63,026 bases of DNA from an uncultured bacterium. Its GTDB lineage: Bacteria; Armatimonadota; HRBIN16. A program made the position numbers and the translations under genes. Shown here piece after piece: positions 1-63,026 of the stretch. Where the stretch lies: assembly GCA_938027655.1 (NCBI GenBank), contig CALJAP010000054.1:1-63026 (forward strand), given 5' to 3'. How positions within the stretch are numbered: position 1 is the stretch's first letter; each line of letters begins with the position of its first letter. Under the pieces are notes generated by a model, which did not search any database, was not told the DNA's origin, and worked only from the letters and a program-made list of their open reading frames with translations.

Positions 1-41
1 CCCGGTGTCTCGCAAAGCCGTTTCAACAGGTCGAAGTCCAT
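1..41 (-). CDS. partial CDS (5' end only), N-terminus resembling M42-family (FrvX/YsdC-type) aminopeptidases
   Basis: The reverse strand reads GGAGG, a 5-nt spacer, then ATG and MDFDLLKRLCETPG before running off the window edge. The family assignment rests on 14 residues only. Confidence 0.3.
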   Translation of the reverse strand, partial: MDFDLLKRLCETP

Positions 42-177
42 CTCTACCTCCTGCGTTGCTACTCTTTCTCACGCTTAGCTGTGCGCCGGGCGAATTCCTT
101 CGCAAGCACAGGAAACAGGCAGAGCGAGGGGGAATAGATAAGTAGAGGTTGGGTATGGGTGTATAGGTTGGAGGAAA

Positions 178-1452
178 ATGAGTAATTCGCCATCCTGTCT
201 GAACTGCGCTTACGAGTGCAAGATAAGGGACGATCTTGCATTACTCTGGAACAGCAGAATGGTGCCAGCTGCAGACGACCCGGATTTCCATGAACTGACA
301 GACACGCTTATTTCTACACTATCCGACATGGTGAGGGACGGAGACATAACCACAGCGGAGCAGATCGGCGAAGCAATGGCAGCACTTTTCGATCTGTGTG
401 TTAGCCTGGAGTATGCCAAGATGGTTGCCGACACTGGATGGGTTTATTGTCCTCCACCCTCTGAACAGGAGAACCCCCTATTGTTCTACACATATGTCCG
501 CGCTTGTCCTCGCTGTGCTCTTTCGGGACGTAAAGTCCTCCTAGAACAGTCACATAAGCCTCGCTCAGATACAATTGGACGTATTGCAGCGAAGACAATC
601 GGCGGGTTGCTAAATGCATTGGTTAAAAGAATAGGCAATCAGTGGCAGTTATATCAGGTAGGACGACAGATTCTGGATGTCGACATGCTGATTGCAGCCA
701 ACGAAAGCATTGCACTCTGCGAAGTTAAGGCTTCTCCGCTGATTGCTTTTCCGCTTATCATGCGACTACCTCGAAGGCTGCAGCAAAGAAGACAGAATGA
801 CGAGCTACAAAACATTTCAGAACATGTAAGCACAACGTTGCCCGCAGACGATGAACTTTTCCTCTATGTTCCGGACAGCACTGTCCGGTGTCTCAGCTTA
901 GGCAAACGTTCAGACAACGGTTTCCCCATACGCAATTTTTGTCAATCTCACGCCCGCGATAAGGATACGCTGCGGGGTATTATCCAGTTCTGGCAACGTC
1001 TGTATCACGCTTATCGGCATAAGTGGAAGCAGAAAGGTGACGATTCCTTAAGATGGTTGACATTCGGCTGCGGCGGGCGAGTCGATGACTCCAAAAACTT
1101 GCCCGGACTTGACCGTACCGATGACATCAAGAAAGGCGTCTACCAGGTGCTTAAGCTCGGCGAGCATTTTGCCAAACAGTGCGCGAAGAAAGCCGTGAGG
1201 GTCGTTCTATCTGGGAACATTCATGCCGCCCGCCACCACACAGATTATCTTTCAGGATTGGAAGAAGTTATATGGACGTATGAGCAACATCTGATAGACA
1301 TGGAAGACCCCGATTGGAGAAAGGTTCGAGTAGCAGACCTTGTCAGGCTGTATGATGCTGTGTTCACTTTTACGCAACCGCACTTCCGTGACCGAACTAT
1401 GAGCGAAGAACTGGGACCGGAAGCTTTGCTGGATAGGCTGAAGGGGAGATAG
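178..1452 (+). CDS. putative restriction endonuclease-like protein (PD-(D/E)xK candidate)
   Basis: 424-aa ORF with a GGAGGA SD. It has a candidate nuclease core LDVDMLIAANESIALCEVKASP (Asp, then 13 aa, then Glu-x-Lys on consecutive predicted strands). Cys pairs are present (CLNC, CPRC). The stop lies 3 nt before the methyltransferase start. GC is lower than the flanks. Confidence 0.45.
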   Translation: MSNSPSCLNCAYECKIRDDLALLWNSRMVPAADDPDFHELTDTLISTLSDMVRDGDITTAEQIGEAMAALFDLCVSLEYAKMVADTGWVYCPPPSEQENPLLFYTYVRACPRCALSGRKVLLEQSHKPRSDTIGRIAAKTIGGLLNALVKRIGNQWQLYQVGRQILDVDMLIAANESIALCEVKASPLIAFPLIMRLPRRLQQRRQNDELQNISEHVSTTLPADDELFLYVPDSTVRCLSLGKRSDNGFPIRNFCQSHARDKDTLRGIIQFWQRLYHAYRHKWKQKGDDSLRWLTFGCGGRVDDSKNLPGLDRTDDIKKGVYQVLKLGEHFAKQCAKKAVRVVLSGNIHAARHHTDYLSGLEEVIWTYEQHLIDMEDPDWRKVRVADLVRLYDAVFTFTQPHFRDRTMSEELGPEALLDRLKGR

Positions 1453-1455
1453 ACA

Positions 1456-3270
1456 ATGTATTCGCTTGGACGTAATTGGATGCTGATCCTGAAACTCAGA
1501 AACAATATCGAACTGGAATGTGACCTTCAGCTGGCGGAAATGGAGACAGAGCATCTGTTGGGTTGCTCTTTAATTCCTATCAGCAGCTGCGAGTTAGAAG
1601 ATTTGGTTCAGCAAGGCGTTCTAAGCCCAACAGACCTCAAACATTGTCGTAGGGGAGCTGTGGTGGGGTATCGTGCCGTCGTTGAGACGCTGAATCCTGC
1701 CCTGCTTTTCCGTAGATTGTCCTTTATAGAAATTGTGGTTGGGTATACAAGTGCGGAGACAGAGCATACCAACCACGTATCGCAGCTGTTCGCCGATGTT
1801 CCTGCCTCCTTTGTACACATAGAGTTTGGAAGTGGCAAGGTGCTCTTTCGCCTTGTGCCTCTCAACGCGGTCGCCGAGTGGTCTGACATTGCGGTAAAGC
1901 GTGCTGCAAATCCGGATGAGGCAGTACAAATTGTCCAGAAAGTTGTACAGATGGTCAGAGAGGGTAAAAGCACTGTTCGATGGCATAAGGTAGCAGAGCA
2001 GGTCTTATCAGCTCGAATCACAACGGGACATCTCTTCCACGGACTTCACGTTTACAAAGCCAAGTTCTTTCCCCGCATGGTGCGCGCGCTGATAAACACT
2101 TTTGGTTCGTGCGAATCTCCGTATCTACTGGACCCTTATGCAGGAAGCGGCACAGCCCTCACGGAAGCCTCGGTGATAGGAATACCATCCGCAGGGATAG
2201 ATATCGACCCCCTTTCTGTACTGATCGCCTCGGCGAAAGCACTGCTCCTGCGAGGTAGCACAGCAGCACTATTGGAAGGCACACAGATTACCAGAGATTA
2301 TGTCGATATGCTACGTTCAAAACAGCTATCCCTTTTCTATGCGCGCGAAAAGCATGCAAATTACATCGCGCTCCCCTCCTTCCTTGCCAAACGAGTACCT
2401 CCAGAAGTGCAGGAGGAACTGCTAGATGACATAGCTATATCTTTGTCGGCGATAGAGGCTGTTAGAGGCGATTTCAATGTCCCGCTAAGGGTTGCTCTGA
2501 GCGATGCTATCTCGCGCAAGATCAAGTTTCGCTTCTTAGGCTTAGGATACGGCCGTTTCTCGCTCAGTATCACGTCGGGGCGAGTCGTTGAAATGTTTAA
2601 AAGCAATCTCGACTATCTTGCCAAAACCATTGCTGTTTGGGAATGGTTGAGAGCTGCCGCACATCTCCACTTACCTGCGTCAGAGGTAAGGGTCGGAGAC
2701 GCTCGCCACCTTCCCTTTGACGACAGAACCTTTGACCTGATTGTTACCAGCCCACCCTACATGCCAGCATCCTCCGGGCGGGAAAACTATCTGAAGAGTA
2801 AAGCGCCAGCAATGGTAGCTTTAGGCATCGTTGGCGCAGACGAAATTGAGGAGCGAGAGCGTATGCTGATAGGCTCAGTTCAGCGGTCTTGCGACGTGAA
2901 CGGATTACCACCCAGAGCACGCGAGGTCGTAGCGTGGATGGCATCTGATGAAATACGGCAGGTTAAAGCGGCGGCTACCGCGAGTTATTTTGCTGACCTT
3001 GCGCAATCTCTGCGCGAGATTCGGCGTGTACTGCGTCCGGGTGGTCGGTGCGCCATGGTTATCGCTCGCCAACATACTTTCTACCGATACAAATCGCGAG
3101 AAGTAGTGCGGGTTATTGACAATACAGGTATCGTATCAGAGCTGGCGCAGGTAAACGGTTTGGACGTGGAAAAGATTCTTCACGTCGAGCTGAACAAACA
3201 GAACACGGTAGCACGTCCTCGCTCGCTTGATGCCTACTACGAGACAATCTTGGTACTGGGGCGAGGATGA
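1456..3270 (+). CDS. SAM-dependent DNA methyltransferase (N6-adenine/N4-cytosine type), atypical long form
   Basis: 604 aa. Motif I is LLDPYAGSGTALTEA and catalytic motif IV is LIVTSPPY, about 200 aa later. A downstream LRPGGRCAMVI strand is present. About 200 aa at the N-terminus are unassigned. Confidence 0.75.
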   Translation: MYSLGRNWMLILKLRNNIELECDLQLAEMETEHLLGCSLIPISSCELEDLVQQGVLSPTDLKHCRRGAVVGYRAVVETLNPALLFRRLSFIEIVVGYTSAETEHTNHVSQLFADVPASFVHIEFGSGKVLFRLVPLNAVAEWSDIAVKRAANPDEAVQIVQKVVQMVREGKSTVRWHKVAEQVLSARITTGHLFHGLHVYKAKFFPRMVRALINTFGSCESPYLLDPYAGSGTALTEASVIGIPSAGIDIDPLSVLIASAKALLLRGSTAALLEGTQITRDYVDMLRSKQLSLFYAREKHANYIALPSFLAKRVPPEVQEELLDDIAISLSAIEAVRGDFNVPLRVALSDAISRKIKFRFLGLGYGRFSLSITSGRVVEMFKSNLDYLAKTIAVWEWLRAAAHLHLPASEVRVGDARHLPFDDRTFDLIVTSPPYMPASSGRENYLKSKAPAMVALGIVGADEIEERERMLIGSVQRSCDVNGLPPRAREVVAWMASDEIRQVKAAATASYFADLAQSLREIRRVLRPGGRCAMVIARQHTFYRYKSREVVRVIDNTGIVSELAQVNGLDVEKILHVELNKQNTVARPRSLDAYYETILVLGRG

Positions 3271-3303
3271 ACAACCAAATCCCCATTTGCTGGAGGGAAA
3301 GTT

Positions 3304-5355
3304 ATGGATAAACGTATCTATGGCTCGGTCCAAATCGCCGCATGTGTTTTCTGTCTATTTATAGCGTCATCTCATGCAGCGGCCCAGCGAGCATACCCTG
3401 ATGCCCTGCGGCGTGATATCGAGCGCGCCCGCGATAAGGTATACCCGGCAGTGGTCAATATTTTGGCAGTCACACGCTATTTCAGCGAGGGACGCGCCCA
3501 GCGATCGCCCTCCGGGGGAAGCGGCGTCATCGTCACACCGCAGGGACATGTGCTCACCAACTACCACGTGGCGGGTAATTCCACTCGTATCACCTGCTCC
3601 CTGACCACCGGCGAAACGCTGGAAGCCACTGTCGTCGCGCACGACCCGCTGACCGACTTGAGCATCCTGAAACTACGCGCTGACCCCAAACGCCGTTTCC
3701 CGTACGCCCTTCTCGGCAACTCGGATGCGTTGAAGGTGGGCGAATACGTGCTGGCAATGGGCAATCCGCTGATGCTCTCCTCGTCGGCAACGCTGGGCAT
3801 CGTCTCCAACACGCGGCGCGTCTTTACCGACTTCACGCAGACCGAGATCGAAGAGCTGGAGCTGGATGAGGGCGAAAGCACCGGTTTGCTCACCCGCTGG
3901 ATTCAGCACGATGCGCTGATACTACCCGGCAACTCCGGCGGACCGCTGGTTAGCCTCAACGGCGAGGTGGTGGGCATTAACGAGCTGGGGGGCAGCGGTA
4001 TGGGTTTTGCTATCCCGTCTAACCTCGCCAGGCAGGTATTACAGCAGGTACTGAAGACAGGGCGTATCCAGCGCGGATGGCTGGGATTGACGGTTCTACC
4101 GGTAGAGAAGCTGGGGCGCAAAACGGGCGTGCTGGTCTCCTCGATATTCCCTGGCTCGCCCGCGCAGAAAGCGGGCATCCAGCCCGGTGACATCATCCTG
4201 TCTGTCGATGGTGCAGCCACAAACGCCCGCTTTTTCGAGGAGATACCCCTCTTCTACCAGCGGATTGCCTCTCTACCTGTGGGCAAGAAGGTGACCATCC
4301 GTCTGTTGCGCGGAGGTAAGGAACGCACAGTGAGCGTGGTGACCGCGCAGTGGGAGCGATCGCGCGGCGATGAGGAGGAGTTTCGCGAGGCAGGCATTAC
4401 CGCGCAAAACATTACCCGCGCCATGGTCGTCGCGCGAAAACTCGCCACGCAGCAGGGCGTGCTGGTGACAGGTGTGCGACCGGGCTATCCGTTCGACAGC
4501 GCGCGTCCGAACTTGAGACGGAAAGACATCATCACCTCTGTCAACGGTGTTGCCACCCCCAACCTGGCTGCCCTACGCAAAGCGATTGCAGCGGCGGCCA
4601 AAAACGGTGGAGAGGCGATTATACACTTCCGCCGCGGCGAAGAACATCTGGTTACCGTCGCGAAGCTAACCACGCCGCCTCCCGACACAATGGGCGGTGA
4701 GCTGGCAAAACCCTGGCTGGGGGTCAAGACGCAAGTTGTTACCTCTGAGGTGGCAAAAGCGGTTGGCGTAGAAGAGGCGCGCGGGTTCCGCATCACCGAG
4801 GTATACCCCTGGACCGAGGCGGGCAAGGCGGGGCTGCGCACCGGTGACATTATCCTCGCGATAAACGATACCGAACTGGAAGCCTCCCGCCCGCAGGATG
4901 CTGATGAACTGCGCCGGATTATCGAGGACATGTCCGTAGGCGAACAGGTGGATCTGACCATTCTGCGCGCAGGAAAAACGCAGAAGGTGTCGGTTACGCT
5001 GGAAGAGACTCCTGCCTCCGGCGAGACCGCCAGACGGGTGCGCCAGAAGGAGTTCGAGTTCGTGGTGCGCGACATCACCCCGCTCGACCGCATGGAAAAC
5101 CGCTGGGAGCGCGACCAGAACGGTGTGCTGGTGGTAGAATGTATAATGGGCGGCTGGGCAAACCTGGCTGGTCTACGTGCAGACGACCTGATACTGAGCA
5201 TCAACGGCACACCCGTCGTGGACACCCACGCCTTCGAACAGGTGATGGAGCGCGTGGTAAAGGAACGCCCGAAGGTCACGCGCATTTTTCTGCGGCGCGG
5301 CGGACGCACCCATTTTGTGTTCATCGAACCCGATTGGGCGAAGCTCCTGCCATAA
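3304..5355 (+). CDS. HtrA/DegP-family periplasmic serine protease with four PDZ-like domains
   Basis: Signal peptide present. The catalytic triad contexts are TNYHVAG, DPLTDLSILKL and GNSGGPLV. Four PDZ-like segments follow (GIQPGDIILSVDG, RRKDIITSVNG, GLRTGDIILAIND, GLRADDLILSING). Confidence 0.88.
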   Translation: MDKRIYGSVQIAACVFCLFIASSHAAAQRAYPDALRRDIERARDKVYPAVVNILAVTRYFSEGRAQRSPSGGSGVIVTPQGHVLTNYHVAGNSTRITCSLTTGETLEATVVAHDPLTDLSILKLRADPKRRFPYALLGNSDALKVGEYVLAMGNPLMLSSSATLGIVSNTRRVFTDFTQTEIEELELDEGESTGLLTRWIQHDALILPGNSGGPLVSLNGEVVGINELGGSGMGFAIPSNLARQVLQQVLKTGRIQRGWLGLTVLPVEKLGRKTGVLVSSIFPGSPAQKAGIQPGDIILSVDGAATNARFFEEIPLFYQRIASLPVGKKVTIRLLRGGKERTVSVVTAQWERSRGDEEEFREAGITAQNITRAMVVARKLATQQGVLVTGVRPGYPFDSARPNLRRKDIITSVNGVATPNLAALRKAIAAAAKNGGEAIIHFRRGEEHLVTVAKLTTPPPDTMGGELAKPWLGVKTQVVTSEVAKAVGVEEARGFRITEVYPWTEAGKAGLRTGDIILAINDTELEASRPQDADELRRIIEDMSVGEQVDLTILRAGKTQKVSVTLEETPASGETARRVRQKEFEFVVRDITPLDRMENRWERDQNGVLVVECIMGGWANLAGLRADDLILSINGTPVVDTHAFEQVMERVVKERPKVTRIFLRRGGRTHFVFIEPDWAKLLP

Positions 5356-5363
5356 CAAACTAT

Positions 5364-5390
5364 CTGGAGGGCGAGGCTCCGTCCGAGTCG
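5364..5390 (+). repeat. dispersed repeat module A (CTGGAGGGCGAGGCTCCnnCCGAGnCG)
   Basis: ctggagggcgaggctccgtccgagtcg, starting 9 nt after the htrA stop. Near-identical copies are listed below. Confidence 0.85.
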
Positions 5391-5444
5391 TTTGGGCACA
5401 GAAGCCCACCTAATAGGGTATGATACAAAAAGGAGGACGCAAAC

Positions 5445-6359
5445 ATGAGCAAATGGCTCTGGGCCGTTTTCATCAGCCTGACGCTACTCTGCGCCGCGAC
5501 TGCGCAGGACGAAACGGCGGGCGTGCGGGCGGTAGTAGAAAAGGTGGCTCCCTCCATCGCCAACGTCAAGGTAGTCATAAAGACCACCATGAAGATGGGC
5601 GGCGAGAGCATGGATGAAGAGTCCAAAATGAGCCTGCAGGGCGTGGTGGTGACGGCTGACGGACTGATTATGCTCTCGAACTCGCCTTTCTCCCCGAAGC
5701 GGATGATGGAGATGCTTGGCGGAGAGGCGATGCCCGCAGGTATGGATTACAAGATGACACCCACCTCCATCAAGGTTACCTTTGGCAACGAGGACAAGGA
5801 GTATGACGCTTTCCTCGCCGCCACCGATACCAAGCTCGACCTTGCTTTCGTTAAGGTGGAAGGGCTGGGTGACAGGCAACTCACGCCGGTGGACCTCGGC
5901 AGCGCGGTGGAAGTGAAGCTGGGACAGCAGGTCATTGCGGTCTCGCGCCTGACCAAGGGGTATGACTACGCACCCTACTTCGCCCTGGGGCAGATTTGCG
6001 GCGAAATCGCCAAACCGCGCCGCGCGTGGATGCTTCTGGGCGATATTTCCCAGCTGGGTTTGCCGGTATTCACCCTGAACGGCGAGCTCGTCGGCGTGCT
6101 AACCACCATTGCCCCGGAGGTGAAGGATGAAGGCGGCGACACCATGGGCTTTACGCTGTTTATGCGCCTGCTTTCGGGCGGTGGCAGCTCCGGTACGGGC
6201 GGGGTGTTCGTTATTCCCGGGCAACAGGTGAAACCCCTGGTGGAGCAAGCAAGCCGGCGCGCGGCGGAGCTGGCAGTAGAACGTGCCAAGAAAAAGGAGG
6301 AGCCCTCTAAACCGAGTGCACCCGCTCAACCGGCGAAGCCTAAAAGCGGTGGTAAATAG
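5445..6359 (+). CDS. secreted trypsin-fold (HtrA-like) protein lacking catalytic His and Ser (pseudo-protease)
   Basis: AGGAGG SD and a signal peptide. It aligns by eye to the HtrA protease core, but TNxH is replaced by LSNSPF and GNSGGP by SQLGLPVF. The Asp context DLAFVKV is retained. The C-terminal tail is Lys/Pro-rich. Confidence 0.5.
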   Translation: MSKWLWAVFISLTLLCAATAQDETAGVRAVVEKVAPSIANVKVVIKTTMKMGGESMDEESKMSLQGVVVTADGLIMLSNSPFSPKRMMEMLGGEAMPAGMDYKMTPTSIKVTFGNEDKEYDAFLAATDTKLDLAFVKVEGLGDRQLTPVDLGSAVEVKLGQQVIAVSRLTKGYDYAPYFALGQICGEIAKPRRAWMLLGDISQLGLPVFTLNGELVGVLTTIAPEVKDEGGDTMGFTLFMRLLSGGGSSGTGGVFVIPGQQVKPLVEQASRRAAELAVERAKKKEEPSKPSAPAQPAKPKSGGK

Positions 6360-6437
6360 CGGGGTGAATGGCGATTATCGCACCGGAGGGTCACGTTCTG
6401 CCTTGCCCCTCTGTCCGGGGCGAAACCTCCATGCCGA

Positions 6438-6466
6438 TTGACTTCTGCCCGCGTATGTGCTAAACT
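6438..6466 (+). promoter_or_regulatory. sigma-70-type promoter candidate for rpsO-pnp
   Basis: TTGACT, a 17-nt spacer, then TAAACT, about 140 nt upstream of the rpsO start. Confidence 0.5.
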
Positions 6467-6469
6467 ATC

Positions 6470-6606
6470 ATGGTGCGTACGCCATGCATCGCCTTCTGCC
6501 GTTGTGCCGTTGTCCCCCCGGGGACAACCGTAGAACGGCACGGAGACGGTGAAAGCGAGGCGACGCACCACAATCCCAACCTCGGAAAGGGGGAAAAGCA
6601 CGGAGA
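6470..6606 (+). promoter_or_regulatory. structured rpsO 5' leader (candidate S15 autoregulatory element)
   Basis: Possible closing helix ggtgcgtacgcc(6471-6482)/ggcgacgcacc(6559-6569). Inner helix gtgccgtt(6504-6511)/aacggcac(6534-6541) encloses gtcccc/ggggac. The duplicated tgccgttg word allows alternative pairing. Confidence 0.35.
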
Positions 6607-6882
6607 ATGCCGCTGACCAAAGAGCAGAAAGCCGAGATTATCCAGAAATACCGGCGCTTCGAGGGCGATACCGGTTCGCCCGAAGTGCAGGTGGCTTTGC
6701 TGACCGCGCGCATCAACCTGCTTACCGAGCATCTGCGCCAGCACAAGCATGACTATCACACGCGGCGCGGGCTGATGATGCTGGTTGGTGAGCGCAAAAG
6801 AATGCTCGACTATCTGGCTCGTCAGGATATTCAGCGCTACCGCGCGCTGGTCAGCTCACTGGGCATCCGCAGCAAGCAGTAG
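6607..6882 (+). CDS. rpsO: 30S ribosomal protein S15
   Basis: 91 aa with the S15 signature sequence [37 protein letters not shown]. Confidence 0.97.
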
Positions 6883-6937
6883 CGGTTACCTGTGTAGCCA
6901 GATATGAAGATTCAACCAAGAGGAGTTCCATCTATCC

Positions 6938-9163
6938 ATGATACACACCGTCGAAGTGGAAGTCGCCGGTCAACTGGTTCAGATTGAGACCGGCCGTGTC
7001 GCCAAGCAAGCAAATGGTGCCGTTCTTGTGCGTTCGGGCGACACCATCATACTCTGCACCGCCACCATGAGCCGGGAAGCGCGCACCGATATCGATTTCT
7101 TCCCGCTGGTGGTGGACTATGAAGAGCGCAAATACTCTGTCGGCAAGATACCGGGCGGGTTCATCAAACGGGGTGGACGCCCCAGCGACAAAGCGGTGCT
7201 GACCGCCCGCCTCATCGACCGCCCTTTGCGTCCGCTGTTCCCCAGCGGTATGCGCAACGAGGTGCAGGTCATCGCGATGCCTCTGTCGGTGGACAATGAA
7301 CACTTGCCCGACGTGCTCTCTATCATCGGTGCGTCTGCCGCATTGACCGTTTCGAACATCCCGTTTCATGGTCCCGTCGGCGCGGTGCGCATCGGCAAGG
7401 TGAACGGGGAGTTCGTCATCAACCCCTCGTTTGAGCAGGTGGAAAACGGCGACCTGGACCTGGTGGTCGCGGGCACAAAGGACTACATCGTGATGGTCGA
7501 GGCTGGCGCGAACGAAATGGGCGAGGCGGAAATCCTCGAAGCGCTGGACCTTGCCCACGAGCACATCAAGCCCATTTGCGCTGTTCAGGAGGAGCTCGCG
7601 GCGAAGGTAGGCACGGTGAAGGCAGAGTTGCCCTTCTACGCCGTGCCGGAGGACATCCTGACCCGCGTGCGCGAACAGTTCGCCGAGCAGGTATTGCAAG
7701 CCATCCAGCAACCCGATAAGTCGGCGCGAGAGGAAGCCATTGAACTGCTGAAGGAGGAGATCGTGCAGGCGCTACTACCGGAGTATCCGGAGCAGGAGAC
7801 CGACTTGCGCGAAGCCGCCGACAAGGTGGTCAAGGAGCAGGTGCGCCGGCTCATTCTCGAGCTCAAAGTGCGCCCCGACGGACGAAAGTACGACGAAATT
7901 CGTCCTATCAGCTGTATGGTCGGGCTGCTGCCGAGGGTACACGGCTCCGCCCTGTTCACGCGCGGGCAGACGCAGGTATTGACCAGCGTCACGCTGGGCC
8001 CGATGGAAGAGGCGCAAGTTATCGACACGCTGGAGGAGGACGGGTTCAAGCGCTACATGCACTTCTACAACTTCCCGCCTTACAGCGTCGGCGAGACGCG
8101 CCCGCTACGCGGTCCCGGCAGGCGCGAAATCGGTCATGGTGCGCTGGCAGAGCGCGCCCTGCGCCCTGTGATTCCGCCCGAAGAGGAGTTCCCTTACGCC
8201 ATCCTGCTCACCTCGGAGGTGCTGGAGTCCAACGGCTCTACTTCGATGGCGAGCGTCTGCGGCTCCACACTGGCGCTGATGGACGCGGGCGTGCAAATCA
8301 AAGCCCCCGTTGCGGGTGTAGCGATGGGATTGATGACAGGGGGCGAAGAGTGGGTCGTGCTCAGCGACATCCAGGGAATGGAAGACTTCTCCGGCGATAT
8401 GGACTTCAAGGTCGCCGGCACCGCCAAGGGCATCACCGCCCTGCAGCTGGATACCAAGATTTCGGGCATCCCGCGTCCGGTGTTCGAACGTGCGCTGGAG
8501 CAGGCGCGACAGGGCAGGCTGTACATTCTGGAGAAGATGCTCGAGACCATCGACAAGCCGCGCGACCATATCAGCCCTTACGCGCCGCGCATTATCGTCA
8601 TGGAGATTCATCCCGACAAAATCGGTGATGTCATCGGCCCCGGCGGACGCATTATCAAGAAAATCCTCGCCGACACCGGCACGCGCATCCAGATCGAGCA
8701 GGACGGGCGTGTATACATCGCCGCCGACGACGAGGAGAGCGGCGAACGCGCCCGCAAGATGATCGAGGATTTGACGCGCGACGTGGCGGTCGGTGAAACC
8801 TTCCTCGGAAAAGTCACGCGAACCTCGTCGCTGGGGGTGTTTGTAGAAATCCTGCCCGGCAAGGAAGGGCTGGTGCCGCTGTCGCAGCTGTCCGAGCAAC
8901 GCGTGCGTCGCGCCGACGAACTGGTGAAAGTGGGCGACGAGATTCTGGTGAAGGTGGTCGAGATAGACAACCTCGGCAGAATCAACCTGAGCGCACGCGG
9001 CTTGCACAACGTCTTCGGCGGTCAGGCAGCAAGTGCAACCCAGACTCCCGGTGCACGCACGGGTGGCGGACACGAACAGCCCGGCTACGCACGAGGTGGA
9101 GACGTACGTCGTCACCGCGGCGACGACGATACGCCCCGAGCGCGATTCCGCCCGAAACGCTGA
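6938..9163 (+). CDS. pnp: polyribonucleotide nucleotidyltransferase (PNPase)
   Basis: 741 aa with two RNase PH-like domains, a KH domain and an S1 domain (GKVTRTSSLGVFVEILPGKEGLV). It sits in the conserved position after rpsO. Confidence 0.97.
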   Translation: MIHTVEVEVAGQLVQIETGRVAKQANGAVLVRSGDTIILCTATMSREARTDIDFFPLVVDYEERKYSVGKIPGGFIKRGGRPSDKAVLTARLIDRPLRPLFPSGMRNEVQVIAMPLSVDNEHLPDVLSIIGASAALTVSNIPFHGPVGAVRIGKVNGEFVINPSFEQVENGDLDLVVAGTKDYIVMVEAGANEMGEAEILEALDLAHEHIKPICAVQEELAAKVGTVKAELPFYAVPEDILTRVREQFAEQVLQAIQQPDKSAREEAIELLKEEIVQALLPEYPEQETDLREAADKVVKEQVRRLILELKVRPDGRKYDEIRPISCMVGLLPRVHGSALFTRGQTQVLTSVTLGPMEEAQVIDTLEEDGFKRYMHFYNFPPYSVGETRPLRGPGRREIGHGALAERALRPVIPPEEEFPYAILLTSEVLESNGSTSMASVCGSTLALMDAGVQIKAPVAGVAMGLMTGGEEWVVLSDIQGMEDFSGDMDFKVAGTAKGITALQLDTKISGIPRPVFERALEQARQGRLYILEKMLETIDKPRDHISPYAPRIIVMEIHPDKIGDVIGPGGRIIKKILADTGTRIQIEQDGRVYIAADDEESGERARKMIEDLTRDVAVGETFLGKVTRTSSLGVFVEILPGKEGLVPLSQLSEQRVRRADELVKVGDEILVKVVEIDNLGRINLSARGLHNVFGGQAASATQTPGARTGGGHEQPGYARGGDVRRHRGDDDTPRARFRPKR

Positions 9164-9164
9164 A

Positions 9165-9186
9165 GGGGCGAATGGTTATTCGCCCC
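9165..9186 (+). terminator. stem-loop immediately after the pnp stop
   Basis: ggggcgaat-ggtt-attcgcccc forms a perfect 9-bp stem. No U-tract follows. Confidence 0.4.
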
Positions 9187-9202
9187 AACAAGGCACAACC
9201 TC

Positions 9203-9243
9203 CCCCTCTCCCGCCGAGTCGGGAGAGGGGCAAGGGGTGAAGG
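9203..9243 (+). repeat. dispersed repeat module D (C/T-rich hairpin)
   Basis: cccctctccc-gccgagtc-gggagagggg followed by caaggggtgaagg. The design matches 23488-23526, 19664-19720 and 52685-52775. Confidence 0.7.
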
Positions 9244-9256
9244 ATTAGTTTGCTAT

Positions 9257-10513
9257 ATGCCCATAGAAACCTTTACACTGCCTAACGGCCTTCGTGTTGT
9301 CTGCGAACCGATGCCCTCTGCCCGTTCGGTAGCGGTAGGGGTGTATATCGGTACCGGCTCGCGCGACGAGCGCTCCTCCGAATATGGCGTCTCGCACTTT
9401 ATCGAGCATATCCTGTTCAAAGGCACACTCCATCGGGATGCTCTGGATATCGTGCGCGAGATCGAAGGGCGCGGAGGCTATCTCAACGCCGAAACCGACA
9501 AAGAGCACACCGCCTTCTATGCGCGCGTGCTGCCCGAAGACCTGTCGGTTGCGCTGGATGTGCTTTCGGATATGTTGTTATCGCCTCGCCTGCACCCGGA
9601 AGACATCGAACGTGAGAAGCGCGTGGTGCTGGAAGAGTTGCGCGAGCTGATAGACTATCCCGAAGAGTACGTGTACGACCTGTTCGCGCAAACGTTATGG
9701 TCACGCCATCCGCTAGCGCATCCGGTCATCGGTACAGCACCGGCAATCCTTGCGCTGGACCGGTCGCACATCCGCTGGGTAATGGATGAACGCTACGTGG
9801 CTCCGAACACGGTGGTGTCGGTAGCGGGACAGGTCGATGCCGGGCAGCTGCTACCGCTGGTGGAGCAGTACTTCGGGAACATGCCCGCCGCCCAGCCCAA
9901 CACCAAACTGCGCCCTGCGCGCGCCACTGCACGCAAACGGCTGTTGCGCCACCCCACCCAGCAGGTGCATTTCTGCCTGGGCACAGCAGGATACAATCTC
10001 TACGATGAGCGCAAGTATATGCTGGCGGTGCTGGATACCCTGCTGGGGGGCAATATGAGCAGCCGCCTCTTTCAGGAGGTGCGCGAAAAGCGCGGGCTGG
10101 TGTACCATATCAGCACGACGGCGATGGCATATCGTGAAGGAGGATACTTCGCCGTACACGCGAATTGCAGTCCCGAAAACTACAGACAGGTCATCGCGGT
10201 CACGCGCGAACAGCTGCACCGGGTGTGCGAGGGCGACCTGACCGAAGAAGAGGTGCAGCGTGCCAAACACCAGCTACGCGGAAGCCTGCTGATGAGCACC
10301 GAAAGCGTGAACGGGCGTATGTCCGCCAATGCCAGAAGTTTGCTCTTTCACGGGCGCGTGATTACCGTTGACGAAATTATCGAGCAAGTGGAAGCAGCGG
10401 ATGCCGAAAAAGTAGTGTCGGTGGCGCGGGAGCTGTTCGGCAACGGCAGGATGGCTCTGGCAGCCATCGGAAGTTTTCCGAAGGGAGGAATGGGTGAGGA
10501 TGATAACGACTGA
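9257..10513 (+). CDS. M16-family (pitrilysin/insulinase-like) zinc peptidase
   Basis: HFIEH inverted zincin motif (HxxEH) near the N-terminus. The 418-aa length is typical of the family. Confidence 0.88.
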   Translation: MPIETFTLPNGLRVVCEPMPSARSVAVGVYIGTGSRDERSSEYGVSHFIEHILFKGTLHRDALDIVREIEGRGGYLNAETDKEHTAFYARVLPEDLSVALDVLSDMLLSPRLHPEDIEREKRVVLEELRELIDYPEEYVYDLFAQTLWSRHPLAHPVIGTAPAILALDRSHIRWVMDERYVAPNTVVSVAGQVDAGQLLPLVEQYFGNMPAAQPNTKLRPARATARKRLLRHPTQQVHFCLGTAGYNLYDERKYMLAVLDTLLGGNMSSRLFQEVREKRGLVYHISTTAMAYREGGYFAVHANCSPENYRQVIAVTREQLHRVCEGDLTEEEVQRAKHQLRGSLLMSTESVNGRMSANARSLLFHGRVITVDEIIEQVEAADAEKVVSVARELFGNGRMALAAIGSFPKGGMGEDDND

Positions 10514-11312
10514 TACAGAAGACATCCTTCGCGTCGCCGTCGCGGGAGCGTGCGGGCGCATGGGGAAACTGGTGGTGCAGACGGTGTTGAAACAGCCCGA
10601 CATGGCTCTGGTGAGTGCGATTGATAAGCAACACGTGGGCGAGGACATCGGCACCGTCGCGGTGGAACATCCCATCGGTATCGCGGTGACCGACCACCTC
10701 GCCGATGCGCTAACACAAACCCAACCTCACGTGCTGGTAGACTTCACCACCCTGGGCGCGGCGGTGAGTCACATCTACACCGCCCTAGAGCATGGGGTGA
10801 TACCGGTCGTGGGAACCAGCGGATTTTCCGCGCAGACGCTTTCCGACATCCGCGAGGCGGTGGAGCGCACCGGCACCGCGTGTATCATTGTGCCCAACTT
10901 TGCCATCGGCGCGGTGCTGATGATGCGTTTCGCGAAGGAAGCCGCCCGCTACTTCCCCAACGCGGAGATTATCGAACTGCATCACGACGGCAAGAGTGAT
11001 GCTCCGTCGGGAACCGCCATCCGCACCGCCGAGATGATAGCCGCGGCGCGCACAGAACGCCCACGCCAGGTGATGCAGGAGCAAAAGTTTGAGGGAGCAC
11101 GCGGCGCCAGCGTCGCCAGCGTGCCGGTACACAGCGTCCGCCTGCCCGGTCTGGTAGCGCACCAGATGGTGATTTTCGGCGGACAGGGCGAGATACTCAC
11201 CATCCGGCACGACTCGATGGACCGACAATCGTTTATGCCCGGCGTCCTGCTCGCCGTTCGCAAAGCACGGCAGGTGCAGGGTCTGGTAGTCGGGCTCGAG
11301 CATCTGCTGTGA
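10494..11312 (+). CDS. dapB: 4-hydroxy-tetrahydrodipicolinate reductase
   Basis: N-terminal VAVAGACGRMGK Rossmann motif and the ELHHDGKSDAPSGTA signature. The start may instead be the ATG at 10500. Confidence 0.93.
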   Translation: MRMITTDTEDILRVAVAGACGRMGKLVVQTVLKQPDMALVSAIDKQHVGEDIGTVAVEHPIGIAVTDHLADALTQTQPHVLVDFTTLGAAVSHIYTALEHGVIPVVGTSGFSAQTLSDIREAVERTGTACIIVPNFAIGAVLMMRFAKEAARYFPNAEIIELHHDGKSDAPSGTAIRTAEMIAAARTERPRQVMQEQKFEGARGASVASVPVHSVRLPGLVAHQMVIFGGQGEILTIRHDSMDRQSFMPGVLLAVRKARQVQGLVVGLEHLL

Positions 11313-11337
11313 GCCTCAGTTGTGCTAAAATGATAGC

Positions 11338-13182
11338 GTGAACGACACGCTGACCGAAAAGCTGCAAGCAATCCCCACCCTGCCGGGGGTGTACCTCTTC
11401 AGGGACGCGCAGGGAGCGGTGCTCTACGTGGGCAAAGCGGTCTCTCTGCGTTCGCGGGTGCGCTCATACTTCCATAAAAGCGCGGAAAGCTCCATCAAGA
11501 CCCGTCGCCTTGTGGAGAAAATCGCCGATGTAGAATGGATTGTCACCGATACCGAACTGGAAGCGCTGGTGCTGGAGTGCAACCTGATTAAGCGACATCG
11601 CCCACCGTACAACATCCGCCTGCGCGACGACAAGCAGTATCCCTTCCTGTGCCTGACCACGTCCGAACCGTTCCCCCGCTTGTTGCTGGCGCGCCGCGCC
11701 AAGAACGACGGCAACCGCTACTTTGGCCCCTACTCCGGCAGCCGACCGGTATACCAAACTATTCATCTGCTGAACCGCCTGTTTCCTCTGGTAACGTGTG
11801 GTGAAGCATTCACCGGCGAGCCGGTGCGCAAGCCGTGTCTGTACTATCACATGGGCCAGTGCCCTGCTCCTTGTGCTGGTCTCGCCGACAAGGAGCGTTA
11901 CCGCGAAACGGTGCGTGAGGTGGAGATGTTCCTGAGCGGCAAGCACGAGAAGCTGCTCAAAGGTCTGTACAAGCAGATGGAAGAGGCGGCGGAAAGGCTG
12001 GAGTTCGAACGCGCCGCCGCCCTGCGCGACCAGATACGTGCTGTGGAGCAGGTGATGCTGCAGCAGAAGGTGGTCTCGACAGACATGGTGGACCAAGACG
12101 TGCTGGCGTACGCGGCGGACGAACAGCGTGCGCTGGTGCAGATGTTCTTCATTCGAGGGGGCAAGCTCATCGGACAGCAACACTTTTTCCTGGACGGAGC
12201 GGGCGGCGAGGACCAGCGCGCTGCACTGCAGGAGTTTCTCAAGCAATATTACGACCAGGCGCAGGACGTGCCGGGCGAAATCCTGCTGCCCACCCCCATT
12301 GAGGAAGCGCACATCATCGAACAGTGGCTGCGTCAGAAAAAAGGCAGAAAGGTAGAGCTGCACTCGCCACAGCGAGGAAGCAAAAAGAAGCTGCTGGAGA
12401 TGGCAGTGACCAATGCTGAGCTTGCGCTGGAGCAGGCTCGCCAGCAGTGGTTGCAAAAAAAGGCGCAGCAAGAGGCGGTATTGCTCGCGCTACAGGAGGC
12501 TCTGGGGCTGGAAAGCCCGCCCCGGCGCATCGAGGCATACGACATCTCCAACATCCAGGGCTACGCGCCAGTGGGGGTGATGGTGGTGCTCAAAGAGGGC
12601 AAGCCGTCCAAAAGCGACTATCGGCGCTTTAGCATCAAGTATCTCCCCGAGACGCCTAACGACTTTGCCATGATGAAAGAGGTAGTCACCCGACGCTTGC
12701 AGGAGGCACAAAGAGGCAACCCCAAATTCGCCGAACTGCCCCACCTGATGCTGATTGACGGCGGGAAGGGGCAGCTGAACGCCGCGCTGGAGGCGATGCG
12801 CGAGGCGGGTTTGCAGGTTCCCGCCATCGGGTTGGCGAAGCGGTTCGAAGAGATATACCTGCCGGGGCGGTCGGAGCCGTTGATGCTGCCCAAAGATTCG
12901 CCCGCACTGCACCTGCTGCAAGCGATACGAGATGAAGCGCACCGCTTTGCGGTAGAATACCACCGGAAGGTGCGCATTAAACGCAGCACCTCGTCGATAC
13001 TGGACGAGATTCCCGGCGTCGGTCCCAAACGCAAGCAGGTGTTGCTCAAGCACTTCGGCTCGGTGAAACGTTTGAAAGAGGCAAGTGTCGAGGATATTGC
13101 AGCTGTGCCATCTATCCCCCGTGCTCTGGCACAGACCATTTACACTGAACTACACAAGGAGGAGCAAACGTGGTCGGGCTGA
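11338..13182 (+). CDS. uvrC: excinuclease ABC subunit C
   Basis: GIY-YIG N-terminus (GVYLFRDAQGAVLYVGKA), a UVR domain, and a C-terminal HhH pair. 614 aa with a GTG start. Confidence 0.97.
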   Translation: MNDTLTEKLQAIPTLPGVYLFRDAQGAVLYVGKAVSLRSRVRSYFHKSAESSIKTRRLVEKIADVEWIVTDTELEALVLECNLIKRHRPPYNIRLRDDKQYPFLCLTTSEPFPRLLLARRAKNDGNRYFGPYSGSRPVYQTIHLLNRLFPLVTCGEAFTGEPVRKPCLYYHMGQCPAPCAGLADKERYRETVREVEMFLSGKHEKLLKGLYKQMEEAAERLEFERAAALRDQIRAVEQVMLQQKVVSTDMVDQDVLAYAADEQRALVQMFFIRGGKLIGQQHFFLDGAGGEDQRAALQEFLKQYYDQAQDVPGEILLPTPIEEAHIIEQWLRQKKGRKVELHSPQRGSKKKLLEMAVTNAELALEQARQQWLQKKAQQEAVLLALQEALGLESPPRRIEAYDISNIQGYAPVGVMVVLKEGKPSKSDYRRFSIKYLPETPNDFAMMKEVVTRRLQEAQRGNPKFAELPHLMLIDGGKGQLNAALEAMREAGLQVPAIGLAKRFEEIYLPGRSEPLMLPKDSPALHLLQAIRDEAHRFAVEYHRKVRIKRSTSSILDEIPGVGPKRKQVLLKHFGSVKRLKEASVEDIAAVPSIPRALAQTIYTELHKEEQTWSG

Positions 13183-13535
13183 TATTACGCTGGGTTGCGA
13201 ACGCCGTGGCGTTATTGCTGACCGTGTGGCTTGGTAAAACGCTGGGCTTGGGGCTGTATGTCAGCGGCTTCTGGGGCGCGATGATTGCCGCGCTGGTGAT
13301 CGGTCTGATTAACGCATTCATCCGCCCCATCGTGGTGATGCTTACCCTGCCGCTGAACTGCTTGACCTTTGGGCTGTTCAGTCTGGTGATTAACGCCTTC
13401 CTGTTCTGGCTGGCTGGCGAGATGCTGACGGAGTTTGACGTCAACGGTTTCGGCGCTGCATTGTTCGGCTCCATCGTGATGAGCATCTTCAGCAGCGTAC
13501 TCAGTCACGCCGTTGCACCGGAGAAGCACCGGTAG
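13170..13535 (+). CDS. small 4-TM membrane protein (holin family IV / DUF360-like)
   Basis: 121 aa and strongly hydrophobic. AGGAGG lies 7 nt before the GTG start. The ORF overlaps the uvrC stop by 13 nt. Confidence 0.65.
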   Translation: MVGLILRWVANAVALLLTVWLGKTLGLGLYVSGFWGAMIAALVIGLINAFIRPIVVMLTLPLNCLTFGLFSLVINAFLFWLAGEMLTEFDVNGFGAALFGSIVMSIFSSVLSHAVAPEKHR

Positions 13536-13562
13536 GTGTGTGGAATAATACCTGATGGAAGC

Positions 13563-13656
13563 CTGACCGTGTAGCTGACCGTGTAGCCGCAGGCTTTAGT
13601 AGCTGACCGTGTAGCCGCAGGCTTTAGCCTGCGCTTTAGTGTAGCCTGCGCTTTAG
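13563..13656 (+). repeat. nested short tandem repeats with palindromic module C
   Basis: ctgaccgtgtag occurs three times, ccgcaggctttag twice and cctgcgctttag twice. The region contains the palindrome gcaggct-tt-agcctgc, the reverse orientation of the unit at 47830-47933. Confidence 0.85.
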
Positions 13657-13714
13657 CAAATGTGCTGGTTTGTCAGGCGTGATTGTTCGGATGTGAGCGG
13701 GGTGGTTTGACTCG

Positions 13715-13750
13715 CCTGTCATTCCGAGCGCGAGCGAAGAATCTCAGGTG
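13715..13750 (+). repeat. dispersed repeat module B (TGTCATTCnGAGCG...GAAGAATCTC)
   Basis: cctgtcattccgagcgcgagcgaagaatctcaggtg. Other copies are at 19595, 47971 and 56858 (reverse). Confidence 0.85.
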
Positions 13751-13767
13751 GCAATGGGACAGTTTCT

Positions 13768-13790
13768 CTGGAGGGCGAGGCTCCTGTCGA
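13768..13790 (+). repeat. dispersed repeat module A
   Basis: ctggagggcgaggctcctgtcga. Confidence 0.85.
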
Positions 13791-13813
13791 TATGTGTGAG
13801 TGCCCCCTCCTGA

Positions 13814-13835
13814 CCTCCCCCGTGAACGGGGGAGG
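13814..13835 (+). repeat. hairpin repeat (CCTCCCCCG...CGGGGGAGG type)
   Basis: cctcccccg-tgaa-cgggggagg forms a 9-bp stem. A related copy lies at 22425-22444. Confidence 0.7.
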
Positions 13836-13852
13836 AAGAGCTCCCTCCCCGG

Positions 13853-13876
13853 CTCACGCGGAGGTTTGCCCTCCAG
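13853..13876 (-). repeat. dispersed repeat module A' (CTGGAGGGCrAACCTCCGnGTGAG)
   Basis: The plus strand reads ctcacgcggaggtttgccctccag. It contains a GGAGG/CCTCC hairpin. Other copies are at 19769 (+) and 22463 (-). Confidence 0.8.
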
Positions 13877-13938
13877 AACGGCGAAGCGAGGATTCACGCT
13901 TGACAGACCACCAGTACCTGTCATACAGGAGAAAGCTC

Positions 13939-14832
13939 ATGAAAAGCAAGCGCTGGGTATTGATTACCGGCATGTCGGGGGCGGGGAAGACGCTGGTCTC
14001 CCATATCTTTGAGGACCTGGGCTATTTTTGCGTGGACAACCTGCCGCCTCGCCTGCTGCCGATGCTGGTGGAGCTGAGCAAAGAACATCCCCAGCAGATG
14101 CAACACGTCGCACTGGTTATCGATACCCGCTGCGGCGAGATGTTTGCGGAAACCCTGCCCAACGTGCGCCGCGTTGCCGAGCAGGGCGTGCCCATCCAGA
14201 TACTCTTCCTAGACTGCAGTGACGAGATGCTGGTGCAACGGTTCAAAGAAACGCGCCGCAAACATCCTCTATTCCGGGAACACCCTACCATCTTGCAGAG
14301 CATCCGGGCGGAGCGCGCCCTGCTCGAAGAGGTACGCGCCAACGCCGACAGGGTAGTGGACACCTCTCTGTTGTTGCCGCACGAGATCCGTACCATCATC
14401 GAAACCGAATACGCCATCATGGAGCGTACGGCGGGCATTGCGGTCAATGTGGTCTCGTTCGGCTTCAAGTACGGTATTCCGCCGGAGGCGGACCTGGTGT
14501 TCGACGTGCGCTTTCTGGCGAATCCACACTACATTTCATACCTGCGCCCGCTGGACGGGCGCGACGCGCCGATACGCGACTACGTGCTTGCCGACCCGCT
14601 GGCTGGCGATTTCATCCGCAAACTGCAAGAGCTGATTGAGTTCACGTTGCCACAGTATATTCGGGAGGGCAAGGCGTACCTCACCATCGCCATTGGCTGC
14701 ACAGGGGGACGACATCGCTCGGTGGTTATTGCCGAGCAGGTGGTACAGTTCCTGAGAGAGAAAGGTTACCGTGTCAACCTACAGCATCGGGATGTGCGAC
14801 GCCAGCCGCAGCCGGTGCCGGAAGCGGAGTAA
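13939..14832 (+). CDS. rapZ: RNase adapter protein RapZ (P-loop NTPase, YvcJ family)
   Basis: The ATG at 13939 is preceded by AGGAG, and the product starts [18 protein letters not shown] (Walker A). The C-terminal CTGGRHRS motif is present. The longer ORF from 13792 is built from repeat modules and is rejected. Confidence 0.9.
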
Positions 14833-14838
14833 ACACCT

Positions 14839-16173
14839 ATGCGCGACGGATGGAGCCTGCAGCATATCCTTCGTTTGCCAAGCGCCCGCTGGCTGATGCC
14901 CGGGATGCTGGTCAAACGCTGGCTTCTGCTGGCGATGCTGGGCACGGTCATTATGTTCGCGGGTCTACTCATCTTTATCGATGTGCAATCGCCCGAATGG
15001 CTTGCGTGGCTCCATCGGCATGTGCAGGCAGCTCCTCGACGTTTCCACCTGGGTGCTCACGGACATCTTGTGCTGGTTCTTACGGGAGCAGGCATCGCGC
15101 TGTTGGGGTTCACCATGAGTGCGATAGCGGTGCGTGGGCTGGTGCGCACCATCGCCTGCGCGATAGACCCCGTGGCGGGCAGGCGTCTCGCGCATATCAT
15201 CTACAACCGACGCAACCTGCAGCTCGGTCCGCAACTGGTAGCGGTTGGTGGAGGCACAGGGCTATCCACGCTACTGCGTGGTCTCAAACAGTACTCCAGC
15301 AACGTCACCGCCATCGTTACCGTAACCGACGACGGAGGCAGTTCGGGCAGGCTCACCGAGCAGTTTGGTGTGTTGCCTCCGGGAGACATCCGCAACTGTC
15401 TAGTCGCCCTCGCCGACGCAGAGCCAATCATGACCGAGCTGTTCCAGTATCGCTTTCGCGGCAGCGAGGGGCTGGGCGGACACAGCTTCGGAAACCTGCT
15501 CATCGTTGCCATGACCAACATCACGGGCGACTTCGAGCGTGCCATCCGCGAAACCAGCAAAGTTCTGGCGATACGGGGGCGCGTGTTGCCCTCTACGCTG
15601 GACCGTGTGCGCCTGAAAGCCAGGATGGAAGACGGCTCCTACATCGAGGGCGAGACCGCCATCGCCAGCTCGCCCCTCAAAATCCGGCAGATGATGCTAA
15701 ACCCTCCTAACGTCCGCCCGCTGGACGAAGCGCTGCAAGCCATTCGCGAGGCGGACGTTATCGTGTTGGGTCCGGGCAGCGTGTTCACCAGCATCATCCC
15801 TAACCTGCTGGTAGAAGGCATTGCCAACGCCATCCGCCACAGCCACGCCCTGCGCGTGTACGTGTGCAACGTGATGACCCAGCCCGGCGAAACCGATGGC
15901 TTCACCGCCAGCGACCACGTGCGCGCTATCGAGGCGCACTGCCCACCTCGCCTGTTCGACTATGTGCTGGTAAACACCACGCGCCCCTCACCGGAACTGC
16001 TGGAACGATACCGGCAGTCGGGGGCGGAGTTCGTGGAACCCGATATCGACCGCATTCGCGCTATGGGCTACCGCACCATTGCCGGCGACTTCATCAGCCA
16101 GAGCGATGTGGTGCGCCACGACCCCTACAAACTAGCCAGCGCCATCATGCACTTGCTCAGTCGCAAGAAGTGA
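14839..16173 (+). CDS. yvcK: YvcK/CofD-family gluconeogenesis factor with N-terminal TM segments
   Basis: VAVGGGTGLSTLLRGLK and LPPGDIRNCLVALAD motifs. It sits directly after rapZ. About 110 N-terminal residues are hydrophobic. Confidence 0.85.
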   Translation: MRDGWSLQHILRLPSARWLMPGMLVKRWLLLAMLGTVIMFAGLLIFIDVQSPEWLAWLHRHVQAAPRRFHLGAHGHLVLVLTGAGIALLGFTMSAIAVRGLVRTIACAIDPVAGRRLAHIIYNRRNLQLGPQLVAVGGGTGLSTLLRGLKQYSSNVTAIVTVTDDGGSSGRLTEQFGVLPPGDIRNCLVALADAEPIMTELFQYRFRGSEGLGGHSFGNLLIVAMTNITGDFERAIRETSKVLAIRGRVLPSTLDRVRLKARMEDGSYIEGETAIASSPLKIRQMMLNPPNVRPLDEALQAIREADVIVLGPGSVFTSIIPNLLVEGIANAIRHSHALRVYVCNVMTQPGETDGFTASDHVRAIEAHCPPRLFDYVLVNTTRPSPELLERYRQSGAEFVEPDIDRIRAMGYRTIAGDFISQSDVVRHDPYKLASAIMHLLSRKK

Positions 16174-17349
16174 TTCGCGCGGTGCGGGGATGCGCTGCAC
16201 CGCAATCAGCGAGAAGAACACCACTCCAAAGCCTATCCAGAACGGGATACGGTAGTCGCCCAGCGTCTTCCACAATACACCTCCCAGCACGGGCATGACC
16301 ACCGCTGCCACGTGGTTCATGGTGGTACCCATCGCCAGGCTGGGCGTCAGGTCACCCTTGCGCACGATGCGGTTCAAAAACACGGTAATCCCCATACTGA
16401 AGGCGAAAAGCACGCTGTCGGTGACGAAAAGCACATATAACAGACGCACATCCCGAAAAGAAGCGTACCCGGCGAAGATACAGGCAATCAGGATGTAGTA
16501 CAGTGTGAGCATCCGCCGTTCCCCATAACGGTCCACCAGCCGCCCAACCGTTGGCGCGGCGACCGTTCCCAGCGCGGCGTTCAGAAAAGCCAGCGAAAGC
16601 ATGGTTTGCACCGGCGTCTGATAGACCAGTATCAGCACGTACGAAGCAAAGGTGCTGAATATCTGGCGGCGACAGCCTTCCAGAAAGCTCAGCACATAAT
16701 ACAGGCTGTATTCCCGCCGCAGGATAATAGGCTGGCGTTGACCGCTGGCAGCGTGAGAGGAAAGCAGAAACGCCAGAAACGCAGCCAAGGCAATCATTGC
16801 GCCTGCGATGAAAAACAGCGCCTTGTAAGAGAGGTACGCTTTGAATAGCCTTGCCGAACCCAGCGCCACCAGCACCGCTACCGAACCAATGGCACCCATG
16901 CGCCCCAGGTGCCTGCCTCCCTCGCGCCCGCCAGCCAACGCGAGAGTGATGGATGGGGATACCGACGACCACAGGTGAAACCCCACAGACCAGAATACGT
17001 TGAACGCAACCAGCGTCCAGTAATCCCCTGCCATACCCATCACACCGATACCCAGCGCGCACACCAGCAACGCCAGCCCTGCTAGCCGCGGCTCGGCAAA
17101 TGCCACCAGCGTGCCCGCGATAGGCGCGGTAAGCAAACCCGGCGTCTCACGCAACGATTCGAGCACGCCCAGCTGCGATGGGGAAACGTGAAGCACCTCG
17201 CGGATGAAGTTCTGAAAGATGCCGTTGTATACCGCAAAGCCGAAGGCGAAGCAGAAGGTAAGGGCGCCGAACAAGCCCCAGTCTCGCCGCAAAGAGGGTT
17301 GATACGTCCGCTGGAAGTACATACTGCCCGCAGAATTCAGCGCGGGCAA
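16132..17349 (-). CDS. MFS transporter
   Basis: 405 aa with about 12 hydrophobic spans of MFS-like spacing. Its 3' end overlaps the convergent yvcK end by 42 nt. Confidence 0.75.
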   Translation of the reverse strand: MPALNSAGSMYFQRTYQPSLRRDWGLFGALTFCFAFGFAVYNGIFQNFIREVLHVSPSQLGVLESLRETPGLLTAPIAGTLVAFAEPRLAGLALLVCALGIGVMGMAGDYWTLVAFNVFWSVGFHLWSSVSPSITLALAGGREGGRHLGRMGAIGSVAVLVALGSARLFKAYLSYKALFFIAGAMIALAAFLAFLLSSHAASGQRQPIILRREYSLYYVLSFLEGCRRQIFSTFASYVLILVYQTPVQTMLSLAFLNAALGTVAAPTVGRLVDRYGERRMLTLYYILIACIFAGYASFRDVRLLYVLFVTDSVLFAFSMGITVFLNRIVRKGDLTPSLAMGTTMNHVAAVVMPVLGGVLWKTLGDYRIPFWIGFGVVFFSLIAVQRIPAPRESLLATEQVHDGAG

Positions 17350-17418
17350 GGCGTTCTCCTGCTACGCCAGTGTAGTTCCCTCCTGGCATCGGCTGCTGAG
17401 TGGATGGTCGCCCTCCAC

Positions 17419-18474
17419 TCACAACTCCAGAGCACGGCACACCGCGTCCATCTGCGGCGGCACGTGCACCGGCGCGACGCGCGATGCCTCTAATGCAGTA
17501 TCGGGGTCTTTTAACCCATGTCCGGTGAGGGTAACCGTCACCACGGCGGGTTCGTGGAAGTAACCCTGCGCCGCCAGCTTGCGCAGTCCGGCAATGGGTG
17601 CAGCAGAGGCAGGCTCCGCAAACACCCCTTCCAGTGCAGCCACCATGCGGTACGCTTCTAAAATCTCCTCATCGGTGACCTTTTCAATCAGCCCACCCGA
17701 CTCGTCGCGCGCGGCGATGGCTTCCTTCCAGCTGGCGGGGTTGCCGATACGGATGGCGGTGGCTACTGTTTCGGGATGTTCTATAATGCGCCCCTCCACC
17801 AGAGGCGCTGCGCCCACCGCCTGAAAGCCCAGCATCTTCGGCAGGCGGGTGGTTTTGCCGTGCAGGTAGTACTCCTTGTAGCCCTGCCAGTAGGCGACGA
17901 TGTTGCGTGCATTGCCGACGGGTATCGCGTGGTAGTGGGGGGCGTCGCCCAGCTCGTCGCAAATCTCGAAGGCAGCGGTTTTTTGCCCCTCCCCACGATA
18001 GGGGTTGATAGAGTTGACGATGGTAATCGGATATTCGGCGGCGACCTGTTGCACCATCTCTAAGGCCGCATCGAAGTTGCCGTCAATAGCAATCACCTTC
18101 GCGCCGTGCATCAACGCCTGAGTGAGTTTGCCCAGCGCTACCTTCCCGGAAGGTAACAGCACGTAACAGCGCATCCCCGCGCGGGCAGCGTAGGCGGCAG
18201 CGGAGGCAGAGGTGTTCCCTGTGGAGGCGCAGATCACCGCCCGTACGCCCTCTTCCGCCGCCTTCGAGATAGCCATCGTCATGCCCCGGTCCTTAAAAGA
18301 GCCGGTAGGGTTGGCGCCCTCGTACTTCAGGTAAATCTGCAACTGCGGAGCGATGGCTTGTGCAAGACGCGGCGCAGGTATCAGCGGCGTTTCGCCCTCC
18401 AGCAGGGTCACCACAGGAGTGCGGTCGCTGACAGGTAAAAAAGGACGGTATCTGGCAATGACTCCTCTTTTCAT
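17419..18474 (-). CDS. thrC: threonine synthase
   Basis: PLP-lysine motif GSFKDRGMT. The 351-aa length and overall similarity fit short-form ThrC. Confidence 0.92.
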
Positions 18475-18519
18475 ACCATCAGGTTATATCGGCAAATGGG
18501 GAAACCCTGATGAGGGCCC

Positions 18520-18595
18520 TGGTGAGCCGGGTGGGATTCGAACCCACGACCCTCGCCTTAAAAGGGCGATGCTCTGCCTGCTGAGCTACCGGCTC
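18520..18595 (-). tRNA. tRNA-Lys (anticodon UUU)
   Basis: Hand-folded cloverleaf: acceptor GAGCCGG/CCGGCTC, D stem GCTC/GAGC, anticodon stem TCGCC/GGCGA with loop CTTTTAA, T stem GTGGG/CCCAC with loop TTCGAAT, and an encoded CCA. Confidence 0.95.
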
Positions 18596-18696
18596 GAACC
18601 GCTTTATTCTACCCCAATTTGCACCGGAAGTCAAACACAACAGTCTGCAGTCTGCCCTCGCTCGTTACCTGTTAATAATACGGGATTCTTTTTTCG

Positions 18697-18726
18697 TTGC
18701 TTGACAGACCCGGTTAGGCGTATAGT
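18697..18726 (+). promoter_or_regulatory. promoter candidate for the PEP-CTERM gene
   Basis: TTGCTT, an 18-nt spacer, then TATAGT, 40 nt upstream of the ATG at 18766. Confidence 0.35.
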
Positions 18727-18765
18727 CATCTTACTATTCGGTTCGTGAAAGGAGACATCTATACC

Positions 18766-19527
18766 ATGCGACGATGGTACCTTTTCTTCGCGACGGTGCT
18801 CGCGCTGTGCGCCGTACCGACCTTCGCGCAGCTGCTAACCGACTTTGAAGGCTATACGCTCGGCGCCAACGGACAGGTGATGTTCCGTACCCCAACCTTG
18901 TCGGGCTCCACCAGCACCTTTTTGGAGGCTTCCCCAAACCTGTCCCAGATCAACAATGAGCAGGCTCTCTCCGGCACACAGTCATTGAAAGTGTCGTTCC
19001 AGTTCAAAGCCAACCAGACTAATCCCTGGGTGAGGCTAACCACCTTCAACACCGCTAATCTGCCCAATCCGATTATCTCGGCGACCCTTCCGCTGAGCCT
19101 GTGGGTATATGTGCCCGCCAGCACCCCGGATTTGCGTTTGACGCTGGGCGTGCGCGAAACCAACCCCACAGGCAATATCGGCGAGAACGGGGGCACGTCA
19201 GGGGCTATCGAGTTTGTCGGTGCGCCTACAAAGTCGGGCAATGCACCGGCAGGCAAGCTGATAACCACCAAAGGCCAGTGGGTGCAGGTCGTTTTCGACA
19301 TTCCCAACGAACCTGTCGTCGGTTTCACGGGCAACGGTATCCTGGAAACCACTACCGGCAAGTTCGTGCTGGAGTGTCTTGCCATCATGCCTGCGGACAG
19401 CAGTGTAGTGGGACCGTACACGTTTTATCTGGATGACCTGGCGGTGGTTCCCGAGCCCGCTACCCTCAGTATTTTGGGTTTGGGAGTTGCGGGCTTGCTG
19501 CTGCGCCGGCGAAGGTCGGGACAGTAG
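18766..19527 (+). CDS. secreted PEP-CTERM sorting-domain protein
   Basis: GGAG SD and a signal peptide (MRRWYLFFATVLALCAVPTFAQ). The C-terminus VPEPATLSILGLGVAGLLLRRRRSGQ has the PEP motif, a TM helix and an Arg cluster. Confidence 0.85.
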   Translation: MRRWYLFFATVLALCAVPTFAQLLTDFEGYTLGANGQVMFRTPTLSGSTSTFLEASPNLSQINNEQALSGTQSLKVSFQFKANQTNPWVRLTTFNTANLPNPIISATLPLSLWVYVPASTPDLRLTLGVRETNPTGNIGENGGTSGAIEFVGAPTKSGNAPAGKLITTKGQWVQVVFDIPNEPVVGFTGNGILETTTGKFVLECLAIMPADSSVVGPYTFYLDDLAVVPEPATLSILGLGVAGLLLRRRRSGQ

Positions 19528-19594
19528 ATTTTCTGTTGTCTGGTGGCGCGTCAACCCCGATTGTTTAGAGGCAGGCAAGGTTGTTTCTCGCCCG

Positions 19595-19616
19595 CCTGTC
19601 ATGCTGAGCGATAGCG
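19595..19616 (+). repeat. dispersed repeat module B (truncated copy)
   Basis: cctgtcatgctgagcgatagcg. Confidence 0.7.
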
Positions 19617-19663
19617 CAGGGGGTCAACCTATTGCTGTTTCGGGAGAGATGTATTCAACCTAA

Positions 19664-19720
19664 CCCCTGACCCCCTTCCCTACGAGGCTCCCTTCTCCGT
19701 GTAGGAGAGGGGGAAGAGGT
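19664..19720 (+). repeat. dispersed repeat module D
   Basis: cccctgacccccttccctacgaggctcccttctccgtgtaggagagggggaagaggt, carrying imperfect C/T-rich versus G/A-rich arms. Confidence 0.65.
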
Positions 19721-19768
19721 TAAATTATCTTACTTTTTCAAACTCCATCAATACTGCTTCTTCGCCAG

Positions 19769-19793
19769 CCTGGAGGGCGAACCTCCGGGTGAG
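19769..19793 (+). repeat. dispersed repeat module A'
   Basis: cctggagggcgaacctccgggtgag. Confidence 0.8.
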
Positions 19794-19870
19794 ATGAAAA
19801 CATGGAAAAACAGGAAAGAGCATGGCATATCGCGAATAATAGTTTACCAGAGGCAAGGAAGGTGATTGCC

Positions 19871-20626
19871 ATGCTCGCGCTAGTCGGCGGTACCGGCATG
19901 AGCGAGTTGCCGGACTTCACGGTGGAGCGCAAGCGGGTGTTGTGTAACCGCTACGGCGAGGCGACAGTGCTGGAAGGGCATCTGGGCGACATTCCCCTGA
20001 TTTTCCTCCCGCGGCACGGTGAAGCACACACGCTGCCCCCACATCGCATCAACTACCGTGCGAACATGCTGGCGTTACAGCAATGTGGCGTCACGCGCAT
20101 TATTGCGACGGCGGCAGTGGGCTCGCTGAACCGGGCAATGAAGCCGGGCGATTTCGTGCTCATCAGCGACTTCATCGATTTCACACGCGAGCGACCGCTC
20201 ACCATCTTCGACCGTCCGGGCGAGGTAGTGCACACGGACTTCACGCACGCCTACTGCCCCGAACTCAGGCACGTTCTGGAGCGCACTGCCGAGTCGCTGA
20301 ATGTACCGGTACACTTTGGAGGAACTTATCTGTGCGCAGACGGGCCGCGCTACGAGACGCCTGCTGAAATCCGTATGTTCGCTCACTGGGGGGCGGATGT
20401 CGTGGGCATGACGGGTGTGCCGGAAGTCGTGTTCGCCCGCGAGCTGCGCATGTGCTACGCCACAGTCGCCACCGTTACCAACTGGGCGGCTGGCATCAGC
20501 CCCTCACGCCTGTCTCATGAAGAGGTTGTGGCAATCATGGCAAGCCAACGCCCTCTGTTACTGCAGTGGCTCAGCCAAGCCTTCCGCGAGATTCCTGAAG
20601 GGGCATGCGCTTCATGCGCTGCATAG
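19871..20626 (+). CDS. mtnP: S-methyl-5'-thioadenosine phosphorylase / PNP-family phosphorylase
   Basis: Starts MLALVGGTGM after AGGAAGG. The motif MTGVPEVVFARELRMCYATVATVTNWAAG is typical of MTAP. The ORF track begins at 19802. Confidence 0.8.
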   Translation: MLALVGGTGMSELPDFTVERKRVLCNRYGEATVLEGHLGDIPLIFLPRHGEAHTLPPHRINYRANMLALQQCGVTRIIATAAVGSLNRAMKPGDFVLISDFIDFTRERPLTIFDRPGEVVHTDFTHAYCPELRHVLERTAESLNVPVHFGGTYLCADGPRYETPAEIRMFAHWGADVVGMTGVPEVVFARELRMCYATVATVTNWAAGISPSRLSHEEVVAIMASQRPLLLQWLSQAFREIPEGACASCAA

Positions 20627-20627
20627 C

Positions 20628-20657
20628 TTGACAAAAAATTACCCTCGGTGGTATAGT
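20628..20657 (+). promoter_or_regulatory. strong sigma-70-type promoter candidate
   Basis: TTGACA, an 18-nt spacer, then TATAGT, about 220 nt upstream of the porin start. Confidence 0.55.
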
Positions 20658-20697
20658 GATAGCGTCAAGGATGTGACGAGGTTGTCCCCTTGAGAAG

Positions 20698-20739
20698 CGG
20701 CAGACAGAGGCGTCGCAAGCGCGTGTCCGCCGTTTTTTT
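20698..20739 (+). terminator. intrinsic-terminator-like hairpin plus T7 tract inside the porin/glnB leader
   Basis: cggc-a-gaca...gcg-loop-cgc...tgtc-c-gccg gives about 11 bp with small internal loops, followed directly by ttttttt (20733-20739). It lies about 35-75 nt downstream of the predicted TSS. Confidence 0.4.
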
Positions 20740-20876
20740 GATTCGGCTACGCAAAGGCGTTAGCCACGCACTGCAGCGACTCCACTTTCGCACGCAACGC
20801 CGCGATCCGGAGAGGCTTCCAGCCACTCCACGAGACTTCCCGAAAAACAGAACATCCCTTTTCAGGAGGTACGTGT

Positions 20877-21920
20877 ATGCGACGTTTGGTTCTATGCACG
20901 ATGTGCGCACTGTGGGTCGCCGCTGCAGTGCATACGCAGGGCGCCCCCGATGTACAGGTCAGCAGTTTGCTCGACATGTACGCGGGCTACAACTTCAACA
21001 ACCCGCCGTCCGGCGCCAACGGCACCAACCAGAACGTGGTGCGCGCCTTTGACCAGCGCTCCGGCTCGCTGAGTCTCAGCCTGCTGGAGGTCACGCTCAA
21101 AAGCAAACCCGAACCCGTTGGGTTCACCCTGACCCTTACCACCGGCAAGACCGCCGACCTGGTGCACTACAACCCCGGCGAGGACAGGTTCAAACTGTTC
21201 CAGCAGGTCTTCATTACCACCAGCGCAGGCAACTGGACGGTGGACGTGGGCAAGTTCGTGACCGCGCTGGGGGCGGAGGTCATCGAATCCAGCGCGAACG
21301 ACAACTACTCGCGCTCGTTGCCTTTCGTGTACGCCATCCCCTTCTACCATGCAGGCATCCGTGCATCTACCGATCTGAGCTCAGGATGGGGATTGCAGGC
21401 GATGCTGGTCAACGGATGGGACGTCACGGAGGACAACAACGGCAAAAAGAGCTTCCACCTGGCAGTTAACTACGCCAACGAGCGGCTCAGCTTCGTCCAG
21501 AATGTGATTACCGGCGACGAGGCGATTGCTCCCGCCAGCGGCGCGCGCACCGTGTGGGACACCGTGCTGTTGTATACGCTGGGGGCGGATAAGGTCGGGC
21601 TGAACTTCGACTACGGGGAAGACAAATCGGTGAGTGCGAAGTGGCTGGGGTACGCGGTGTACTACCGGCGCAGCCTGCCCAGAGGGCGTGCGCTCGCTCT
21701 GCGCCACTCTTACCTTGACGATAAGGACGGATTCCGCACGGGCGTAGTGCAAAAGCTTAGTGAATTCACCATCACCTACGAGTACCCTCTCGGCTCATCT
21801 ATCAGTCGCTTTGAGGTACGCTTCGACAACTCCAACCAGCCCCTCTTCCTGAACGATGCCGGAGCAGCCACCAAGAAGCGACAGGTGACCGTGATGTACT
21901 CGCAGGTTTACAGGTTTTAA
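20877..21920 (+). CDS. outer-membrane beta-barrel porin (OmpL/porin-2-like)
   Basis: Signal peptide MRRLVLCTMCALWVAAAVHTQG, alternating beta-strand pattern, and a C-terminal aromatic residue (YRF). Confidence 0.65.
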   Translation: MRRLVLCTMCALWVAAAVHTQGAPDVQVSSLLDMYAGYNFNNPPSGANGTNQNVVRAFDQRSGSLSLSLLEVTLKSKPEPVGFTLTLTTGKTADLVHYNPGEDRFKLFQQVFITTSAGNWTVDVGKFVTALGAEVIESSANDNYSRSLPFVYAIPFYHAGIRASTDLSSGWGLQAMLVNGWDVTEDNNGKKSFHLAVNYANERLSFVQNVITGDEAIAPASGARTVWDTVLLYTLGADKVGLNFDYGEDKSVSAKWLGYAVYYRRSLPRGRALALRHSYLDDKDGFRTGVVQKLSEFTITYEYPLGSSISRFEVRFDNSNQPLFLNDAGAATKKRQVTVMYSQVYRF

Positions 21921-21947
21921 GAACGTGCAACCATGCGAACGAGATAA

Positions 21948-22301
<354 letters not shown>

Positions 22302-22315
22302 AGGAACCCTCTCAC

Positions 22316-22342
22316 CTGGAGGGCGAGGCTCCTGCCGAGCCG
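22316..22342 (+). repeat. dispersed repeat module A
   Basis: ctggagggcgaggctcctgccgagccg, identical to the copy at 43578-43604. Confidence 0.9.
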
Positions 22343-22415
22343 TTAGCCCCCCTGTCGTCCCCCCGCAAGCAGGGGAGGTGTTAGCCCCCCTGTCGTCCCC
22401 CCGCAAGCATGGGGA
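22343..22415 (+). repeat. tandem duplication (38-nt unit, about 1.9 copies)
   Basis: ttagcccccctgtcgtccccccgcaagcaggggaggtg is followed immediately by ttagcccccctgtcgtccccccgcaagcatgggga. Confidence 0.9.
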
Positions 22416-22424
22416 CATGACGCT

Positions 22425-22444
22425 CCTCCCCGCGTGCGGGGAGG
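22425..22444 (+). repeat. hairpin repeat (CCTCCCCGC...GCGGGGAGG type)
   Basis: cctccccgc-gt-gcggggagg, related to 13814-13835. Confidence 0.65.
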
Positions 22445-22462
22445 TTGGGTGGGGCGAATCGG

Positions 22463-22487
22463 CTCACCCGGAGGTTCGCCCCCCAGG
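22463..22487 (-). repeat. dispersed repeat module A'
   Basis: The plus strand reads ctcacccggaggttcgccccccagg. Confidence 0.8.
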
Positions 22488-22508
22488 TCTGGCAACGCGG
22501 CACCCCCT

Positions 22509-22535
22509 CTGGAGGGCGAGGCTCTGTCCGAGCCG
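22509..22535 (+). repeat. dispersed repeat module A
   Basis: ctggagggcgaggctctgtccgagccg. Confidence 0.85.
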
Positions 22536-22623
22536 GTCGTTACACGCTCGAACCACCGCTTTACAGATACCCGTTCCTCAGGGTATTATTTTCATACGCT
22601 AACCATATAGAGGGGGTATCCAG

Positions 22624-23466
22624 ATGCTCACGACAGAGCAAGTGGAACAGTATCATCGCGACGGCTACACGGTAGCGCGCGGTCTCTTCAGCAGGCGGGA
22701 AGCCGAGTTTTACATTGACCATTACATGCGCTTACGCGAGTCAGGCTCCTATCCGGGTGACTTTGAGGGAGTAGACCCCAGCAGCAACGACCCACTGAAA
22801 CGCTATCCCCGCATGATACACATGCACCGCTGGGATGAGGTGAGCCTCCGGTGGATGATTGACCCGCGTCTCAATGCGTGCATGACTACCCTGTTGGGCA
22901 GAGAACCCTACGCGGTGCAGACCATGCTGTACTTCAAGCCTCCGGGCGCACGCGGACAGGCATTGCATCAAGACAACTTCTATCTGCGCGTGCAACCGGG
23001 TACGTGCATTGCGGCATGGATGGCGCTAGACCCTTGCGATGAGGAAAACGGCTGCCTGATGGTGGTGCCGGGCACTCAAGACCTGCCCATCTTATGCACC
23101 GTTCCCGCCGATACTACCCAGAGCTTCACCAACATCACCGTACCCGTTCCGAAAGACATGCCCATCGTGCCCGTCGTCATGGAGCCGGGGGATGTGCTGT
23201 TCTTTAACGGCTCGTTGATACACGGCAGCAACCCCAACCGCTCGCGTGACCGTTTCCGCCGCGCGCTGATCGGGCACTACGCGGTAGGCGACGCCGAGAA
23301 AATCGCGCGGTTTTACCACCCGGTGCTGCGTATGGACGGCACAGTCGTAGAGCTGGGCGTCAGCGAAGGAGGCGGCCCGTGCGGTGTATGGGTGGAAAGC
23401 GATGGCAAACCGGTCGTGGAGATGGTAGACCCTGAACGCCGAAGCGATGCGCCAGAGCACGAGTAA
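22624..23466 (+). CDS. phytanoyl-CoA dioxygenase (PhyH) family Fe(II)/2-oxoglutarate oxygenase
   Basis: N-terminal LTTEQVEQYHRDGY, an HQD facial-triad context (ALHQDNFY), and a distal HGSNPN. Confidence 0.8.
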   Translation: MLTTEQVEQYHRDGYTVARGLFSRREAEFYIDHYMRLRESGSYPGDFEGVDPSSNDPLKRYPRMIHMHRWDEVSLRWMIDPRLNACMTTLLGREPYAVQTMLYFKPPGARGQALHQDNFYLRVQPGTCIAAWMALDPCDEENGCLMVVPGTQDLPILCTVPADTTQSFTNITVPVPKDMPIVPVVMEPGDVLFFNGSLIHGSNPNRSRDRFRRALIGHYAVGDAEKIARFYHPVLRMDGTVVELGVSEGGGPCGVWVESDGKPVVEMVDPERRSDAPEHE

Positions 23467-23487
23467 AGAGGTCTATTATAGCTGTAT

Positions 23488-23526
23488 CCCCCTTCTCCCA
23501 CGACGCCGGGAGAAGGGGGCAGAGGC
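23488..23526 (+). repeat. dispersed repeat module D (strong hairpin)
   Basis: cccccttctccc-acgacgcc-gggagaaggggg forms a 12-bp stem, followed by cagaggc. It lies between the convergent phyH and hflX genes. Confidence 0.75.
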
Positions 23527-23638
23527 ATTGAGCGTTCCCCAAATTCAGCGCGGGAGAGGTAGATATCACTTCCGCCTATCGTAGACGTAGTGGTGTTGAA
23601 AATGTTCAAAACGCCGCTGCATCTCATCGGCAAGGAGG

Positions 23639-24961
23639 TCAGGCTTCAACACGGTACGGCTTTAGCAGTTCCGCAAGGTCGTGAGTGACCTCTGCCTCCA
23701 CCAGAATACCGTCTGCGGTATATTCTGCAGTGTGCACGCGCCCCAGCTCGTAACACTGTGCCAGCAAGCTACTCTGCGTATAGGGTAAGCGTATCTTTAC
23801 CGGTTGCAGCAGAGACCGCAGTGTGGTGAGGATGTGGTTCATCAGTTCAGGGATTCCTTCTGCTTTCAGCGCGGAGAGGTACACTGCATTGGGCGTCTCC
23901 GCCACCAGCTGTCGCAGGCGGTAGGTGTCCTTGACCAGGTCCGCTTTGTTGTACGCGGTAATGATGGGTTTGTTGTGTGCGCCCAGCTCCGCCAGCACGT
24001 TCATCACTGCCTGACGCTGAATCTCCAGCTGGGGGTGGCTGGCGTCCACCACGTGAATCAGAAAATCCGCCTCGGTCACTTCCTCCAGCGTGGCGCGAAA
24101 CGCGGCTACCAGCGAGTGTGGCAGGTTGCGAATGAAACCAACAGTATCCGACAGCAACACGCCCCAGCCATCGGGCAGCACAATGCGCCGCACGGTGGGG
24201 TCCAGCGTAGCGAAGAGGTGCTCGTCGGTGTAGATATGCGCACCCGAGAGCGTGTTCAGCAAGGTGGATTTGCCCGCGCTCGTGTATCCCACCAGCGCGC
24301 CGAAGGGGAAAGGCAACCTGCGCCTGCCCTGTCGTTGTTGACTGCGCTGGCGAGCAACTTGCTCCAGTTCACGCTGCAGGTCAGCGATGCGCTCACGCAC
24401 CTTACGCCGGTCCTGTTCCAGCTTGGTCTCGCCCGGTCCGCCGCGCACACCGATGTGTCCCGCCTGCTGTTCGAACTTGGTGTACACGCTCATCAGGCGA
24501 GGCAGCTCGTAGGTCAATCGCGCCAGCTCCACCTGCAATTTGCCCTCGCGGGTGTGGGCGCGTTGTGCGAAAATGCGCAGGATAAGCTCGGTGCGGTCTA
24601 TCACGCGCGTTTGCAGGATGTCTTCGAGGTTGCGCTGCTGCAACGGCGTCAGGTCATCGTCCACAATGACCATATCGGCGGTGACCTCGCGCACCTGCGG
24701 AAAGAGCAGTTCCGCCTTACCCCTGCCGATAAAGGTAGCTGCATCGGGACGAGAGCGTCGTTGTCGGCTTTCGCCAACCACTTCCAGACCGGCGGTATCG
24801 CACAGGGCGCGTAACTCCTCCTCGACGTAGCTGTCCAGTTCCGGATCGGGGTTCACGTAGATGAGGAAGACGCGCTCGCGTTCCTGCACCGGATGTAGCC
24901 GCGTCGCGAGGTGCTGTGGTTCGCTCAGTTCAACCGACGGGCTGACATTTCGTTGTGGCAT
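23639..24961 (-). CDS. hflX: GTPase HflX
   Basis: An HflX N-domain followed by a G-domain (GYTSAGKSTLLN, DTVGF, NKAD). 440 aa. Confidence 0.93.
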   Translation of the reverse strand: MPQRNVSPSVELSEPQHLATRLHPVQERERVFLIYVNPDPELDSYVEEELRALCDTAGLEVVGESRQRRSRPDAATFIGRGKAELLFPQVREVTADMVIVDDDLTPLQQRNLEDILQTRVIDRTELILRIFAQRAHTREGKLQVELARLTYELPRLMSVYTKFEQQAGHIGVRGGPGETKLEQDRRKVRERIADLQRELEQVARQRSQQRQGRRRLPFPFGALVGYTSAGKSTLLNTLSGAHIYTDEHLFATLDPTVRRIVLPDGWGVLLSDTVGFIRNLPHSLVAAFRATLEEVTEADFLIHVVDASHPQLEIQRQAVMNVLAELGAHNKPIITAYNKADLVKDTYRLRQLVAETPNAVYLSALKAEGIPELMNHILTTLRSLLQPVKIRLPYTQSSLLAQCYELGRVHTAEYTADGILVEAEVTHDLAELLKPYRVEA

Positions 24962-25019
24962 CGTTGCCGGTACCTCTTCGGTGGAGATTCAGAACGGCAC
25001 AGCGTGCTGTTCCACCATT

Positions 25020-25048
25020 AGTATATCCTGCGGTCATGCAGAGTGCAA
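25020..25048 (-). promoter_or_regulatory. promoter candidate for hflX
   Basis: The reverse strand reads TTGCAC, a 17-nt spacer, then TATACT. The -35 box begins 6 nt after the stop of the upstream 183-aa ORF. Confidence 0.5.
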
Positions 25049-25053
25049 GCATT

Positions 25054-25605
25054 TTAGATGTCACGCGGGTCTTTGGGGAGACCTATGCGCCCAAAGTAGA
25101 AGGCAAATGCTTGTGCCATCTTCTCACGGTACGGCGGTAACAAGCGTACGCGCTCGCCACGTCGCCGCGAAAACTCCTCCAGAAAAGCCTTTGGGACAGG
25201 AGTGACCAGCCGAAAGTCGATGACACGCTGTCCGAACTCGTGCTTTTCTATTTCGCACGCTTCAATAAGGTGATATGCCAGAACACGCCCTTTGCGGATA
25301 TTAGCCCGCTGCTCCTTTCGGACAGCAACCTCTAAAGCGTCTCGGTGGGGACATACGAGTAGCCTGTCCAGATCGGGCTTCGGGATGTCACAGCTGTGAG
25401 TTAACACGATGATATCGGCAAATACAATGGTCGTGTTCACGGCAGCAACAGGGTGCTCTCCTTGCAAAAGCTCAAGAAAAAGTGTAGTATCTGGCAACGC
25501 TGCAATCGGGCAATCGAAGAAAATATCACCTTGCTGGAGAGGTTCATCCGCACCCACAAGCCGATACCAGGGATACTCCTCCGGTTCCACCCGCCTACTC
25601 CGCAT
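25054..25605 (-). CDS. hypothetical protein, third gene of a low-GC cassette
   Basis: 183 aa with motifs QQGDIFFDCP, IIVLTHSCDIPKPD and LLPPYREKMAQAFAFYFGRIGLP. I cannot name a family. An alternative GTG start at 25590 is preceded by GGAG. Confidence 0.6.
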   Translation of the reverse strand: MRSRRVEPEEYPWYRLVGADEPLQQGDIFFDCPIAALPDTTLFLELLQGEHPVAAVNTTIVFADIIVLTHSCDIPKPDLDRLLVCPHRDALEVAVRKEQRANIRKGRVLAYHLIEACEIEKHEFGQRVIDFRLVTPVPKAFLEEFSRRRGERVRLLPPYREKMAQAFAFYFGRIGLPKDPRDI

Positions 25606-25897
25606 GAACGGATTTCAGAAATTGTTCATCCTCATCACCCAGCGGTGGAAATTCTAGGCGTCCGCCAATGGTGTAGGAGACTCGTATCTGCATTGTCTTG
25701 CCAGGCTTTAGCAATGGCGGATTATCCATCCATCCGTTGCTAACCCGGTCGGTAACTGGTGTTTGTTCGAAGATGGCAAGCTCCTCGGAGGCAGCGGTGC
25801 GCCTGATAGAAAAATCTCTCAAGGGGAGCTTTGTCACCGCGCTACTCCCTGAGGTAGCGGGTGGCACCATATAGGTAGCAGTGTGTGCCTCTGCCAT
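25595..25897 (-). CDS. hypothetical small protein, second gene of the low-GC cassette
   Basis: 100 aa. The ATG directly abuts the upstream stop (TAGATG), and a GGAGGAGG SD lies 8 nt upstream. The C-terminal tail is acidic (LGDEDEQF). Confidence 0.55.
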   Translation of the reverse strand: MAEAHTATYMVPPATSGSSAVTKLPLRDFSIRRTAASEELAIFEQTPVTDRVSNGWMDNPPLLKPGKTMQIRVSYTIGGRLEFPPLGDEDEQFLKSVHAE

Positions 25898-26635
25898 CTA
25901 CCTGACCTCCTCCAGAATCTCGCGCGTCTTGTCTGTGATACACGCTTCGAAAGCTTCGTACACCGAACCATGCGCTCTTTCCAATATGGAGTCTACCACA
26001 GGAAAGTCCCAGGCAAACTCTGGTGTCAGATATTCCAGATCGAGGAGAACAGCTATACCTGCTGAGGAGGGCAGATATGCCAACCCGGTGGTTGCGGTAA
26101 GTACGTCCTCACCCTCACAAAAGAAATCCTGCCTCAACAAAAACGCTCCCCTCTGCTTTCCGATATTCGGTGAGGTGGGATAAAGAGCGAACCACTCTGC
26201 CAGGTCAACTTGTGTGGCAGTAAACTCGAAGCGGTTGATATAACGCAATACAAGCGTAGAAGGTTGAACAGAAGGCAAAGCCTCATGCAGGCATTTCAAC
26301 GACTCCAGAACATAGGGCTTGAAATCATGCCAGCCGGTATAGGGAGCCAGTTGATTCACAGTGAACGAGTTTGGTCCCAGATGCAGCAGCTTCTTGCCGT
26401 CCGCATGTTTATAACGCATAAGCACAGGAGGATGCAAAATGCGTGTTTCCTTCGCGCTGTGGTCTACTTGTAGCGCAAAGGTAGGTATCTCCTCAGTTTG
26501 CACGAATCCCATCTGCCTCACTGCTGCCATAAGCATACCATAGCAGGCAGTGTTCCAGTCATCAGGCGTTGCAAACCGCACCTCACAAAGAGCCTCTAAG
26601 ATGCGGGGTTTATTGTATTTTCTCTCCACAACCAC
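25898..26635 (-). CDS. hypothetical protein, probably of the uncharacterised TIGR04255-like family (first gene of the cassette)
   Basis: 245 aa with a GTG start. The N-terminal PRILEALCEVRF pattern and the length match my recollection of TIGR04255. No catalytic motif is recognised. Confidence 0.6.
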   Translation of the reverse strand: MVVERKYNKPRILEALCEVRFATPDDWNTACYGMLMAAVRQMGFVQTEEIPTFALQVDHSAKETRILHPPVLMRYKHADGKKLLHLGPNSFTVNQLAPYTGWHDFKPYVLESLKCLHEALPSVQPSTLVLRYINRFEFTATQVDLAEWFALYPTSPNIGKQRGAFLLRQDFFCEGEDVLTATTGLAYLPSSAGIAVLLDLEYLTPEFAWDFPVVDSILERAHGSVYEAFEACITDKTREILEEVR

Positions 26636-26697
26636 CAGTGCTCATCCCTTCACCCTTTAGTGTACCACTATTCTTAGTTGTGCAATATCATCCCGTA

Positions 26698-27492
26698 TCA
26701 GAACCTTACTACGTACAGATTCACTACCGCTTCGGCGGTATACGTTTCCTCCTCGCTGCCGAACTGTTCGCGCACGTAGCGTAGCGTCTGTTCCATGAGT
26801 TCCCGATGCGCCTCGTCGGGAATGTCCCAGAGCTGGGAATAGGTACGCTTCTCCAGTTCCTGCAGAACCTCCCGGTGAGTGCGTCGCGCCTGCCAGCGCA
26901 GGGAGGGATGCTCGATAAGGGAGACCGCTCCGCCTATCTCTCGCACGTACTCCAACGCTTCATCCGCGCTCTGCGCCCCCAGCGTCGGACGCAACAGCCC
27001 ACGCTCACCCGCCAGCTGCATGTAGTACTCTCGCGCCGGAAACCGCTTACCGCTTTCATAGAGCAGAAACAGCATACCTTCTTGCCGCAGCACGCGGCGG
27101 CACTCCTGAAGCACCTCGCGCCAGCCTGCAATTAGGTGCAGCACATGCGCCACCAGCACCGCCGAGATAGAGCGCGCGCGAACCGGCAGGTTCCTCAGGT
27201 CTGCTTGTGCCAGATACAGATTACTAGGGGGGCTCTTGCGCAGCAGCTGGCGCATCATCTTGCGCGACACGTCCAGGCCCAGTACGTTCACGCCACGCCG
27301 CGCTATCGGAAGCGCAAAGCGCCCCGTGCCTACCCCTGCGTCCACAAGCCAGTGACCGGGGGCGAGAGAGGCTGTGGAGTGAATCTGCTCCACCACCGCC
27401 TCCCGCACCGACTCCGGCAGGAATCGGGTTGCATCGTAATCCTCAGCGACGCGATCGAAGCTGAGATACTGGCTTAACGGCTCTGTTTCCAT
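26698..27492 (-). CDS. class I SAM-dependent methyltransferase
   Basis: Motif I is LVDAGVGTGRFALPIARRG. Acidic post-I (LGLDVS) and post-II (QADLRNLP) motifs are present. Confidence 0.8.
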   Translation of the reverse strand: METEPLSQYLSFDRVAEDYDATRFLPESVREAVVEQIHSTASLAPGHWLVDAGVGTGRFALPIARRGVNVLGLDVSRKMMRQLLRKSPPSNLYLAQADLRNLPVRARSISAVLVAHVLHLIAGWREVLQECRRVLRQEGMLFLLYESGKRFPAREYYMQLAGERGLLRPTLGAQSADEALEYVREIGGAVSLIEHPSLRWQARRTHREVLQELEKRTYSQLWDIPDEAHRELMEQTLRYVREQFGSEEETYTAEAVVNLYVVRF

Positions 27493-28253
27493 CGCTCCAC
27501 GATACCGCGCACGTAGGCGTAGGATTGCGCTACTCGCTCCAGCTGCTGCTCCTCGGTCAGGTTCTCACCCTCGATGCCTTCCAGTTCCATCGTGAACGGT
27601 CCTCGGAAGCCATGTTCCAGCAACAGCCGGAAGATTTCAGGGAAATCCACGACGCCCTGCCCCAGCGTGGGAAAGTACCACGTGCGTGGCTTGCCGTTAG
27701 TATCTTTCAGATGCACGCTGAAGACGTGAGGCAGCACTTTTTGGATTTCGGTTACCGCGTCCGCGCCCTCGTTATAGTAGTAGATGTTGGCGGTATCGAA
27801 GTTAATGCCCACGTTCGGATGGGCGATGGCTTGCATGGTGCGTGAAGCGATGCTTCCGTTGGTGATGAGGTCGGGATGCGTTTCCATTGCCACCTTTAGC
27901 CCAAGTTGTCCGGCGATGTCGCCCAATCGGCGCATGCGACGGTACACATCCGAGAGAGGCAACTCGCCGGCGTGCACGCTGACGAAGGCGATTTGCGCTC
28001 CCATTCTCTGTACCGCTCTAGCAATAGGAACGAAGTCCTCTGCGCCCTCGTCGGAAGAGACATCGCAGGGGCATATTACGCTGGAGATACGCAGACCGTG
28101 AGGCTCCGTCTGCTTCAGCCACTCGTCGGCATCCTCTGGCTTGCCAATGCTGACCTCGACATAACGAATGCCGATGGCTTTCATGTGCTCAAACGCCCGT
28201 TGGCGGTATCTGCCGTAGCTGTATACGTTACAGGCGAGAATAATGTCGTCCAT
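27474..28253 (-). CDS. sugar phosphate isomerase/epimerase (xylose isomerase-like TIM barrel)
   Basis: 259 aa with motifs typical of the family (FVSVHAG, AMETHP, NFDTANIYY, VHLKD, ELEG). Confidence 0.78.
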   Translation of the reverse strand: MDDIILACNVYSYGRYRQRAFEHMKAIGIRYVEVSIGKPEDADEWLKQTEPHGLRISSVICPCDVSSDEGAEDFVPIARAVQRMGAQIAFVSVHAGELPLSDVYRRMRRLGDIAGQLGLKVAMETHPDLITNGSIASRTMQAIAHPNVGINFDTANIYYYNEGADAVTEIQKVLPHVFSVHLKDTNGKPRTWYFPTLGQGVVDFPEIFRLLLEHGFRGPFTMELEGIEGENLTEEQQLERVAQSYAYVRGIVERWKQSR

Positions 28254-28313
28254 AGGGAAGTCTCCTGTTTTTGAGATCGAGGAAGAGATTCGCTTTGTGC
28301 GGAGGAGCTCCCT

Positions 28314-30128
28314 TTACACCCCGGTGATTTTGCGCAGGCGGCGCAGAGAGGCTCCGATCACGCCCGGCGAGCGCGAGGCGTCTCCCAATCGGCGCAACAG
28401 ACGGGCGAACCAGCTGCGGCGGCTCAAGCCTGTGTTGGTGCTGGCGGCACGACGGTCCTGTTCCGAGAGGCGATAGTCAAAGCCACCGTGCAGTATCGCT
28501 AGCTGGAACCAGTACTCGAACAGGTGGATGTCTGCGACTTTGCCTTTTCGCAGTTGAGCAGGCAGGCGGCTCAGCAGGGCGCGAGGTAGGTTCCATTCAC
28601 CGCGACGGTTGAGCAGGTCGGTACCGAAGAAGTCGCTCACCTTTTGCACCAGATACAGCATCCCCCTGTCCACCACCAGGTCTAGGGGCAGCGGGATGCC
28701 CACATCCCACTCTAGGTCAATGACCGTTACCTCGCCACCCTTTTCGTTCAACAGGCAGTTGCGCGGGGTGAGGTCGAGACTGTCGGGAGGGAGCCACTGG
28801 GTAGTCGGCGTGTACGGGGCGCGCCCCAATCTCTGCACACAAAACGCCCTGAACCGCTCGTTGTAATCGTGATAGCCTTCGGGAACAACCCGTGCCAGCA
28901 AGGTGGCATACCAGCGAAGCAGAGCGGAAGCAGCTTCGGCATAGCGCCGATGCCACAGGCTGTCAATGAACAGATGTTCGATGTTTTTCAGGTGCTGGTA
29001 GTAGGGTTCTCTGTAGTCACTGTGCAGGTGTATTGGCGCAGGGCGATTCAACCACTCGCCGCGCGTCGTCTCTACCGTAATACGGTCGTCCTCCTTCAGG
29101 AAGAACTTGGTCTGGCGGAAAGGGGGCGCGCACTGGCTTCGTATCTTTACCGCCAGGATGGACTCCCATTCCTTCGGCATCGGCTGGCGCGAGGCAATAA
29201 CCAGAAAGGAGTTCATGAAGGCGGAAGGTGGCGCGTTCCTCGCTATCATGCGTAAGAACTCGCGCTCGTTGAACAGAGGACGCTGACGCAGCGAATAGTC
29301 TACTGTGGGCAGGTTCAGCAACGTCAACCAGTCAAAGCCGGGTTCGCTAAAGCTGTTCTCGGCGAGAATCACATCGGGCATCTTGTAATCGGGAAAAGGG
29401 TAGAACCAGAGTTGACAATGTAACCCCGCATCCTCCAGTTTGCTCTGCAGTAATCCCTTATCGAAGGTGCGGATGCCGTTGTAGTCGGGATAGCCGGAAA
29501 CGCTTTCAAAGGGCACGCCGTAGTGGTCCTCGCGATAACCCGCCAGATATTTGTGCCCGATGGGGTTTTCGATGGCGATGACGAGCCTGCCATCGGGACG
29601 TAGCCAACGGCATAACAGGTTAATCAGATGGGAGGCGGCATCGGGACGTGCGATATATCTACCCGCGTATTCCAGCACGCCGATCAGCAAGATGGCATCG
29701 AACGGCTCGGGGGGATGATAGTCTTCGATATTGGCGGTCACCACTTCGAGGTGTGGGGCGTGTCGGCAGCGAAGGCGTAGCAGTTCGGCACGCTGAGGAG
29801 CCCCTTCTACCGCCACAACGCGACCGACAGCGGGCACACGACAGAGGTAGGAGGTAATCGCGCCGCAACCGGCTCCCACTTCCAGCACGTGCAGCCCATC
29901 TCTATCAGCAGGCAGCCAGCTGACAATGTTAGCGCGGGCAGGGGAGAGGTGGTACGAGAGCGGCCACCAGTTGTACTCCATCCAGGTGCGCTGTTCGTCG
30001 AAATCGTCGCGCTGGAAGATGGTGTGCAGAATCACCTCCGCGCCATCCGCGTACTGAAACGGCGCGCCGGCGGAAAGAGTGCCGGTGGATGTGTGTTCCT
30101 GCGGGGTCTGCGCCGCCGATTTCGTCAT
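28314..30128 (-). CDS. bifunctional methyltransferase / kinase-like protein (WbdD-like architecture)
   Basis: The N-terminal class I MTase domain has VLEVGAGCGAITSYL and LRPDGRLVIAIEN. The C-terminal half has a kinase-fold catalytic-loop-like LDLTPRNCLL and VIDLEWD, followed by an Arg-rich tail. Confidence 0.6.
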   Translation of the reverse strand: MTKSAAQTPQEHTSTGTLSAGAPFQYADGAEVILHTIFQRDDFDEQRTWMEYNWWPLSYHLSPARANIVSWLPADRDGLHVLEVGAGCGAITSYLCRVPAVGRVVAVEGAPQRAELLRLRCRHAPHLEVVTANIEDYHPPEPFDAILLIGVLEYAGRYIARPDAASHLINLLCRWLRPDGRLVIAIENPIGHKYLAGYREDHYGVPFESVSGYPDYNGIRTFDKGLLQSKLEDAGLHCQLWFYPFPDYKMPDVILAENSFSEPGFDWLTLLNLPTVDYSLRQRPLFNEREFLRMIARNAPPSAFMNSFLVIASRQPMPKEWESILAVKIRSQCAPPFRQTKFFLKEDDRITVETTRGEWLNRPAPIHLHSDYREPYYQHLKNIEHLFIDSLWHRRYAEAASALLRWYATLLARVVPEGYHDYNERFRAFCVQRLGRAPYTPTTQWLPPDSLDLTPRNCLLNEKGGEVTVIDLEWDVGIPLPLDLVVDRGMLYLVQKVSDFFGTDLLNRRGEWNLPRALLSRLPAQLRKGKVADIHLFEYWFQLAILHGGFDYRLSEQDRRAASTNTGLSRRSWFARLLRRLGDASRSPGVIGASLRRLRKITGV

Positions 30129-30326
30129 CCCTAACCTCTCCCGTGTTCACCGCAACTACTCGCCGGGTGGTTTCTCCCCTTGCACTGCAACCCTTTCTTG
30201 ATGACGCACGAAAGGTGCTTTCGGTTCAACAGGCAAGGGTGTACATTTTTCGGGCATAATATCGTTCTCGAACCAGCAATTTGCTTCATCTTGAGAGAAA
30301 AAAATCGAAAAAACCTCAAAAACCTG

Positions 30327-30355
30327 TTGACATGTGCGAACGGTTGGTTTATAGT
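30327..30355 (+). promoter_or_regulatory. consensus sigma-70-type promoter upstream of sigH
   Basis: TTGACA, a 17-nt spacer, then TATAGT, preceded by an A-rich (UP-like) tract at 30296-30322. Confidence 0.6.
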
Positions 30356-30366
30356 GAATATCAGCA

Positions 30367-30427
30367 AAGGTACGAGGGCATTTTGCGTCACGAGGTGCGG
30401 CACCTCGACGGTGATGCCCTTTACCTT
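30367..30427 (+). promoter_or_regulatory. long imperfect hairpin in the sigH 5' UTR
   Basis: aaggta/tacctt and agggcat/atgccct enclose cgaggtg-cgg-cacctcg. The hairpin lies about 55 nt before the start codon. Confidence 0.35.
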
Positions 30428-30480
30428 GCGTCAAACCAAAATCGGGTAAAGCAAACCAGAACTGTCGGGAGGCAAGCAGG

Positions 30481-31125
30481 ATGATTTCATCCCGCTATGA
30501 CGACGGAAGCCTGCGCTTCCAGAACATGCAGGACGAGGAAGTCGTCGTCTACGCGAAGTGCGGTAGCCAGCAAGCGACAGAGCATCTGCTTGCGAAGTAC
30601 CGCGGTATGGTGGAGAGCAAAGCACGTTCCTATTTCCTCATGGGAGCCGACCACGAAGACGTGGTGCAGGAGGGCATGATTGGGCTGTTCAAAGCCATCC
30701 GCGACTTCCGTGAGGACAAGCTGACCAAGTTCCGCCCCTTTGCCGAACTGTGCGTCACTCGGCAGATTATCACCGCCGTGAAAATGGCCACTCGCCAGAA
30801 ACACGCCCCGCTCAATGCGTACATCTCCCTGAACCGCCCCCTGAACGATGATGATAACGACTCCACCTTACTGGAAATCATTCCCGATGAGAGCGTCGCT
30901 GACCCCGCCACTCTGGTGGTAGACCAGCGGCAGCCTCGCAACCTTCTGGAGATGCTAGACGGGCACCTGAGTAACCTGGAAGCGCGGGTGCTGGAATGCT
31001 ACCTGGAAGGGATGTCCTATCGCGAGATGTCCAAGGCGCTGGGATGCCGACCCAAGTCCATCGATAACGCGCTGCAGCGCGTGAAGCGAAAGGTCAGCGC
31101 TTTGCTCAAGGAGGAAGAGGAGTGA
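30481..31125 (+). CDS. sigH: RNA polymerase sigma factor, SigH (Spo0H) family
   Basis: Close by-eye match to B. subtilis SigH across the protein: KARSYFLMGADHEDVVQEGMIGLFKAIRDFREDKLTKFRPFAELCVTRQIITAVKMATRQKHAPLN and KSIDNALQRVKRK. Confidence 0.85.
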   Translation: MISSRYDDGSLRFQNMQDEEVVVYAKCGSQQATEHLLAKYRGMVESKARSYFLMGADHEDVVQEGMIGLFKAIRDFREDKLTKFRPFAELCVTRQIITAVKMATRQKHAPLNAYISLNRPLNDDDNDSTLLEIIPDESVADPATLVVDQRQPRNLLEMLDGHLSNLEARVLECYLEGMSYREMSKALGCRPKSIDNALQRVKRKVSALLKEEEE

Positions 31126-31131
31126 CGCACT

Positions 31132-31157
31132 GCCGTCGCGGGGTGCCCCGCGACGGC
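31132..31157. terminator. bidirectional terminator hairpin between sigH and mutY
   Basis: gccgtcgcgggg-tg-ccccgcgacggc forms a perfect 12-bp stem, followed by ttctgtt. Confidence 0.55.
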
Positions 31158-31162
31158 TTCTG

Positions 31163-32239
31163 TTATCTCTTCTGCGTCTGCATCAGCTTGCCAAGCACGC
31201 GGCGCATCGGGGAAGAAAGAGGCAACCTTTGCGCCTCCTTAGGAGATACCCAACGCAGTGTATCGCTCCCTTCGATGGGCTGTTCGCACAGATGACAGCG
31301 TATCGCGTGCAGTGTGACCGAGTAATGCATGACGGCGTGTCGAACGACCGCAACGGTCTCGAAACCGTCCACTTGCGCCCCTACCATGCTGGCTGCGCGT
31401 CGGGCGGCTTGCTCCAGCGTTTCACCCTCTTCCACGCGCACGCGCGGGAACTCCCATAGCCCGTGCCATAAACGCCCGTCCGTGCGCTTCCGCATTAACC
31501 ACCGTTTATGGTGTTCTATCACCGCGCACACGTCCTGAACCTTTTCGCCGACCTGCTGCGGCGGGAGTACCGGCAGGCTCGCCTGAAGCCCCTGCTGAAA
31601 GGCAAGACACTGTTCGGCAAGAGGACACACCAGACAGCGAGGCTCGCGGGCAGTGCATACCAACGCGCCCAGGTCCATCAGCGCCTGATTGAACGCTCCA
31701 GGCGCGTGCTCGGGCAGGATTTGGCGACATGCCTCCTGTAGCTGTCTGCGGCTGGAGCTGAGCGTGATGTCTTTCTGGAAAGCCAGTAATCGGGCAAGAA
31801 TGCGGTAGCCGTTAGAGTCGAGCGCAGGCTCGGGTTTGCCGCAGGCGATGCTAACCACCGCACCGGCGGTATATTCGCCAATCCCCGGAAGCTGTCGCAA
31901 CGCCTCTACCCTGCAGGGAACACTCCCGTTGTGTCGCCTGCTTATCTGTTGCGCGGCGCGATGGAGATACCGGGCGCGGTTGTAGTAGCCCAATCCCTCC
32001 CAGTAACGCAGCACCTCCTCCTCGCTGGCTTCGGCAAGGTCGCATACGGTGGGAAACCGCTGAAGGAATCTCTCTAGATACGGCAACACCGTCTCCACCT
32101 GCGTCTGCTGTAGCATGGTCGCAGCGACAAGCAGGTAGTAGGGGTCGGGGTTCTCTTGCCAGGGCATGGGGCGCGCGTTCGCCTGATACCATTCCAGCAG
32201 CAGCTGCGGGATGGCGTGAAGCTGTTCTGGAGTCCACAT
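31163..32239 (-). CDS. mutY: A/G-specific adenine DNA glycosylase
   Basis: HhH-GPD motif (LPGIGEYTAGAV), a 4Fe-4S Cys cluster (CTAREPRCLVCPLAEQC), and a C-terminal NUDIX-like domain. Confidence 0.9.
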   Translation of the reverse strand: MWTPEQLHAIPQLLLEWYQANARPMPWQENPDPYYLLVAATMLQQTQVETVLPYLERFLQRFPTVCDLAEASEEEVLRYWEGLGYYNRARYLHRAAQQISRRHNGSVPCRVEALRQLPGIGEYTAGAVVSIACGKPEPALDSNGYRILARLLAFQKDITLSSSRRQLQEACRQILPEHAPGAFNQALMDLGALVCTAREPRCLVCPLAEQCLAFQQGLQASLPVLPPQQVGEKVQDVCAVIEHHKRWLMRKRTDGRLWHGLWEFPRVRVEEGETLEQAARRAASMVGAQVDGFETVAVVRHAVMHYSVTLHAIRCHLCEQPIEGSDTLRWVSPKEAQRLPLSSPMRRVLGKLMQTQKR

Positions 32240-32246
32240 CTACCGA

Positions 32247-32993
32247 TTAACCCCCGAAGATACTGCGCAGGTTCAATCCACCGTCTCCGCTAATCACAAA
32301 ACCGGGGAAATAGCGACGCAGGTCGTATTTATCCAGCACCTGCTGGAGCTCGTAGTTCGCCTGCAGAATCTGTGTGTCCACATCGGTGGAGGCGGTGCCC
32401 TGCATCTGCGACAGCGCTTGCAGCGCGGCGTTGGGGTCGGTCTGTGCTTGCTGCAAGGCGAGATACACCTTTGTCATGTACGCGATGGTGGACGCCAGCA
32501 TCTTGCGATAAGACTCGTGCAGGGGCTGGCAAGCAGGTGGTGGCTGCTTCGTCTCGAAGAACTGGCCCAGCTGCGCCCACTTCTGCGAGTAGTCCTGCGG
32601 AGCCTGCTGCACCGCGCTCATACGCCGCTGCATTTCCTCCTCCTCGATGGTCGCCCGCATCGCTACCGCATTGACGAAAGCGTTGAATGCCGGAGTCAAG
32701 TCGCGCTGCATCGCCTGACGCTGTGTTTCTACCTTCTGTAAATGCCGCAGGTAGTCGATAATATCGTCAGGCGGACGCTTTGGCGTCTCCTGCGGCGGCG
32801 GTTGTGCCTCACCCTCTGCTCGCAGCAGGTTTGTATCAGGAAGCTGCGGAGCAGGCGCCAGCAGAACGTTCCCCCCAGGCGGCGCGCTCGCCTCCCGGTG
32901 GGTAATCGGGAAGAGGTGTCGCCCCAGCAAGATACCCGCCAGCAGAATCACCAGCACTCCTGCCCCAATCAGAGCCACTTTCTGATTCATCAC
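32247..32993 (-). CDS. hypothetical membrane-anchored protein
   Basis: 248 aa with a single N-terminal TM helix, a Pro-rich linker and a Gln-rich helical C-terminal region. Confidence 0.55.
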   Translation of the reverse strand: MMNQKVALIGAGVLVILLAGILLGRHLFPITHREASAPPGGNVLLAPAPQLPDTNLLRAEGEAQPPPQETPKRPPDDIIDYLRHLQKVETQRQAMQRDLTPAFNAFVNAVAMRATIEEEEMQRRMSAVQQAPQDYSQKWAQLGQFFETKQPPPACQPLHESYRKMLASTIAYMTKVYLALQQAQTDPNAALQALSQMQGTASTDVDTQILQANYELQQVLDKYDLRRYFPGFVISGDGGLNLRSIFGG

Positions 32994-33115
32994 GCTTCAC
33001 CGTCCTTCCGCCTAGGCAGACGCTACGAATCTGTCAAAAGTTCCACCCCTCTTAGTATAGCACCACCCCACGCCGAATGCAACGGCTGCATGTGAAGGGA
33101 GTAGCAGGAGGAGCA

Positions 33116-33252
33116 CACGGATAGACACGGATGAGACGGATTGGCACGGATAACCCAACCGTGTTCATCTGTGTGCCGTTTTCCCAAAGGACACGGATAG
33201 ACACGGATGTAACGGATTAGCGCGGATAATCCGACCGTGTTCCCCTGTGCGC
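33116..33252 (+). repeat. two copies of a 61-63-nt CACGGAT-rich repeat (module E), start-to-start spacing 76 nt
   Basis: cacggatagacacggatgagacggattggcacggataacccaaccgtgttcatctgtgtgccg (33116-33178) is matched by a near-copy at 33192-33252. The second copy supplies the last 12 codons of the EamA ORF. Confidence 0.9.
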
Positions 33253-34158
33253 TATTTCCGCCTGTTCCGCGACGGTGACGCGGGTTGTCAGCCACACACC
33301 GGTCAACACCATCACCGAGCCGATAACGGTGTACATGCCAAGCGGCTCCCTCAACCATAGCACGCCCATTAACGCACCGAACACCGGCTGCACAAAAATA
33401 AACACGCCCATATTGCCCACATGGTGTCGCTCCATCAGCACAAACCATATCGCGTAGCAGAACGCGCTGTTCACCACACCCAGATAGAGCACCGCACCCA
33501 GCGCAGACGGAGACGGAGCGACGGGCAAACCTGTCCAGAACAGATACGCCGGTATCGCCAGCGCAATTGTCGCGCCTACGCTCTCCCAGAACAATACCAC
33601 GATACCGCTGTGTCGGCGGGTCAATCCGCGTGAGAGCACCGTGCCTGTGCCTTCCACCAGCACCGACGCCGCTACCAGCAGGTTGCCTATCAACGTGCCT
33701 CTATCGTTTAGCGGGGGCATCAGCCCGCGATTGATGAGCAGGTATGCACCTCCAAACCCCAGCACCATTCCCCACACCGCCTGCCTTGTCATCCCCTCGC
33801 GCAGCAACAAGGCAGACATCACCGCCATCACCAGCGGTTCCCCCGCCAGCAAGAGGGTGGCGTCCACCGCGGTGGTGAACTTGAGCCCAACAAACACCAG
33901 AATATGCACCAGCCCGAGAGCCAGCGCACCCAGTGCCAGCGCACGAAGCAGGTCAGAGCGAGGCAGGCTCAGCGGTACCCGCAGCACAACTCGGGCAAAT
34001 AGGGGCAACAGGAGCATGGCAATCGCCCACCGCGCCCACGCCAGCGTTACCGACGGAACTCCGCCGTTGATGGCGAACTTTGCCATCGGATATGCCGCCG
34101 CCCACAGCATATTGATGAAGAACAACAGCGCAGCGTCAAGCACGGCTCGGCTCCACAA
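33217..34158 (-). CDS. EamA/DMT-family transporter
   Basis: 313 aa with 10 hydrophobic spans in a two-fold EamA-like arrangement. Confidence 0.78.
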   Translation of the reverse strand: MWSRAVLDAALLFFINMLWAAAYPMAKFAINGGVPSVTLAWARWAIAMLLLPLFARVVLRVPLSLPRSDLLRALALGALALGLVHILVFVGLKFTTAVDATLLLAGEPLVMAVMSALLLREGMTRQAVWGMVLGFGGAYLLINRGLMPPLNDRGTLIGNLLVAASVLVEGTGTVLSRGLTRRHSGIVVLFWESVGATIALAIPAYLFWTGLPVAPSPSALGAVLYLGVVNSAFCYAIWFVLMERHHVGNMGVFIFVQPVFGALMGVLWLREPLGMYTVIGSVMVLTGVWLTTRVTVAEQAEIAHRGTRSDYPR

Positions 34159-35230
34159 AAGGCAACGGGACGACCTGCGCTGCTATCGGGGACGGTTCGT
34201 GCTGAACGACAACCGTTGTGCCGGGCGCAGTGTATTCGTTGCGCAGATAGCCCAGCGCGATGACTGCATCTAGCGAGAGAGAACGCACCACGCTGGTTAC
34301 CCAACCCGCATCTTGACGGTCACCTGCACTGATAGTCACACCGTATGGCGGTAACACCTCTGCCGATAGGCGCAGCCCTGTGAGCGAGCGGTTCGTGTGC
34401 CCACGTGAAAAAATCCGGTGTATCACCTCTTGCCCGGCGTAACAGCCTTTGGTGAAGCTGATAGCACGTTCGCCCAGCCCCGCCTCCAGCGGGATGGTGC
34501 TTTCATCCATGTCCACTCCGAACAGCGGAATACCCGCCTCCACCCGACGCACGTTGAACGCCTCAACGCCTGCCGGCTGCACACCTGCGTCCAGCAACGC
34601 CTGCCGGAGGTCGGATGCGCTTTCTGCAGGAGCCAGAAGGTCGTAACCCTGTTCGCCACATCGGTCGGTGCGCACCACGTGCAGCGGACGACCCCGCCAC
34701 GTCACCTCCCTACTATGCCAAAGAGGGGATGCTTCTGCTACTCCAAACGGTTCCAGCCGAGAGGCGGAGAGCGGTCCAGCAACGTGCCATAAAACAGAGC
34801 TTTCGGTCACGTCCTCTATCTCCACCTCTTCCATGATGACGAACTGCTCCAGCCGCTCCTGCACGGTACGGCGTGTGTGAGGTGGAGTGAGCGCAAAGAC
34901 GGCATCGCCCGTGGAGAACAGCACCATGTCCGAAAGCACCTGTCCAGTAGGTTTCAACAGGCAGGCGTACGCACCACGACCGGGTTGCTGCAACGGCAGA
35001 ATATCCTGGCTGAGTTGCCCCTGCAGGTAGGCAATTCGGTCGCCACCGGTGATACGGAGCTTGCCGAGCGTGCTCATGTCGAACACCACCGCGCTCCTGC
35101 GCAAGGCGGCGTACTCCGCGCGGGCGTCACCATACGAAGCGGGCGTGTTACCGCCGAACCAATCGGACAGGGAGGCTGGTTTTTGCACCGAACGGCTCCT
35201 CAAGAAAATTGCCCCGTTGAGGCGGGGCAA
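34136..35230 (-). CDS. GcvT/YgfZ-family folate-binding aminomethyltransferase-like protein
   Basis: 364 aa with the motifs VVFDMSTLGKLRITGGD and KGCYAGQEVIHRI. Confidence 0.75.
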   Translation of the reverse strand: MPRLNGAIFLRSRSVQKPASLSDWFGGNTPASYGDARAEYAALRRSAVVFDMSTLGKLRITGGDRIAYLQGQLSQDILPLQQPGRGAYACLLKPTGQVLSDMVLFSTGDAVFALTPPHTRRTVQERLEQFVIMEEVEIEDVTESSVLWHVAGPLSASRLEPFGVAEASPLWHSREVTWRGRPLHVVRTDRCGEQGYDLLAPAESASDLRQALLDAGVQPAGVEAFNVRRVEAGIPLFGVDMDESTIPLEAGLGERAISFTKGCYAGQEVIHRIFSRGHTNRSLTGLRLSAEVLPPYGVTISAGDRQDAGWVTSVVRSLSLDAVIALGYLRNEYTAPGTTVVVQHEPSPIAAQVVPLPFVEPSRA

Positions 35231-35266
35231 CGTCAGTGTCTATCCCTGAATCGGACGGTCAACCAA

Positions 35267-35351
35267 TGGTGCCGGAGGGGGGACTCGAACCCCCACGCCT
35301 GTGCGGCACCCGCTTTTGAGGCGGGCGCGTCTACCATTCCGCCACTCCGGC
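35267..35351 (-). tRNA. tRNA-Leu (anticodon CAA)
   Basis: Hand-folded: acceptor GCCGGAG/CTCCGGC, anticodon stem CCCGC/GCGGG with loop CTCAAAA, a long variable arm, T stem GGGGG/CCCCC with loop TTCGAGT, and an encoded CCA. Confidence 0.93.
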
Positions 35352-35455
35352 AGGATAACACCAAATAGAGTATAAACCAGCGAAGGCGAAAATGTCAAGG
35401 GAAAGCACAGGCTCCGAATTTCACGCTCCTCTTCCCCTGATATGCCCGGGCTTGT

Positions 35456-38305
35456 TCATTGCATCCTTTCTTCCATTCTTAGTGCAACGATACCCAACCT
35501 GGGTATTCGAACAGGCTTGCCCAGTGAGACAGCCTGCCCGCTCACGGCGTCAATAAAGCGTTGTGCTTTCACCGGCAAACGTGCGCCGCTGATGCGGACT
35601 TCGGCTTCACGCATCGGGTCAAAGTTGAGAAGGAAAATGGCGAGTCTGCCCCTGTACTCCCACGCAATCGGCAAAACGGTCTCCGGCGCAGCGACTGCCT
35701 CGTCAGGCAATTCCACTCTCCTCCCCTCCAGAAACCAGTCCTCAAACTGGGCGATGATACCACTGGCACGGGCAAGGGCATTGTTAAACCTTCCGTCGAA
35801 GCCGCGATACGACCAGAAGTGAATGCCACGATAGCCAGCAGCAATGTGCTGAACCATCTGCAATGCGGTCAAGTCAGGGTAGTGGTAGTTATAAACCTCA
35901 CTGACACGAGTGTAACCCACAGAGAGCATCGCCCAAAGCGGGGTACCAATTTCGCCGACCATCTCCACCGAACGAACAGACTCTTGATGCAAAGTCGTTC
36001 GGCTGGTCATCGGGGAGTTGCAGTAGCGGAAGAACATTCCACCACGAATGTAAGGCAGAACTTTCCGCCAGGGTAAACGCCCCTCGATGATGACATTACT
36101 GTGGACAGGTGGACCTCCATTAATGTAAAGCCCGGTGCCGGGGCGCTCCTTTTCTATTCGCTCCGCCCACTTCTTCACCATGCGCTCCGTCTGGCTCAAA
36201 GCAAACTCAACCCACTTCTCACGCAAAGTAGCATCGTGGCGAATCACTTCAAAGTCCAGTTTCCGCTCCGGCTCAACCTGCGCAAACTGACGAAATGCCC
36301 TCAGACAACGATGACAAAAGCACACATGCCAAACATGCGGACCTTCCAAATCCCAGTTCCAGCCAATCGGTGAACCCTTGTCGTTGATAATGATGTTGCG
36401 AAAGGCTTCCTCAAAGGCTTCGCTATCTTCAGCCAGCAAAACCTCAGGGCAAACCATCCCAAGTTGCAAATCGGCAGGCTTGCCCTCTGCGTCGATGGCG
36501 GCGTCTTCTGGGTGCTTCTTCAAATATTCGGGCACCCACCAGAACCACCAGAAACTTCGCATCGTTGCAATTCCATACTCTTTCGCCAATGCATCAAAGC
36601 GAGCATCTTGCACGCCTTCTTGCAATCCTGTAACGCCCAGCTTTTGATAGTGCGCCAGCATCTCTTTCCAACCCGATTCAGGCAAGGCAGGTCCGTGAAG
36701 CCAGATAAAGATGGGGATTCGCCTGGGCTGACGCCCGATTTCCGGTGGCAGGACGACGAGCGGGATTTTCCTAGTCGGCTCCACTTCATCGCTTCGACGA
36801 ACGGTCGTGTAAAGAAAACTCTTGTGTGGCAACTTCATCCCCTTCGGGGCTTGCGCCTTGAACCACAGGAGCAAAGGCTGCATCCAAAGGTCTACCTTGT
36901 CAATCGTCGTATGCGCAGGTGGCGTTTTCACCTCAATGCTGACCCTGCGATAACGCTGACCATCTCGAACTGTCCAATCCCGCTTAATGTCGCCAATCTC
37001 CGGGCAGTTGCCATGCTCCCTTTTGGTAGGTGGGTCTAAAACTTCCATCCATTCGGGTATCTCAATCACTGCCTCATAACCTTGTTGCCTGCCTTTTGCG
37101 TCGCTGACGAGAAGCCAAAAGTAAGCCAGTTGACCATCGGAGATGTAAAAAGTGTTTCCGTAAACTTCCACAGGCCAGAGGGCACTGGTTAAACTACCAC
37201 GACCGGGATGGTAAAATGGGATGACCGTCTCTACCGTTGGTTGCTTGGGAACTTGCAATTTGACGGTACAGCGGTAAGGTGCTGCAGGTAAGTGCGCGGG
37301 AATCTCGTAGAGCAAACTACCTGTGTGTGTGACTGGCAGCCTCACCGATTGTCCCGCCAGCGAAATCGTCACCTCAGTGCCTGCCGGCATTGGGACGTGG
37401 GGAGTGAGCGCAACCGTCAGCTGCGTTTTCGCATCCCTCGTCTCAATCAACCCTATCCCTTCTAACCGAACAGGCGCCAATCCAAAGACAATTCGCCCAA
37501 AGCGGTCTGGTTCATGGAAGCCACCTCTCACTGGAGCCCAACTCGTTGTCTCACTGTGGGCGCGCTCTTCACGGTTGAAGTTGATTCCGAAGCAATCGCC
37601 CCTTTTCGGCGACTTTGCGCCGATTGTCGCGAAAGGAATCGCCATCTCAACCGTCCAGCCCTTCTCTCCCCTGTGCGCGGAACTTCGCCAGCGACTATGG
37701 TAGCCGTAATCATCCCAACCTACCCCTAACGGATTGACAACAGCGTGGAAGTAGTAAGACGGCTGCCCCGAGACATCAGGTTGGATGAAGACCTCCACGC
37801 AGTCATCCTGCCAGACCGGTGCTGATGGGTCTTTGTGGGCGATGCGAAGTAAGTCCATTCTATCTTCACGGCAGTCGAAGGCGATGTAGAGGTTCTCGTT
37901 ATCGTAGGCAACTTGTGCCGTCGTCCATTGCGTAGGGGGCTTGTCCGTGCCAAGCCGATGGCCAAGCGTCACCTTTTGCGCCCTTTTCCAAATGTTATCG
38001 TCCAACTGTCCATCTATTTTCGGCGCCATCCCTTTTGGCACTTCGACGGCATAGATGAACGGGAGCAACCCAGGTTGTGGTGTGGGCGCGGTCATCATTC
38101 TACTGCCCTCACCTGCATCTGCTTCGACACCGAACACACCCAGACACGAAGCAATTGAGAGGCACGCTGCTGGCAATCGCCCTGTGCTCGCGCTTTCCAC
38201 ACCACGCCCCCCCAAGCTGCACACAGATACAGCAAGTAGCAAAAGGGAGTTCATCCATCCCCTCACCACAAGGTGTGTCCTTCCCATGTTAAGCCCCCTC
38301 AGCAT
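35456..38305 (-). CDS. large secreted protein with an N-terminal CBM9/DOMON-like module, function unknown (glycan-active?)
   Basis: 949 aa with a signal-like N-terminus. It has a DGQLDDNIWKRAQ sugar-binding-module-like start and a Cys cluster HVCFCHRCLRAF. GC is lower than the backbone. Confidence 0.6.
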   Translation of the reverse strand: MLRGLNMGRTHLVVRGWMNSLLLLAVSVCSLGGRGVESASTGRLPAACLSIASCLGVFGVEADAGEGSRMMTAPTPQPGLLPFIYAVEVPKGMAPKIDGQLDDNIWKRAQKVTLGHRLGTDKPPTQWTTAQVAYDNENLYIAFDCREDRMDLLRIAHKDPSAPVWQDDCVEVFIQPDVSGQPSYYFHAVVNPLGVGWDDYGYHSRWRSSAHRGEKGWTVEMAIPFATIGAKSPKRGDCFGINFNREERAHSETTSWAPVRGGFHEPDRFGRIVFGLAPVRLEGIGLIETRDAKTQLTVALTPHVPMPAGTEVTISLAGQSVRLPVTHTGSLLYEIPAHLPAAPYRCTVKLQVPKQPTVETVIPFYHPGRGSLTSALWPVEVYGNTFYISDGQLAYFWLLVSDAKGRQQGYEAVIEIPEWMEVLDPPTKREHGNCPEIGDIKRDWTVRDGQRYRRVSIEVKTPPAHTTIDKVDLWMQPLLLWFKAQAPKGMKLPHKSFLYTTVRRSDEVEPTRKIPLVVLPPEIGRQPRRIPIFIWLHGPALPESGWKEMLAHYQKLGVTGLQEGVQDARFDALAKEYGIATMRSFWWFWWVPEYLKKHPEDAAIDAEGKPADLQLGMVCPEVLLAEDSEAFEEAFRNIIINDKGSPIGWNWDLEGPHVWHVCFCHRCLRAFRQFAQVEPERKLDFEVIRHDATLREKWVEFALSQTERMVKKWAERIEKERPGTGLYINGGPPVHSNVIIEGRLPWRKVLPYIRGGMFFRYCNSPMTSRTTLHQESVRSVEMVGEIGTPLWAMLSVGYTRVSEVYNYHYPDLTALQMVQHIAAGYRGIHFWSYRGFDGRFNNALARASGIIAQFEDWFLEGRRVELPDEAVAAPETVLPIAWEYRGRLAIFLLNFDPMREAEVRISGARLPVKAQRFIDAVSGQAVSLGKPVRIPRLGIVALRMEERMQ

Positions 38306-38419
38306 TCAGACTCATTCACGCGGTCAACCGCGCCTATCTGCTTCATTGGAACGCCCTGCTGCCGTAGAACGACCAACCTTCGCTACAGGCATTTTTGACG
38401 TTGCACCGTTGCCCCAAGC

Positions 38420-40855
38420 TTATGGCGGGTTCTGGTCAATGGGAACGACAAAGATTTCCCTTGCAGCGCGACCGCCTTTTGGTCCTTTTCCGCTTTGAAG
38501 AAAGCGCAAAATGTACTCACCTGCGGAAGGGAAAGTGGCCACCAATTTGACCAGTTCACCATCCATGCTACCACCGATTTCATGGAGCAACGTTTCTTTA
38601 CCATCAGCCCGTGAAAGGACGAACACGCCGGGACGCCCCCATATTCCTACCATCGCATAAATGATGTGCTCTTTTCCCGCCTGTTCAGGCTTTATTAGCA
38701 ACTTCCACTCAACGCCTCTTTCTGGGTCATCAACCGCCTCGCTTTGCCCGAACTCAAAAACCCACTCCTGTGACAACCCTTTGGGGTTCCAGTAACTTGG
38801 GATGCTGACGCCATATGCACGGATGCCTTGCCCCGTAACGGCATAATCAGCGCACTCTCCCACAAGTCTTCGCAGCGTATCTTGCTTTCTTGCTTCCTCC
38901 TCCTGCCTTTGTCGCCACAGTTTGAGCAAACCAATCGCCACCTTCGCTTCCCGTTCCCGGTAACGCTGGCGCAGAGTTCGCACAAGCTTTTCGTCATCGG
39001 AAACAAGCACCACCTCCGCTACATCCAATCGCTCCAGTTTAAGAATCGTTTTTGCACTGGATGGAGACAAAGGCAACCTCTCAAATCCTCGCTCAGTTAC
39101 CCTCCACGCAAAGCGAGGCGTCAGCCACGGCAACCTCGGTATTTCAACAGACACCGATTTCGTTCGTACCCGAAATGCCTTTGCCTCTTGCGTGTAGTCT
39201 TCGTTGATGATGACCAAAAGCAAAGCCTTTTCGCCTGCAACTAGAGTTGAGACCAACACTTTATCGTCTCCTGTCTTTGCAATATCGGTCGGATGGGAAA
39301 GCGCAAGCAAAGGGGCGATATGTTCCTGCTCACGGTAAGTGCGCCCGATGGCGTGCCAAACATCAGGGAATTCGCCGCTTCCACGGTGAAGATAGGTCGC
39401 CGTCTTTTCCGTGTGATGCCCGTAGCCGAACAATCCCCTTGCGCCCGCTGCGATAGCGTAAAGCATCATCAATCGCTCCTCGCCTGCAAAAGGCGGGCGG
39501 GGGAAACGCATCTCTGCTCTTCGCCGCTCATCGTAAGGCTCTTCATAGCAGCTTTGGAAAGTGAAAGTCACAGGACGCGGTCCAGCGGCATATCGCACTG
39601 TCTTCACCACTTCGTAAACCATCTTTGCATCTTCACCAAGGCTCAGGGGATAGCAATCCGAATTGGCGAAATCGGCAACAGGAGCGTAGATGTAGAAGTT
39701 CGCGGGCTTGAAAGTTAGGTCAATCGTTAAAATCGTCATCGTCTGCGGGTCGGCCTCTCGATACATTTGGCAACGTCGCTCCATCTCCATTGCGAGGTAG
39801 CCGACGCGCTGCTCCATTGGCAACTGTTTTGCCTCAGAGTAATCGCCGACATCGGGTTCATCATAAGGGCAGTACGCGAACACACCGGGATGACCGACCA
39901 TGTAATCATCGGGCGGTCTGTCGCCCAAAATCATTACGGCTCGCATCGCCAACAAAGCGTGAATGTCAAGGTCTTCTTTTCTGTGCCGACTGAAGTTATT
40001 GTGTCCGTTACAGCCATTGCGGGCGTAATCTTCATAAGTTCCGTATCCGTAAGAGCCAAGCGGAACCCAACCGTCGTAGGTTCGCACGCAGCAGGCTGCC
40101 GCTGCCTTATCCGAAACATCCACCCGGTAGATATGATATGAGCCGTAGCGAAGGGGCTGAGGAAGGCGCAGAATAATCGGCGAGATACCCATCTCAAAAG
40201 TCGGGTCTAAAAATCGGCACAGTTTGGTCACATCTTTGCCGTCCAGCCAAACCTGAACCGTTTTGCGGGGCTTTCGGTCGAGGGATACAACCACGAGAAA
40301 AACCTCGTCCATTCTGGCGTTGAACCCAACCGTTTCTATTCGGACAGGGCAGGGCGTTGGAGAAATGTGCGCTGTCACCCACGACCCATCGTCAAATTCA
40401 ATCCGCAAGGTCTGTTCTTCCGTAATAGGTTCACGAGTTCGCACCAAAACCTCACCTACAGCGCCGACGGGCAAGGGTCTTGGGAGCAACCGCCACCAAA
40501 CGACTTTGCCTTCCCCCCGCAACTTCTCCAAAGACTGACCGTTGAGATAAAACGCTGTCGGAGCAATGGGGCGACGGCTTTCGTTTTTGACATAGGCGCA
40601 GAGATAGCCTGCCGCTTTGTATCCCTTCGTGAAAAAATCTTGAAGATTAGGCGCTCCCTCCGACCACCGATAAGGCGTTCCCCGATCGGGCATCCAGTAG
40701 GCAACATCAACCTTCGCTTGTGCCGATGAGATATTGGCGGTTGCCATTAGCAAAACCGAGGCGAAGCACAGGCACCAAATTGGTTTCACTCCGACGCCAC
40801 CTCCATGTTTAATTTGCAGGAGTGACGCAGTTGATGTAAACTCACCTTTGCGCAT
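38420..40855 (-). CDS. large secreted hypothetical protein (possible glycoside hydrolase-like)
   Basis: 811 aa with signal peptide ...CLCFASVLLMATANISSAQA. A likelier start is the GTG at 40789, preceded by GGAGG. GC is lower than the backbone. Confidence 0.6.
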   Translation of the reverse strand: MRKGEFTSTASLLQIKHGGGVGVKPIWCLCFASVLLMATANISSAQAKVDVAYWMPDRGTPYRWSEGAPNLQDFFTKGYKAAGYLCAYVKNESRRPIAPTAFYLNGQSLEKLRGEGKVVWWRLLPRPLPVGAVGEVLVRTREPITEEQTLRIEFDDGSWVTAHISPTPCPVRIETVGFNARMDEVFLVVVSLDRKPRKTVQVWLDGKDVTKLCRFLDPTFEMGISPIILRLPQPLRYGSYHIYRVDVSDKAAAACCVRTYDGWVPLGSYGYGTYEDYARNGCNGHNNFSRHRKEDLDIHALLAMRAVMILGDRPPDDYMVGHPGVFAYCPYDEPDVGDYSEAKQLPMEQRVGYLAMEMERRCQMYREADPQTMTILTIDLTFKPANFYIYAPVADFANSDCYPLSLGEDAKMVYEVVKTVRYAAGPRPVTFTFQSCYEEPYDERRRAEMRFPRPPFAGEERLMMLYAIAAGARGLFGYGHHTEKTATYLHRGSGEFPDVWHAIGRTYREQEHIAPLLALSHPTDIAKTGDDKVLVSTLVAGEKALLLVIINEDYTQEAKAFRVRTKSVSVEIPRLPWLTPRFAWRVTERGFERLPLSPSSAKTILKLERLDVAEVVLVSDDEKLVRTLRQRYREREAKVAIGLLKLWRQRQEEEARKQDTLRRLVGECADYAVTGQGIRAYGVSIPSYWNPKGLSQEWVFEFGQSEAVDDPERGVEWKLLIKPEQAGKEHIIYAMVGIWGRPGVFVLSRADGKETLLHEIGGSMDGELVKLVATFPSAGEYILRFLQSGKGPKGGRAAREIFVVPIDQNPP

Positions 40856-40884
40856 ACCATCCTAATATAACCCTGTTTAGCTAG

Positions 40885-41125
40885 TCAAGAGGAGCGAACT
40901 AATTTCTTGCTCAGCACCGCATCGCGCGAGGTGAACCGCCCCACCTGCGGGTCATAATAGCATACCCCGACGCGCAGCAAGCCCGTATCGCCGTTGTCAT
41001 GGTAGGAGCCTCATGCGCCACCGTATTCCCGAACGCCTCGGTTGTCAACGTGCCGGTCACCGCTTGACCCATATCCACCGTCGCGCGGGTGGTGCTTGAA
41101 CCAGAACGCCATTGGAGTTCTTGCG
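40885..41125 (-). pseudogene. decayed RHS/YD-repeat core fragment
   Basis: One reverse-strand frame reads ...TTEAFGNTVAHE. After an apparent frameshift and stop, the next frame reads SYHDNGDTGLLRVGVCYYDPQVGRFTSRD. This matches the RYYDPxxGRFxSxD core-end motif. Only 13 further codons precede the stop. Confidence 0.55.
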
Positions 41126-41291
41126 GCTATTATACACCTGTAGTTTGTGCCGATACAAGATGGCTACGCGACGGCTGGCAAGCAATCACTAGTTTTTTAG
41201 CCAGAATTGCCCTGCTGCAGGGTAAACACAGACACAGGGGAATCGCCCAGAGGGACGGCGAATGATTGTGAAGGAAGGAGGAGATGAGGAG

Positions 41292-42026
41292 ATGGACGTC
41301 GTGGGCATCATTCCGGCGCGGCTGGCGGCGGTTCGTCTGCCGAATAAACCTTTGCTAGACATCGCGGGCAAACCGATGATATGGTGGGTTTGGCACAACG
41401 CAAAACAGGCGAAAACGCTGCGCGAGGTGATGGTCGCCACGCCCGACGAAGAGATTGCCGAAGTGGTGCGCGCTTTCGGCGGTATCGCGGTGATGACCTC
41501 GCCCAGGCACCGCTCCGGTACCGAGCGACTGGCAGAGGCAGCGCAACACCTCTCCGCGGAGGTCATCGTGAACATTCAGGGTGACGAGCCGTTGATGCCA
41601 CCGGAGAACGTCGACGCGGTCGCGCGTCCACTCATCGAAGACCCTGCTCTGCCGATGAGCAGTCTGATGTGCCCCGCTACCGAGGAGGAAAAGGACAAGC
41701 CGACGGTGGTGAAAGTGGTGGTAGACCGCATGGGCAACGCGCTGTACTTCTCACGCTCGCGCATCCCCTATCCACGCGACCCCTCTGCTCCCGCCATCGT
41801 CTACAAACATCTGGGTATCTACGCCTACCGGCGCGACTTTCTGCTCCAGTACGCGGCGATGGAACCGACCCCGCTGGAGCAGATGGAGATGCTGGAGCAA
41901 CTGCGCGTGCTGGAGAACGGCTACCGTATCCGCATGGTGCGCGTAGAGCAGACCTCTATCGGCGTCGATACGGAGGAGGACCTGAACCGGGTGCGTGCGA
42001 TTATCGCACAGCGTCAGGAGGGGTAG
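41292..42026 (+). CDS. kdsB: 3-deoxy-manno-octulosonate cytidylyltransferase (CMP-KDO synthetase)
   Basis: Starts MDVVGIIPARLAAVRLPNKPLLDIAGKPMI and contains IVNIQGDEP. The ORF track begins at 41262. Confidence 0.9.
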   Translation: MDVVGIIPARLAAVRLPNKPLLDIAGKPMIWWVWHNAKQAKTLREVMVATPDEEIAEVVRAFGGIAVMTSPRHRSGTERLAEAAQHLSAEVIVNIQGDEPLMPPENVDAVARPLIEDPALPMSSLMCPATEEEKDKPTVVKVVVDRMGNALYFSRSRIPYPRDPSAPAIVYKHLGIYAYRRDFLLQYAAMEPTPLEQMEMLEQLRVLENGYRIRMVRVEQTSIGVDTEEDLNRVRAIIAQRQEG

Positions 42027-42029
42027 AGC

Positions 42030-43622
42030 ATGTTGCCGGTGCTGGTGACCGCCGAAGAGATGCGCCAGATGGACCATCGAACCATCGAGGAGATGGGCAT
42101 CCCCGGCTTATTGCTGATGGAGAACGCAGGCTTGCAGGTAGTAAGTCAGGCAGAGAAAAGGTTCGGCAACTGGCGGGGCAAGCGTGTGCTGGTGTTGTGC
42201 GGCGGAGGCAACAACGGCGGCGACGGGATGGTGGTGGCGCGTCACGCAGCGCAACGCGGCGCAGGGGTGCTGGTGGTGCTGGTTGCCGACCCTGCCAAAG
42301 TGGCAGGCGACGCTCTGACCAACCTGCGCATTGTGCAAAAACTGGAACTGCCACTACAGGTGCTGCGCTCCATCGACGAACTGCGCAACCTCTGGGCAGG
42401 CGGATGGGACATCGTGGTGGACGCCCTGCTGGGCATCGGCGTCACTGGCGAGGTGCGCGGGCTCGTCGGCGAGGTGATACGCTTCTTTGAAGGATGCGCT
42501 GCGCCGGTGGTGGCAGTGGACGTGCCCTCCGGGATCGACGCTGATACCGGTGCAGTATGCGGTTGCGCTATGCGTGCGACGCTCACCGTCACCTTCGGCG
42601 CGATGAAAGTGGGGTTGGCGGTCTACCCGGGCGCGGAGTATGCAGGAGAGGTCGTGGTGGCCGACATCGGCATCCCTGCTGCGGTAGTGGAACAGGCAAA
42701 TATCCCTCGCCGTCTGATAACGCGGGAACAGGTGCGCGAATGGTTGCCTGCTCGCCCGTCGGACGCGCACAAAGGGCATTTCGGGCATGTGCTGGTGGTG
42801 GGCGGTTCGGTGGGGTTGGCGGGCGCGCCGATGATGGCAGCAGAAGCCGCATTGCGCGTGGGCGCTGGGTTGTGCTCTGTCGCGCTACCGAAGAGCATCT
42901 ACGCAGCCGCTGCAAGCACTCTGCGCGAGGCGATGGTGCATCCTCTACCCGACGCGCCCGAGGGGTGCCTGAGCGTAGAATCCATCGACGCGATGACGCC
43001 GTTGCTGCAGAGGGCGAACGTACTCGCCATCGGACCGGGCTGGAGCACCCACCCGCCTGCCCGCGAGGCGTTGCGAAAACTACTGGCTGTCGCGCGCGTT
43101 CCCTGCGTTATCGACGCCGACGCGCTTAACTGCATCGCGCAGGAGCCGGACATCCTGCCTGCCGAACATCCGCCACTGGTGCTCACCCCCCACCCGGGCG
43201 AGATGGCGAGGCTGATGAACACCGACACGGCGACGGTGCAGACGGATCGGCTGCAGATGGCGCGACAGGCGGCGCAGCGTTTCGGGGCAGTTGTGGCGTT
43301 GAAGGGAGCGCGCACCGTTGTCGCCACGCCCGAAGGCAGAATCTGGGTGAACCCTACCGGCAACGCGGGCATGGCAACGGGCGGTAGCGGCGATGTGTTA
43401 ACCGGCGCGATAGCAGGACTGATAGCACAGGGGCTGGACGTGCAGCAGGGCGCAGCAGCAGGCGTATATATCCATGGGTTGGCAGGCGACCTCGCCGCGC
43501 AGGAGTTGGGAATGGCAGGATTCATTGCGGGAGACATCATTCGACTCCTGCCGCAGGCGATGAGGTGTATCCAGACACTGGAGGGCGAGGCTCCTGCCGA
43601 GCCGTTGAAGACAGGAGGATAA
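42030..43622 (+). CDS. nnr: bifunctional NAD(P)H-hydrate repair enzyme (epimerase/dehydratase)
   Basis: The YjeF-N domain has CGGGNNGGDG. The C-terminal carbohydrate-kinase domain has GGSGDVLTG. The last 15 codons derive from repeat module A. Confidence 0.9.
   Translation: MLPVLVTAEEMRQMDHRTIEEMGIPGLLLMENAGLQVVSQAEKRFGNWRGKRVLVLCGGGNNGGDGMVVARHAAQRGAGVLVVLVADPAKVAGDALTNLRIVQKLELPLQVLRSIDELRNLWAGGWDIVVDALLGIGVTGEVRGLVGEVIRFFEGCAAPVVAVDVPSGIDADTGAVCGCAMRATLTVTFGAMKVGLAVYPGAEYAGEVVVADIGIPAAVVEQANIPRRLITREQVREWLPARPSDAHKGHFGHVLVVGGSVGLAGAPMMAAEAALRVGAGLCSVALPKSIYAAAASTLREAMVHPLPDAPEGCLSVESIDAMTPLLQRANVLAIGPGWSTHPPAREALRKLLAVARVPCVIDADALNCIAQEPDILPAEHPPLVLTPHPGEMARLMNTDTATVQTDRLQMARQAAQRFGAVVALKGARTVVATPEGRIWVNPTGNAGMATGGSGDVLTGAIAGLIAQGLDVQQGAAAGVYIHGLAGDLAAQELGMAGFIAGDIIRLLPQAMRCIQTLEGEAPAEPLKTGG
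43578..43604 (+). repeat. dispersed repeat module A inside the nnr 3' end
   Basis: ctggagggcgaggctcctgccgagccg, translated in frame as LEGEAPAEP. Confidence 0.9.
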
Positions 43623-43626
43623 GAGT

Positions 43627-44922
43627 ATGTTGCGTATCGCGTGGGTGACGTGTCTGGTGGTTATCACATCGATGACGTGGGCGCTGCCTGACAAGGTAAC
43701 GGTGAACGTGCCCAGCGAGGGCAAATATCTGGTGTGGCTGGAATCGGCAAACGGGCAGACGGTGTTCCTGCCGCCGAACGAAAGCGTAGGCGGTAAGGTG
43801 GAGCTGGACATCGCCTCGCTCAAGAAGCGGTTTGCCGATACTGCCGACAAGACTCTGGAAGGCGCGCGGGTGGGCGTGTACGACGTCAAATACGGCAACC
43901 TTGCCCTGATGACCCTGAAGCCCAACGATACCAGCCTCACCGTCACGCCCGACCAGTTCCAGTATGCTATGCGTGTGCAGGTGCGCCTGCAGACGCCAGA
44001 GGATAAGCCCATCGCTGCGGCGTTCGTGATGCTCACCGACGCGAACAACACCATTCACACCGCCCTGCTGGAGCCGTCGCAGGGGGGCATCGTCTCGCTG
44101 GAGCGCGTGAAGCTGGGCAAGGTAAGCGTGCTGGTCAATTACGGCAACAACCTCACCGCGTCGCAGGAGGCGGAGATTCAGGCGGAGCGTGCCGACCCGG
44201 TGGTCACCCTGACGATGGTCATCTCCAGCGGTGCGCCTGTGCTGGAGGTTGCGCCCACAGCACCCCAACCCGTTTCACAGACCCAGCCCACGGCGCCGTC
44301 CCGTGCGCCTGCGCCTCGCGCTTTCCCCGTATGGAACACCCTTTTCGGACTGCTGGTGCTGGTAGGATTGATTTACAGCGGCTACCGCATCTGGAAGCGC
44401 AAGCAGCTCACCCTGCCCGATGCGCTCAAGAAGCTGGGCATCGACGTAGCGCAGCAACCGCCTGCCCCGCCGCCGGTACAACCTTCCCAGAAGCCGGCGG
44501 TACAGGTCCCCGAAGGGCACTGCCCCTTCTGCGGTCAGCCCATAGACCCTGTCACGGGCGCGTGTGCCTGCTCGGTAACATCCGCCGCGCCAAGCGCGAC
44601 GCCAACAGCCGCAGCCTCCACTGCTATCGCCACTGCTCCCCGCCTGGTGGGGGCGCGCGGAGCGTACGGAGGCAGTATCTTTGAGGTAACCGGCGCGGAG
44701 GCGAGCATCGGGCGCGAGGTGGGCAACACCATCCAGCTCGACCGCGATAACACCGTCAGCCGCCGACATGCCCGTTTGCTGAAGCAGGGCGACAGCTGGG
44801 TGATTCGTGACGAAGGCTCCTCGAACGGCACCTGGGTCAACGGTGTGCGCATTACCGAGCAACCCCTGCGCCCGGGCGACGAGATACAGATTGGCGCAAC
44901 CTTCTTCCGATGGGAAGTGTAA
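43627..44922 (+). CDS. single-pass membrane protein with a cytoplasmic zinc-ribbon-like motif and an FHA domain
   Basis: Signal peptide, a beta-rich ectodomain, a Pro-rich linker, a TM helix (LFGLLVLVGLIYSGY), CPFCGQPIDPVTGACACS, and an FHA domain (IGREVGNTIQLDRDNTVSRRHARL...SSNGTWVNG). Confidence 0.8.
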   Translation: MLRIAWVTCLVVITSMTWALPDKVTVNVPSEGKYLVWLESANGQTVFLPPNESVGGKVELDIASLKKRFADTADKTLEGARVGVYDVKYGNLALMTLKPNDTSLTVTPDQFQYAMRVQVRLQTPEDKPIAAAFVMLTDANNTIHTALLEPSQGGIVSLERVKLGKVSVLVNYGNNLTASQEAEIQAERADPVVTLTMVISSGAPVLEVAPTAPQPVSQTQPTAPSRAPAPRAFPVWNTLFGLLVLVGLIYSGYRIWKRKQLTLPDALKKLGIDVAQQPPAPPPVQPSQKPAVQVPEGHCPFCGQPIDPVTGACACSVTSAAPSATPTAAASTAIATAPRLVGARGAYGGSIFEVTGAEASIGREVGNTIQLDRDNTVSRRHARLLKQGDSWVIRDEGSSNGTWVNGVRITEQPLRPGDEIQIGATFFRWEV

Positions 44923-44925
44923 GCG

Positions 44926-46395
44926 ATGTTTGGCAGGCTGCTGCTGGGTCTGGTGCTGGGTGGTGCAGGAGGAGCGGTAGCTTTCCTGATACAGGAGCCG
45001 CTGATAGACCACCAGAAGGCACTTTTTGACCCCGCAGTCGCCGTTGAACAGACCGTCTGGTTGTCCATCATTCTGGGCGCGTGCTACGGCTTCTCACTGG
45101 GCATGGTGGATAGCCTCACCCGGGGGGTGCCCGGACAGGCGCTGCGCAAAGGGGCTATCGCGGTGCTTATTGGGCTACCCGGCGCCACGATTGCGCTCTT
45201 CATGGGCAACATCGCGTATGGAACGCTAAGCAACCTGTTGGGCAACCCGGCGGGAACCGGTGCGCCTCCCACGCCGCTGGGCTTTGTCACCGACATCGTT
45301 CCACGCACGATAGGCTGGACGCTTCTCGGTTTAGGTATCGGCGCTGCAGCCGGTGCGGTTACCGGCTCCACTAAACGCTGGTGGCACAGTGTGATTGGCG
45401 GGGCGATTGGCGGTGCATTAGGCGGCATTGCCTTCCAGATTTTCACCCTCATCTTTGCGCCGCTGTATCTCGCCATGTCTGGCGGCGAGCGGGTGGAGGT
45501 CGGCGCGCCGGGCAGGGCGGTCGGCTTCCCCGTGCTGGGCGCGAGCATCGGCTTCTTCATCGCGCTGGTGCAGGAGGCGTTGAAGGCGGCATGGGTGCGC
45601 GTCATCGTGGGGCGCAATGAGGGCAAGGAGTACCCGGTGGATAAACCGGTGTGCATCATCGGACGCGACGAGTACGCCGATATTCCCCTCTTCGGCGACA
45701 CGCACATCGCCCCACAGCACGCCCGCATCATCAGGCAGCAGAACCGCCACCTGCTGGAAGACCTCGGCGCGCCTGCCGGCACTCTGTTGAACGGGCAACC
45801 CGTGCAGCAGGCGTGGCTAAAAGACGGTGACCTTATCCAGATTGGCTCGATGCGCCTGCAGTTCTTCGAGAGGGCCACCCGCTCGGTAGTGCGCGAGGCG
45901 ATGGAGCGGATAGAGCAACTTTCTTCACGCCCTCCCCTGCCAGATTACTTGTGCCCCTATTGTGGCGAGCGCAAAGACCCGGTGACGGGGCAGTGTGCGT
46001 GCAGTGTGTTGCCCGGCACGCCTGCGCCAGCGGCAGTTGCATCGGGGGCGTCACCTGCCGCTCCGCCGTCATCCGCCGGAGGTGCAGCGCAGCCTGCGGT
46101 CGGAACGGTTCCTACCCGACTGGTCATTCTGGGCGGAGTAAAAGCAGGCGCGATTTTCCCCTTGCAGGGTGACGTGTTGACCATCGGCAGAGAGCCCGGG
46201 CGCGACCTACAGATCGATTTTGACCCCACCGTGAGCCGGCGCCATGCGCGACTGGAGAGGCAGGGCGGTCAGTGGGTACTGATAGACGAAGGCTCGCGCA
46301 ACGGCAGCTTCGTGAACGGTCAACCCGTACAGCAGAGGGTGATTCAGGCGGGCGATGTGCTGCGCTTTGGCAACACGGAGATACGGGTAGAGTAG
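44926..46395 (+). CDS. polytopic membrane protein with two FHA domains flanking a zinc-ribbon-like motif
   Basis: About 6 TM spans, then FHA1 (IIGRDEYADIPLFGDTHIAPQHARI), CPYCGERKDPVTGQCACS, and FHA2 (TIGREPGRDLQIDFDPTVSRRHARL...SRNGSFVNG). Confidence 0.8.
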   Translation: MFGRLLLGLVLGGAGGAVAFLIQEPLIDHQKALFDPAVAVEQTVWLSIILGACYGFSLGMVDSLTRGVPGQALRKGAIAVLIGLPGATIALFMGNIAYGTLSNLLGNPAGTGAPPTPLGFVTDIVPRTIGWTLLGLGIGAAAGAVTGSTKRWWHSVIGGAIGGALGGIAFQIFTLIFAPLYLAMSGGERVEVGAPGRAVGFPVLGASIGFFIALVQEALKAAWVRVIVGRNEGKEYPVDKPVCIIGRDEYADIPLFGDTHIAPQHARIIRQQNRHLLEDLGAPAGTLLNGQPVQQAWLKDGDLIQIGSMRLQFFERATRSVVREAMERIEQLSSRPPLPDYLCPYCGERKDPVTGQCACSVLPGTPAPAAVASGASPAAPPSSAGGAAQPAVGTVPTRLVILGGVKAGAIFPLQGDVLTIGREPGRDLQIDFDPTVSRRHARLERQGGQWVLIDEGSRNGSFVNGQPVQQRVIQAGDVLRFGNTEIRVE

Positions 46396-46445
46396 GGTAC
46401 AATCTGGATGCCTTGCGTCAACTGAGAGAAAAATGAGGGGCAACA

Positions 46446-47837
46446 ATGGCAAAGACAGAGGTCATCTCCGACCTGCAGCGTATCGTGGGCGAGAACGCGG
46501 TACTGCACGACCTGTTTGACCTGCTGGTCTACGACTGCGACGCCTACACGATGGAGAAGGCGCCCCCGCAGGCGGTGGTCTTCCCCACCGAAACCGCGCA
46601 GGTGCAACAGGTGGTGCAGCTGTGCAACCGGTTGGGCGTTCCCTTTGTGCCGCGCGGGGCAGGAACGGGGCTATCGGGCGGCGCGCTGGCGGTGAAAGGC
46701 GGGGTGATCCTGTGCACCAGCCGGATGACGCGCATTCTGGAAGTAGACATCCCCAACCGACGCATCACCGCCCAGGCAGGCGCAATCAACATAGACCTCA
46801 CCCGGGCAGTGAAAGCAGAGGGCTACCACTACGCGCCCGACCCATCCAGTCAAGGCGTCAGCACCATCGGCGGCAATGTGGCGGAGAACGCCGGAGGTCC
46901 GCACACGTTGAAGTACGGGGTAACCGTTAACCACATCACGGGACTAGAGGTGGTTCTTCCCGACGGCGAGGTGGCCTGGTTCGGCGGCAAGTGCGAGGAA
47001 CCGCTGGGATACGACCTGGTGGGCGTGTTCACCGGCAGTGAGGGCACACTGGGCATACTCACCACCGTCATCGCCAAACTCACCCCCCTGCCCCAGAGCT
47101 GGCGCACCCTGCTGGCGGTCTATCCGCAATTGGAAGACGCCTGTCAGACGGTTTCCGACATCATCGCGGCAGGTATTGTGCCCGCAGCAATGGAGATGAT
47201 CGACCGCACGACCCTGCAGGCGGTCGAGGCGGCGTTCCGCTTTGGCTTCCCGCAGGATGCGGACGCGGTGCTGGTGATTGAGTTAGACGGGCTGGAGGCG
47301 GGGCTGGACAGGCAGCTACAGCGCGTGGTGGACATCTGCAACGCAAACCACGCCGAGGAGATTCGCCTTGCCCGCGACGAGGACGAGCGCACCCGCCTCT
47401 GGACGGCACGAAAGAAGGCGGTGGGGTCGCTGGGAAGATTGGCGCCCAGCACCGTCACGCAGGATGCCGTGGTTCCCCGAAGCAAGCTGCCACAGGTGCT
47501 GCGGCGCATCATGGAAATCGGGCAAGAGTACGGCGTGCGTATCGCCAACGTGTTCCACGCGGGCGACGGCAGTCTGCACCCCATAGTGCTCTTTGACGAG
47601 CGAGACGCCGAAGAGGTCCGCCGCGTACGCGCCGCGAACGACGCCATCGTCCGGTTGTGCGTGCAGATGGGCGGCAGCATCACCGGCGAGCACGGCGTGG
47701 GGGTGGAAAAGGCACATTATATGCGCTTGCTGTATAGCGACGCCGACCTGGAGGCGATGCAAAGGGTGCATGATGCCTTTGACCCGCAGGGTTTGTGCAA
47801 CCCCGAGAAGATATTTCCGCCACGCCCATCACCCTGA
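46446..47837 (+). CDS. glcD: FAD-linked oxidase (glycolate oxidase subunit GlcD-like)
   Basis: PCMH-type FAD-binding domain (VPRGAGTGLSGGA) and a C-terminal GSITGEHGVG motif. 463 aa. Confidence 0.82.
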   Translation: MAKTEVISDLQRIVGENAVLHDLFDLLVYDCDAYTMEKAPPQAVVFPTETAQVQQVVQLCNRLGVPFVPRGAGTGLSGGALAVKGGVILCTSRMTRILEVDIPNRRITAQAGAINIDLTRAVKAEGYHYAPDPSSQGVSTIGGNVAENAGGPHTLKYGVTVNHITGLEVVLPDGEVAWFGGKCEEPLGYDLVGVFTGSEGTLGILTTVIAKLTPLPQSWRTLLAVYPQLEDACQTVSDIIAAGIVPAAMEMIDRTTLQAVEAAFRFGFPQDADAVLVIELDGLEAGLDRQLQRVVDICNANHAEEIRLARDEDERTRLWTARKKAVGSLGRLAPSTVTQDAVVPRSKLPQVLRRIMEIGQEYGVRIANVFHAGDGSLHPIVLFDERDAEEVRRVRAANDAIVRLCVQMGGSITGEHGVGVEKAHYMRLLYSDADLEAMQRVHDAFDPQGLCNPEKIFPPRPSP

Positions 47838-47933
47838 ATGTTTCGCCTCGTTTGCGCAGGCTAAAGCCTGCGGCGACACCTTCTCACCCTGAATGTTTCG
47901 CCCTGTTTGCGCAGGCTAAAGCCTGCGGCGACA
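47830..47933 (+). repeat. tandem 55-nt repeat, 2 copies, containing palindromic module C
   Basis: caccctgaatgtttcgccycgtttgcgcaggctaaagcctgcggcgaca occurs at 47830-47878 and 47885-47933. Each copy carries the gcaggct-aa-agcctgc palindrome. The glcD TGA stop (47835-47837) lies inside copy 1. Confidence 0.92.
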
Positions 47934-47970
47934 AATGCCATCCCCATATTGGCAGGATGTTTCATTCGTC

Positions 47971-48001
47971 TGTCATTCTGAGCGGAGAGAAGAATCTCAT
48001 G
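47971..48001 (+). repeat. dispersed repeat module B
   Basis: tgtcattctgagcggagagaagaatctcatg. Confidence 0.85.
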
Positions 48002-48046
48002 TTATCACCACAGGGAACGGCATTAGCCGTGAGGAGACAGCCACAA

Positions 48047-48073
48047 CGGCTCGGCAGGAGCCTCGCTCTCCAC
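48047..48073 (-). repeat. dispersed repeat module A (reverse orientation)
   Basis: The plus strand reads cggctcggcaggagcctcgctctccac. Confidence 0.85.
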
Positions 48074-48085
48074 AAGGAGAGCGAC

Positions 48086-48366
48086 ATGGTAGCGAACCTG
48101 AAGTTAGTCTGCCGAAGGGGTGTAGCAAAGATGTTGCCATCGGGAAATGTGTATTTACGCTGGAAGTTTGGTGCAACGAAGGATGCTTCCTTCTTTCTTC
48201 TCGCCGTCTGGCTACAGCAGCCGCGCAATGCCCCGCGCTTCAGGCAAGCGGGCTTCAACCTCTACGTGGGCTTGTGGCAGGGCACCACAGAAGAGCAGCT
48301 CTCCACCCGGCGCGAGGCGAAGATGCCCGTCTTCTGCGAGCAGAACGCGGTCGGCTTGTACGCGCG
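48086..48366 (+). pseudogene. possible 5' remnant of a glycoside-hydrolase-like gene
   Basis: AAGGAG, 6 nt, then ATG. The ORF encodes ...FFLLAVWLQQPRNAPRFRQAGFNLYVGLWQGTTEEQL..., resembling a first beta/alpha unit of a TIM-barrel GH. Its continuation runs antisense into the histidine kinase gene. Confidence 0.3.
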
Positions 48367-49410
48367 TCACTCATCCAGCAAGGAAACCTTCCTTGCCTTA
48401 CCCGCTGGCAGGGTAAAAAGCACCGTTGTGCCCTTACCCAGTTCGCTCTCGATCCAGATGCGCCCCTTCTGCGCTTCCACCGCCAGCTGGCAGAAAGTGA
48501 GCCCCAGTCCGGTGCTGGCTCCCTCTTTACGTGCCTCCACCTGCGCGTACTTGTCAAATACCTTGTCTACCCACTCTGGAGGAATACCCGGACCCTGATC
48601 GGTCACGCTGAAGGTCACCGTTGCTCCTTCCGAGGCGCGGGTGCGGATGGTGACGGTGGAATCGGGAGGGCTGTACTTCAGCGCGTTACTCAACAGATTC
48701 ACCAGCACGCGCGTGGTGATGTCGGGGTCGGCAATGACGGTGTTGACCTGCGGGTCGGTTTCATACACCATTTGTACACGGTTCTGCGCCGCCCACAGCG
48801 CCACCACCGCAAGCGAGTTATTCACCACCTCGTCTACGCTTACCTCTTGCCTCTGCACCGGCATCTTGCGGTGCTCCAGACGGGGCAAATCGAGCAGGGA
48901 GTTAATCAGGGTCAACATGCGATTGCTGGAGATGAGTGCCATGTCCAGCATTTCCTGTTCCGACTCGTCCATCCTGCTCTCGCGCATCTGACGCAGGGTT
49001 TGCAAGCCGGTCAGCACGTTGGTGAGCGGCGAGCGCAGGTCGTGGATGATAAAATGCATCAGCTCCTCATGGCGTTTGCGCGTCGCCAGCAAACCCGAAA
49101 GCATATAGGTGACGGTCAGGAAGATGGCGGAGCGCACCGCCAGGTTCCAGTAGGGCACGACGCCGGCGGTGTCATGGGTGGTGCTGAGCACGTCCGCTGC
49201 AAACCATGCTATCGCGCTGGCGACCGCCAGAACCACGCCCGGCTTCTCACCCGCGAACCAGTCCACCAGAATAATCGGGATAAGGTAGAGAATAAGCAGG
49301 TCCGGCTCGGTGAAGTAGTCTATTGTGGTGATGATAGCTACCAGCACCAGCCCTAAAGCAATCCAGAAGTGTCGGGAACGTTTGCTCAAGAAATCAAGAA
49401 GTGTGTGCAC
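48367..49410 (-). CDS. membrane sensor histidine kinase
   Basis: About 4 TM helices, a HisKA H-box (HFIIHDLRSPLT), and HATPase_c N, G1 and G2 boxes (NALKYS, DQGPGI, GLGLTFC). Confidence 0.88.
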   Translation of the reverse strand: MHTLLDFLSKRSRHFWIALGLVLVAIITTIDYFTEPDLLILYLIPIILVDWFAGEKPGVVLAVASAIAWFAADVLSTTHDTAGVVPYWNLAVRSAIFLTVTYMLSGLLATRKRHEELMHFIIHDLRSPLTNVLTGLQTLRQMRESRMDESEQEMLDMALISSNRMLTLINSLLDLPRLEHRKMPVQRQEVSVDEVVNNSLAVVALWAAQNRVQMVYETDPQVNTVIADPDITTRVLVNLLSNALKYSPPDSTVTIRTRASEGATVTFSVTDQGPGIPPEWVDKVFDKYAQVEARKEGASTGLGLTFCQLAVEAQKGRIWIESELGKGTTVLFTLPAGKARKVSLLDE

Positions 49411-49423
49411 ATTTTGCCTCCAG

Positions 49424-50530
49424 CTACATGATACCTCGACGAGAGGCTTTTCTGGACGCGGTATCCAGAGCGGACTGGATTAACATGAACTCACCGATAT
49501 TATCCATCGTGAGCAATCCCACCAGCTCGTCGCCGCGCACCACCGGCATCGAGTGGCAGGCGCACGCTTGCAGGCGCGGCAACACGTTTTCCAGCATCTC
49601 GGCGGCGTCTACCACTTCGAACTGCCTCTGCATCACTTCGCGCACGAAGCGTCCCGTCCCCTGCTGTGCCAGCGCGTTGAGCAGGTCGTTGCGGGTCAAC
49701 ACCCCTGTGATTCGCCCGCCTTCTATAACCGGAAAGTCCTGTTGCCAGCCGCTGAGGATAAGCTCCACTACCCGCTCCAGAGGGTCATCGGGCGAGACGG
49801 TACGAAAGTCGGTCAGCATCGCGCGTTGCACCGGTATACCACCCAGCGCGGATTTGATTTGCACCATGCTGGCTTCCTGCGCTGCACCAATCCATACGAA
49901 AAAGGCGATGAACAACAAGAACGGATTGAGAAACAGCCCCAGAAAGCCAAACAGGAAGGCGATACCTTGCCCCAGCGAGGCGGCGATGTTGGTCGCTTGC
50001 ACGTAGTCCATGCGCATCGCCAGCAAGGCTCGCAATACGCGCCCGCCATCCATCGGAAAAGCGGGTAGCAAATTGAACGCCGCCAGAAACAGGTTCACCG
50101 TCATCAGCCTTGTCCACAAAGACCCCTGTACCATATCGGGCTCTATCGGAAGTAGCATGCTCTTCGCCTGCACAAAAAAGTACAGCGCCACGAAAACAAG
50201 CACGTTCACCGCAGGACCCGCCAGCGCGACCCACAGCTCCTGCACCGGCTTGTCCGGCATTCTTTCCAGACGTGCCACGCCGCCTATCGGTAACAGCGTA
50301 ATGTCGCGCGTGCGGATACCGTATCGCTTCGCCGCCAGCGCGTGCCCGAACTCATGCAGCAACACACACCCGAACAGCAAGAGGATAAACGCCACCCCGT
50401 TCACCACCGCCTGGAGCGTGCCCAGCTGCAACCAGTGTAGAAGAGCAATCCATGCCACGAGCAGGAGGAAAGTGGCATGTACATACACCGCGATACCCGC
50501 GTACTCTCCCAATTTCCATGACCATCTCAT
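49424..50530 (-). CDS. M50 site-2 protease family metalloprotease with a C-terminal CBS pair
   Basis: HEFGHALAAK (HExxH), followed by the membrane-embedded AFNLLPAFPMDGG motif and two CBS-like repeats. Confidence 0.88.
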   Translation of the reverse strand: MRWSWKLGEYAGIAVYVHATFLLLVAWIALLHWLQLGTLQAVVNGVAFILLLFGCVLLHEFGHALAAKRYGIRTRDITLLPIGGVARLERMPDKPVQELWVALAGPAVNVLVFVALYFFVQAKSMLLPIEPDMVQGSLWTRLMTVNLFLAAFNLLPAFPMDGGRVLRALLAMRMDYVQATNIAASLGQGIAFLFGFLGLFLNPFLLFIAFFVWIGAAQEASMVQIKSALGGIPVQRAMLTDFRTVSPDDPLERVVELILSGWQQDFPVIEGGRITGVLTRNDLLNALAQQGTGRFVREVMQRQFEVVDAAEMLENVLPRLQACACHSMPVVRGDELVGLLTMDNIGEFMLIQSALDTASRKASRRGIM

Positions 50531-50678
50531 CGGAACATCCCTGCCTTTTCCATCCTGTAGTCGTTCTCTCCAGAATCAGTTACGCAAAGCGGGGAGGAGA
50601 TATAACACCCGAAGCACAGGTTATTTCGAGACGGCACAGGCAAATACCTTTGCCCACCCGGTGCTTTCTCCCAGGCGG

Positions 50679-50707
50679 TTGACAACAGGCAGACATCGGC
50701 GTATACT
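50679..50707 (+). promoter_or_regulatory. sigma-70-type promoter candidate for the trkA genes
   Basis: TTGACA, a 17-nt spacer, then TATACT, 43 nt before the ATG at 50750. Confidence 0.55.
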
Positions 50708-50749
50708 GAAGTCCGGCATCACTATGCAAAGCAGAGGCAAAGGCTACAG

Positions 50750-51202
50750 ATGAGAATAGTCATCCTGGGGTGTGGGCGTACCGGTGCAGCACTGGCACGC
50801 ATTATGGCAGCGGAAGGGCACCGGGTCACTCTCATCGAGTGGAACAACGACTCGCTGGAGCGCTTGGGGGGGAAGTTTACCGGTGCGGTCATCACCGGAA
50901 ACGGGCTGGACGAGGACGTTCTGAAAAAAGCGGGAATCGAACAGGCGGATATGTTCGTCGCCCTCACCGAAGGCGACAACCGCAACCTGATGGCGGCTCA
51001 AATCGCCAAGGACCGGTTTCACGTGCCAAAGGTAATCGCCAAAGTGAACGACCCCATTCGGGCAGAAGCCTATCGGGAGCGGGGCATCTACACGATATGC
51101 TATAGCCTCATCGGCTCGGCGATGATCCGTGACCTCGCTTACGACCGCCCGCTGGGTTCGGTAGAAGAGTATAACGTCGTTCCCCCGGAACTGAAAGACT
51201 GA
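50750..51202 (+). CDS. TrkA-N (RCK Rossmann) domain protein
   Basis: MRIVILGCGRTGAALARIMAAEGHRVTLIE is a GxGxxG NAD-binding fold. At 150 aa, no TrkA-C domain is present. Confidence 0.8.
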   Translation: MRIVILGCGRTGAALARIMAAEGHRVTLIEWNNDSLERLGGKFTGAVITGNGLDEDVLKKAGIEQADMFVALTEGDNRNLMAAQIAKDRFHVPKVIAKVNDPIRAEAYRERGIYTICYSLIGSAMIRDLAYDRPLGSVEEYNVVPPELKD

Positions 51203-51218
51203 GTGAGGTAGTTGCGCG

Positions 51219-51887
51219 ATGTACATTATCATAGTGGGTGCAGGTAATGTGGGCTACTATCTGGCGAAGACTCTGCTGAACGCCGGACATGAGGTGCTGC
51301 TAATCGAGCGTGATAAGCGACGCTGTGAACTGCTGCGCGATGAGTTTGGCGAGTCGGTCATGCGCGGGCGAGGAGATGAAATCCGTACCATGCGCGAGGC
51401 AGGGGCGGACCGCGCGGACATCGTGGTCGCCTGTACCGGGGACGATGAGGACAACCTGATTATCAGCCAGATTGCGAAGTGGTATTTCAACGTCCCCCGT
51501 ACGGTGGCACGTATCAACGACCCACGCAACGAGAGCATCTTCCAGCAGCTGGGCATCGACGCGACCGTCAGCAGCACAAACATCATCTATCACCTGATTG
51601 AGCAGGAGATCGAAGCGGGCGAAGTGATTCCGCTTGCCGCGCTGAAGCGAGGCAACATCGAGATTGTGGACATCGAGCTCAGCACGCGCTCCCCGGTGGT
51701 GGGCAAGCGTGTTCAAGACCTCCCCCTCCCCCCAGATGCGCTCATCGTTTGCATCATCCGACAGGAAAACGCTATGCTGCCTCATGGCGACACCGTGCTG
51801 GAAGCCAACGATAGCGTGATTGCGCTGGTATCGGCGCAAAACGAACGCCAGCTGCGCAAGGTGTTCGCAGAGGAGCAGTATGAGTAG
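51219..51887 (+). CDS. trkA: Trk/Ktr potassium-uptake regulatory subunit (TrkA-N plus TrkA-C)
   Basis: MYIIIVGAGNVGYYLAKTLLNAGHEVLLIE plus a C-terminal RCK-C segment (VVGKRVQDLPLPPDALIVCIIR). Confidence 0.85.
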   Translation: MYIIIVGAGNVGYYLAKTLLNAGHEVLLIERDKRRCELLRDEFGESVMRGRGDEIRTMREAGADRADIVVACTGDDEDNLIISQIAKWYFNVPRTVARINDPRNESIFQQLGIDATVSSTNIIYHLIEQEIEAGEVIPLAALKRGNIEIVDIELSTRSPVVGKRVQDLPLPPDALIVCIIRQENAMLPHGDTVLEANDSVIALVSAQNERQLRKVFAEEQYE

Positions 51888-51895
51888 GGGACAGG

Positions 51896-52822
51896 CTATC
51901 TCTGTATGCCGAGCTGCAGGCTCAGGTAACCCGCTGGGCGGTCACGCCAACCTTCCACCAGACTGCCCGGGCGGTACAGCACAAACGCGGTCAGCCCTTC
52001 TATGGATGTGCCGGCAACGGGAAAGCCTCTTGGTGCAAAGGTGGCTCCGAACTGCGCTCGCAGTGCACGCCCCAGAGCGAAGCTGACCGCTCCGCTCAAC
52101 ACAGGGCGATAGGTGGTTTCCCTGTGACGGTCGGCGTAGATGCCACCGTCCACCTGTACCTGCCAGCGCGTTGCTCGCGTGGAAACCGCACCGACCGATA
52201 GCTCAACGGTGTCAGCCGACTCCGTGCCCGCGCGCGTGCGCGAGTAGCAAAGGCGACACGTCGTCGTCCATGCGCGGTCGCGCCGGATGGAGAGCAGACC
52301 AGTCGTATCGATACGCGGAGCCACGTAAGTGAAAACGCCCTCCGCCACGTCCGCAACACCTTCCCCCCCTTCCAGCCGGCGTACCGACAGCATCAGCCGG
52401 CGGTCGCCCTCGTCCCGGAGCAAGTACTCTGCCCCAAACCACCGCGCGGAGGTGGAGAAACGGTTGGTGCGCACGCGCCCTTTCGCCACAACCCTCTGCC
52501 AGCCAACCTGCAGCTCCGTACGACCATCTACCTGCAAGGCGACCGACTGTTCGCTCACCCACAGAGTGCGCCCTTCTGCCTCGGCGGCACGCCATGTGGT
52601 GGAGACGCGCACACGATTTGTCTCCTGCGCCCACGCACCGGCGGAAAGAAGGAACGCCAGCGGGATGAGGAGGCAAAACAGGGTAAACCGAACCTCTCCC
52701 CCAGCCCCTCTTCCACAGGGAGAGGAGCGCTCTTCCCCCTTCCCTTGCAGGGAAGGGGGACAGGGGGTTCGGTTTCGTTTTGCGCACTTCGTCAGCGCAA
52801 CCGGTATCAGAGGGCGATTCAT
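51896..52822 (-). CDS. hypothetical beta-rich exported protein (possible OM barrel)
   Basis: The ATG overlaps the upstream stop (ATGA). A hydrophobic signal-like segment FTLFCLLIPLAFLLSAGAWAQE begins only at residue 46. Residues 16-46 are encoded by repeat module D. Confidence 0.5.
   Translation of the reverse strand: MNRPLIPVALTKCAKRNRTPCPPSLQGKGEERSSPCGRGAGGEVRFTLFCLLIPLAFLLSAGAWAQETNRVRVSTTWRAAEAEGRTLWVSEQSVALQVDGRTELQVGWQRVVAKGRVRTNRFSTSARWFGAEYLLRDEGDRRLMLSVRRLEGGEGVADVAEGVFTYVAPRIDTTGLLSIRRDRAWTTTCRLCYSRTRAGTESADTVELSVGAVSTRATRWQVQVDGGIYADRHRETTYRPVLSGAVSFALGRALRAQFGATFAPRGFPVAGTSIEGLTAFVLYRPGSLVEGWRDRPAGYLSLQLGIQR
52685..52775. repeat. composite hairpin repeat (module D) bounded by a 10-bp inverted repeat
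   Basis: The outer inverted repeat aaaccgaacc/ggttcggttt is perfect. Two inner stems are cctctccc/gggagagg and tcccccttccc-ttgca-gggaaggggga (11 bp). Confidence 0.8.
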
Positions 52823-53553
52823 GGCTTGAACGCTTTCAATATCAGACGGGAGACGTTGCCCAGAGTAGGTCCGCCGGGTATTGCCTCGAAACTGACCGCT
52901 GCTACCGGAATGCCCGCTTCCGTCTGCCCCACGAAGGTGCGCGTCATATCCACTGTGCCGTTAGCGTGCGCCACGAACAACCGTGATCTGCCCCCCACAG
53001 CCCCAGCATCGGTGAGGAACGCTACGTACGAGTTCTCGATGACCGAGCCTAGCGCAGGAAACCTTGCCTCGAACTTGGTGGGCAGCGTGGTGCGTAGTTC
53101 ACCTCCTACGGCAAATACGTCGAACACGTACGCGGTGAGGGCGCTGCGGAACTCCTTGCCGTCCTGTAGCACGCGGATGTTCTCGGCGACGGCAGTATAC
53201 CGCCCTTCGGGCAGCTGCAAATCGTCTAGCAGGGTGCCGTCACGGCTCACACGCACAGTACGTAGCAGGTCGGAAGGCGAGGGAGCATCCGTTCGCGGGT
53301 TGACGAAGCCGTCGCCTCGGTATACCTTCACCTCTACACTCTGGTCAAACCCCACTCCCGGCAGCTGCGACTGGTTCGCCTTGATGATAACGACGCCCTC
53401 TCCCTGTTCCGTAACCACCTTGCCGTTGGTAAGCAGGATATACTGTGAGGTAGGAGGCGTCTGCGCCCCTCCTCCGCCGCCGCAACTACTTAGAGCCAGC
53501 GCCACCCACCCCGCCGCAATGACGCCAGCCAGCACCCGCATCCTCTTTGTCAT
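52819..53553 (-). CDS. lipoprotein, function unknown
   Basis: Lipobox LALSSC followed by a Gly-rich linker. 244 aa and beta-rich. Confidence 0.65.
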   Translation of the reverse strand: MTKRMRVLAGVIAAGWVALALSSCGGGGGAQTPPTSQYILLTNGKVVTEQGEGVVIIKANQSQLPGVGFDQSVEVKVYRGDGFVNPRTDAPSPSDLLRTVRVSRDGTLLDDLQLPEGRYTAVAENIRVLQDGKEFRSALTAYVFDVFAVGGELRTTLPTKFEARFPALGSVIENSYVAFLTDAGAVGGRSRLFVAHANGTVDMTRTFVGQTEAGIPVAAVSFEAIPGGPTLGNVSRLILKAFKP

Positions 53554-53621
53554 GCTCGTTGTACCTCATCCCGCCAGATTTACCGGTAAGAATACCGGCT
53601 TCCACTGTAGCATGAGACGGT

Positions 53622-56600
53622 TCACGTTGTCAACCGCAGCTTCACGGTGACTATCTCAAAGGGCTGAACGGGGATGGTGAAGGAACCGTCCTGCACCGGC
53701 AGAGTCTGCACATCCCGTTCCAGCAGGTCACAAAGCACCGCCTCACGCACGGGCAGACTGGTGGTCACCGTAACCGCTCCGCGCGAGTTGTACGCCTCGT
53801 ACAGCCGAACAATAACCGCCTCTTCGTCTTCTGCCTTTTTGACCGATTCGAGAATCACCCCGTCACGATTCAGCCAGAAGAACTGTTCCTCGGTGCTCTT
53901 GCTGCCGTGCTGGTGCGCAGGCAATAGGGTCGCTCTGGGTGGGCAATTCAGCCAGTATGCCTCTTCAATCACCCCGCTCTCCTGCAGCGTTCCCGCATGG
54001 GGAAACAGTGAGTAGGTGAAGCGGTGACGTCCCATGTCCGCCTCGGGGTCGGGTGCTTTGGGCGCACGCAGCAAGGTGAGGCGCAGGGTGTTACCGAACA
54101 CGTCGTGCCCGTACTTGCAGTCGTTGAGCAACGCTACACCGTAGCCGTGTTCGCTCAGGTCTACCCACTTTTGCGCGGCGACCTCGAAGCGCGCCATGTC
54201 CCAGCTGGTGTTGTAGTGGGTCGGACGCTCCACGTGACCATACTGTATCTCGTAAGTCGCCCGCTGGCTGTTGATTGCCACAGGAAAAGCCACCTTGAGC
54301 AGTTTATACTCTTCGTACCAGTCCACCTCGCTCACGAAGTCGATGCGCCGACTGCCCTTCGCCAGCTGCACCGTCTGGGTGATGCGTGAGTTGCCGAAGG
54401 GGCGTGTGAAGCGGATGGCTGCCCGAACCGGCCCGCTCTCCACCACCTCTACCGACTCCAGTTCGGTAATCACGCGCCCTTTCTCCTGGTAGAAGATGTC
54501 GATGTCCCATGCATCCCAGAAGAGGGGCTTGTCCTCGAACAGCTGTAGCTGGTTGCCCCTCTCACCGGGCGCAAGCACCTCGCGCCCGTTCTCGCGGTCG
54601 TAAATGCGCTCTATCAGCCCCTGCGCATCGAACTCTATCCGCAGGATGCCATTGTCCAGCACGCGAGGGGAGACGGTAAACGGATTGGCTTCCTCGCAAG
54701 GTTCCTCACGCAGGTCGTACACGGTGTAAGCATACCCTTCCGAGGCGCACCAGTCTTCCAGCAGGGCGACACGTCCGCTTCCATCCTCCACCACCTGTAC
54801 GGGCAGTACCGTTTCGCCAAAGAGCGCAGAACGTGGAGTGACACCTGCGGGCAGGGGCACAGCAACCAGCTGCGTAGAGGGCGCGGGAGGCGTCGTGCGC
54901 ACCACCAGCAGAGGCATTCGCATCCCTTCGGTGTTCACCTGCTCACCGATGGCGCGCAGGGCGTCCTCGACGATTCGCTGTGCAATCTCCCGCACCTGCG
55001 CATAGTCGCGCTCGGAGTCGCGATACACCTCGTTCACCGACGAGCCGGGGATGATGTCATGGAACTGGTTGAGCAGCACCAGCTTCCACGCGCGCTCGAG
55101 CTCCTGCGCCGGGTAGCGGCTCAGCCCGTCGGGGCGCACGCAGGAGAGGAACTCCGCCTCACGCAGCAGGAATTCGCTCTTGCGGTTGTGTCGCTTATTG
55201 CGTGCCTGCGTGGTGTAGGTTCCACGATGCAGTTCCAGATAGAGCTCGCCTACCCACACGGGCAGGTCTTTCGCTTCTGCCTCCGCCTTTGCAAAGAAAT
55301 CGCGGGCGAACTCCAGCGTCACGCGCGGCATCCCCTCCACATCACGCAGGCGTCGGGCATATTCCAGCATCTGCGCAGTGGGACCGCCTCCGCCGTCGCC
55401 GTAACCGTAAATATAGAGCGCACGGCTGGCGCGGTCATGCTCACGGAAGTTGTGCACGTGGTACATTAGCTCACGTGGTGTCATGTTGCCGTTGTAGGTG
55501 TCGGCGGGGGGGAAGTGCGTGAAGATGCGCGTGCCGTCGATGCCTTGCCACAGGAAGGTGTGGTGGGGGAACTTGTTTATCTGGTTCCAGCTGATTTTCT
55601 GGGTCATAAAGTAGCGGACGCCCGCCTTCTTCAAGATTTGCGGCAGGCACGCCGCGTAGCCGAATACGTCCGGCAGCCACAGTTCCACCGTCTCGATACC
55701 GAACTCGTGCATCCAGAACCGCTTGCCGTACAGAATCTGTCGCACCAGCGACTCGCCGCCGGTGATATTGCAATCCGCCTCCACCCACATCGAGCCGGCG
55801 ACCTCCCACTGTCCCTCGCGCACCTTCTGCTTGATGCGCTCGTAAAGACGCGGAGCCAGCTCCTTCACCCACGCATACTGCTGTGCCTGCGAGCAGATGA
55901 ACTTGTATTCGGGATACATGTCCATCAGGCGCAGGGCAGTGGCAAAGGTATGAATGCACTTCTGCTGTGTGCGTTCCAGAGGCCACAGCCAGGCGGTATC
56001 GATATGGGCATGTCCAATCGCGCTAATCTCGTGTGCAGAGGGGCAAGCGGGCTTGTTATACACCTGCGCAATGATTTGGCGACAGCGGGCGATGCTGTTT
56101 CGGTCGTCGGGGTCAAAGGTGTTGACGGCGGCGTTCAGCGCGGTCAGCAATTGCGCCCGGCGAGGTTCGTTCGCCGGCAGCTCCTGCAGCACCTCCAGCG
56201 CCACTTGCATGTCGAAGTATAACGCGGTGATGTCGCGGTCCCACACCGCTAGGTTCGCCATACGGAAGGTGAAGGGGTTTGGCGGAGGCTGCACCGGTTT
56301 GGCATCCACGCTCACATACGGGTTCATGCCTGTTGCCTGCACGTAGAGGGTGATTTCCTCGCCTCCCCGCGCGGACTCGGTGACCAGATACTCGCGGTGG
56401 TTTGCGTCGATGCCCTGTCGCGGGTCGTTTCCCACCCAGACCACCGCCTCCGTTCCGCAGTCTATCAGCGCACAGATGGCTTCTCCGCGCCATTCGGGGG
56501 GAACGACGGCGGTAAAGCGGAACCACGCATCGCTCCATATCGGTCCCCAGGTATACCCCGGCTCCACAGGCAGATACGCTTGTCGAGGGGCGTCTTCAGG

Positions 56601-56729
56601 GGAGATTTTCTCTTTAGGGCGGTATACCGCCGCCTGCATGGGTATCTGCTGTGCCCAGATGCGGGGCTGGAGGTCGTTGCGGATAAAACGCTCCACCCGC
56701 GCCAGAGTGAGTTCAGGATGCTTGAGCAT
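53622..56729 (-). CDS. GH38-family alpha-mannosidase
   Basis: 1035 aa with the GH38 N-domain signature GHAHIDTAWLWP and downstream FLWQG/DGGGG-type motifs. No signal peptide. Confidence 0.88.
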   Translation of the reverse strand: MLKHPELTLARVERFIRNDLQPRIWAQQIPMQAAVYRPKEKISPEDAPRQAYLPVEPGYTWGPIWSDAWFRFTAVVPPEWRGEAICALIDCGTEAVVWVGNDPRQGIDANHREYLVTESARGGEEITLYVQATGMNPYVSVDAKPVQPPPNPFTFRMANLAVWDRDITALYFDMQVALEVLQELPANEPRRAQLLTALNAAVNTFDPDDRNSIARCRQIIAQVYNKPACPSAHEISAIGHAHIDTAWLWPLERTQQKCIHTFATALRLMDMYPEYKFICSQAQQYAWVKELAPRLYERIKQKVREGQWEVAGSMWVEADCNITGGESLVRQILYGKRFWMHEFGIETVELWLPDVFGYAACLPQILKKAGVRYFMTQKISWNQINKFPHHTFLWQGIDGTRIFTHFPPADTYNGNMTPRELMYHVHNFREHDRASRALYIYGYGDGGGGPTAQMLEYARRLRDVEGMPRVTLEFARDFFAKAEAEAKDLPVWVGELYLELHRGTYTTQARNKRHNRKSEFLLREAEFLSCVRPDGLSRYPAQELERAWKLVLLNQFHDIIPGSSVNEVYRDSERDYAQVREIAQRIVEDALRAIGEQVNTEGMRMPLLVVRTTPPAPSTQLVAVPLPAGVTPRSALFGETVLPVQVVEDGSGRVALLEDWCASEGYAYTVYDLREEPCEEANPFTVSPRVLDNGILRIEFDAQGLIERIYDRENGREVLAPGERGNQLQLFEDKPLFWDAWDIDIFYQEKGRVITELESVEVVESGPVRAAIRFTRPFGNSRITQTVQLAKGSRRIDFVSEVDWYEEYKLLKVAFPVAINSQRATYEIQYGHVERPTHYNTSWDMARFEVAAQKWVDLSEHGYGVALLNDCKYGHDVFGNTLRLTLLRAPKAPDPEADMGRHRFTYSLFPHAGTLQESGVIEEAYWLNCPPRATLLPAHQHGSKSTEEQFFWLNRDGVILESVKKAEDEEAVIVRLYEAYNSRGAVTVTTSLPVREAVLCDLLERDVQTLPVQDGSFTIPVQPFEIVTVKLRLTT

Positions 56730-56857
56730 GGATGCGCTCTTGTCACCTCCGTCGTTGGCGTTGTTCGCATGAGATCGTAACGGTAGTTTCTCCTGACAAG
56801 GGTGCTCTTCCTGCCCATGAGGAGGGAAGGCTCTGATGTACCGATTGTATCGCCACC

Positions 56858-56888
56858 CTGAGATGCTTCGCTAACGCTCAGCATGACA
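56858..56888 (-). repeat. dispersed repeat module B (reverse orientation)
   Basis: The plus strand reads ctgagatgcttcgctaacgctcagcatgaca. Confidence 0.85.
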
Positions 56889-56917
56889 AAATGGATTGAA
56901 AAGCATCTGTGCAGTCT

Positions 56918-57028
56918 CCCCACCATCGAAATGGTGGGCTATGGTGAGCAGAAACCTGTCTTCACAGGTTTTCTAGTCCACGCAAGCGGATTTTGCCCCC
57001 TTCATCGCCCATGATTTCCATCGTGGGC
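56918..57028 (+). repeat. train of three short hairpin modules
   Basis: cccaccat-cgaa-atggtggg (56918-56938), gaaacctgt-cttc-acaggtttyc (56951-56972), and gcccatgat-ttcc-atcgtgggc (57007-57028). The first and third are related words in opposite orientation. Confidence 0.7.
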
Positions 57029-57196
57029 TTCAGCATGGTGAAGACGCAAAACGGGCTTGTCTGCATCCAAATAGTCAGGTGTGGCAGAGTAGTAATGGTT
57101 GTCCTCGCAGAGGAGAGCTTGTTGTGGGTTCAATGTGGCATATTCTTCTAACACGTTTTCGGGTGATGTTCGCCTGTTGCCTGCTCGTTACCACAT

Positions 57197-57225
57197 TTGA
57201 CAAATTCTCGCTATGATGCCATAAT
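57197..57225 (+). promoter_or_regulatory. promoter candidate for the ECF sigma locus
   Basis: TTGACA, a 17-nt spacer, then CATAAT, about 70 nt upstream of 57297. Confidence 0.45.
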
Positions 57226-57296
57226 GGACGCACAGCTGTTCCCTGCGCGCGTTTGGTGTAAGGGTTCTTCTCACTTCGGAAAAGGGGGGAACTATT

Positions 57297-57799
57297 GTGT
57301 ATCGCCACGAGGCAACCGTAGGATACTTTCTCCGATGGGGTTTTGCCCTACACGACGCAGAAGACCTGGCGCAAGAGGTGCAGATACGCCTCTGGCTGGC
57401 GCAGCAACACGGCTCGGAATGTAACCATTTGCTCTGGCGTCGCACATGCCGCTCGGTATGGTGTGACTACCTGCGTCGCGTGCGCAGGGAGCGGCAGCTT
57501 TTTGTGCCTCTGGAGGAGGCTGTGGATTACCCTGCGCCCTCGTGCTGTGTGTGGACGAGGCGCTGCTGCTTCTTCCAGACGAACAGCGGACAATAGTTCG
57601 CCTGCACATCGAGGAAGAGATGACCTTTTCAGAGATCGCCTTCGAACTGGGTAAAACGCCCTGCGCGGTGCAGAAGCAGTATCAGCGTGCCATCCAGAAA
57701 TTAAGGAAATACTTTGATTTGCCAGACAATCGGGGGGGTAAAACCACTCATCTGGTGGTTGGGAGGATAAGCGAAGAGATTTTTTGTGCCACAGCGTGA
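57297..57799 (+). pseudogene. ECF-type sigma-70 factor split by a frameshift
   Basis: A region-2-like ORF (DAEDLAQEVQIRLW; 57297-57596, frame 0) and a region-4-like ORF (LLLLPDEQRTIVRLHIEEEMTFSEIAFELGKTPCAVQKQYQRAIQKL; frame 2, open from 57467) overlap. The junction is near 57535-57545. Confidence 0.65.
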
Positions 57800-57865
57800 A
57801 ACATGTCCTGTTTTGCCTTGTTCGAACGTCTATAATAGTAGAACAGCACATAACGGAGGCGCACG

Positions 57866-58048
57866 ATGCTAGCAAGAATGGCAACACTATCCATACTGGC
57901 GGGATTGGTAATCTGGACACCTCTCAATGCGGAGGCGCAGTACTATGGCTATCTACCTTTGCAGACGGGAGGTTGCGAACAGACGAGGGTTACTGTCCGA
58001 AGTGGTAGTAGAGCCCTAGCTGATACATTGGGTAGTATGGAGCCTTGA
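57866..58048 (+). CDS. small secreted peptide candidate (60 aa)
   Basis: GGAGG lies 7 nt before the ATG. It has a signal-like N-terminus with AEA-Q. Confidence 0.3.
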   Translation: MLARMATLSILAGLVIWTPLNAEAQYYGYLPLQTGGCEQTRVTVRSGSRALADTLGSMEP

Positions 58049-58153
58049 TGCCGACCGCCCGCCGCGGCTGGTTGCCGAGTAGCTCTTCTCGCTAGGCCGG
58101 AGGTTCGTTCTTTAATAGTAAGACAGGACCTGGACACTCTAAGGAGGTTAGCA

Positions 58154-59218
58154 ATGTTAACACGGCGATACGGCTTGCTACGCATCTTTGCTTCGTTTGT
58201 TATCCTGATGCCCGTCACAAATGGCTGGGCTCAGAGGAACGACGACTCCTCTTCTCAAGACGCCTCCGCGCCTATTCGCTTTGTACAGATACTCCAACAA
58301 CTGAGTAGCAAGATGTCGGATGGCTTGCTTGCGGAGTGTTACTACTCTGACGAACTACTGATGCCCCCGAACGCGATGGCTCTACGTAGCAGCGCGGACA
58401 TCCAAAGCGTTGCAGCAGCTTATCATCGTGAGATTGTGCGCACGGGCAACACATTCGTCCTACGTGTCGGTCAACAGGCACCCCTAATGTTCAGCCTGAC
58501 CTTCAAACGAAAGCAGGAGCAAAGAAACGCCTCGCTATTTTCGGCAGTGTGGTGGAAGGGAACAGAATACGACCAGATGGAAATTCGCGTGAGCAAGAGC
58601 GAAGAGGGGGTAATGCGGGTTTTCGTCAAAGCGATAGCAGTACCTCTATCCAGATTCTGCGAACGGTTCTCCAAAGAGACGGGTTGGCGGCTACAAGTGG
58701 AGCCAGATTTACAGGCAGTGCGCATTTTTGCCAAATGGCGATCTGCGTCGCCAGGGGAGGTGATAGAAGCTATCTCGCTGTTGCTGCGCAGTGAGGTACA
58801 GGTATCTTTCTCGCGCAGTGCAGAACAGAAGCAAGCAGAACAACGTGCAGTGGAGGAAGAAGAGGTATCTCTGGCAGAACATGCAAAGATTACATACACA
58901 CGCGCGAAGTATACGGAACAGCTGCTACCGGAGTTGCTGAACGAGCTGACACCAGAGGAACTGGAGCGGCTTCGGCAAGGACAGGAGGTGGAGATCCCTA
59001 TTTCCCGTTTGTCGCCAGGTCTGAGTGACCGCGCCTTGCGTTTCGCAGCAGACTTATGGGATGCCCTATTTGCAACAATGGAACCTTCGGAAGGGGAGGT
59101 GTTTGTGAGAGAGCACCTGCGCGAATGCGAGCCAGTACTTCTGCTACCCACGCCGCAACGGAGTAACCTGGGCATTCGTCTCAGAAATCCTTCTAATGGG
59201 GAGGAATACGTGCTTTAA
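58154..59218 (+). CDS. secreted hypothetical protein with a secretin/TonB N-terminal (STN)-like segment
   Basis: AAGGAGG SD and a signal peptide. The segment FCERFSKETGWRLQVEPDLQAVRIFAKWRSASPGEVIEAISLLL resembles STN/FecR-partner domains. A Glu-rich coiled region follows. Confidence 0.55.
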   Translation: MLTRRYGLLRIFASFVILMPVTNGWAQRNDDSSSQDASAPIRFVQILQQLSSKMSDGLLAECYYSDELLMPPNAMALRSSADIQSVAAAYHREIVRTGNTFVLRVGQQAPLMFSLTFKRKQEQRNASLFSAVWWKGTEYDQMEIRVSKSEEGVMRVFVKAIAVPLSRFCERFSKETGWRLQVEPDLQAVRIFAKWRSASPGEVIEAISLLLRSEVQVSFSRSAEQKQAEQRAVEEEEVSLAEHAKITYTRAKYTEQLLPELLNELTPEELERLRQGQEVEIPISRLSPGLSDRALRFAADLWDALFATMEPSEGEVFVREHLRECEPVLLLPTPQRSNLGIRLRNPSNGEEYVL

Positions 59219-59366
59219 AGGCAAGCTCTGGTCGTTTCGTCCCGGCTCCTGATCCCTGTCAGCATATGATTGTCTCGCCGACAGATGTCGGAACGAACTC
59301 TAGCATAGAACTTCCCCGCGCCCTCTGCGTCCTATATAGTGAGAACCTTTGTGGGGAGGTATTCAG

Positions 59367-59993
59367 ATGAAGGCACGTGTTTCCCTTCGGAGGGCGGGGG
59401 GTATTGTGCTGGCGTTGCTGGTGGGTTTCCTGCTGGGCAGTAGCATCCAGCCGCTGCGCTCACAGCCGTCGGCACAACCGTCCGTTGCCCAGCCCGCAGG
59501 CGACGCGCTGGTGGAGAAGCTGGTGCGCGAGGCGGATGAGACGGGCAGGCAGGTGCGCACCGACGTTGCCGCGCTGACCGAGCTGATGAAGCGGGTCATC
59601 CGCGAAGTGGAAATGGGGCAGCAATATCCCGACCTGGAACAGCAGGGTAAGGTGCTCACCGAACGTATCGGGGTGGACGTAGAAGTGGCGATTGTCCAGA
59701 CGCTGCTGGCGGTAGCGGAGAAGTCGGTAATACGCAACGGGCAGGAGCAGTGGGTGATTCAGCGCATGGCGGACTTCTTTAAAGTACCTCAGTCCGACGT
59801 GTTGCGCTACCGCGAGAAGGGCTATACGCTCAGCTCCCTCATTCTGGCGTATGGTATCGCCAAGGCGGCGAACGCCACGCCGGAGCGGGTGTTCGAGATG
59901 CGCCAGATGCGGCAGAGCTGGCCCGCTATTGCGGTGACGTTGGGAGTGAAGCCGCAGGAGATCGGCAAGGCGTTGCAGGGGCTGTTCCCCTAG
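59367..59993 (+). CDS. hypothetical membrane-anchored/secreted protein
   Basis: GGGGAGG lies 7 nt before the ATG at 59367, followed by an N-terminal TM or signal segment (GIVLALLVGFLLG). The ORF track starts at TTG 59349. Confidence 0.55.
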   Translation: MKARVSLRRAGGIVLALLVGFLLGSSIQPLRSQPSAQPSVAQPAGDALVEKLVREADETGRQVRTDVAALTELMKRVIREVEMGQQYPDLEQQGKVLTERIGVDVEVAIVQTLLAVAEKSVIRNGQEQWVIQRMADFFKVPQSDVLRYREKGYTLSSLILAYGIAKAANATPERVFEMRQMRQSWPAIAVTLGVKPQEIGKALQGLFP

Positions 59994-62900
59994 CGAGCCA
60001 CTTCCGCCTGACCCGGGATAAGCACGCCGTCGCCCGTACCGATGTCCCAGATGAGCAGCACGGCGCGACCGTCGCCGTTGGAATCTGACCGCAACAGGGC
60101 GAGGGGAGCCTCTCCTTCCAGCTGTATCTCGCCCCGGCGGGTAGACTTCAACCTCCACCAGACGGTACGCGCCTCGTTGCTGACCGCCATGCCCTGCACG
60201 GGTGCGACCGCATCCAGAGCCAGCACGGTGGGCGTGCGCACGATACGTTGCGTCTCGTCGATCTCGCCGACCAGCGCCCTGCCGCGCAGGAACTCGTAGT
60301 CTCCCAGCCACAACCGCCATCGCTTGCCCTCACGCTGAGCGCGAAAGATTTCATAGTCCGCCTGATGCTCTCCTGCGCGGAAAAGCACCGCACGGTTGCG
60401 CAGTGCCTGCGCTGTGACATTGGCTTGCAGGTGAACCACCACCTCGTGTTTGTCGGGCGACACCTCTGCGACCGTTCCCCACAGGTCATGTGCCTGCACT
60501 TTCCGGTCGCGATGAACCACCTCGCCGCCGCTCACAAACGCCTGTCGGAGTTCGCCGTCGCTATCATAACGCATCACCGCGAAAGCCGCTCCGCAGGTGG
60601 TACCGTCCGGCAACTCCACCCGCTTCTCTGGTGTAAGGGAAAGCAAAACCAGGTCGCGTCCGTGCCGGTGGACTATCTCTATCGCCACAGTGTCTGTACC
60701 GGCTGACGAAAACGGCAGCAGGCGCACCCTGCGGATAGGTGACGTGCTTCGCGACGCCTCGGTCACTGTGACGAAAGTGGTGCGCAGAGGCTCTGTCCCT
60801 TCCGCCTGTGTGTGGGCAATCAGGTATTTGAGCGGTGGGTTGGCGCGGTTGCCCTTCGGGTAGCCGTTGCAGGCGATAAAGCGCGTCCGTTGCGTGGGCA
60901 GCCAGTGGATGCGCAGGCGGATGTCACCCTGACGCCAGCTTGCCAGCCAGGGTCGGTCGCTTTGCGTCTCCTGTGGGTCGGTGAGGAAGGCGAAACCACT
61001 GCCTGTGTAGCCGCCAAAACCTGAGGTGGCGTTTGCACGCTGGGGGTCGTCGTACATCGTGCCAAAGGGCACACTCTCGCCCGCGAGCGTACCGGAGCGC
61101 GGTTCCGGGAAGGCGATTCCCCGATATACCACATCCGCCGTCGGCAGGTGCAGGGAATAATGATGCCCTTTGCCGCCCTGCACGTGAAACACGTCCACCA
61201 CGTAGAAGGCATCGTCGCCTGGCAGGTCTATCATGGCTGTTTGCCGACGGTAGAGATGTGCCTTATCGGGATAAACGCTCTCGGCGGAGGCGTCCACGAG
61301 CTTTGCCCAGCCGGTGTGCGCGAATCGGTGCAGGCGTCCTCTGGCGAGGTTTGCCTGTCGCTGCGCGTCGACCATCACCGTACAGTGGCTGACGGTGTGC
61401 GTTGTCCAGCCGGGTGGCTCCGGGTCGTCGGCGGCAAACTGCGGATATCCGAGGTCCGGCAGTAACTTCTTGCCGAAGGCGAACAGTTCGATATTGAGCC
61501 GGTCGTAATGCCCATGTCCACCGCCTGCCCAGCCGTAGTAAAGGGTGAGCGCACGCTCGTTCTCGCCCCTTCCCCCGCGCAGAATCACTAGTCCGTAATC
61601 GCCCAGCAAGCGAGAGCGCTCGTAGGGGGAGGTATCAGCCTGGGTAGGAGGTGCAGGCGGAAACGCGGGCAGGAACAGGTCGGCGAACCCGGTGTAGGCG
61701 CGTTCGGCGTCTCCTTGCGGACTGGGCAGCAGGGGGTAGAACAGCGGGTCGCCATACTGGCGATAGGCGATTTCCGCCATCCACGCGGGCAAGTCAATGC
61801 GCGAGAGGTCCACACTGCCCGAATCGCCGATGGTGGGTGTGAAGCCCTTCGCCGCGCTCAGTTCGAACGGATAGTAGAACAATCGGCGCACCACCGGGTG
61901 CTCGAACAGGTTCACCCCTGCTCGTTGCAGGGTGTCGCAGATGCGTGCCACCTCCTGATTCCAGAGGAAATGGTATCCGGGCGCGGATTCGTGTCCCATC
62001 CCCTCGCGGAAGAAGAGGTTAGCGAGTGCGAACTGTAACCCCTCGTGTGTGTAGCGGTCGCCCGTGTTGTTCAGCAAATAGTCTAACGACCATTTCAGCA
62101 GCTCCGGGTCCTGCGAGACAATGGCGGTGGTGAGCAGTGTCTTCTGGTGCATCCCATAATTGCCGGAGATACGGTACTCCTTGATGGCTTTCACGAACTC
62201 CATCAGCAGGTTGCGGTACAGGTGCTGGCGGATGGCGTCGGCGTCTTTACCGAGCGACCTCTGCAGCTCCGCATCTTCGTCAATGGCGTCCCAGACGAAA
62301 TCCACCGCCTCCGCGAGGTTCGTCGCCACACCTGTTTCCCAAATAGCGTTGACGATTTTGCCCGTGTAGGAGGGCGCGAACTCGGTGGCGTAGCGTGACT
62401 GCTTGTTGTGGTCCATATCGGGATAGTAGTCGGCGATACGGCAGAGCATCACCAGCGCCTTGTGCGCGTAACGACGGTCGCCTGTCAGCAGGTACGCCCG
62501 CGCCAGATTGTGCACCGCCGGGATGATGTGGCGCATCCAGTGCCAGTGGCAGTAGTAGGCCACAAACCAGTATTTCTTCTCCTCGCCGGGTTTCTTCCAG
62601 CCCCAACCGTCGTCGGGATAGTCGCCCGTGAGCAGGGAGCGGTCTTTCATCCCGCCCCTCAGGAACGCGCCGAAGTCGTTGGAGGGGAACTCGCTCTTGC
62701 AGTTCGGGCAGATGACCTTCCACGGTTTCTCTAGGGGCGTTTCGAAGCCGTAGTTACCGTACTTGAAGGTTTCTCTACCGCATACGGGGCATCCCGAGAA
62801 GCTGATGTTGAACGCGCGAGGCACCTGCGGTGGGGGGATGGTTTCACGCAGGTACTCATCGCCCAATTGCGCCCATTGCTCTGCCATCTGCAGGATGTCC

Positions 62901-63013
62901 TGTACCGCCTGACGCGCTGGCTCCTCATGCGCCAGACGGTGACGCGCACGCTGTATCTGTTCAGGTGTGAACAGGGCAACGCTCTTTTTGGGCACGCTGT
63001 CCGCCTTTCCCAC
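59990..63013 (-). CDS. heparinase II/III-like (polysaccharide lyase fold) protein with an N-terminal zinc-ribbon insert
   Basis: 1007 aa. It has CPVCGRE...ICPNCKSEF in the N-terminal alpha/alpha-toroid-like region and an HGHYD motif typical of heparinase II/III-like C-domains. Confidence 0.6.
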   Translation of the reverse strand: MGKADSVPKKSVALFTPEQIQRARHRLAHEEPARQAVQDILQMAEQWAQLGDEYLRETIPPPQVPRAFNISFSGCPVCGRETFKYGNYGFETPLEKPWKVICPNCKSEFPSNDFGAFLRGGMKDRSLLTGDYPDDGWGWKKPGEEKKYWFVAYYCHWHWMRHIIPAVHNLARAYLLTGDRRYAHKALVMLCRIADYYPDMDHNKQSRYATEFAPSYTGKIVNAIWETGVATNLAEAVDFVWDAIDEDAELQRSLGKDADAIRQHLYRNLLMEFVKAIKEYRISGNYGMHQKTLLTTAIVSQDPELLKWSLDYLLNNTGDRYTHEGLQFALANLFFREGMGHESAPGYHFLWNQEVARICDTLQRAGVNLFEHPVVRRLFYYPFELSAAKGFTPTIGDSGSVDLSRIDLPAWMAEIAYRQYGDPLFYPLLPSPQGDAERAYTGFADLFLPAFPPAPPTQADTSPYERSRLLGDYGLVILRGGRGENERALTLYYGWAGGGHGHYDRLNIELFAFGKKLLPDLGYPQFAADDPEPPGWTTHTVSHCTVMVDAQRQANLARGRLHRFAHTGWAKLVDASAESVYPDKAHLYRRQTAMIDLPGDDAFYVVDVFHVQGGKGHHYSLHLPTADVVYRGIAFPEPRSGTLAGESVPFGTMYDDPQRANATSGFGGYTGSGFAFLTDPQETQSDRPWLASWRQGDIRLRIHWLPTQRTRFIACNGYPKGNRANPPLKYLIAHTQAEGTEPLRTTFVTVTEASRSTSPIRRVRLLPFSSAGTDTVAIEIVHRHGRDLVLLSLTPEKRVELPDGTTCGAAFAVMRYDSDGELRQAFVSGGEVVHRDRKVQAHDLWGTVAEVSPDKHEVVVHLQANVTAQALRNRAVLFRAGEHQADYEIFRAQREGKRWRLWLGDYEFLRGRALVGEIDETQRIVRTPTVLALDAVAPVQGMAVSNEARTVWWRLKSTRRGEIQLEGEAPLALLRSDSNGDGRAVLLIWDIGTGDGVLIPGQAEVAR

Positions 63014-63026
63014 CGTGATGCCGATA

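Follow-up and report, generated by a model that had tools for sequence, protein, structure and literature searches.

In a 63,026-nt contig of an uncultured Armatimonadota bacterium (CALJAP010000054.1, referred to here as the window), three tightly coupled genes on the minus strand upstream of hflX (25054-26635) probably constitute a horizontally mobile, three-component toxin-antitoxin-like conflict module, whose mechanism we infer. We prefer this reading because the operon is conserved, its gene junctions are coupled and the product of gene 3 has a predicted toxin fold, and because in one relative (L076) the gene 2 module and a Phd/YefM antitoxin domain form a single protein and gene 2 evolves fast. 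The same reading is favored by a probable fusion of genes 1 and 2 at another locus (L065) and by the pattern of decay among relatives (a degenerate copy, L011, and split copies of gene 3), and also by the contexts of mobility and conflict in which the cassette is found, its low GC content and the modular use of gene 1. A preliminary description, made from the sequence alone, had proposed an undescribed accessory or conflict cassette; the analysis supports this proposal, with mobility, and it withstood every refutation test put forward with it (co-occurrence of the families, genomic context, structure searches and base composition).

Gene organization and base composition

The features of the cassette and its borders are as follows.

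25898-26635, minus strand: gene 1, ORF of 245 aa with a GTG start
25595-25897, minus strand: gene 2, ORF of 100 aa
25054-25590, minus strand: gene 3, ORF of 178 aa from a GTG start
25054-25605, minus strand: gene 3 from the alternative ATG start at 25605, ORF of 183 aa
25598-25601, minus strand: GGAG Shine-Dalgarno sequence that precedes the gene 3 GTG by 7 nt and adjoins the gene 2 stop codon
24962-25053, minus strand: 92-nt spacer from the gene 3 stop to the hflX ATG
26636-26697, minus strand: 62-nt spacer from the upstream methyltransferase gene to gene 1

The three minus-strand ORFs lie where they were first noted, with the same lengths (245, 100 and 183 aa), and the gene junctions read as originally described. 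The TAG stop of gene 1 (25900-25898) directly abuts the ATG of gene 2 (25897-25895), and the GGAGGAGG Shine-Dalgarno sequence of gene 2 is located inside the 3' end of gene 1 (25913-25906, minus strand). If gene 3 begins at the ATG at 25605, it overlaps gene 2 by 11 nt; the GTG at 25590 lies 4 nt past the gene 2 stop and is preceded by GGAG. Since the relatives of gene 3 are 175-178 aa long, we favor the GTG start, which yields 178 aa. At the junction of genes 1 and 2 in related loci, an overlap of 4 nt was found in 15/35 cases and of 1 nt in 4/35. The motifs quoted in the preliminary description, QQGDIFFDCP, IIVLTHSCDIPKPD and LLPPYREKMAQAFAFYFGRIGLP, were all found in the translations.

A scan of the minus strand found no terminator-like site between the cassette and hflX, in line with the earlier reading, and the 92-nt spacer contains no Rfam match and no tandem repeat. 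The hflX promoter proposed in this spacer was placed correctly, with TTGCAC starting 6 nt past the gene 3 stop, but it is weak: TTGCAC (25048-25043) and TATACT (25025-25020), 17 nt apart, match the consensus at 3/6 and 5/6 positions, respectively, and the pair was not called by the promoter scan. Upstream of gene 1, no terminator was called by the scan in the 62-nt spacer that follows the methyltransferase gene (26698-27492), so the cassette lies within a co-directional string of genes.

The cassette had also been described as low in GC. The direction of this claim was borne out, but its extent had been overstated: the GC content is 51.9%, compared with 58.8% for the whole window, which corresponds to the 3.5th percentile of windows of the same size (z = -2.1), and 60-nt samples of the cassette range from 42% to 62% with a mean of 52%. 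The clearer signal of composition is GC3, which equals 0.54 in each of the three genes, against 0.70-0.72 in their neighbors and a median of 0.724 for long ORFs. Among related loci, the GC content of the cassette is below that of its flanks in 57 of 62 (p = 3e-11), and GC3 is still foreign in the syntenic relatives of the window cassette. The composition differs from that of the genome both in the window and across the loci generally.

Predicted folds and conserved residues of the three proteins

Gene 1 had been assigned to the TIGR04255 family, and the NCBIfam HMM confirmed this assignment: residues 6-241 align to profile positions 1-251 of 252 with a score of 102.6 bits (E 3e-29), where the cutoff is 30. 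Its AF2 model (pLDDT 93.2, pTM 0.89) displays a predicted duplicated beta-alpha-beta(n)-alpha fold that is TBP-like or AdoMetDC-like. Foldseek searches returned topological matches alone, with TM values of at most 0.32 to the PDB and of 0.48-0.56 to one unnamed viral protein. The fold matches (AdoMetDC prozyme, TBP, Med18/20 and Bet v1/START) were set aside as topological resemblances that offer no functional lead. Pfam identified no SecB, HTH or RHH domain in gene 1, and SecB is not among its fold matches. The residues E14, L96, R131, Y132, N134, D199, F229 and T234 are invariant in the family, and a literature search found no paper mentioning TIGR04255.

The AF2 model of the gene 3 product (pLDDT 86.9, pTM 0.81) matched, in Foldseek searches of the PDB, the MazF proteins of S. 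aureus, B. subtilis and M. tuberculosis as well as MoxT, CptN, Kid and CcdB, with the best match at E 5.5e-4 and probability 1.0 and target-normalized TM values of 0.6-0.72. The query-normalized TM values are lower (0.42-0.46) because gene 3 has about 60 extra residues. The model suggests a MazF/CcdB-like fold (SH3-like barrel) extended by these residues, and gene 3 may be regarded as a putative toxin; the structure searches made no assignment to a housekeeping pathway. The earlier statement that no nuclease signature is visible remains valid for the sequence, but the predicted fold of gene 3 is that of MazF-type endoribonucleases.

The likeness of gene 3 to the MazF, Kid and CcdB toxins, as judged from the model, is at the level of the fold only. 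Gene 3 has no Pfam match at E <= 1 and no NCBIfam, PADLOC or PHROG model, and 41 relatives have no Pfam match at E <= 0.1, PemK/MazF included. A sequence link to MazF or Kid was sought and rejected (hhalign probability 0.2%; 0 matches when PDB sequences were searched with a profile). Neither the Arg nor the Thr of the MazF catalytic site is recognizably conserved in the gene 3 family, and in the sole local alignment, which is not significant, no Arg or Thr of gene 3 occupies these positions. The family-wide median pI of genes 1, 2 and 3 is 5.2-5.7; all three families are acidic, an unusual property for a nuclease that binds RNA or a regulator that binds DNA. The lack of a sequence link to MazF/Kid, the low query-normalized TM and the acidity of the proteins were counted against the toxin-antitoxin-like reading.

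Conservation in the gene 3 family centers on other residues. Y9, Q20, G21, C67, R149, P153, E156, Q160, R168 and P172 are invariant, Asp68 and Cys80 are nearly so, and a C-terminal strand-helix region, RLLPPYREHLxQAFAxYFMRVGLP, is strongly conserved. A His/Cys/Asp cluster had been suggested as a possible catalytic site; we rejected this triad because the His is replaced by Gln in most relatives, and Cys67 is the only member of the cluster that is invariant. The conservation of Cys67, Asp68 and Cys80, but not of the MazF catalytic residues, could mean that gene 3 encodes no toxin but an enzyme or binding protein dependent on Cys, with a role in protein or peptide processing or modification, with gene 2 as its substrate or precursor and TIGR04255 as a partner. 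The hypervariable N-terminus and conserved C-terminus of gene 2 and the acidity of all three proteins agree with such a role. We consider it unlikely, as the proposed triad lacks a conserved His, the fold of gene 3 matches toxins and not hydrolases or peptidases, no conserved transporter or maturation genes are found nearby, two-gene versions of the cassette without gene 1 are common, and the fusion of the gene 2 module to Phd/YefM points to an antitoxin.

Gene 2 encodes a small acidic protein with a variable N-terminus and a conserved C-terminal module (KTMQIRVSYTIGGRLEFPPLGDEDE) followed by an acidic tail, and is a putative antitoxin or adaptor. The window copy matches nothing in Pfam, NCBIfam, PADLOC or PHROG, and neither Pfam nor NCBIfam recognizes an antitoxin or DNA-binding domain in it. 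An iterative search of all ORFs with gene 2 halted at 4 matches, and clustering and a position-restricted profile were used instead. Of 83 positional equivalents, 62 join one phmmer component that includes the window protein, and the gene 2 profile was found directly upstream of gene 3 in 66/89 loci, compared with 2/4,513 control ORFs. Re-inspection of eight loci revealed a positional analogue of gene 2 in every one, as a separate ORF in seven and as a gene 2-like tail on the gene 1 ORF in L065. The latter, which abuts gene 3, is a probable fusion of genes 1 and 2 with weak statistical support (best E 0.036). In L076, which lacks gene 1, one protein combines the gene 2 module with a Phd/YefM antitoxin domain (E 6.7e-11), the only recognized antitoxin or DNA-binding domain among 56 relatives. 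The C-terminal module was also found upstream of other proteins. Gene 2 evolves faster than its partners, with 54-59% identity compared with 73-79% in the same genomes. The idea that long N-termini of gene 2 track gene 1 was dropped, as the length of gene 2 shows no significant relation to the presence of gene 1 (p = 0.16). This lack of a significant relation, the weak support for the L065 fusion and the absence of an antitoxin domain from the window protein were also counted against the toxin-antitoxin-like reading.

The data on gene 2 bear on a further alternative, a type III module like ToxIN or CptIN, in which a repetitive antitoxin RNA would be encoded upstream of gene 3 and the ORF of gene 2 would not be a real gene. 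CptN (4rmo) is indeed among the fold matches of gene 3. This alternative is effectively refuted, as neither tandem repeats nor an Rfam match were found, gene 2 possesses a strong Shine-Dalgarno sequence and a coupled start, and its protein module is conserved across phyla in a position-specific manner, as the profile counts above show.

Distribution and genomic neighborhoods

The gene 3 family comprises 2,536 cluster representatives at E <= 1e-3 (clusters at 50% identity) and is present at 535 or more genome loci, bacterial as well as archaeal (Asgard among them); the distribution of the cassette is patchy over these two domains of life. The families co-occur across phyla: in addition to the pairing of the gene 2 module with gene 3, gene 1 was found 300-450 nt upstream of gene 3, in the same orientation, in 48 of 78 loci that span many phyla. 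A conserved fourth gene was sought at the loci of relatives, and none was found. In L011, from a related Armatimonadota genome, gene 2 is lost, gene 3 is truncated at the N-terminus and gene 1 is intact; gene 3 is split in L016, L072 and L080. Twelve IMG/VR contigs carry the cassette, and plasmid and cultured-phage records contain no matches. The family has been overlooked so far because it is nearly absent from cultured organisms, plasmids and phages.

TIGR04255 is not confined to this arrangement. Among seven distant lineages of the family that were sampled, three have genes 2 and 3 downstream, and the other four have three distinct kinds of downstream set, among them a membrane-like protein and a position like that of a prophage moron, which brings the family to at least four downstream sets overall. 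Planctomycetota-type loci (L021, L075, L080 and L058) have an alternative family of about 240 aa upstream, considered as a candidate divergent TIGR04255, for which hhalign to TIGR04255 gave a probability of 1%.

The cassette does not belong to a conserved metabolic operon: its flanks contain 200 Pfam families among 150 ORFs, none of them in more than four. In the clade of the window, the cassette occupies a syntenic position, flanked by housekeeping genes, in four genomes (those of the window, L001, L002 and L010), in none of which mobile or defense neighbors were found. This synteny with methyltransferase genes and hflX, the lack of a terminator before hflX and the position of an unrelated TIGR04255 cassette (L113), likewise downstream of Methyltransf and AP_endonuc_2 genes, could point to a housekeeping or stress function that is particular to this lineage and linked to hflX, the methyltransferases and the AP endonuclease, for instance in the quality control of ribosomes or RNA; such a function would then account for the conservation in Armatimonadota. 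We find this quite improbable, as the flanks are unrelated beyond the window clade, GC3 is foreign even in the syntenic relatives, the copy in L011 has decayed and the distribution is patchy. The housekeeping synteny and the small number of defense neighbors were counted against the toxin-antitoxin-like reading as well.

Outside the window clade, the cassette is located beside or between Type III restriction-modification genes in about five loci: in L077 it is nested between mod and res and the ORFs overlap, whereas in L042, L040, L028 and L089 it adjoins mod or res. It adjoins integrases or integrative elements in L090-92 and L097/98 and a MNT/HepT pair in L008; PIN, Schlafen and PD-T4-6 are among the other neighbors, and some copies are found in proviruses. 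Neighbors of the defense type are a minority, and most flanks are ordinary genes. A search of PADLOC-DB v2 yielded no match for genes 1, 2 and 3 at E <= 1 and, for 41 relatives of gene 3, scattered single matches at chance level (E >= 0.0055).

Such neighborhoods, the AT-richness of the cassette relative to its hosts, and the combination of a conserved first gene with swappable downstream modules would suit an abortive-infection or anti-phage system, in which TIGR04255 senses a phage cue and frees the gene 3 effector via gene 2, while other TIGR04255 cassettes use other effectors. This would refine the toxin-antitoxin-like reading rather than exclude it. We regard it as a possibility of somewhat less than even weight, considering that no PADLOC model matches the three proteins or the gene 3 relatives, that ordinary genes prevail in the flanks, that the window copy has no defense neighbors and that cultured phages and plasmids have no matches.

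Proposed mechanism and comparison with known systems

In the toxin-antitoxin-like module that we favor, gene 3 would be an effector of the MazF/CcdB fold that halts growth, either by cleavage of RNA as in MazF or by poisoning of a protein target as in CcdB. Gene 2 would be its cognate neutralizer, the C-terminal module of which (a basic beta-strand region, then Pro and the acidic tail) would bind gene 3, and the variable N-terminal part may connect to gene 1. The TIGR04255 protein would serve as a conserved accessory partner, probably as a sensor or regulator of the stability or activity of gene 2, and would pair elsewhere with other downstream modules. More tentatively, TIGR04255 may provide the conserved subunit for sensing or regulation in a large and so far unrecognized class of modular multi-gene conflict systems with interchangeable effectors in bacteria and archaea, including Asgard and DPANN, of which the commonest effector would be an undescribed MazF-fold toxin with its own small antitoxin or adaptor, and the window cassette the founding example.

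The families of genes 2 and 3 are sizeable and absent from Pfam, NCBIfam, PADLOC and PHROGs, and no function has been studied for any of the three genes. If gene 3 is a toxin, the MazF/CcdB superfamily gains a new and widespread branch, which spans both prokaryotic domains with 2,500 or more clusters at 50% identity and in which other chemistry is conserved (Cys-Asp, together with a C-terminal helix rich in Arg). If TIGR04255 acts as a sensor or regulator that can be swapped between modules, a new family of conflict or defense systems with three components is defined by it, and its recurrent nesting in operons for Type III restriction-modification would clearly exemplify layered immunity.

The cassette shares with MazEF, Kis-Kid and CcdAB a small upstream gene coupled to a protein with a predicted MazF/CcdB barrel, and genes 2 and 3 are adjacent, co-directional and coupled, as type II modules are, with the pairing in 66 of 89 loci. 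MazE ends in an acidic tail, and gene 2 is likewise acidic-tailed by computed charge. One relative of gene 2 likewise carries a classical antitoxin domain, Phd/YefM, and the distribution is likewise scattered and mobile. In contrast to PemK/MazF and CcdB, gene 3 has an invariant Cys, is about 60 residues longer and lacks sequence similarity to them, and the catalytic Arg and Thr of MazF cannot be identified in it. Unlike type II modules, gene 2 of the window has no DNA-binding domain, and a third gene is usually present. The fold of gene 3 weakly resembles CptN of the ToxIN/CptIN systems (E 0.036), in which the antitoxin is an RNA repeat array, whereas the antitoxin candidate of the cassette is a protein.

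An accessory gene comes first in regulator-first systems such as omega-epsilon-zeta and PaaR-PaaA-ParE, and gene 1 similarly precedes genes 2 and 3. The gene order of toxin-antitoxin-chaperone (TAC) systems is antitoxin-toxin-chaperone. As described in two reports, TAC systems need a third protein alongside the toxin and the antitoxin (PMC9098466, PMC11618068), and the cassette resembles TAC and CmdTAC in having three co-transcribed genes. TIGR04255 differs from the TAC chaperones in that it is not SecB-like, has no HTH or RHH domain, is acidic and is also joined to unrelated downstream modules.

As for TumE-TumA (DUF6516), a toxin-antitoxin superfamily discovered among 'dark' families, the hypothesis of a toxin-antitoxin function was drawn from the genomic context of an unannotated family. 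The fold of TumE is alpha+beta with a 7-stranded sheet and exceeds TM 0.5 with no PDB entry, and the family has a Pfam model (bioRxiv 10.1101/2023.03.14.532539); identity of gene 3 with this family was rejected, as the fold is different and 0/41 gene 3 relatives match the DUF6516 model. The domains of the cassette also differ from those of the hyperpromiscuous modular toxin-antitoxin networks NetFlax and PanA (PMC10440598), but it shows a similar modular exchange of parts, in which the gene 2 C-terminal module is joined to Phd/YefM, probably fused to TIGR04255, and placed upstream of other proteins.

Organization and composition of the cassette

The cassette upstream of hflX consists of three minus-strand genes, whose positions in the ORF map of the window were exactly those given in the preliminary description:

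25898-26635, minus strand: g1, ORF of 245 aa with a GTG start, TIGR04255 family
25595-25897, minus strand: g2, ORF of 100 aa, small acidic protein
25054-25605, minus strand: g3, ORF of 183 aa from ATG, or 178 aa from an alternative GTG at 25590; putative MazF/CcdB-fold toxin
25913-25906, minus strand: GGAGGAGG, the proposed Shine-Dalgarno sequence inside g1 (raw sequence)

The raw sequence bore out the tight packing described earlier: the TAG stop of g1 lies directly against the ATG of g2, g2 and g3 overlap by 11 nt when g3 starts at its ATG, and the alternative GTG is preceded by GGAG, 4 nt past the g2 stop. Since the relatives of g3 are 175-178 aa long, the GTG start is the likelier one. The assignment of g1 to TIGR04255 was correct, with a score of 102.6 bits for a model cutoff of 30. 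The scan detected no terminator on the minus strand, as had been stated. The hexamer pair proposed after the stop codon as the hflX promoter is present, but it matches the consensus at only 3/6 and 5/6 positions and was not called by the scan. Upstream of the cassette, the methyltransferase gene (26698-27492, minus strand) overlaps the preceding AP_endonuc_2 gene (27474-28253, minus strand) by 19 nt; these two and a 604-aa methyltransferase gene (28314-30128) form a co-directional string that runs through the cassette into hflX.

The GC content of the cassette is 51.9% versus 58.8% for the window (3.5th percentile of same-size windows), and GC3 is 0.54 in each of the three genes versus 0.70-0.72 in their neighbours. 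The low GC noted at first sight was thus right in direction, although the quoted 42-52% was the lower half of the real range of 60-nt samples (42-62%). Across loci, the cassette had a lower GC content than its flanks in 57 of 62 cases (mean -7 points, p = 3e-11). The lowest GC3 of the window (0.51) belongs to two adjacent plus-strand ORFs at 178-3270, one of 424 aa without a Pfam match (178-1452) and one of 604 aa (1456-3270) that partially matches N6_N4 DNA-methylase and SAM-methyltransferase. The two ORFs may constitute a foreign restriction-modification-like island. Long ORFs of 811, 473 and 354 aa at 38420-40855 (minus), 47935-49356 (plus) and 58154-59218 (plus) have GC3 of 0.55-0.56 and no Pfam family; a neighbouring ORF (35456-38305, CBM9 domain) has GC3 of 0.59. 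Other acquired regions may account for the low-GC stretches at 36-41 kb and 57-59 kb.

Distribution of the three-gene unit

A word-indexed search returned only 15 clusters of g3 relatives; an exhaustive profile search returned 2,536 representatives (50% identity) at E <= 1e-3 and 1,360 at E <= 1e-10, nearly all single-domain proteins of 165-220 aa. At least 535 loci were confirmed when species-representative genomes were scanned, among bacteria in Armatimonadota, Acidobacteriota, Chloroflexota, Planctomycetota, Nitrospirota, cyanobacteria and CPR bacteria, and among archaea in Methanothrix, Methanoperedens, DPANN and Asgard lineages, including Promethearchaeum syntrophicum MK-D1. PLSDB plasmids and cultured-phage genomes gave no matches, which indicates that the family resides mostly in uncultured lineages.

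For a detailed comparison we used 89 related loci (numbered with the prefix L), 78 of which had enough upstream sequence for g1 to be counted. In 48 of these 78, g3 is preceded at a distance of 300-450 nt by a co-directional TIGR04255 gene. The g1-g3 gap is occupied by a small ORF, and 62 of 83 such ORFs, the window g2 included, form one component (phmmer single-linkage). A profile of the conserved C-terminal module of g2 matched at the expected position in 66/89 loci versus 2/4,513 control ORFs. Eight loci, five of them from among the misses of the strict profile, were re-inspected, and all eight contain a positional analogue with the basic-strand, proline and acidic-tail pattern, as a separate ORF in seven and as a C-terminal extension of the g1 ORF in L065. 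Where g1 and g2 meet, they overlap by 4 nt in 15 of 35 loci. No fourth conserved gene was found beside the cassette, which is a conserved unit. A two-gene version (g2 and g3 without g1) occurs in Methanothrix, Asgard and other lineages. Some loci without TIGR04255 carry in first position a different family of about 240 aa (NxSVxIVAxxHNPTILHP...VRYTAVGVNF; L021:4721-5518, L075:303-1025, L080:4827-5510 and L058:3-488), for which comparison with TIGR04255 gave an hhalign probability of 1%.

Predicted folds and the g2-g3 pair

Neither g3 nor 41 diverse relatives have a model in Pfam, NCBIfam, PADLOC or PHROGs. The AlphaFold2 model of g3 is confident (pLDDT 86.9, pTM 0.81), and its best PDB matches are MazF of S. 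aureus, B. subtilis, B. anthracis and M. tuberculosis, after which come CptN, Kid and CcdB (probability 1.0, best E 5.5e-4, target-normalised TM 0.6-0.72). The predicted likeness to MazF is at the level of the fold only: profile-sequence and profile-profile comparisons were not significant, and the invariant residues of the g3 family (Y9, Q20, G21, C67, R149, P153, E156, Q160, R168 and P172) are not like those of MazF. A Cys-dependent processing pathway, with which the invariant C67 would be compatible, is improbable; the His of the H/C/D cluster suggested earlier for g3 is Gln in most family members.

The g1 model is very confident (pLDDT 93.2) and displays a duplicated beta-alpha-beta(n)-alpha module with a loose likeness to AdoMetDC prozyme, TBP, Med18/20 and Bet v1/START (TM <= 0.32 against the PDB), where it has no solved relative and yielded no functional lead. 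Its invariant polar residues (E14, R131, Y132, N134, D199 and T234) suggest a defined binding or active site. No domain was matched by g2. All three families are acidic (median pI 5.2-5.7), so that a CcdB-like protein poison is no worse a fit than a MazF-like RNase; the same property speaks against a role of g1 as a DNA-binding repressor.

The reading that we consider probable and best supported is that of a mobile toxin-antitoxin-like conflict module with three components: g3 would be an effector of MazF/CcdB fold, g2 its dedicated neutraliser acting via the C-terminal module, and TIGR04255 an accessory protein, linked to g2, that would serve as sensor or regulator. Several observations, the g1-less two-gene versions among them, favour g2 and g3 being an antitoxin and its toxin. 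In the Planctomycetota locus L076, which contains no TIGR04255 gene, the g2 homologue (1489-1860) has an N-terminal Phd/YefM antitoxin domain (E 6.7e-11) fused to the g2 C-terminal module. Between the same genomes, g2 diverges faster (54-59% identity) than its partners (73-79%). In a decayed cassette of another Armatimonadota MAG (L011:4793-6378), g1 is intact, g2 persists in remnants and g3 lacks about 50 N-terminal residues; g3 is split at three other loci. A 277-aa TIGR04255 ORF with a g2-like C-terminal tail abuts g3 at L065:5172-6005; g1 and g2 are probably fused there, although the statistical support is weak (best E 0.036). Two findings count against the pair: the acidity of all three families, and the length of g2, which was not significantly linked to the presence of g1 (p = 0.16). 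A type III RNA-antitoxin system was ruled out, given that there are no tandem repeats or Rfam match and that the g2 protein module is position-specific, and TumE-TumA was rejected because its fold differs and its own Pfam model is unmatched by g3 and the 41 relatives.

Genomic context, modularity of TIGR04255 and relation to known systems

The flanks are heterogeneous, with 200 Pfam families among the 150 nearest ORFs, each in at most four. Their sole recurring theme is defence and toxin-antitoxin genes (Type III Res and Mod, Schlafen/AlbA_2, PIN, HTH and PD-T4-6). At L077:2772-9111, mod, g1, g2, g3 and res lie on one strand with overlapping ORFs and look, from this layout, like a single operon; L042, L040, L028 and L089 have similar or partial arrangements. 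Some copies adjoin integrases or sit within an integrase/excisionase/SSB/ImmA-type element, one adjoins an MNT/HepT pair, and g3 occurs on 12 IMG/VR contigs, five of which also carry g1. An anti-phage role is plausible, if tentative, alongside such neighbours. In the clade of the window, the cassette is syntenic in four genomes, between the methyltransferase gene and hflX, and keeps its low GC3; a housekeeping role peculiar to this lineage and connected with hflX, which this fixed position would suit, is very unlikely beside the varied flanks elsewhere.

TIGR04255 is modular. Among seven distant lineages sampled, it precedes g2 and g3 in three (L092, L098 and L111) and, in two (L093:4001-5836 and L094:4001-5831), an unrelated pair of about 180-190 and 167-198 aa without Pfam matches, a second cassette type with only the first gene in common. 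In one lineage (L113:1260-4696) it is followed by a hydrophobic, membrane-like protein of 127 aa, and in another (L115:1070-7758) by a 214-aa uncharacterised protein. The latter pair has phage portal/prohead-protease (S78) genes on one side and on the other a gene that probably encodes the capsid protein (495 aa), a moron-like position in a prophage. The L113 gene is downstream of Methyltransf and AP_endonuc_2 genes, neighbour types also found upstream of the window cassette, which could reflect an insertion hot spot or coincidence. Two Poribacteria loci (L081:6012-7005 and L054:7053-8758) contain extra g2-like genes (50-54 bits), preceding a 219-aa uncharacterised protein and an AlbA_2/Schlafen and HATPase_c_4 protein; these may be g2 modules paired with other effectors, or orphan antitoxin copies.

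No paper in the literature searched mentions TIGR04255, and no description of a three-gene architecture with a swappable TIGR04255 was found in the resources queried. The g2 and g3 sequence families are unannotated. The logic of the conflict module proposed here is common to known toxin-antitoxin and defence modules, and g3 is predicted to adopt a fold already known from toxins.
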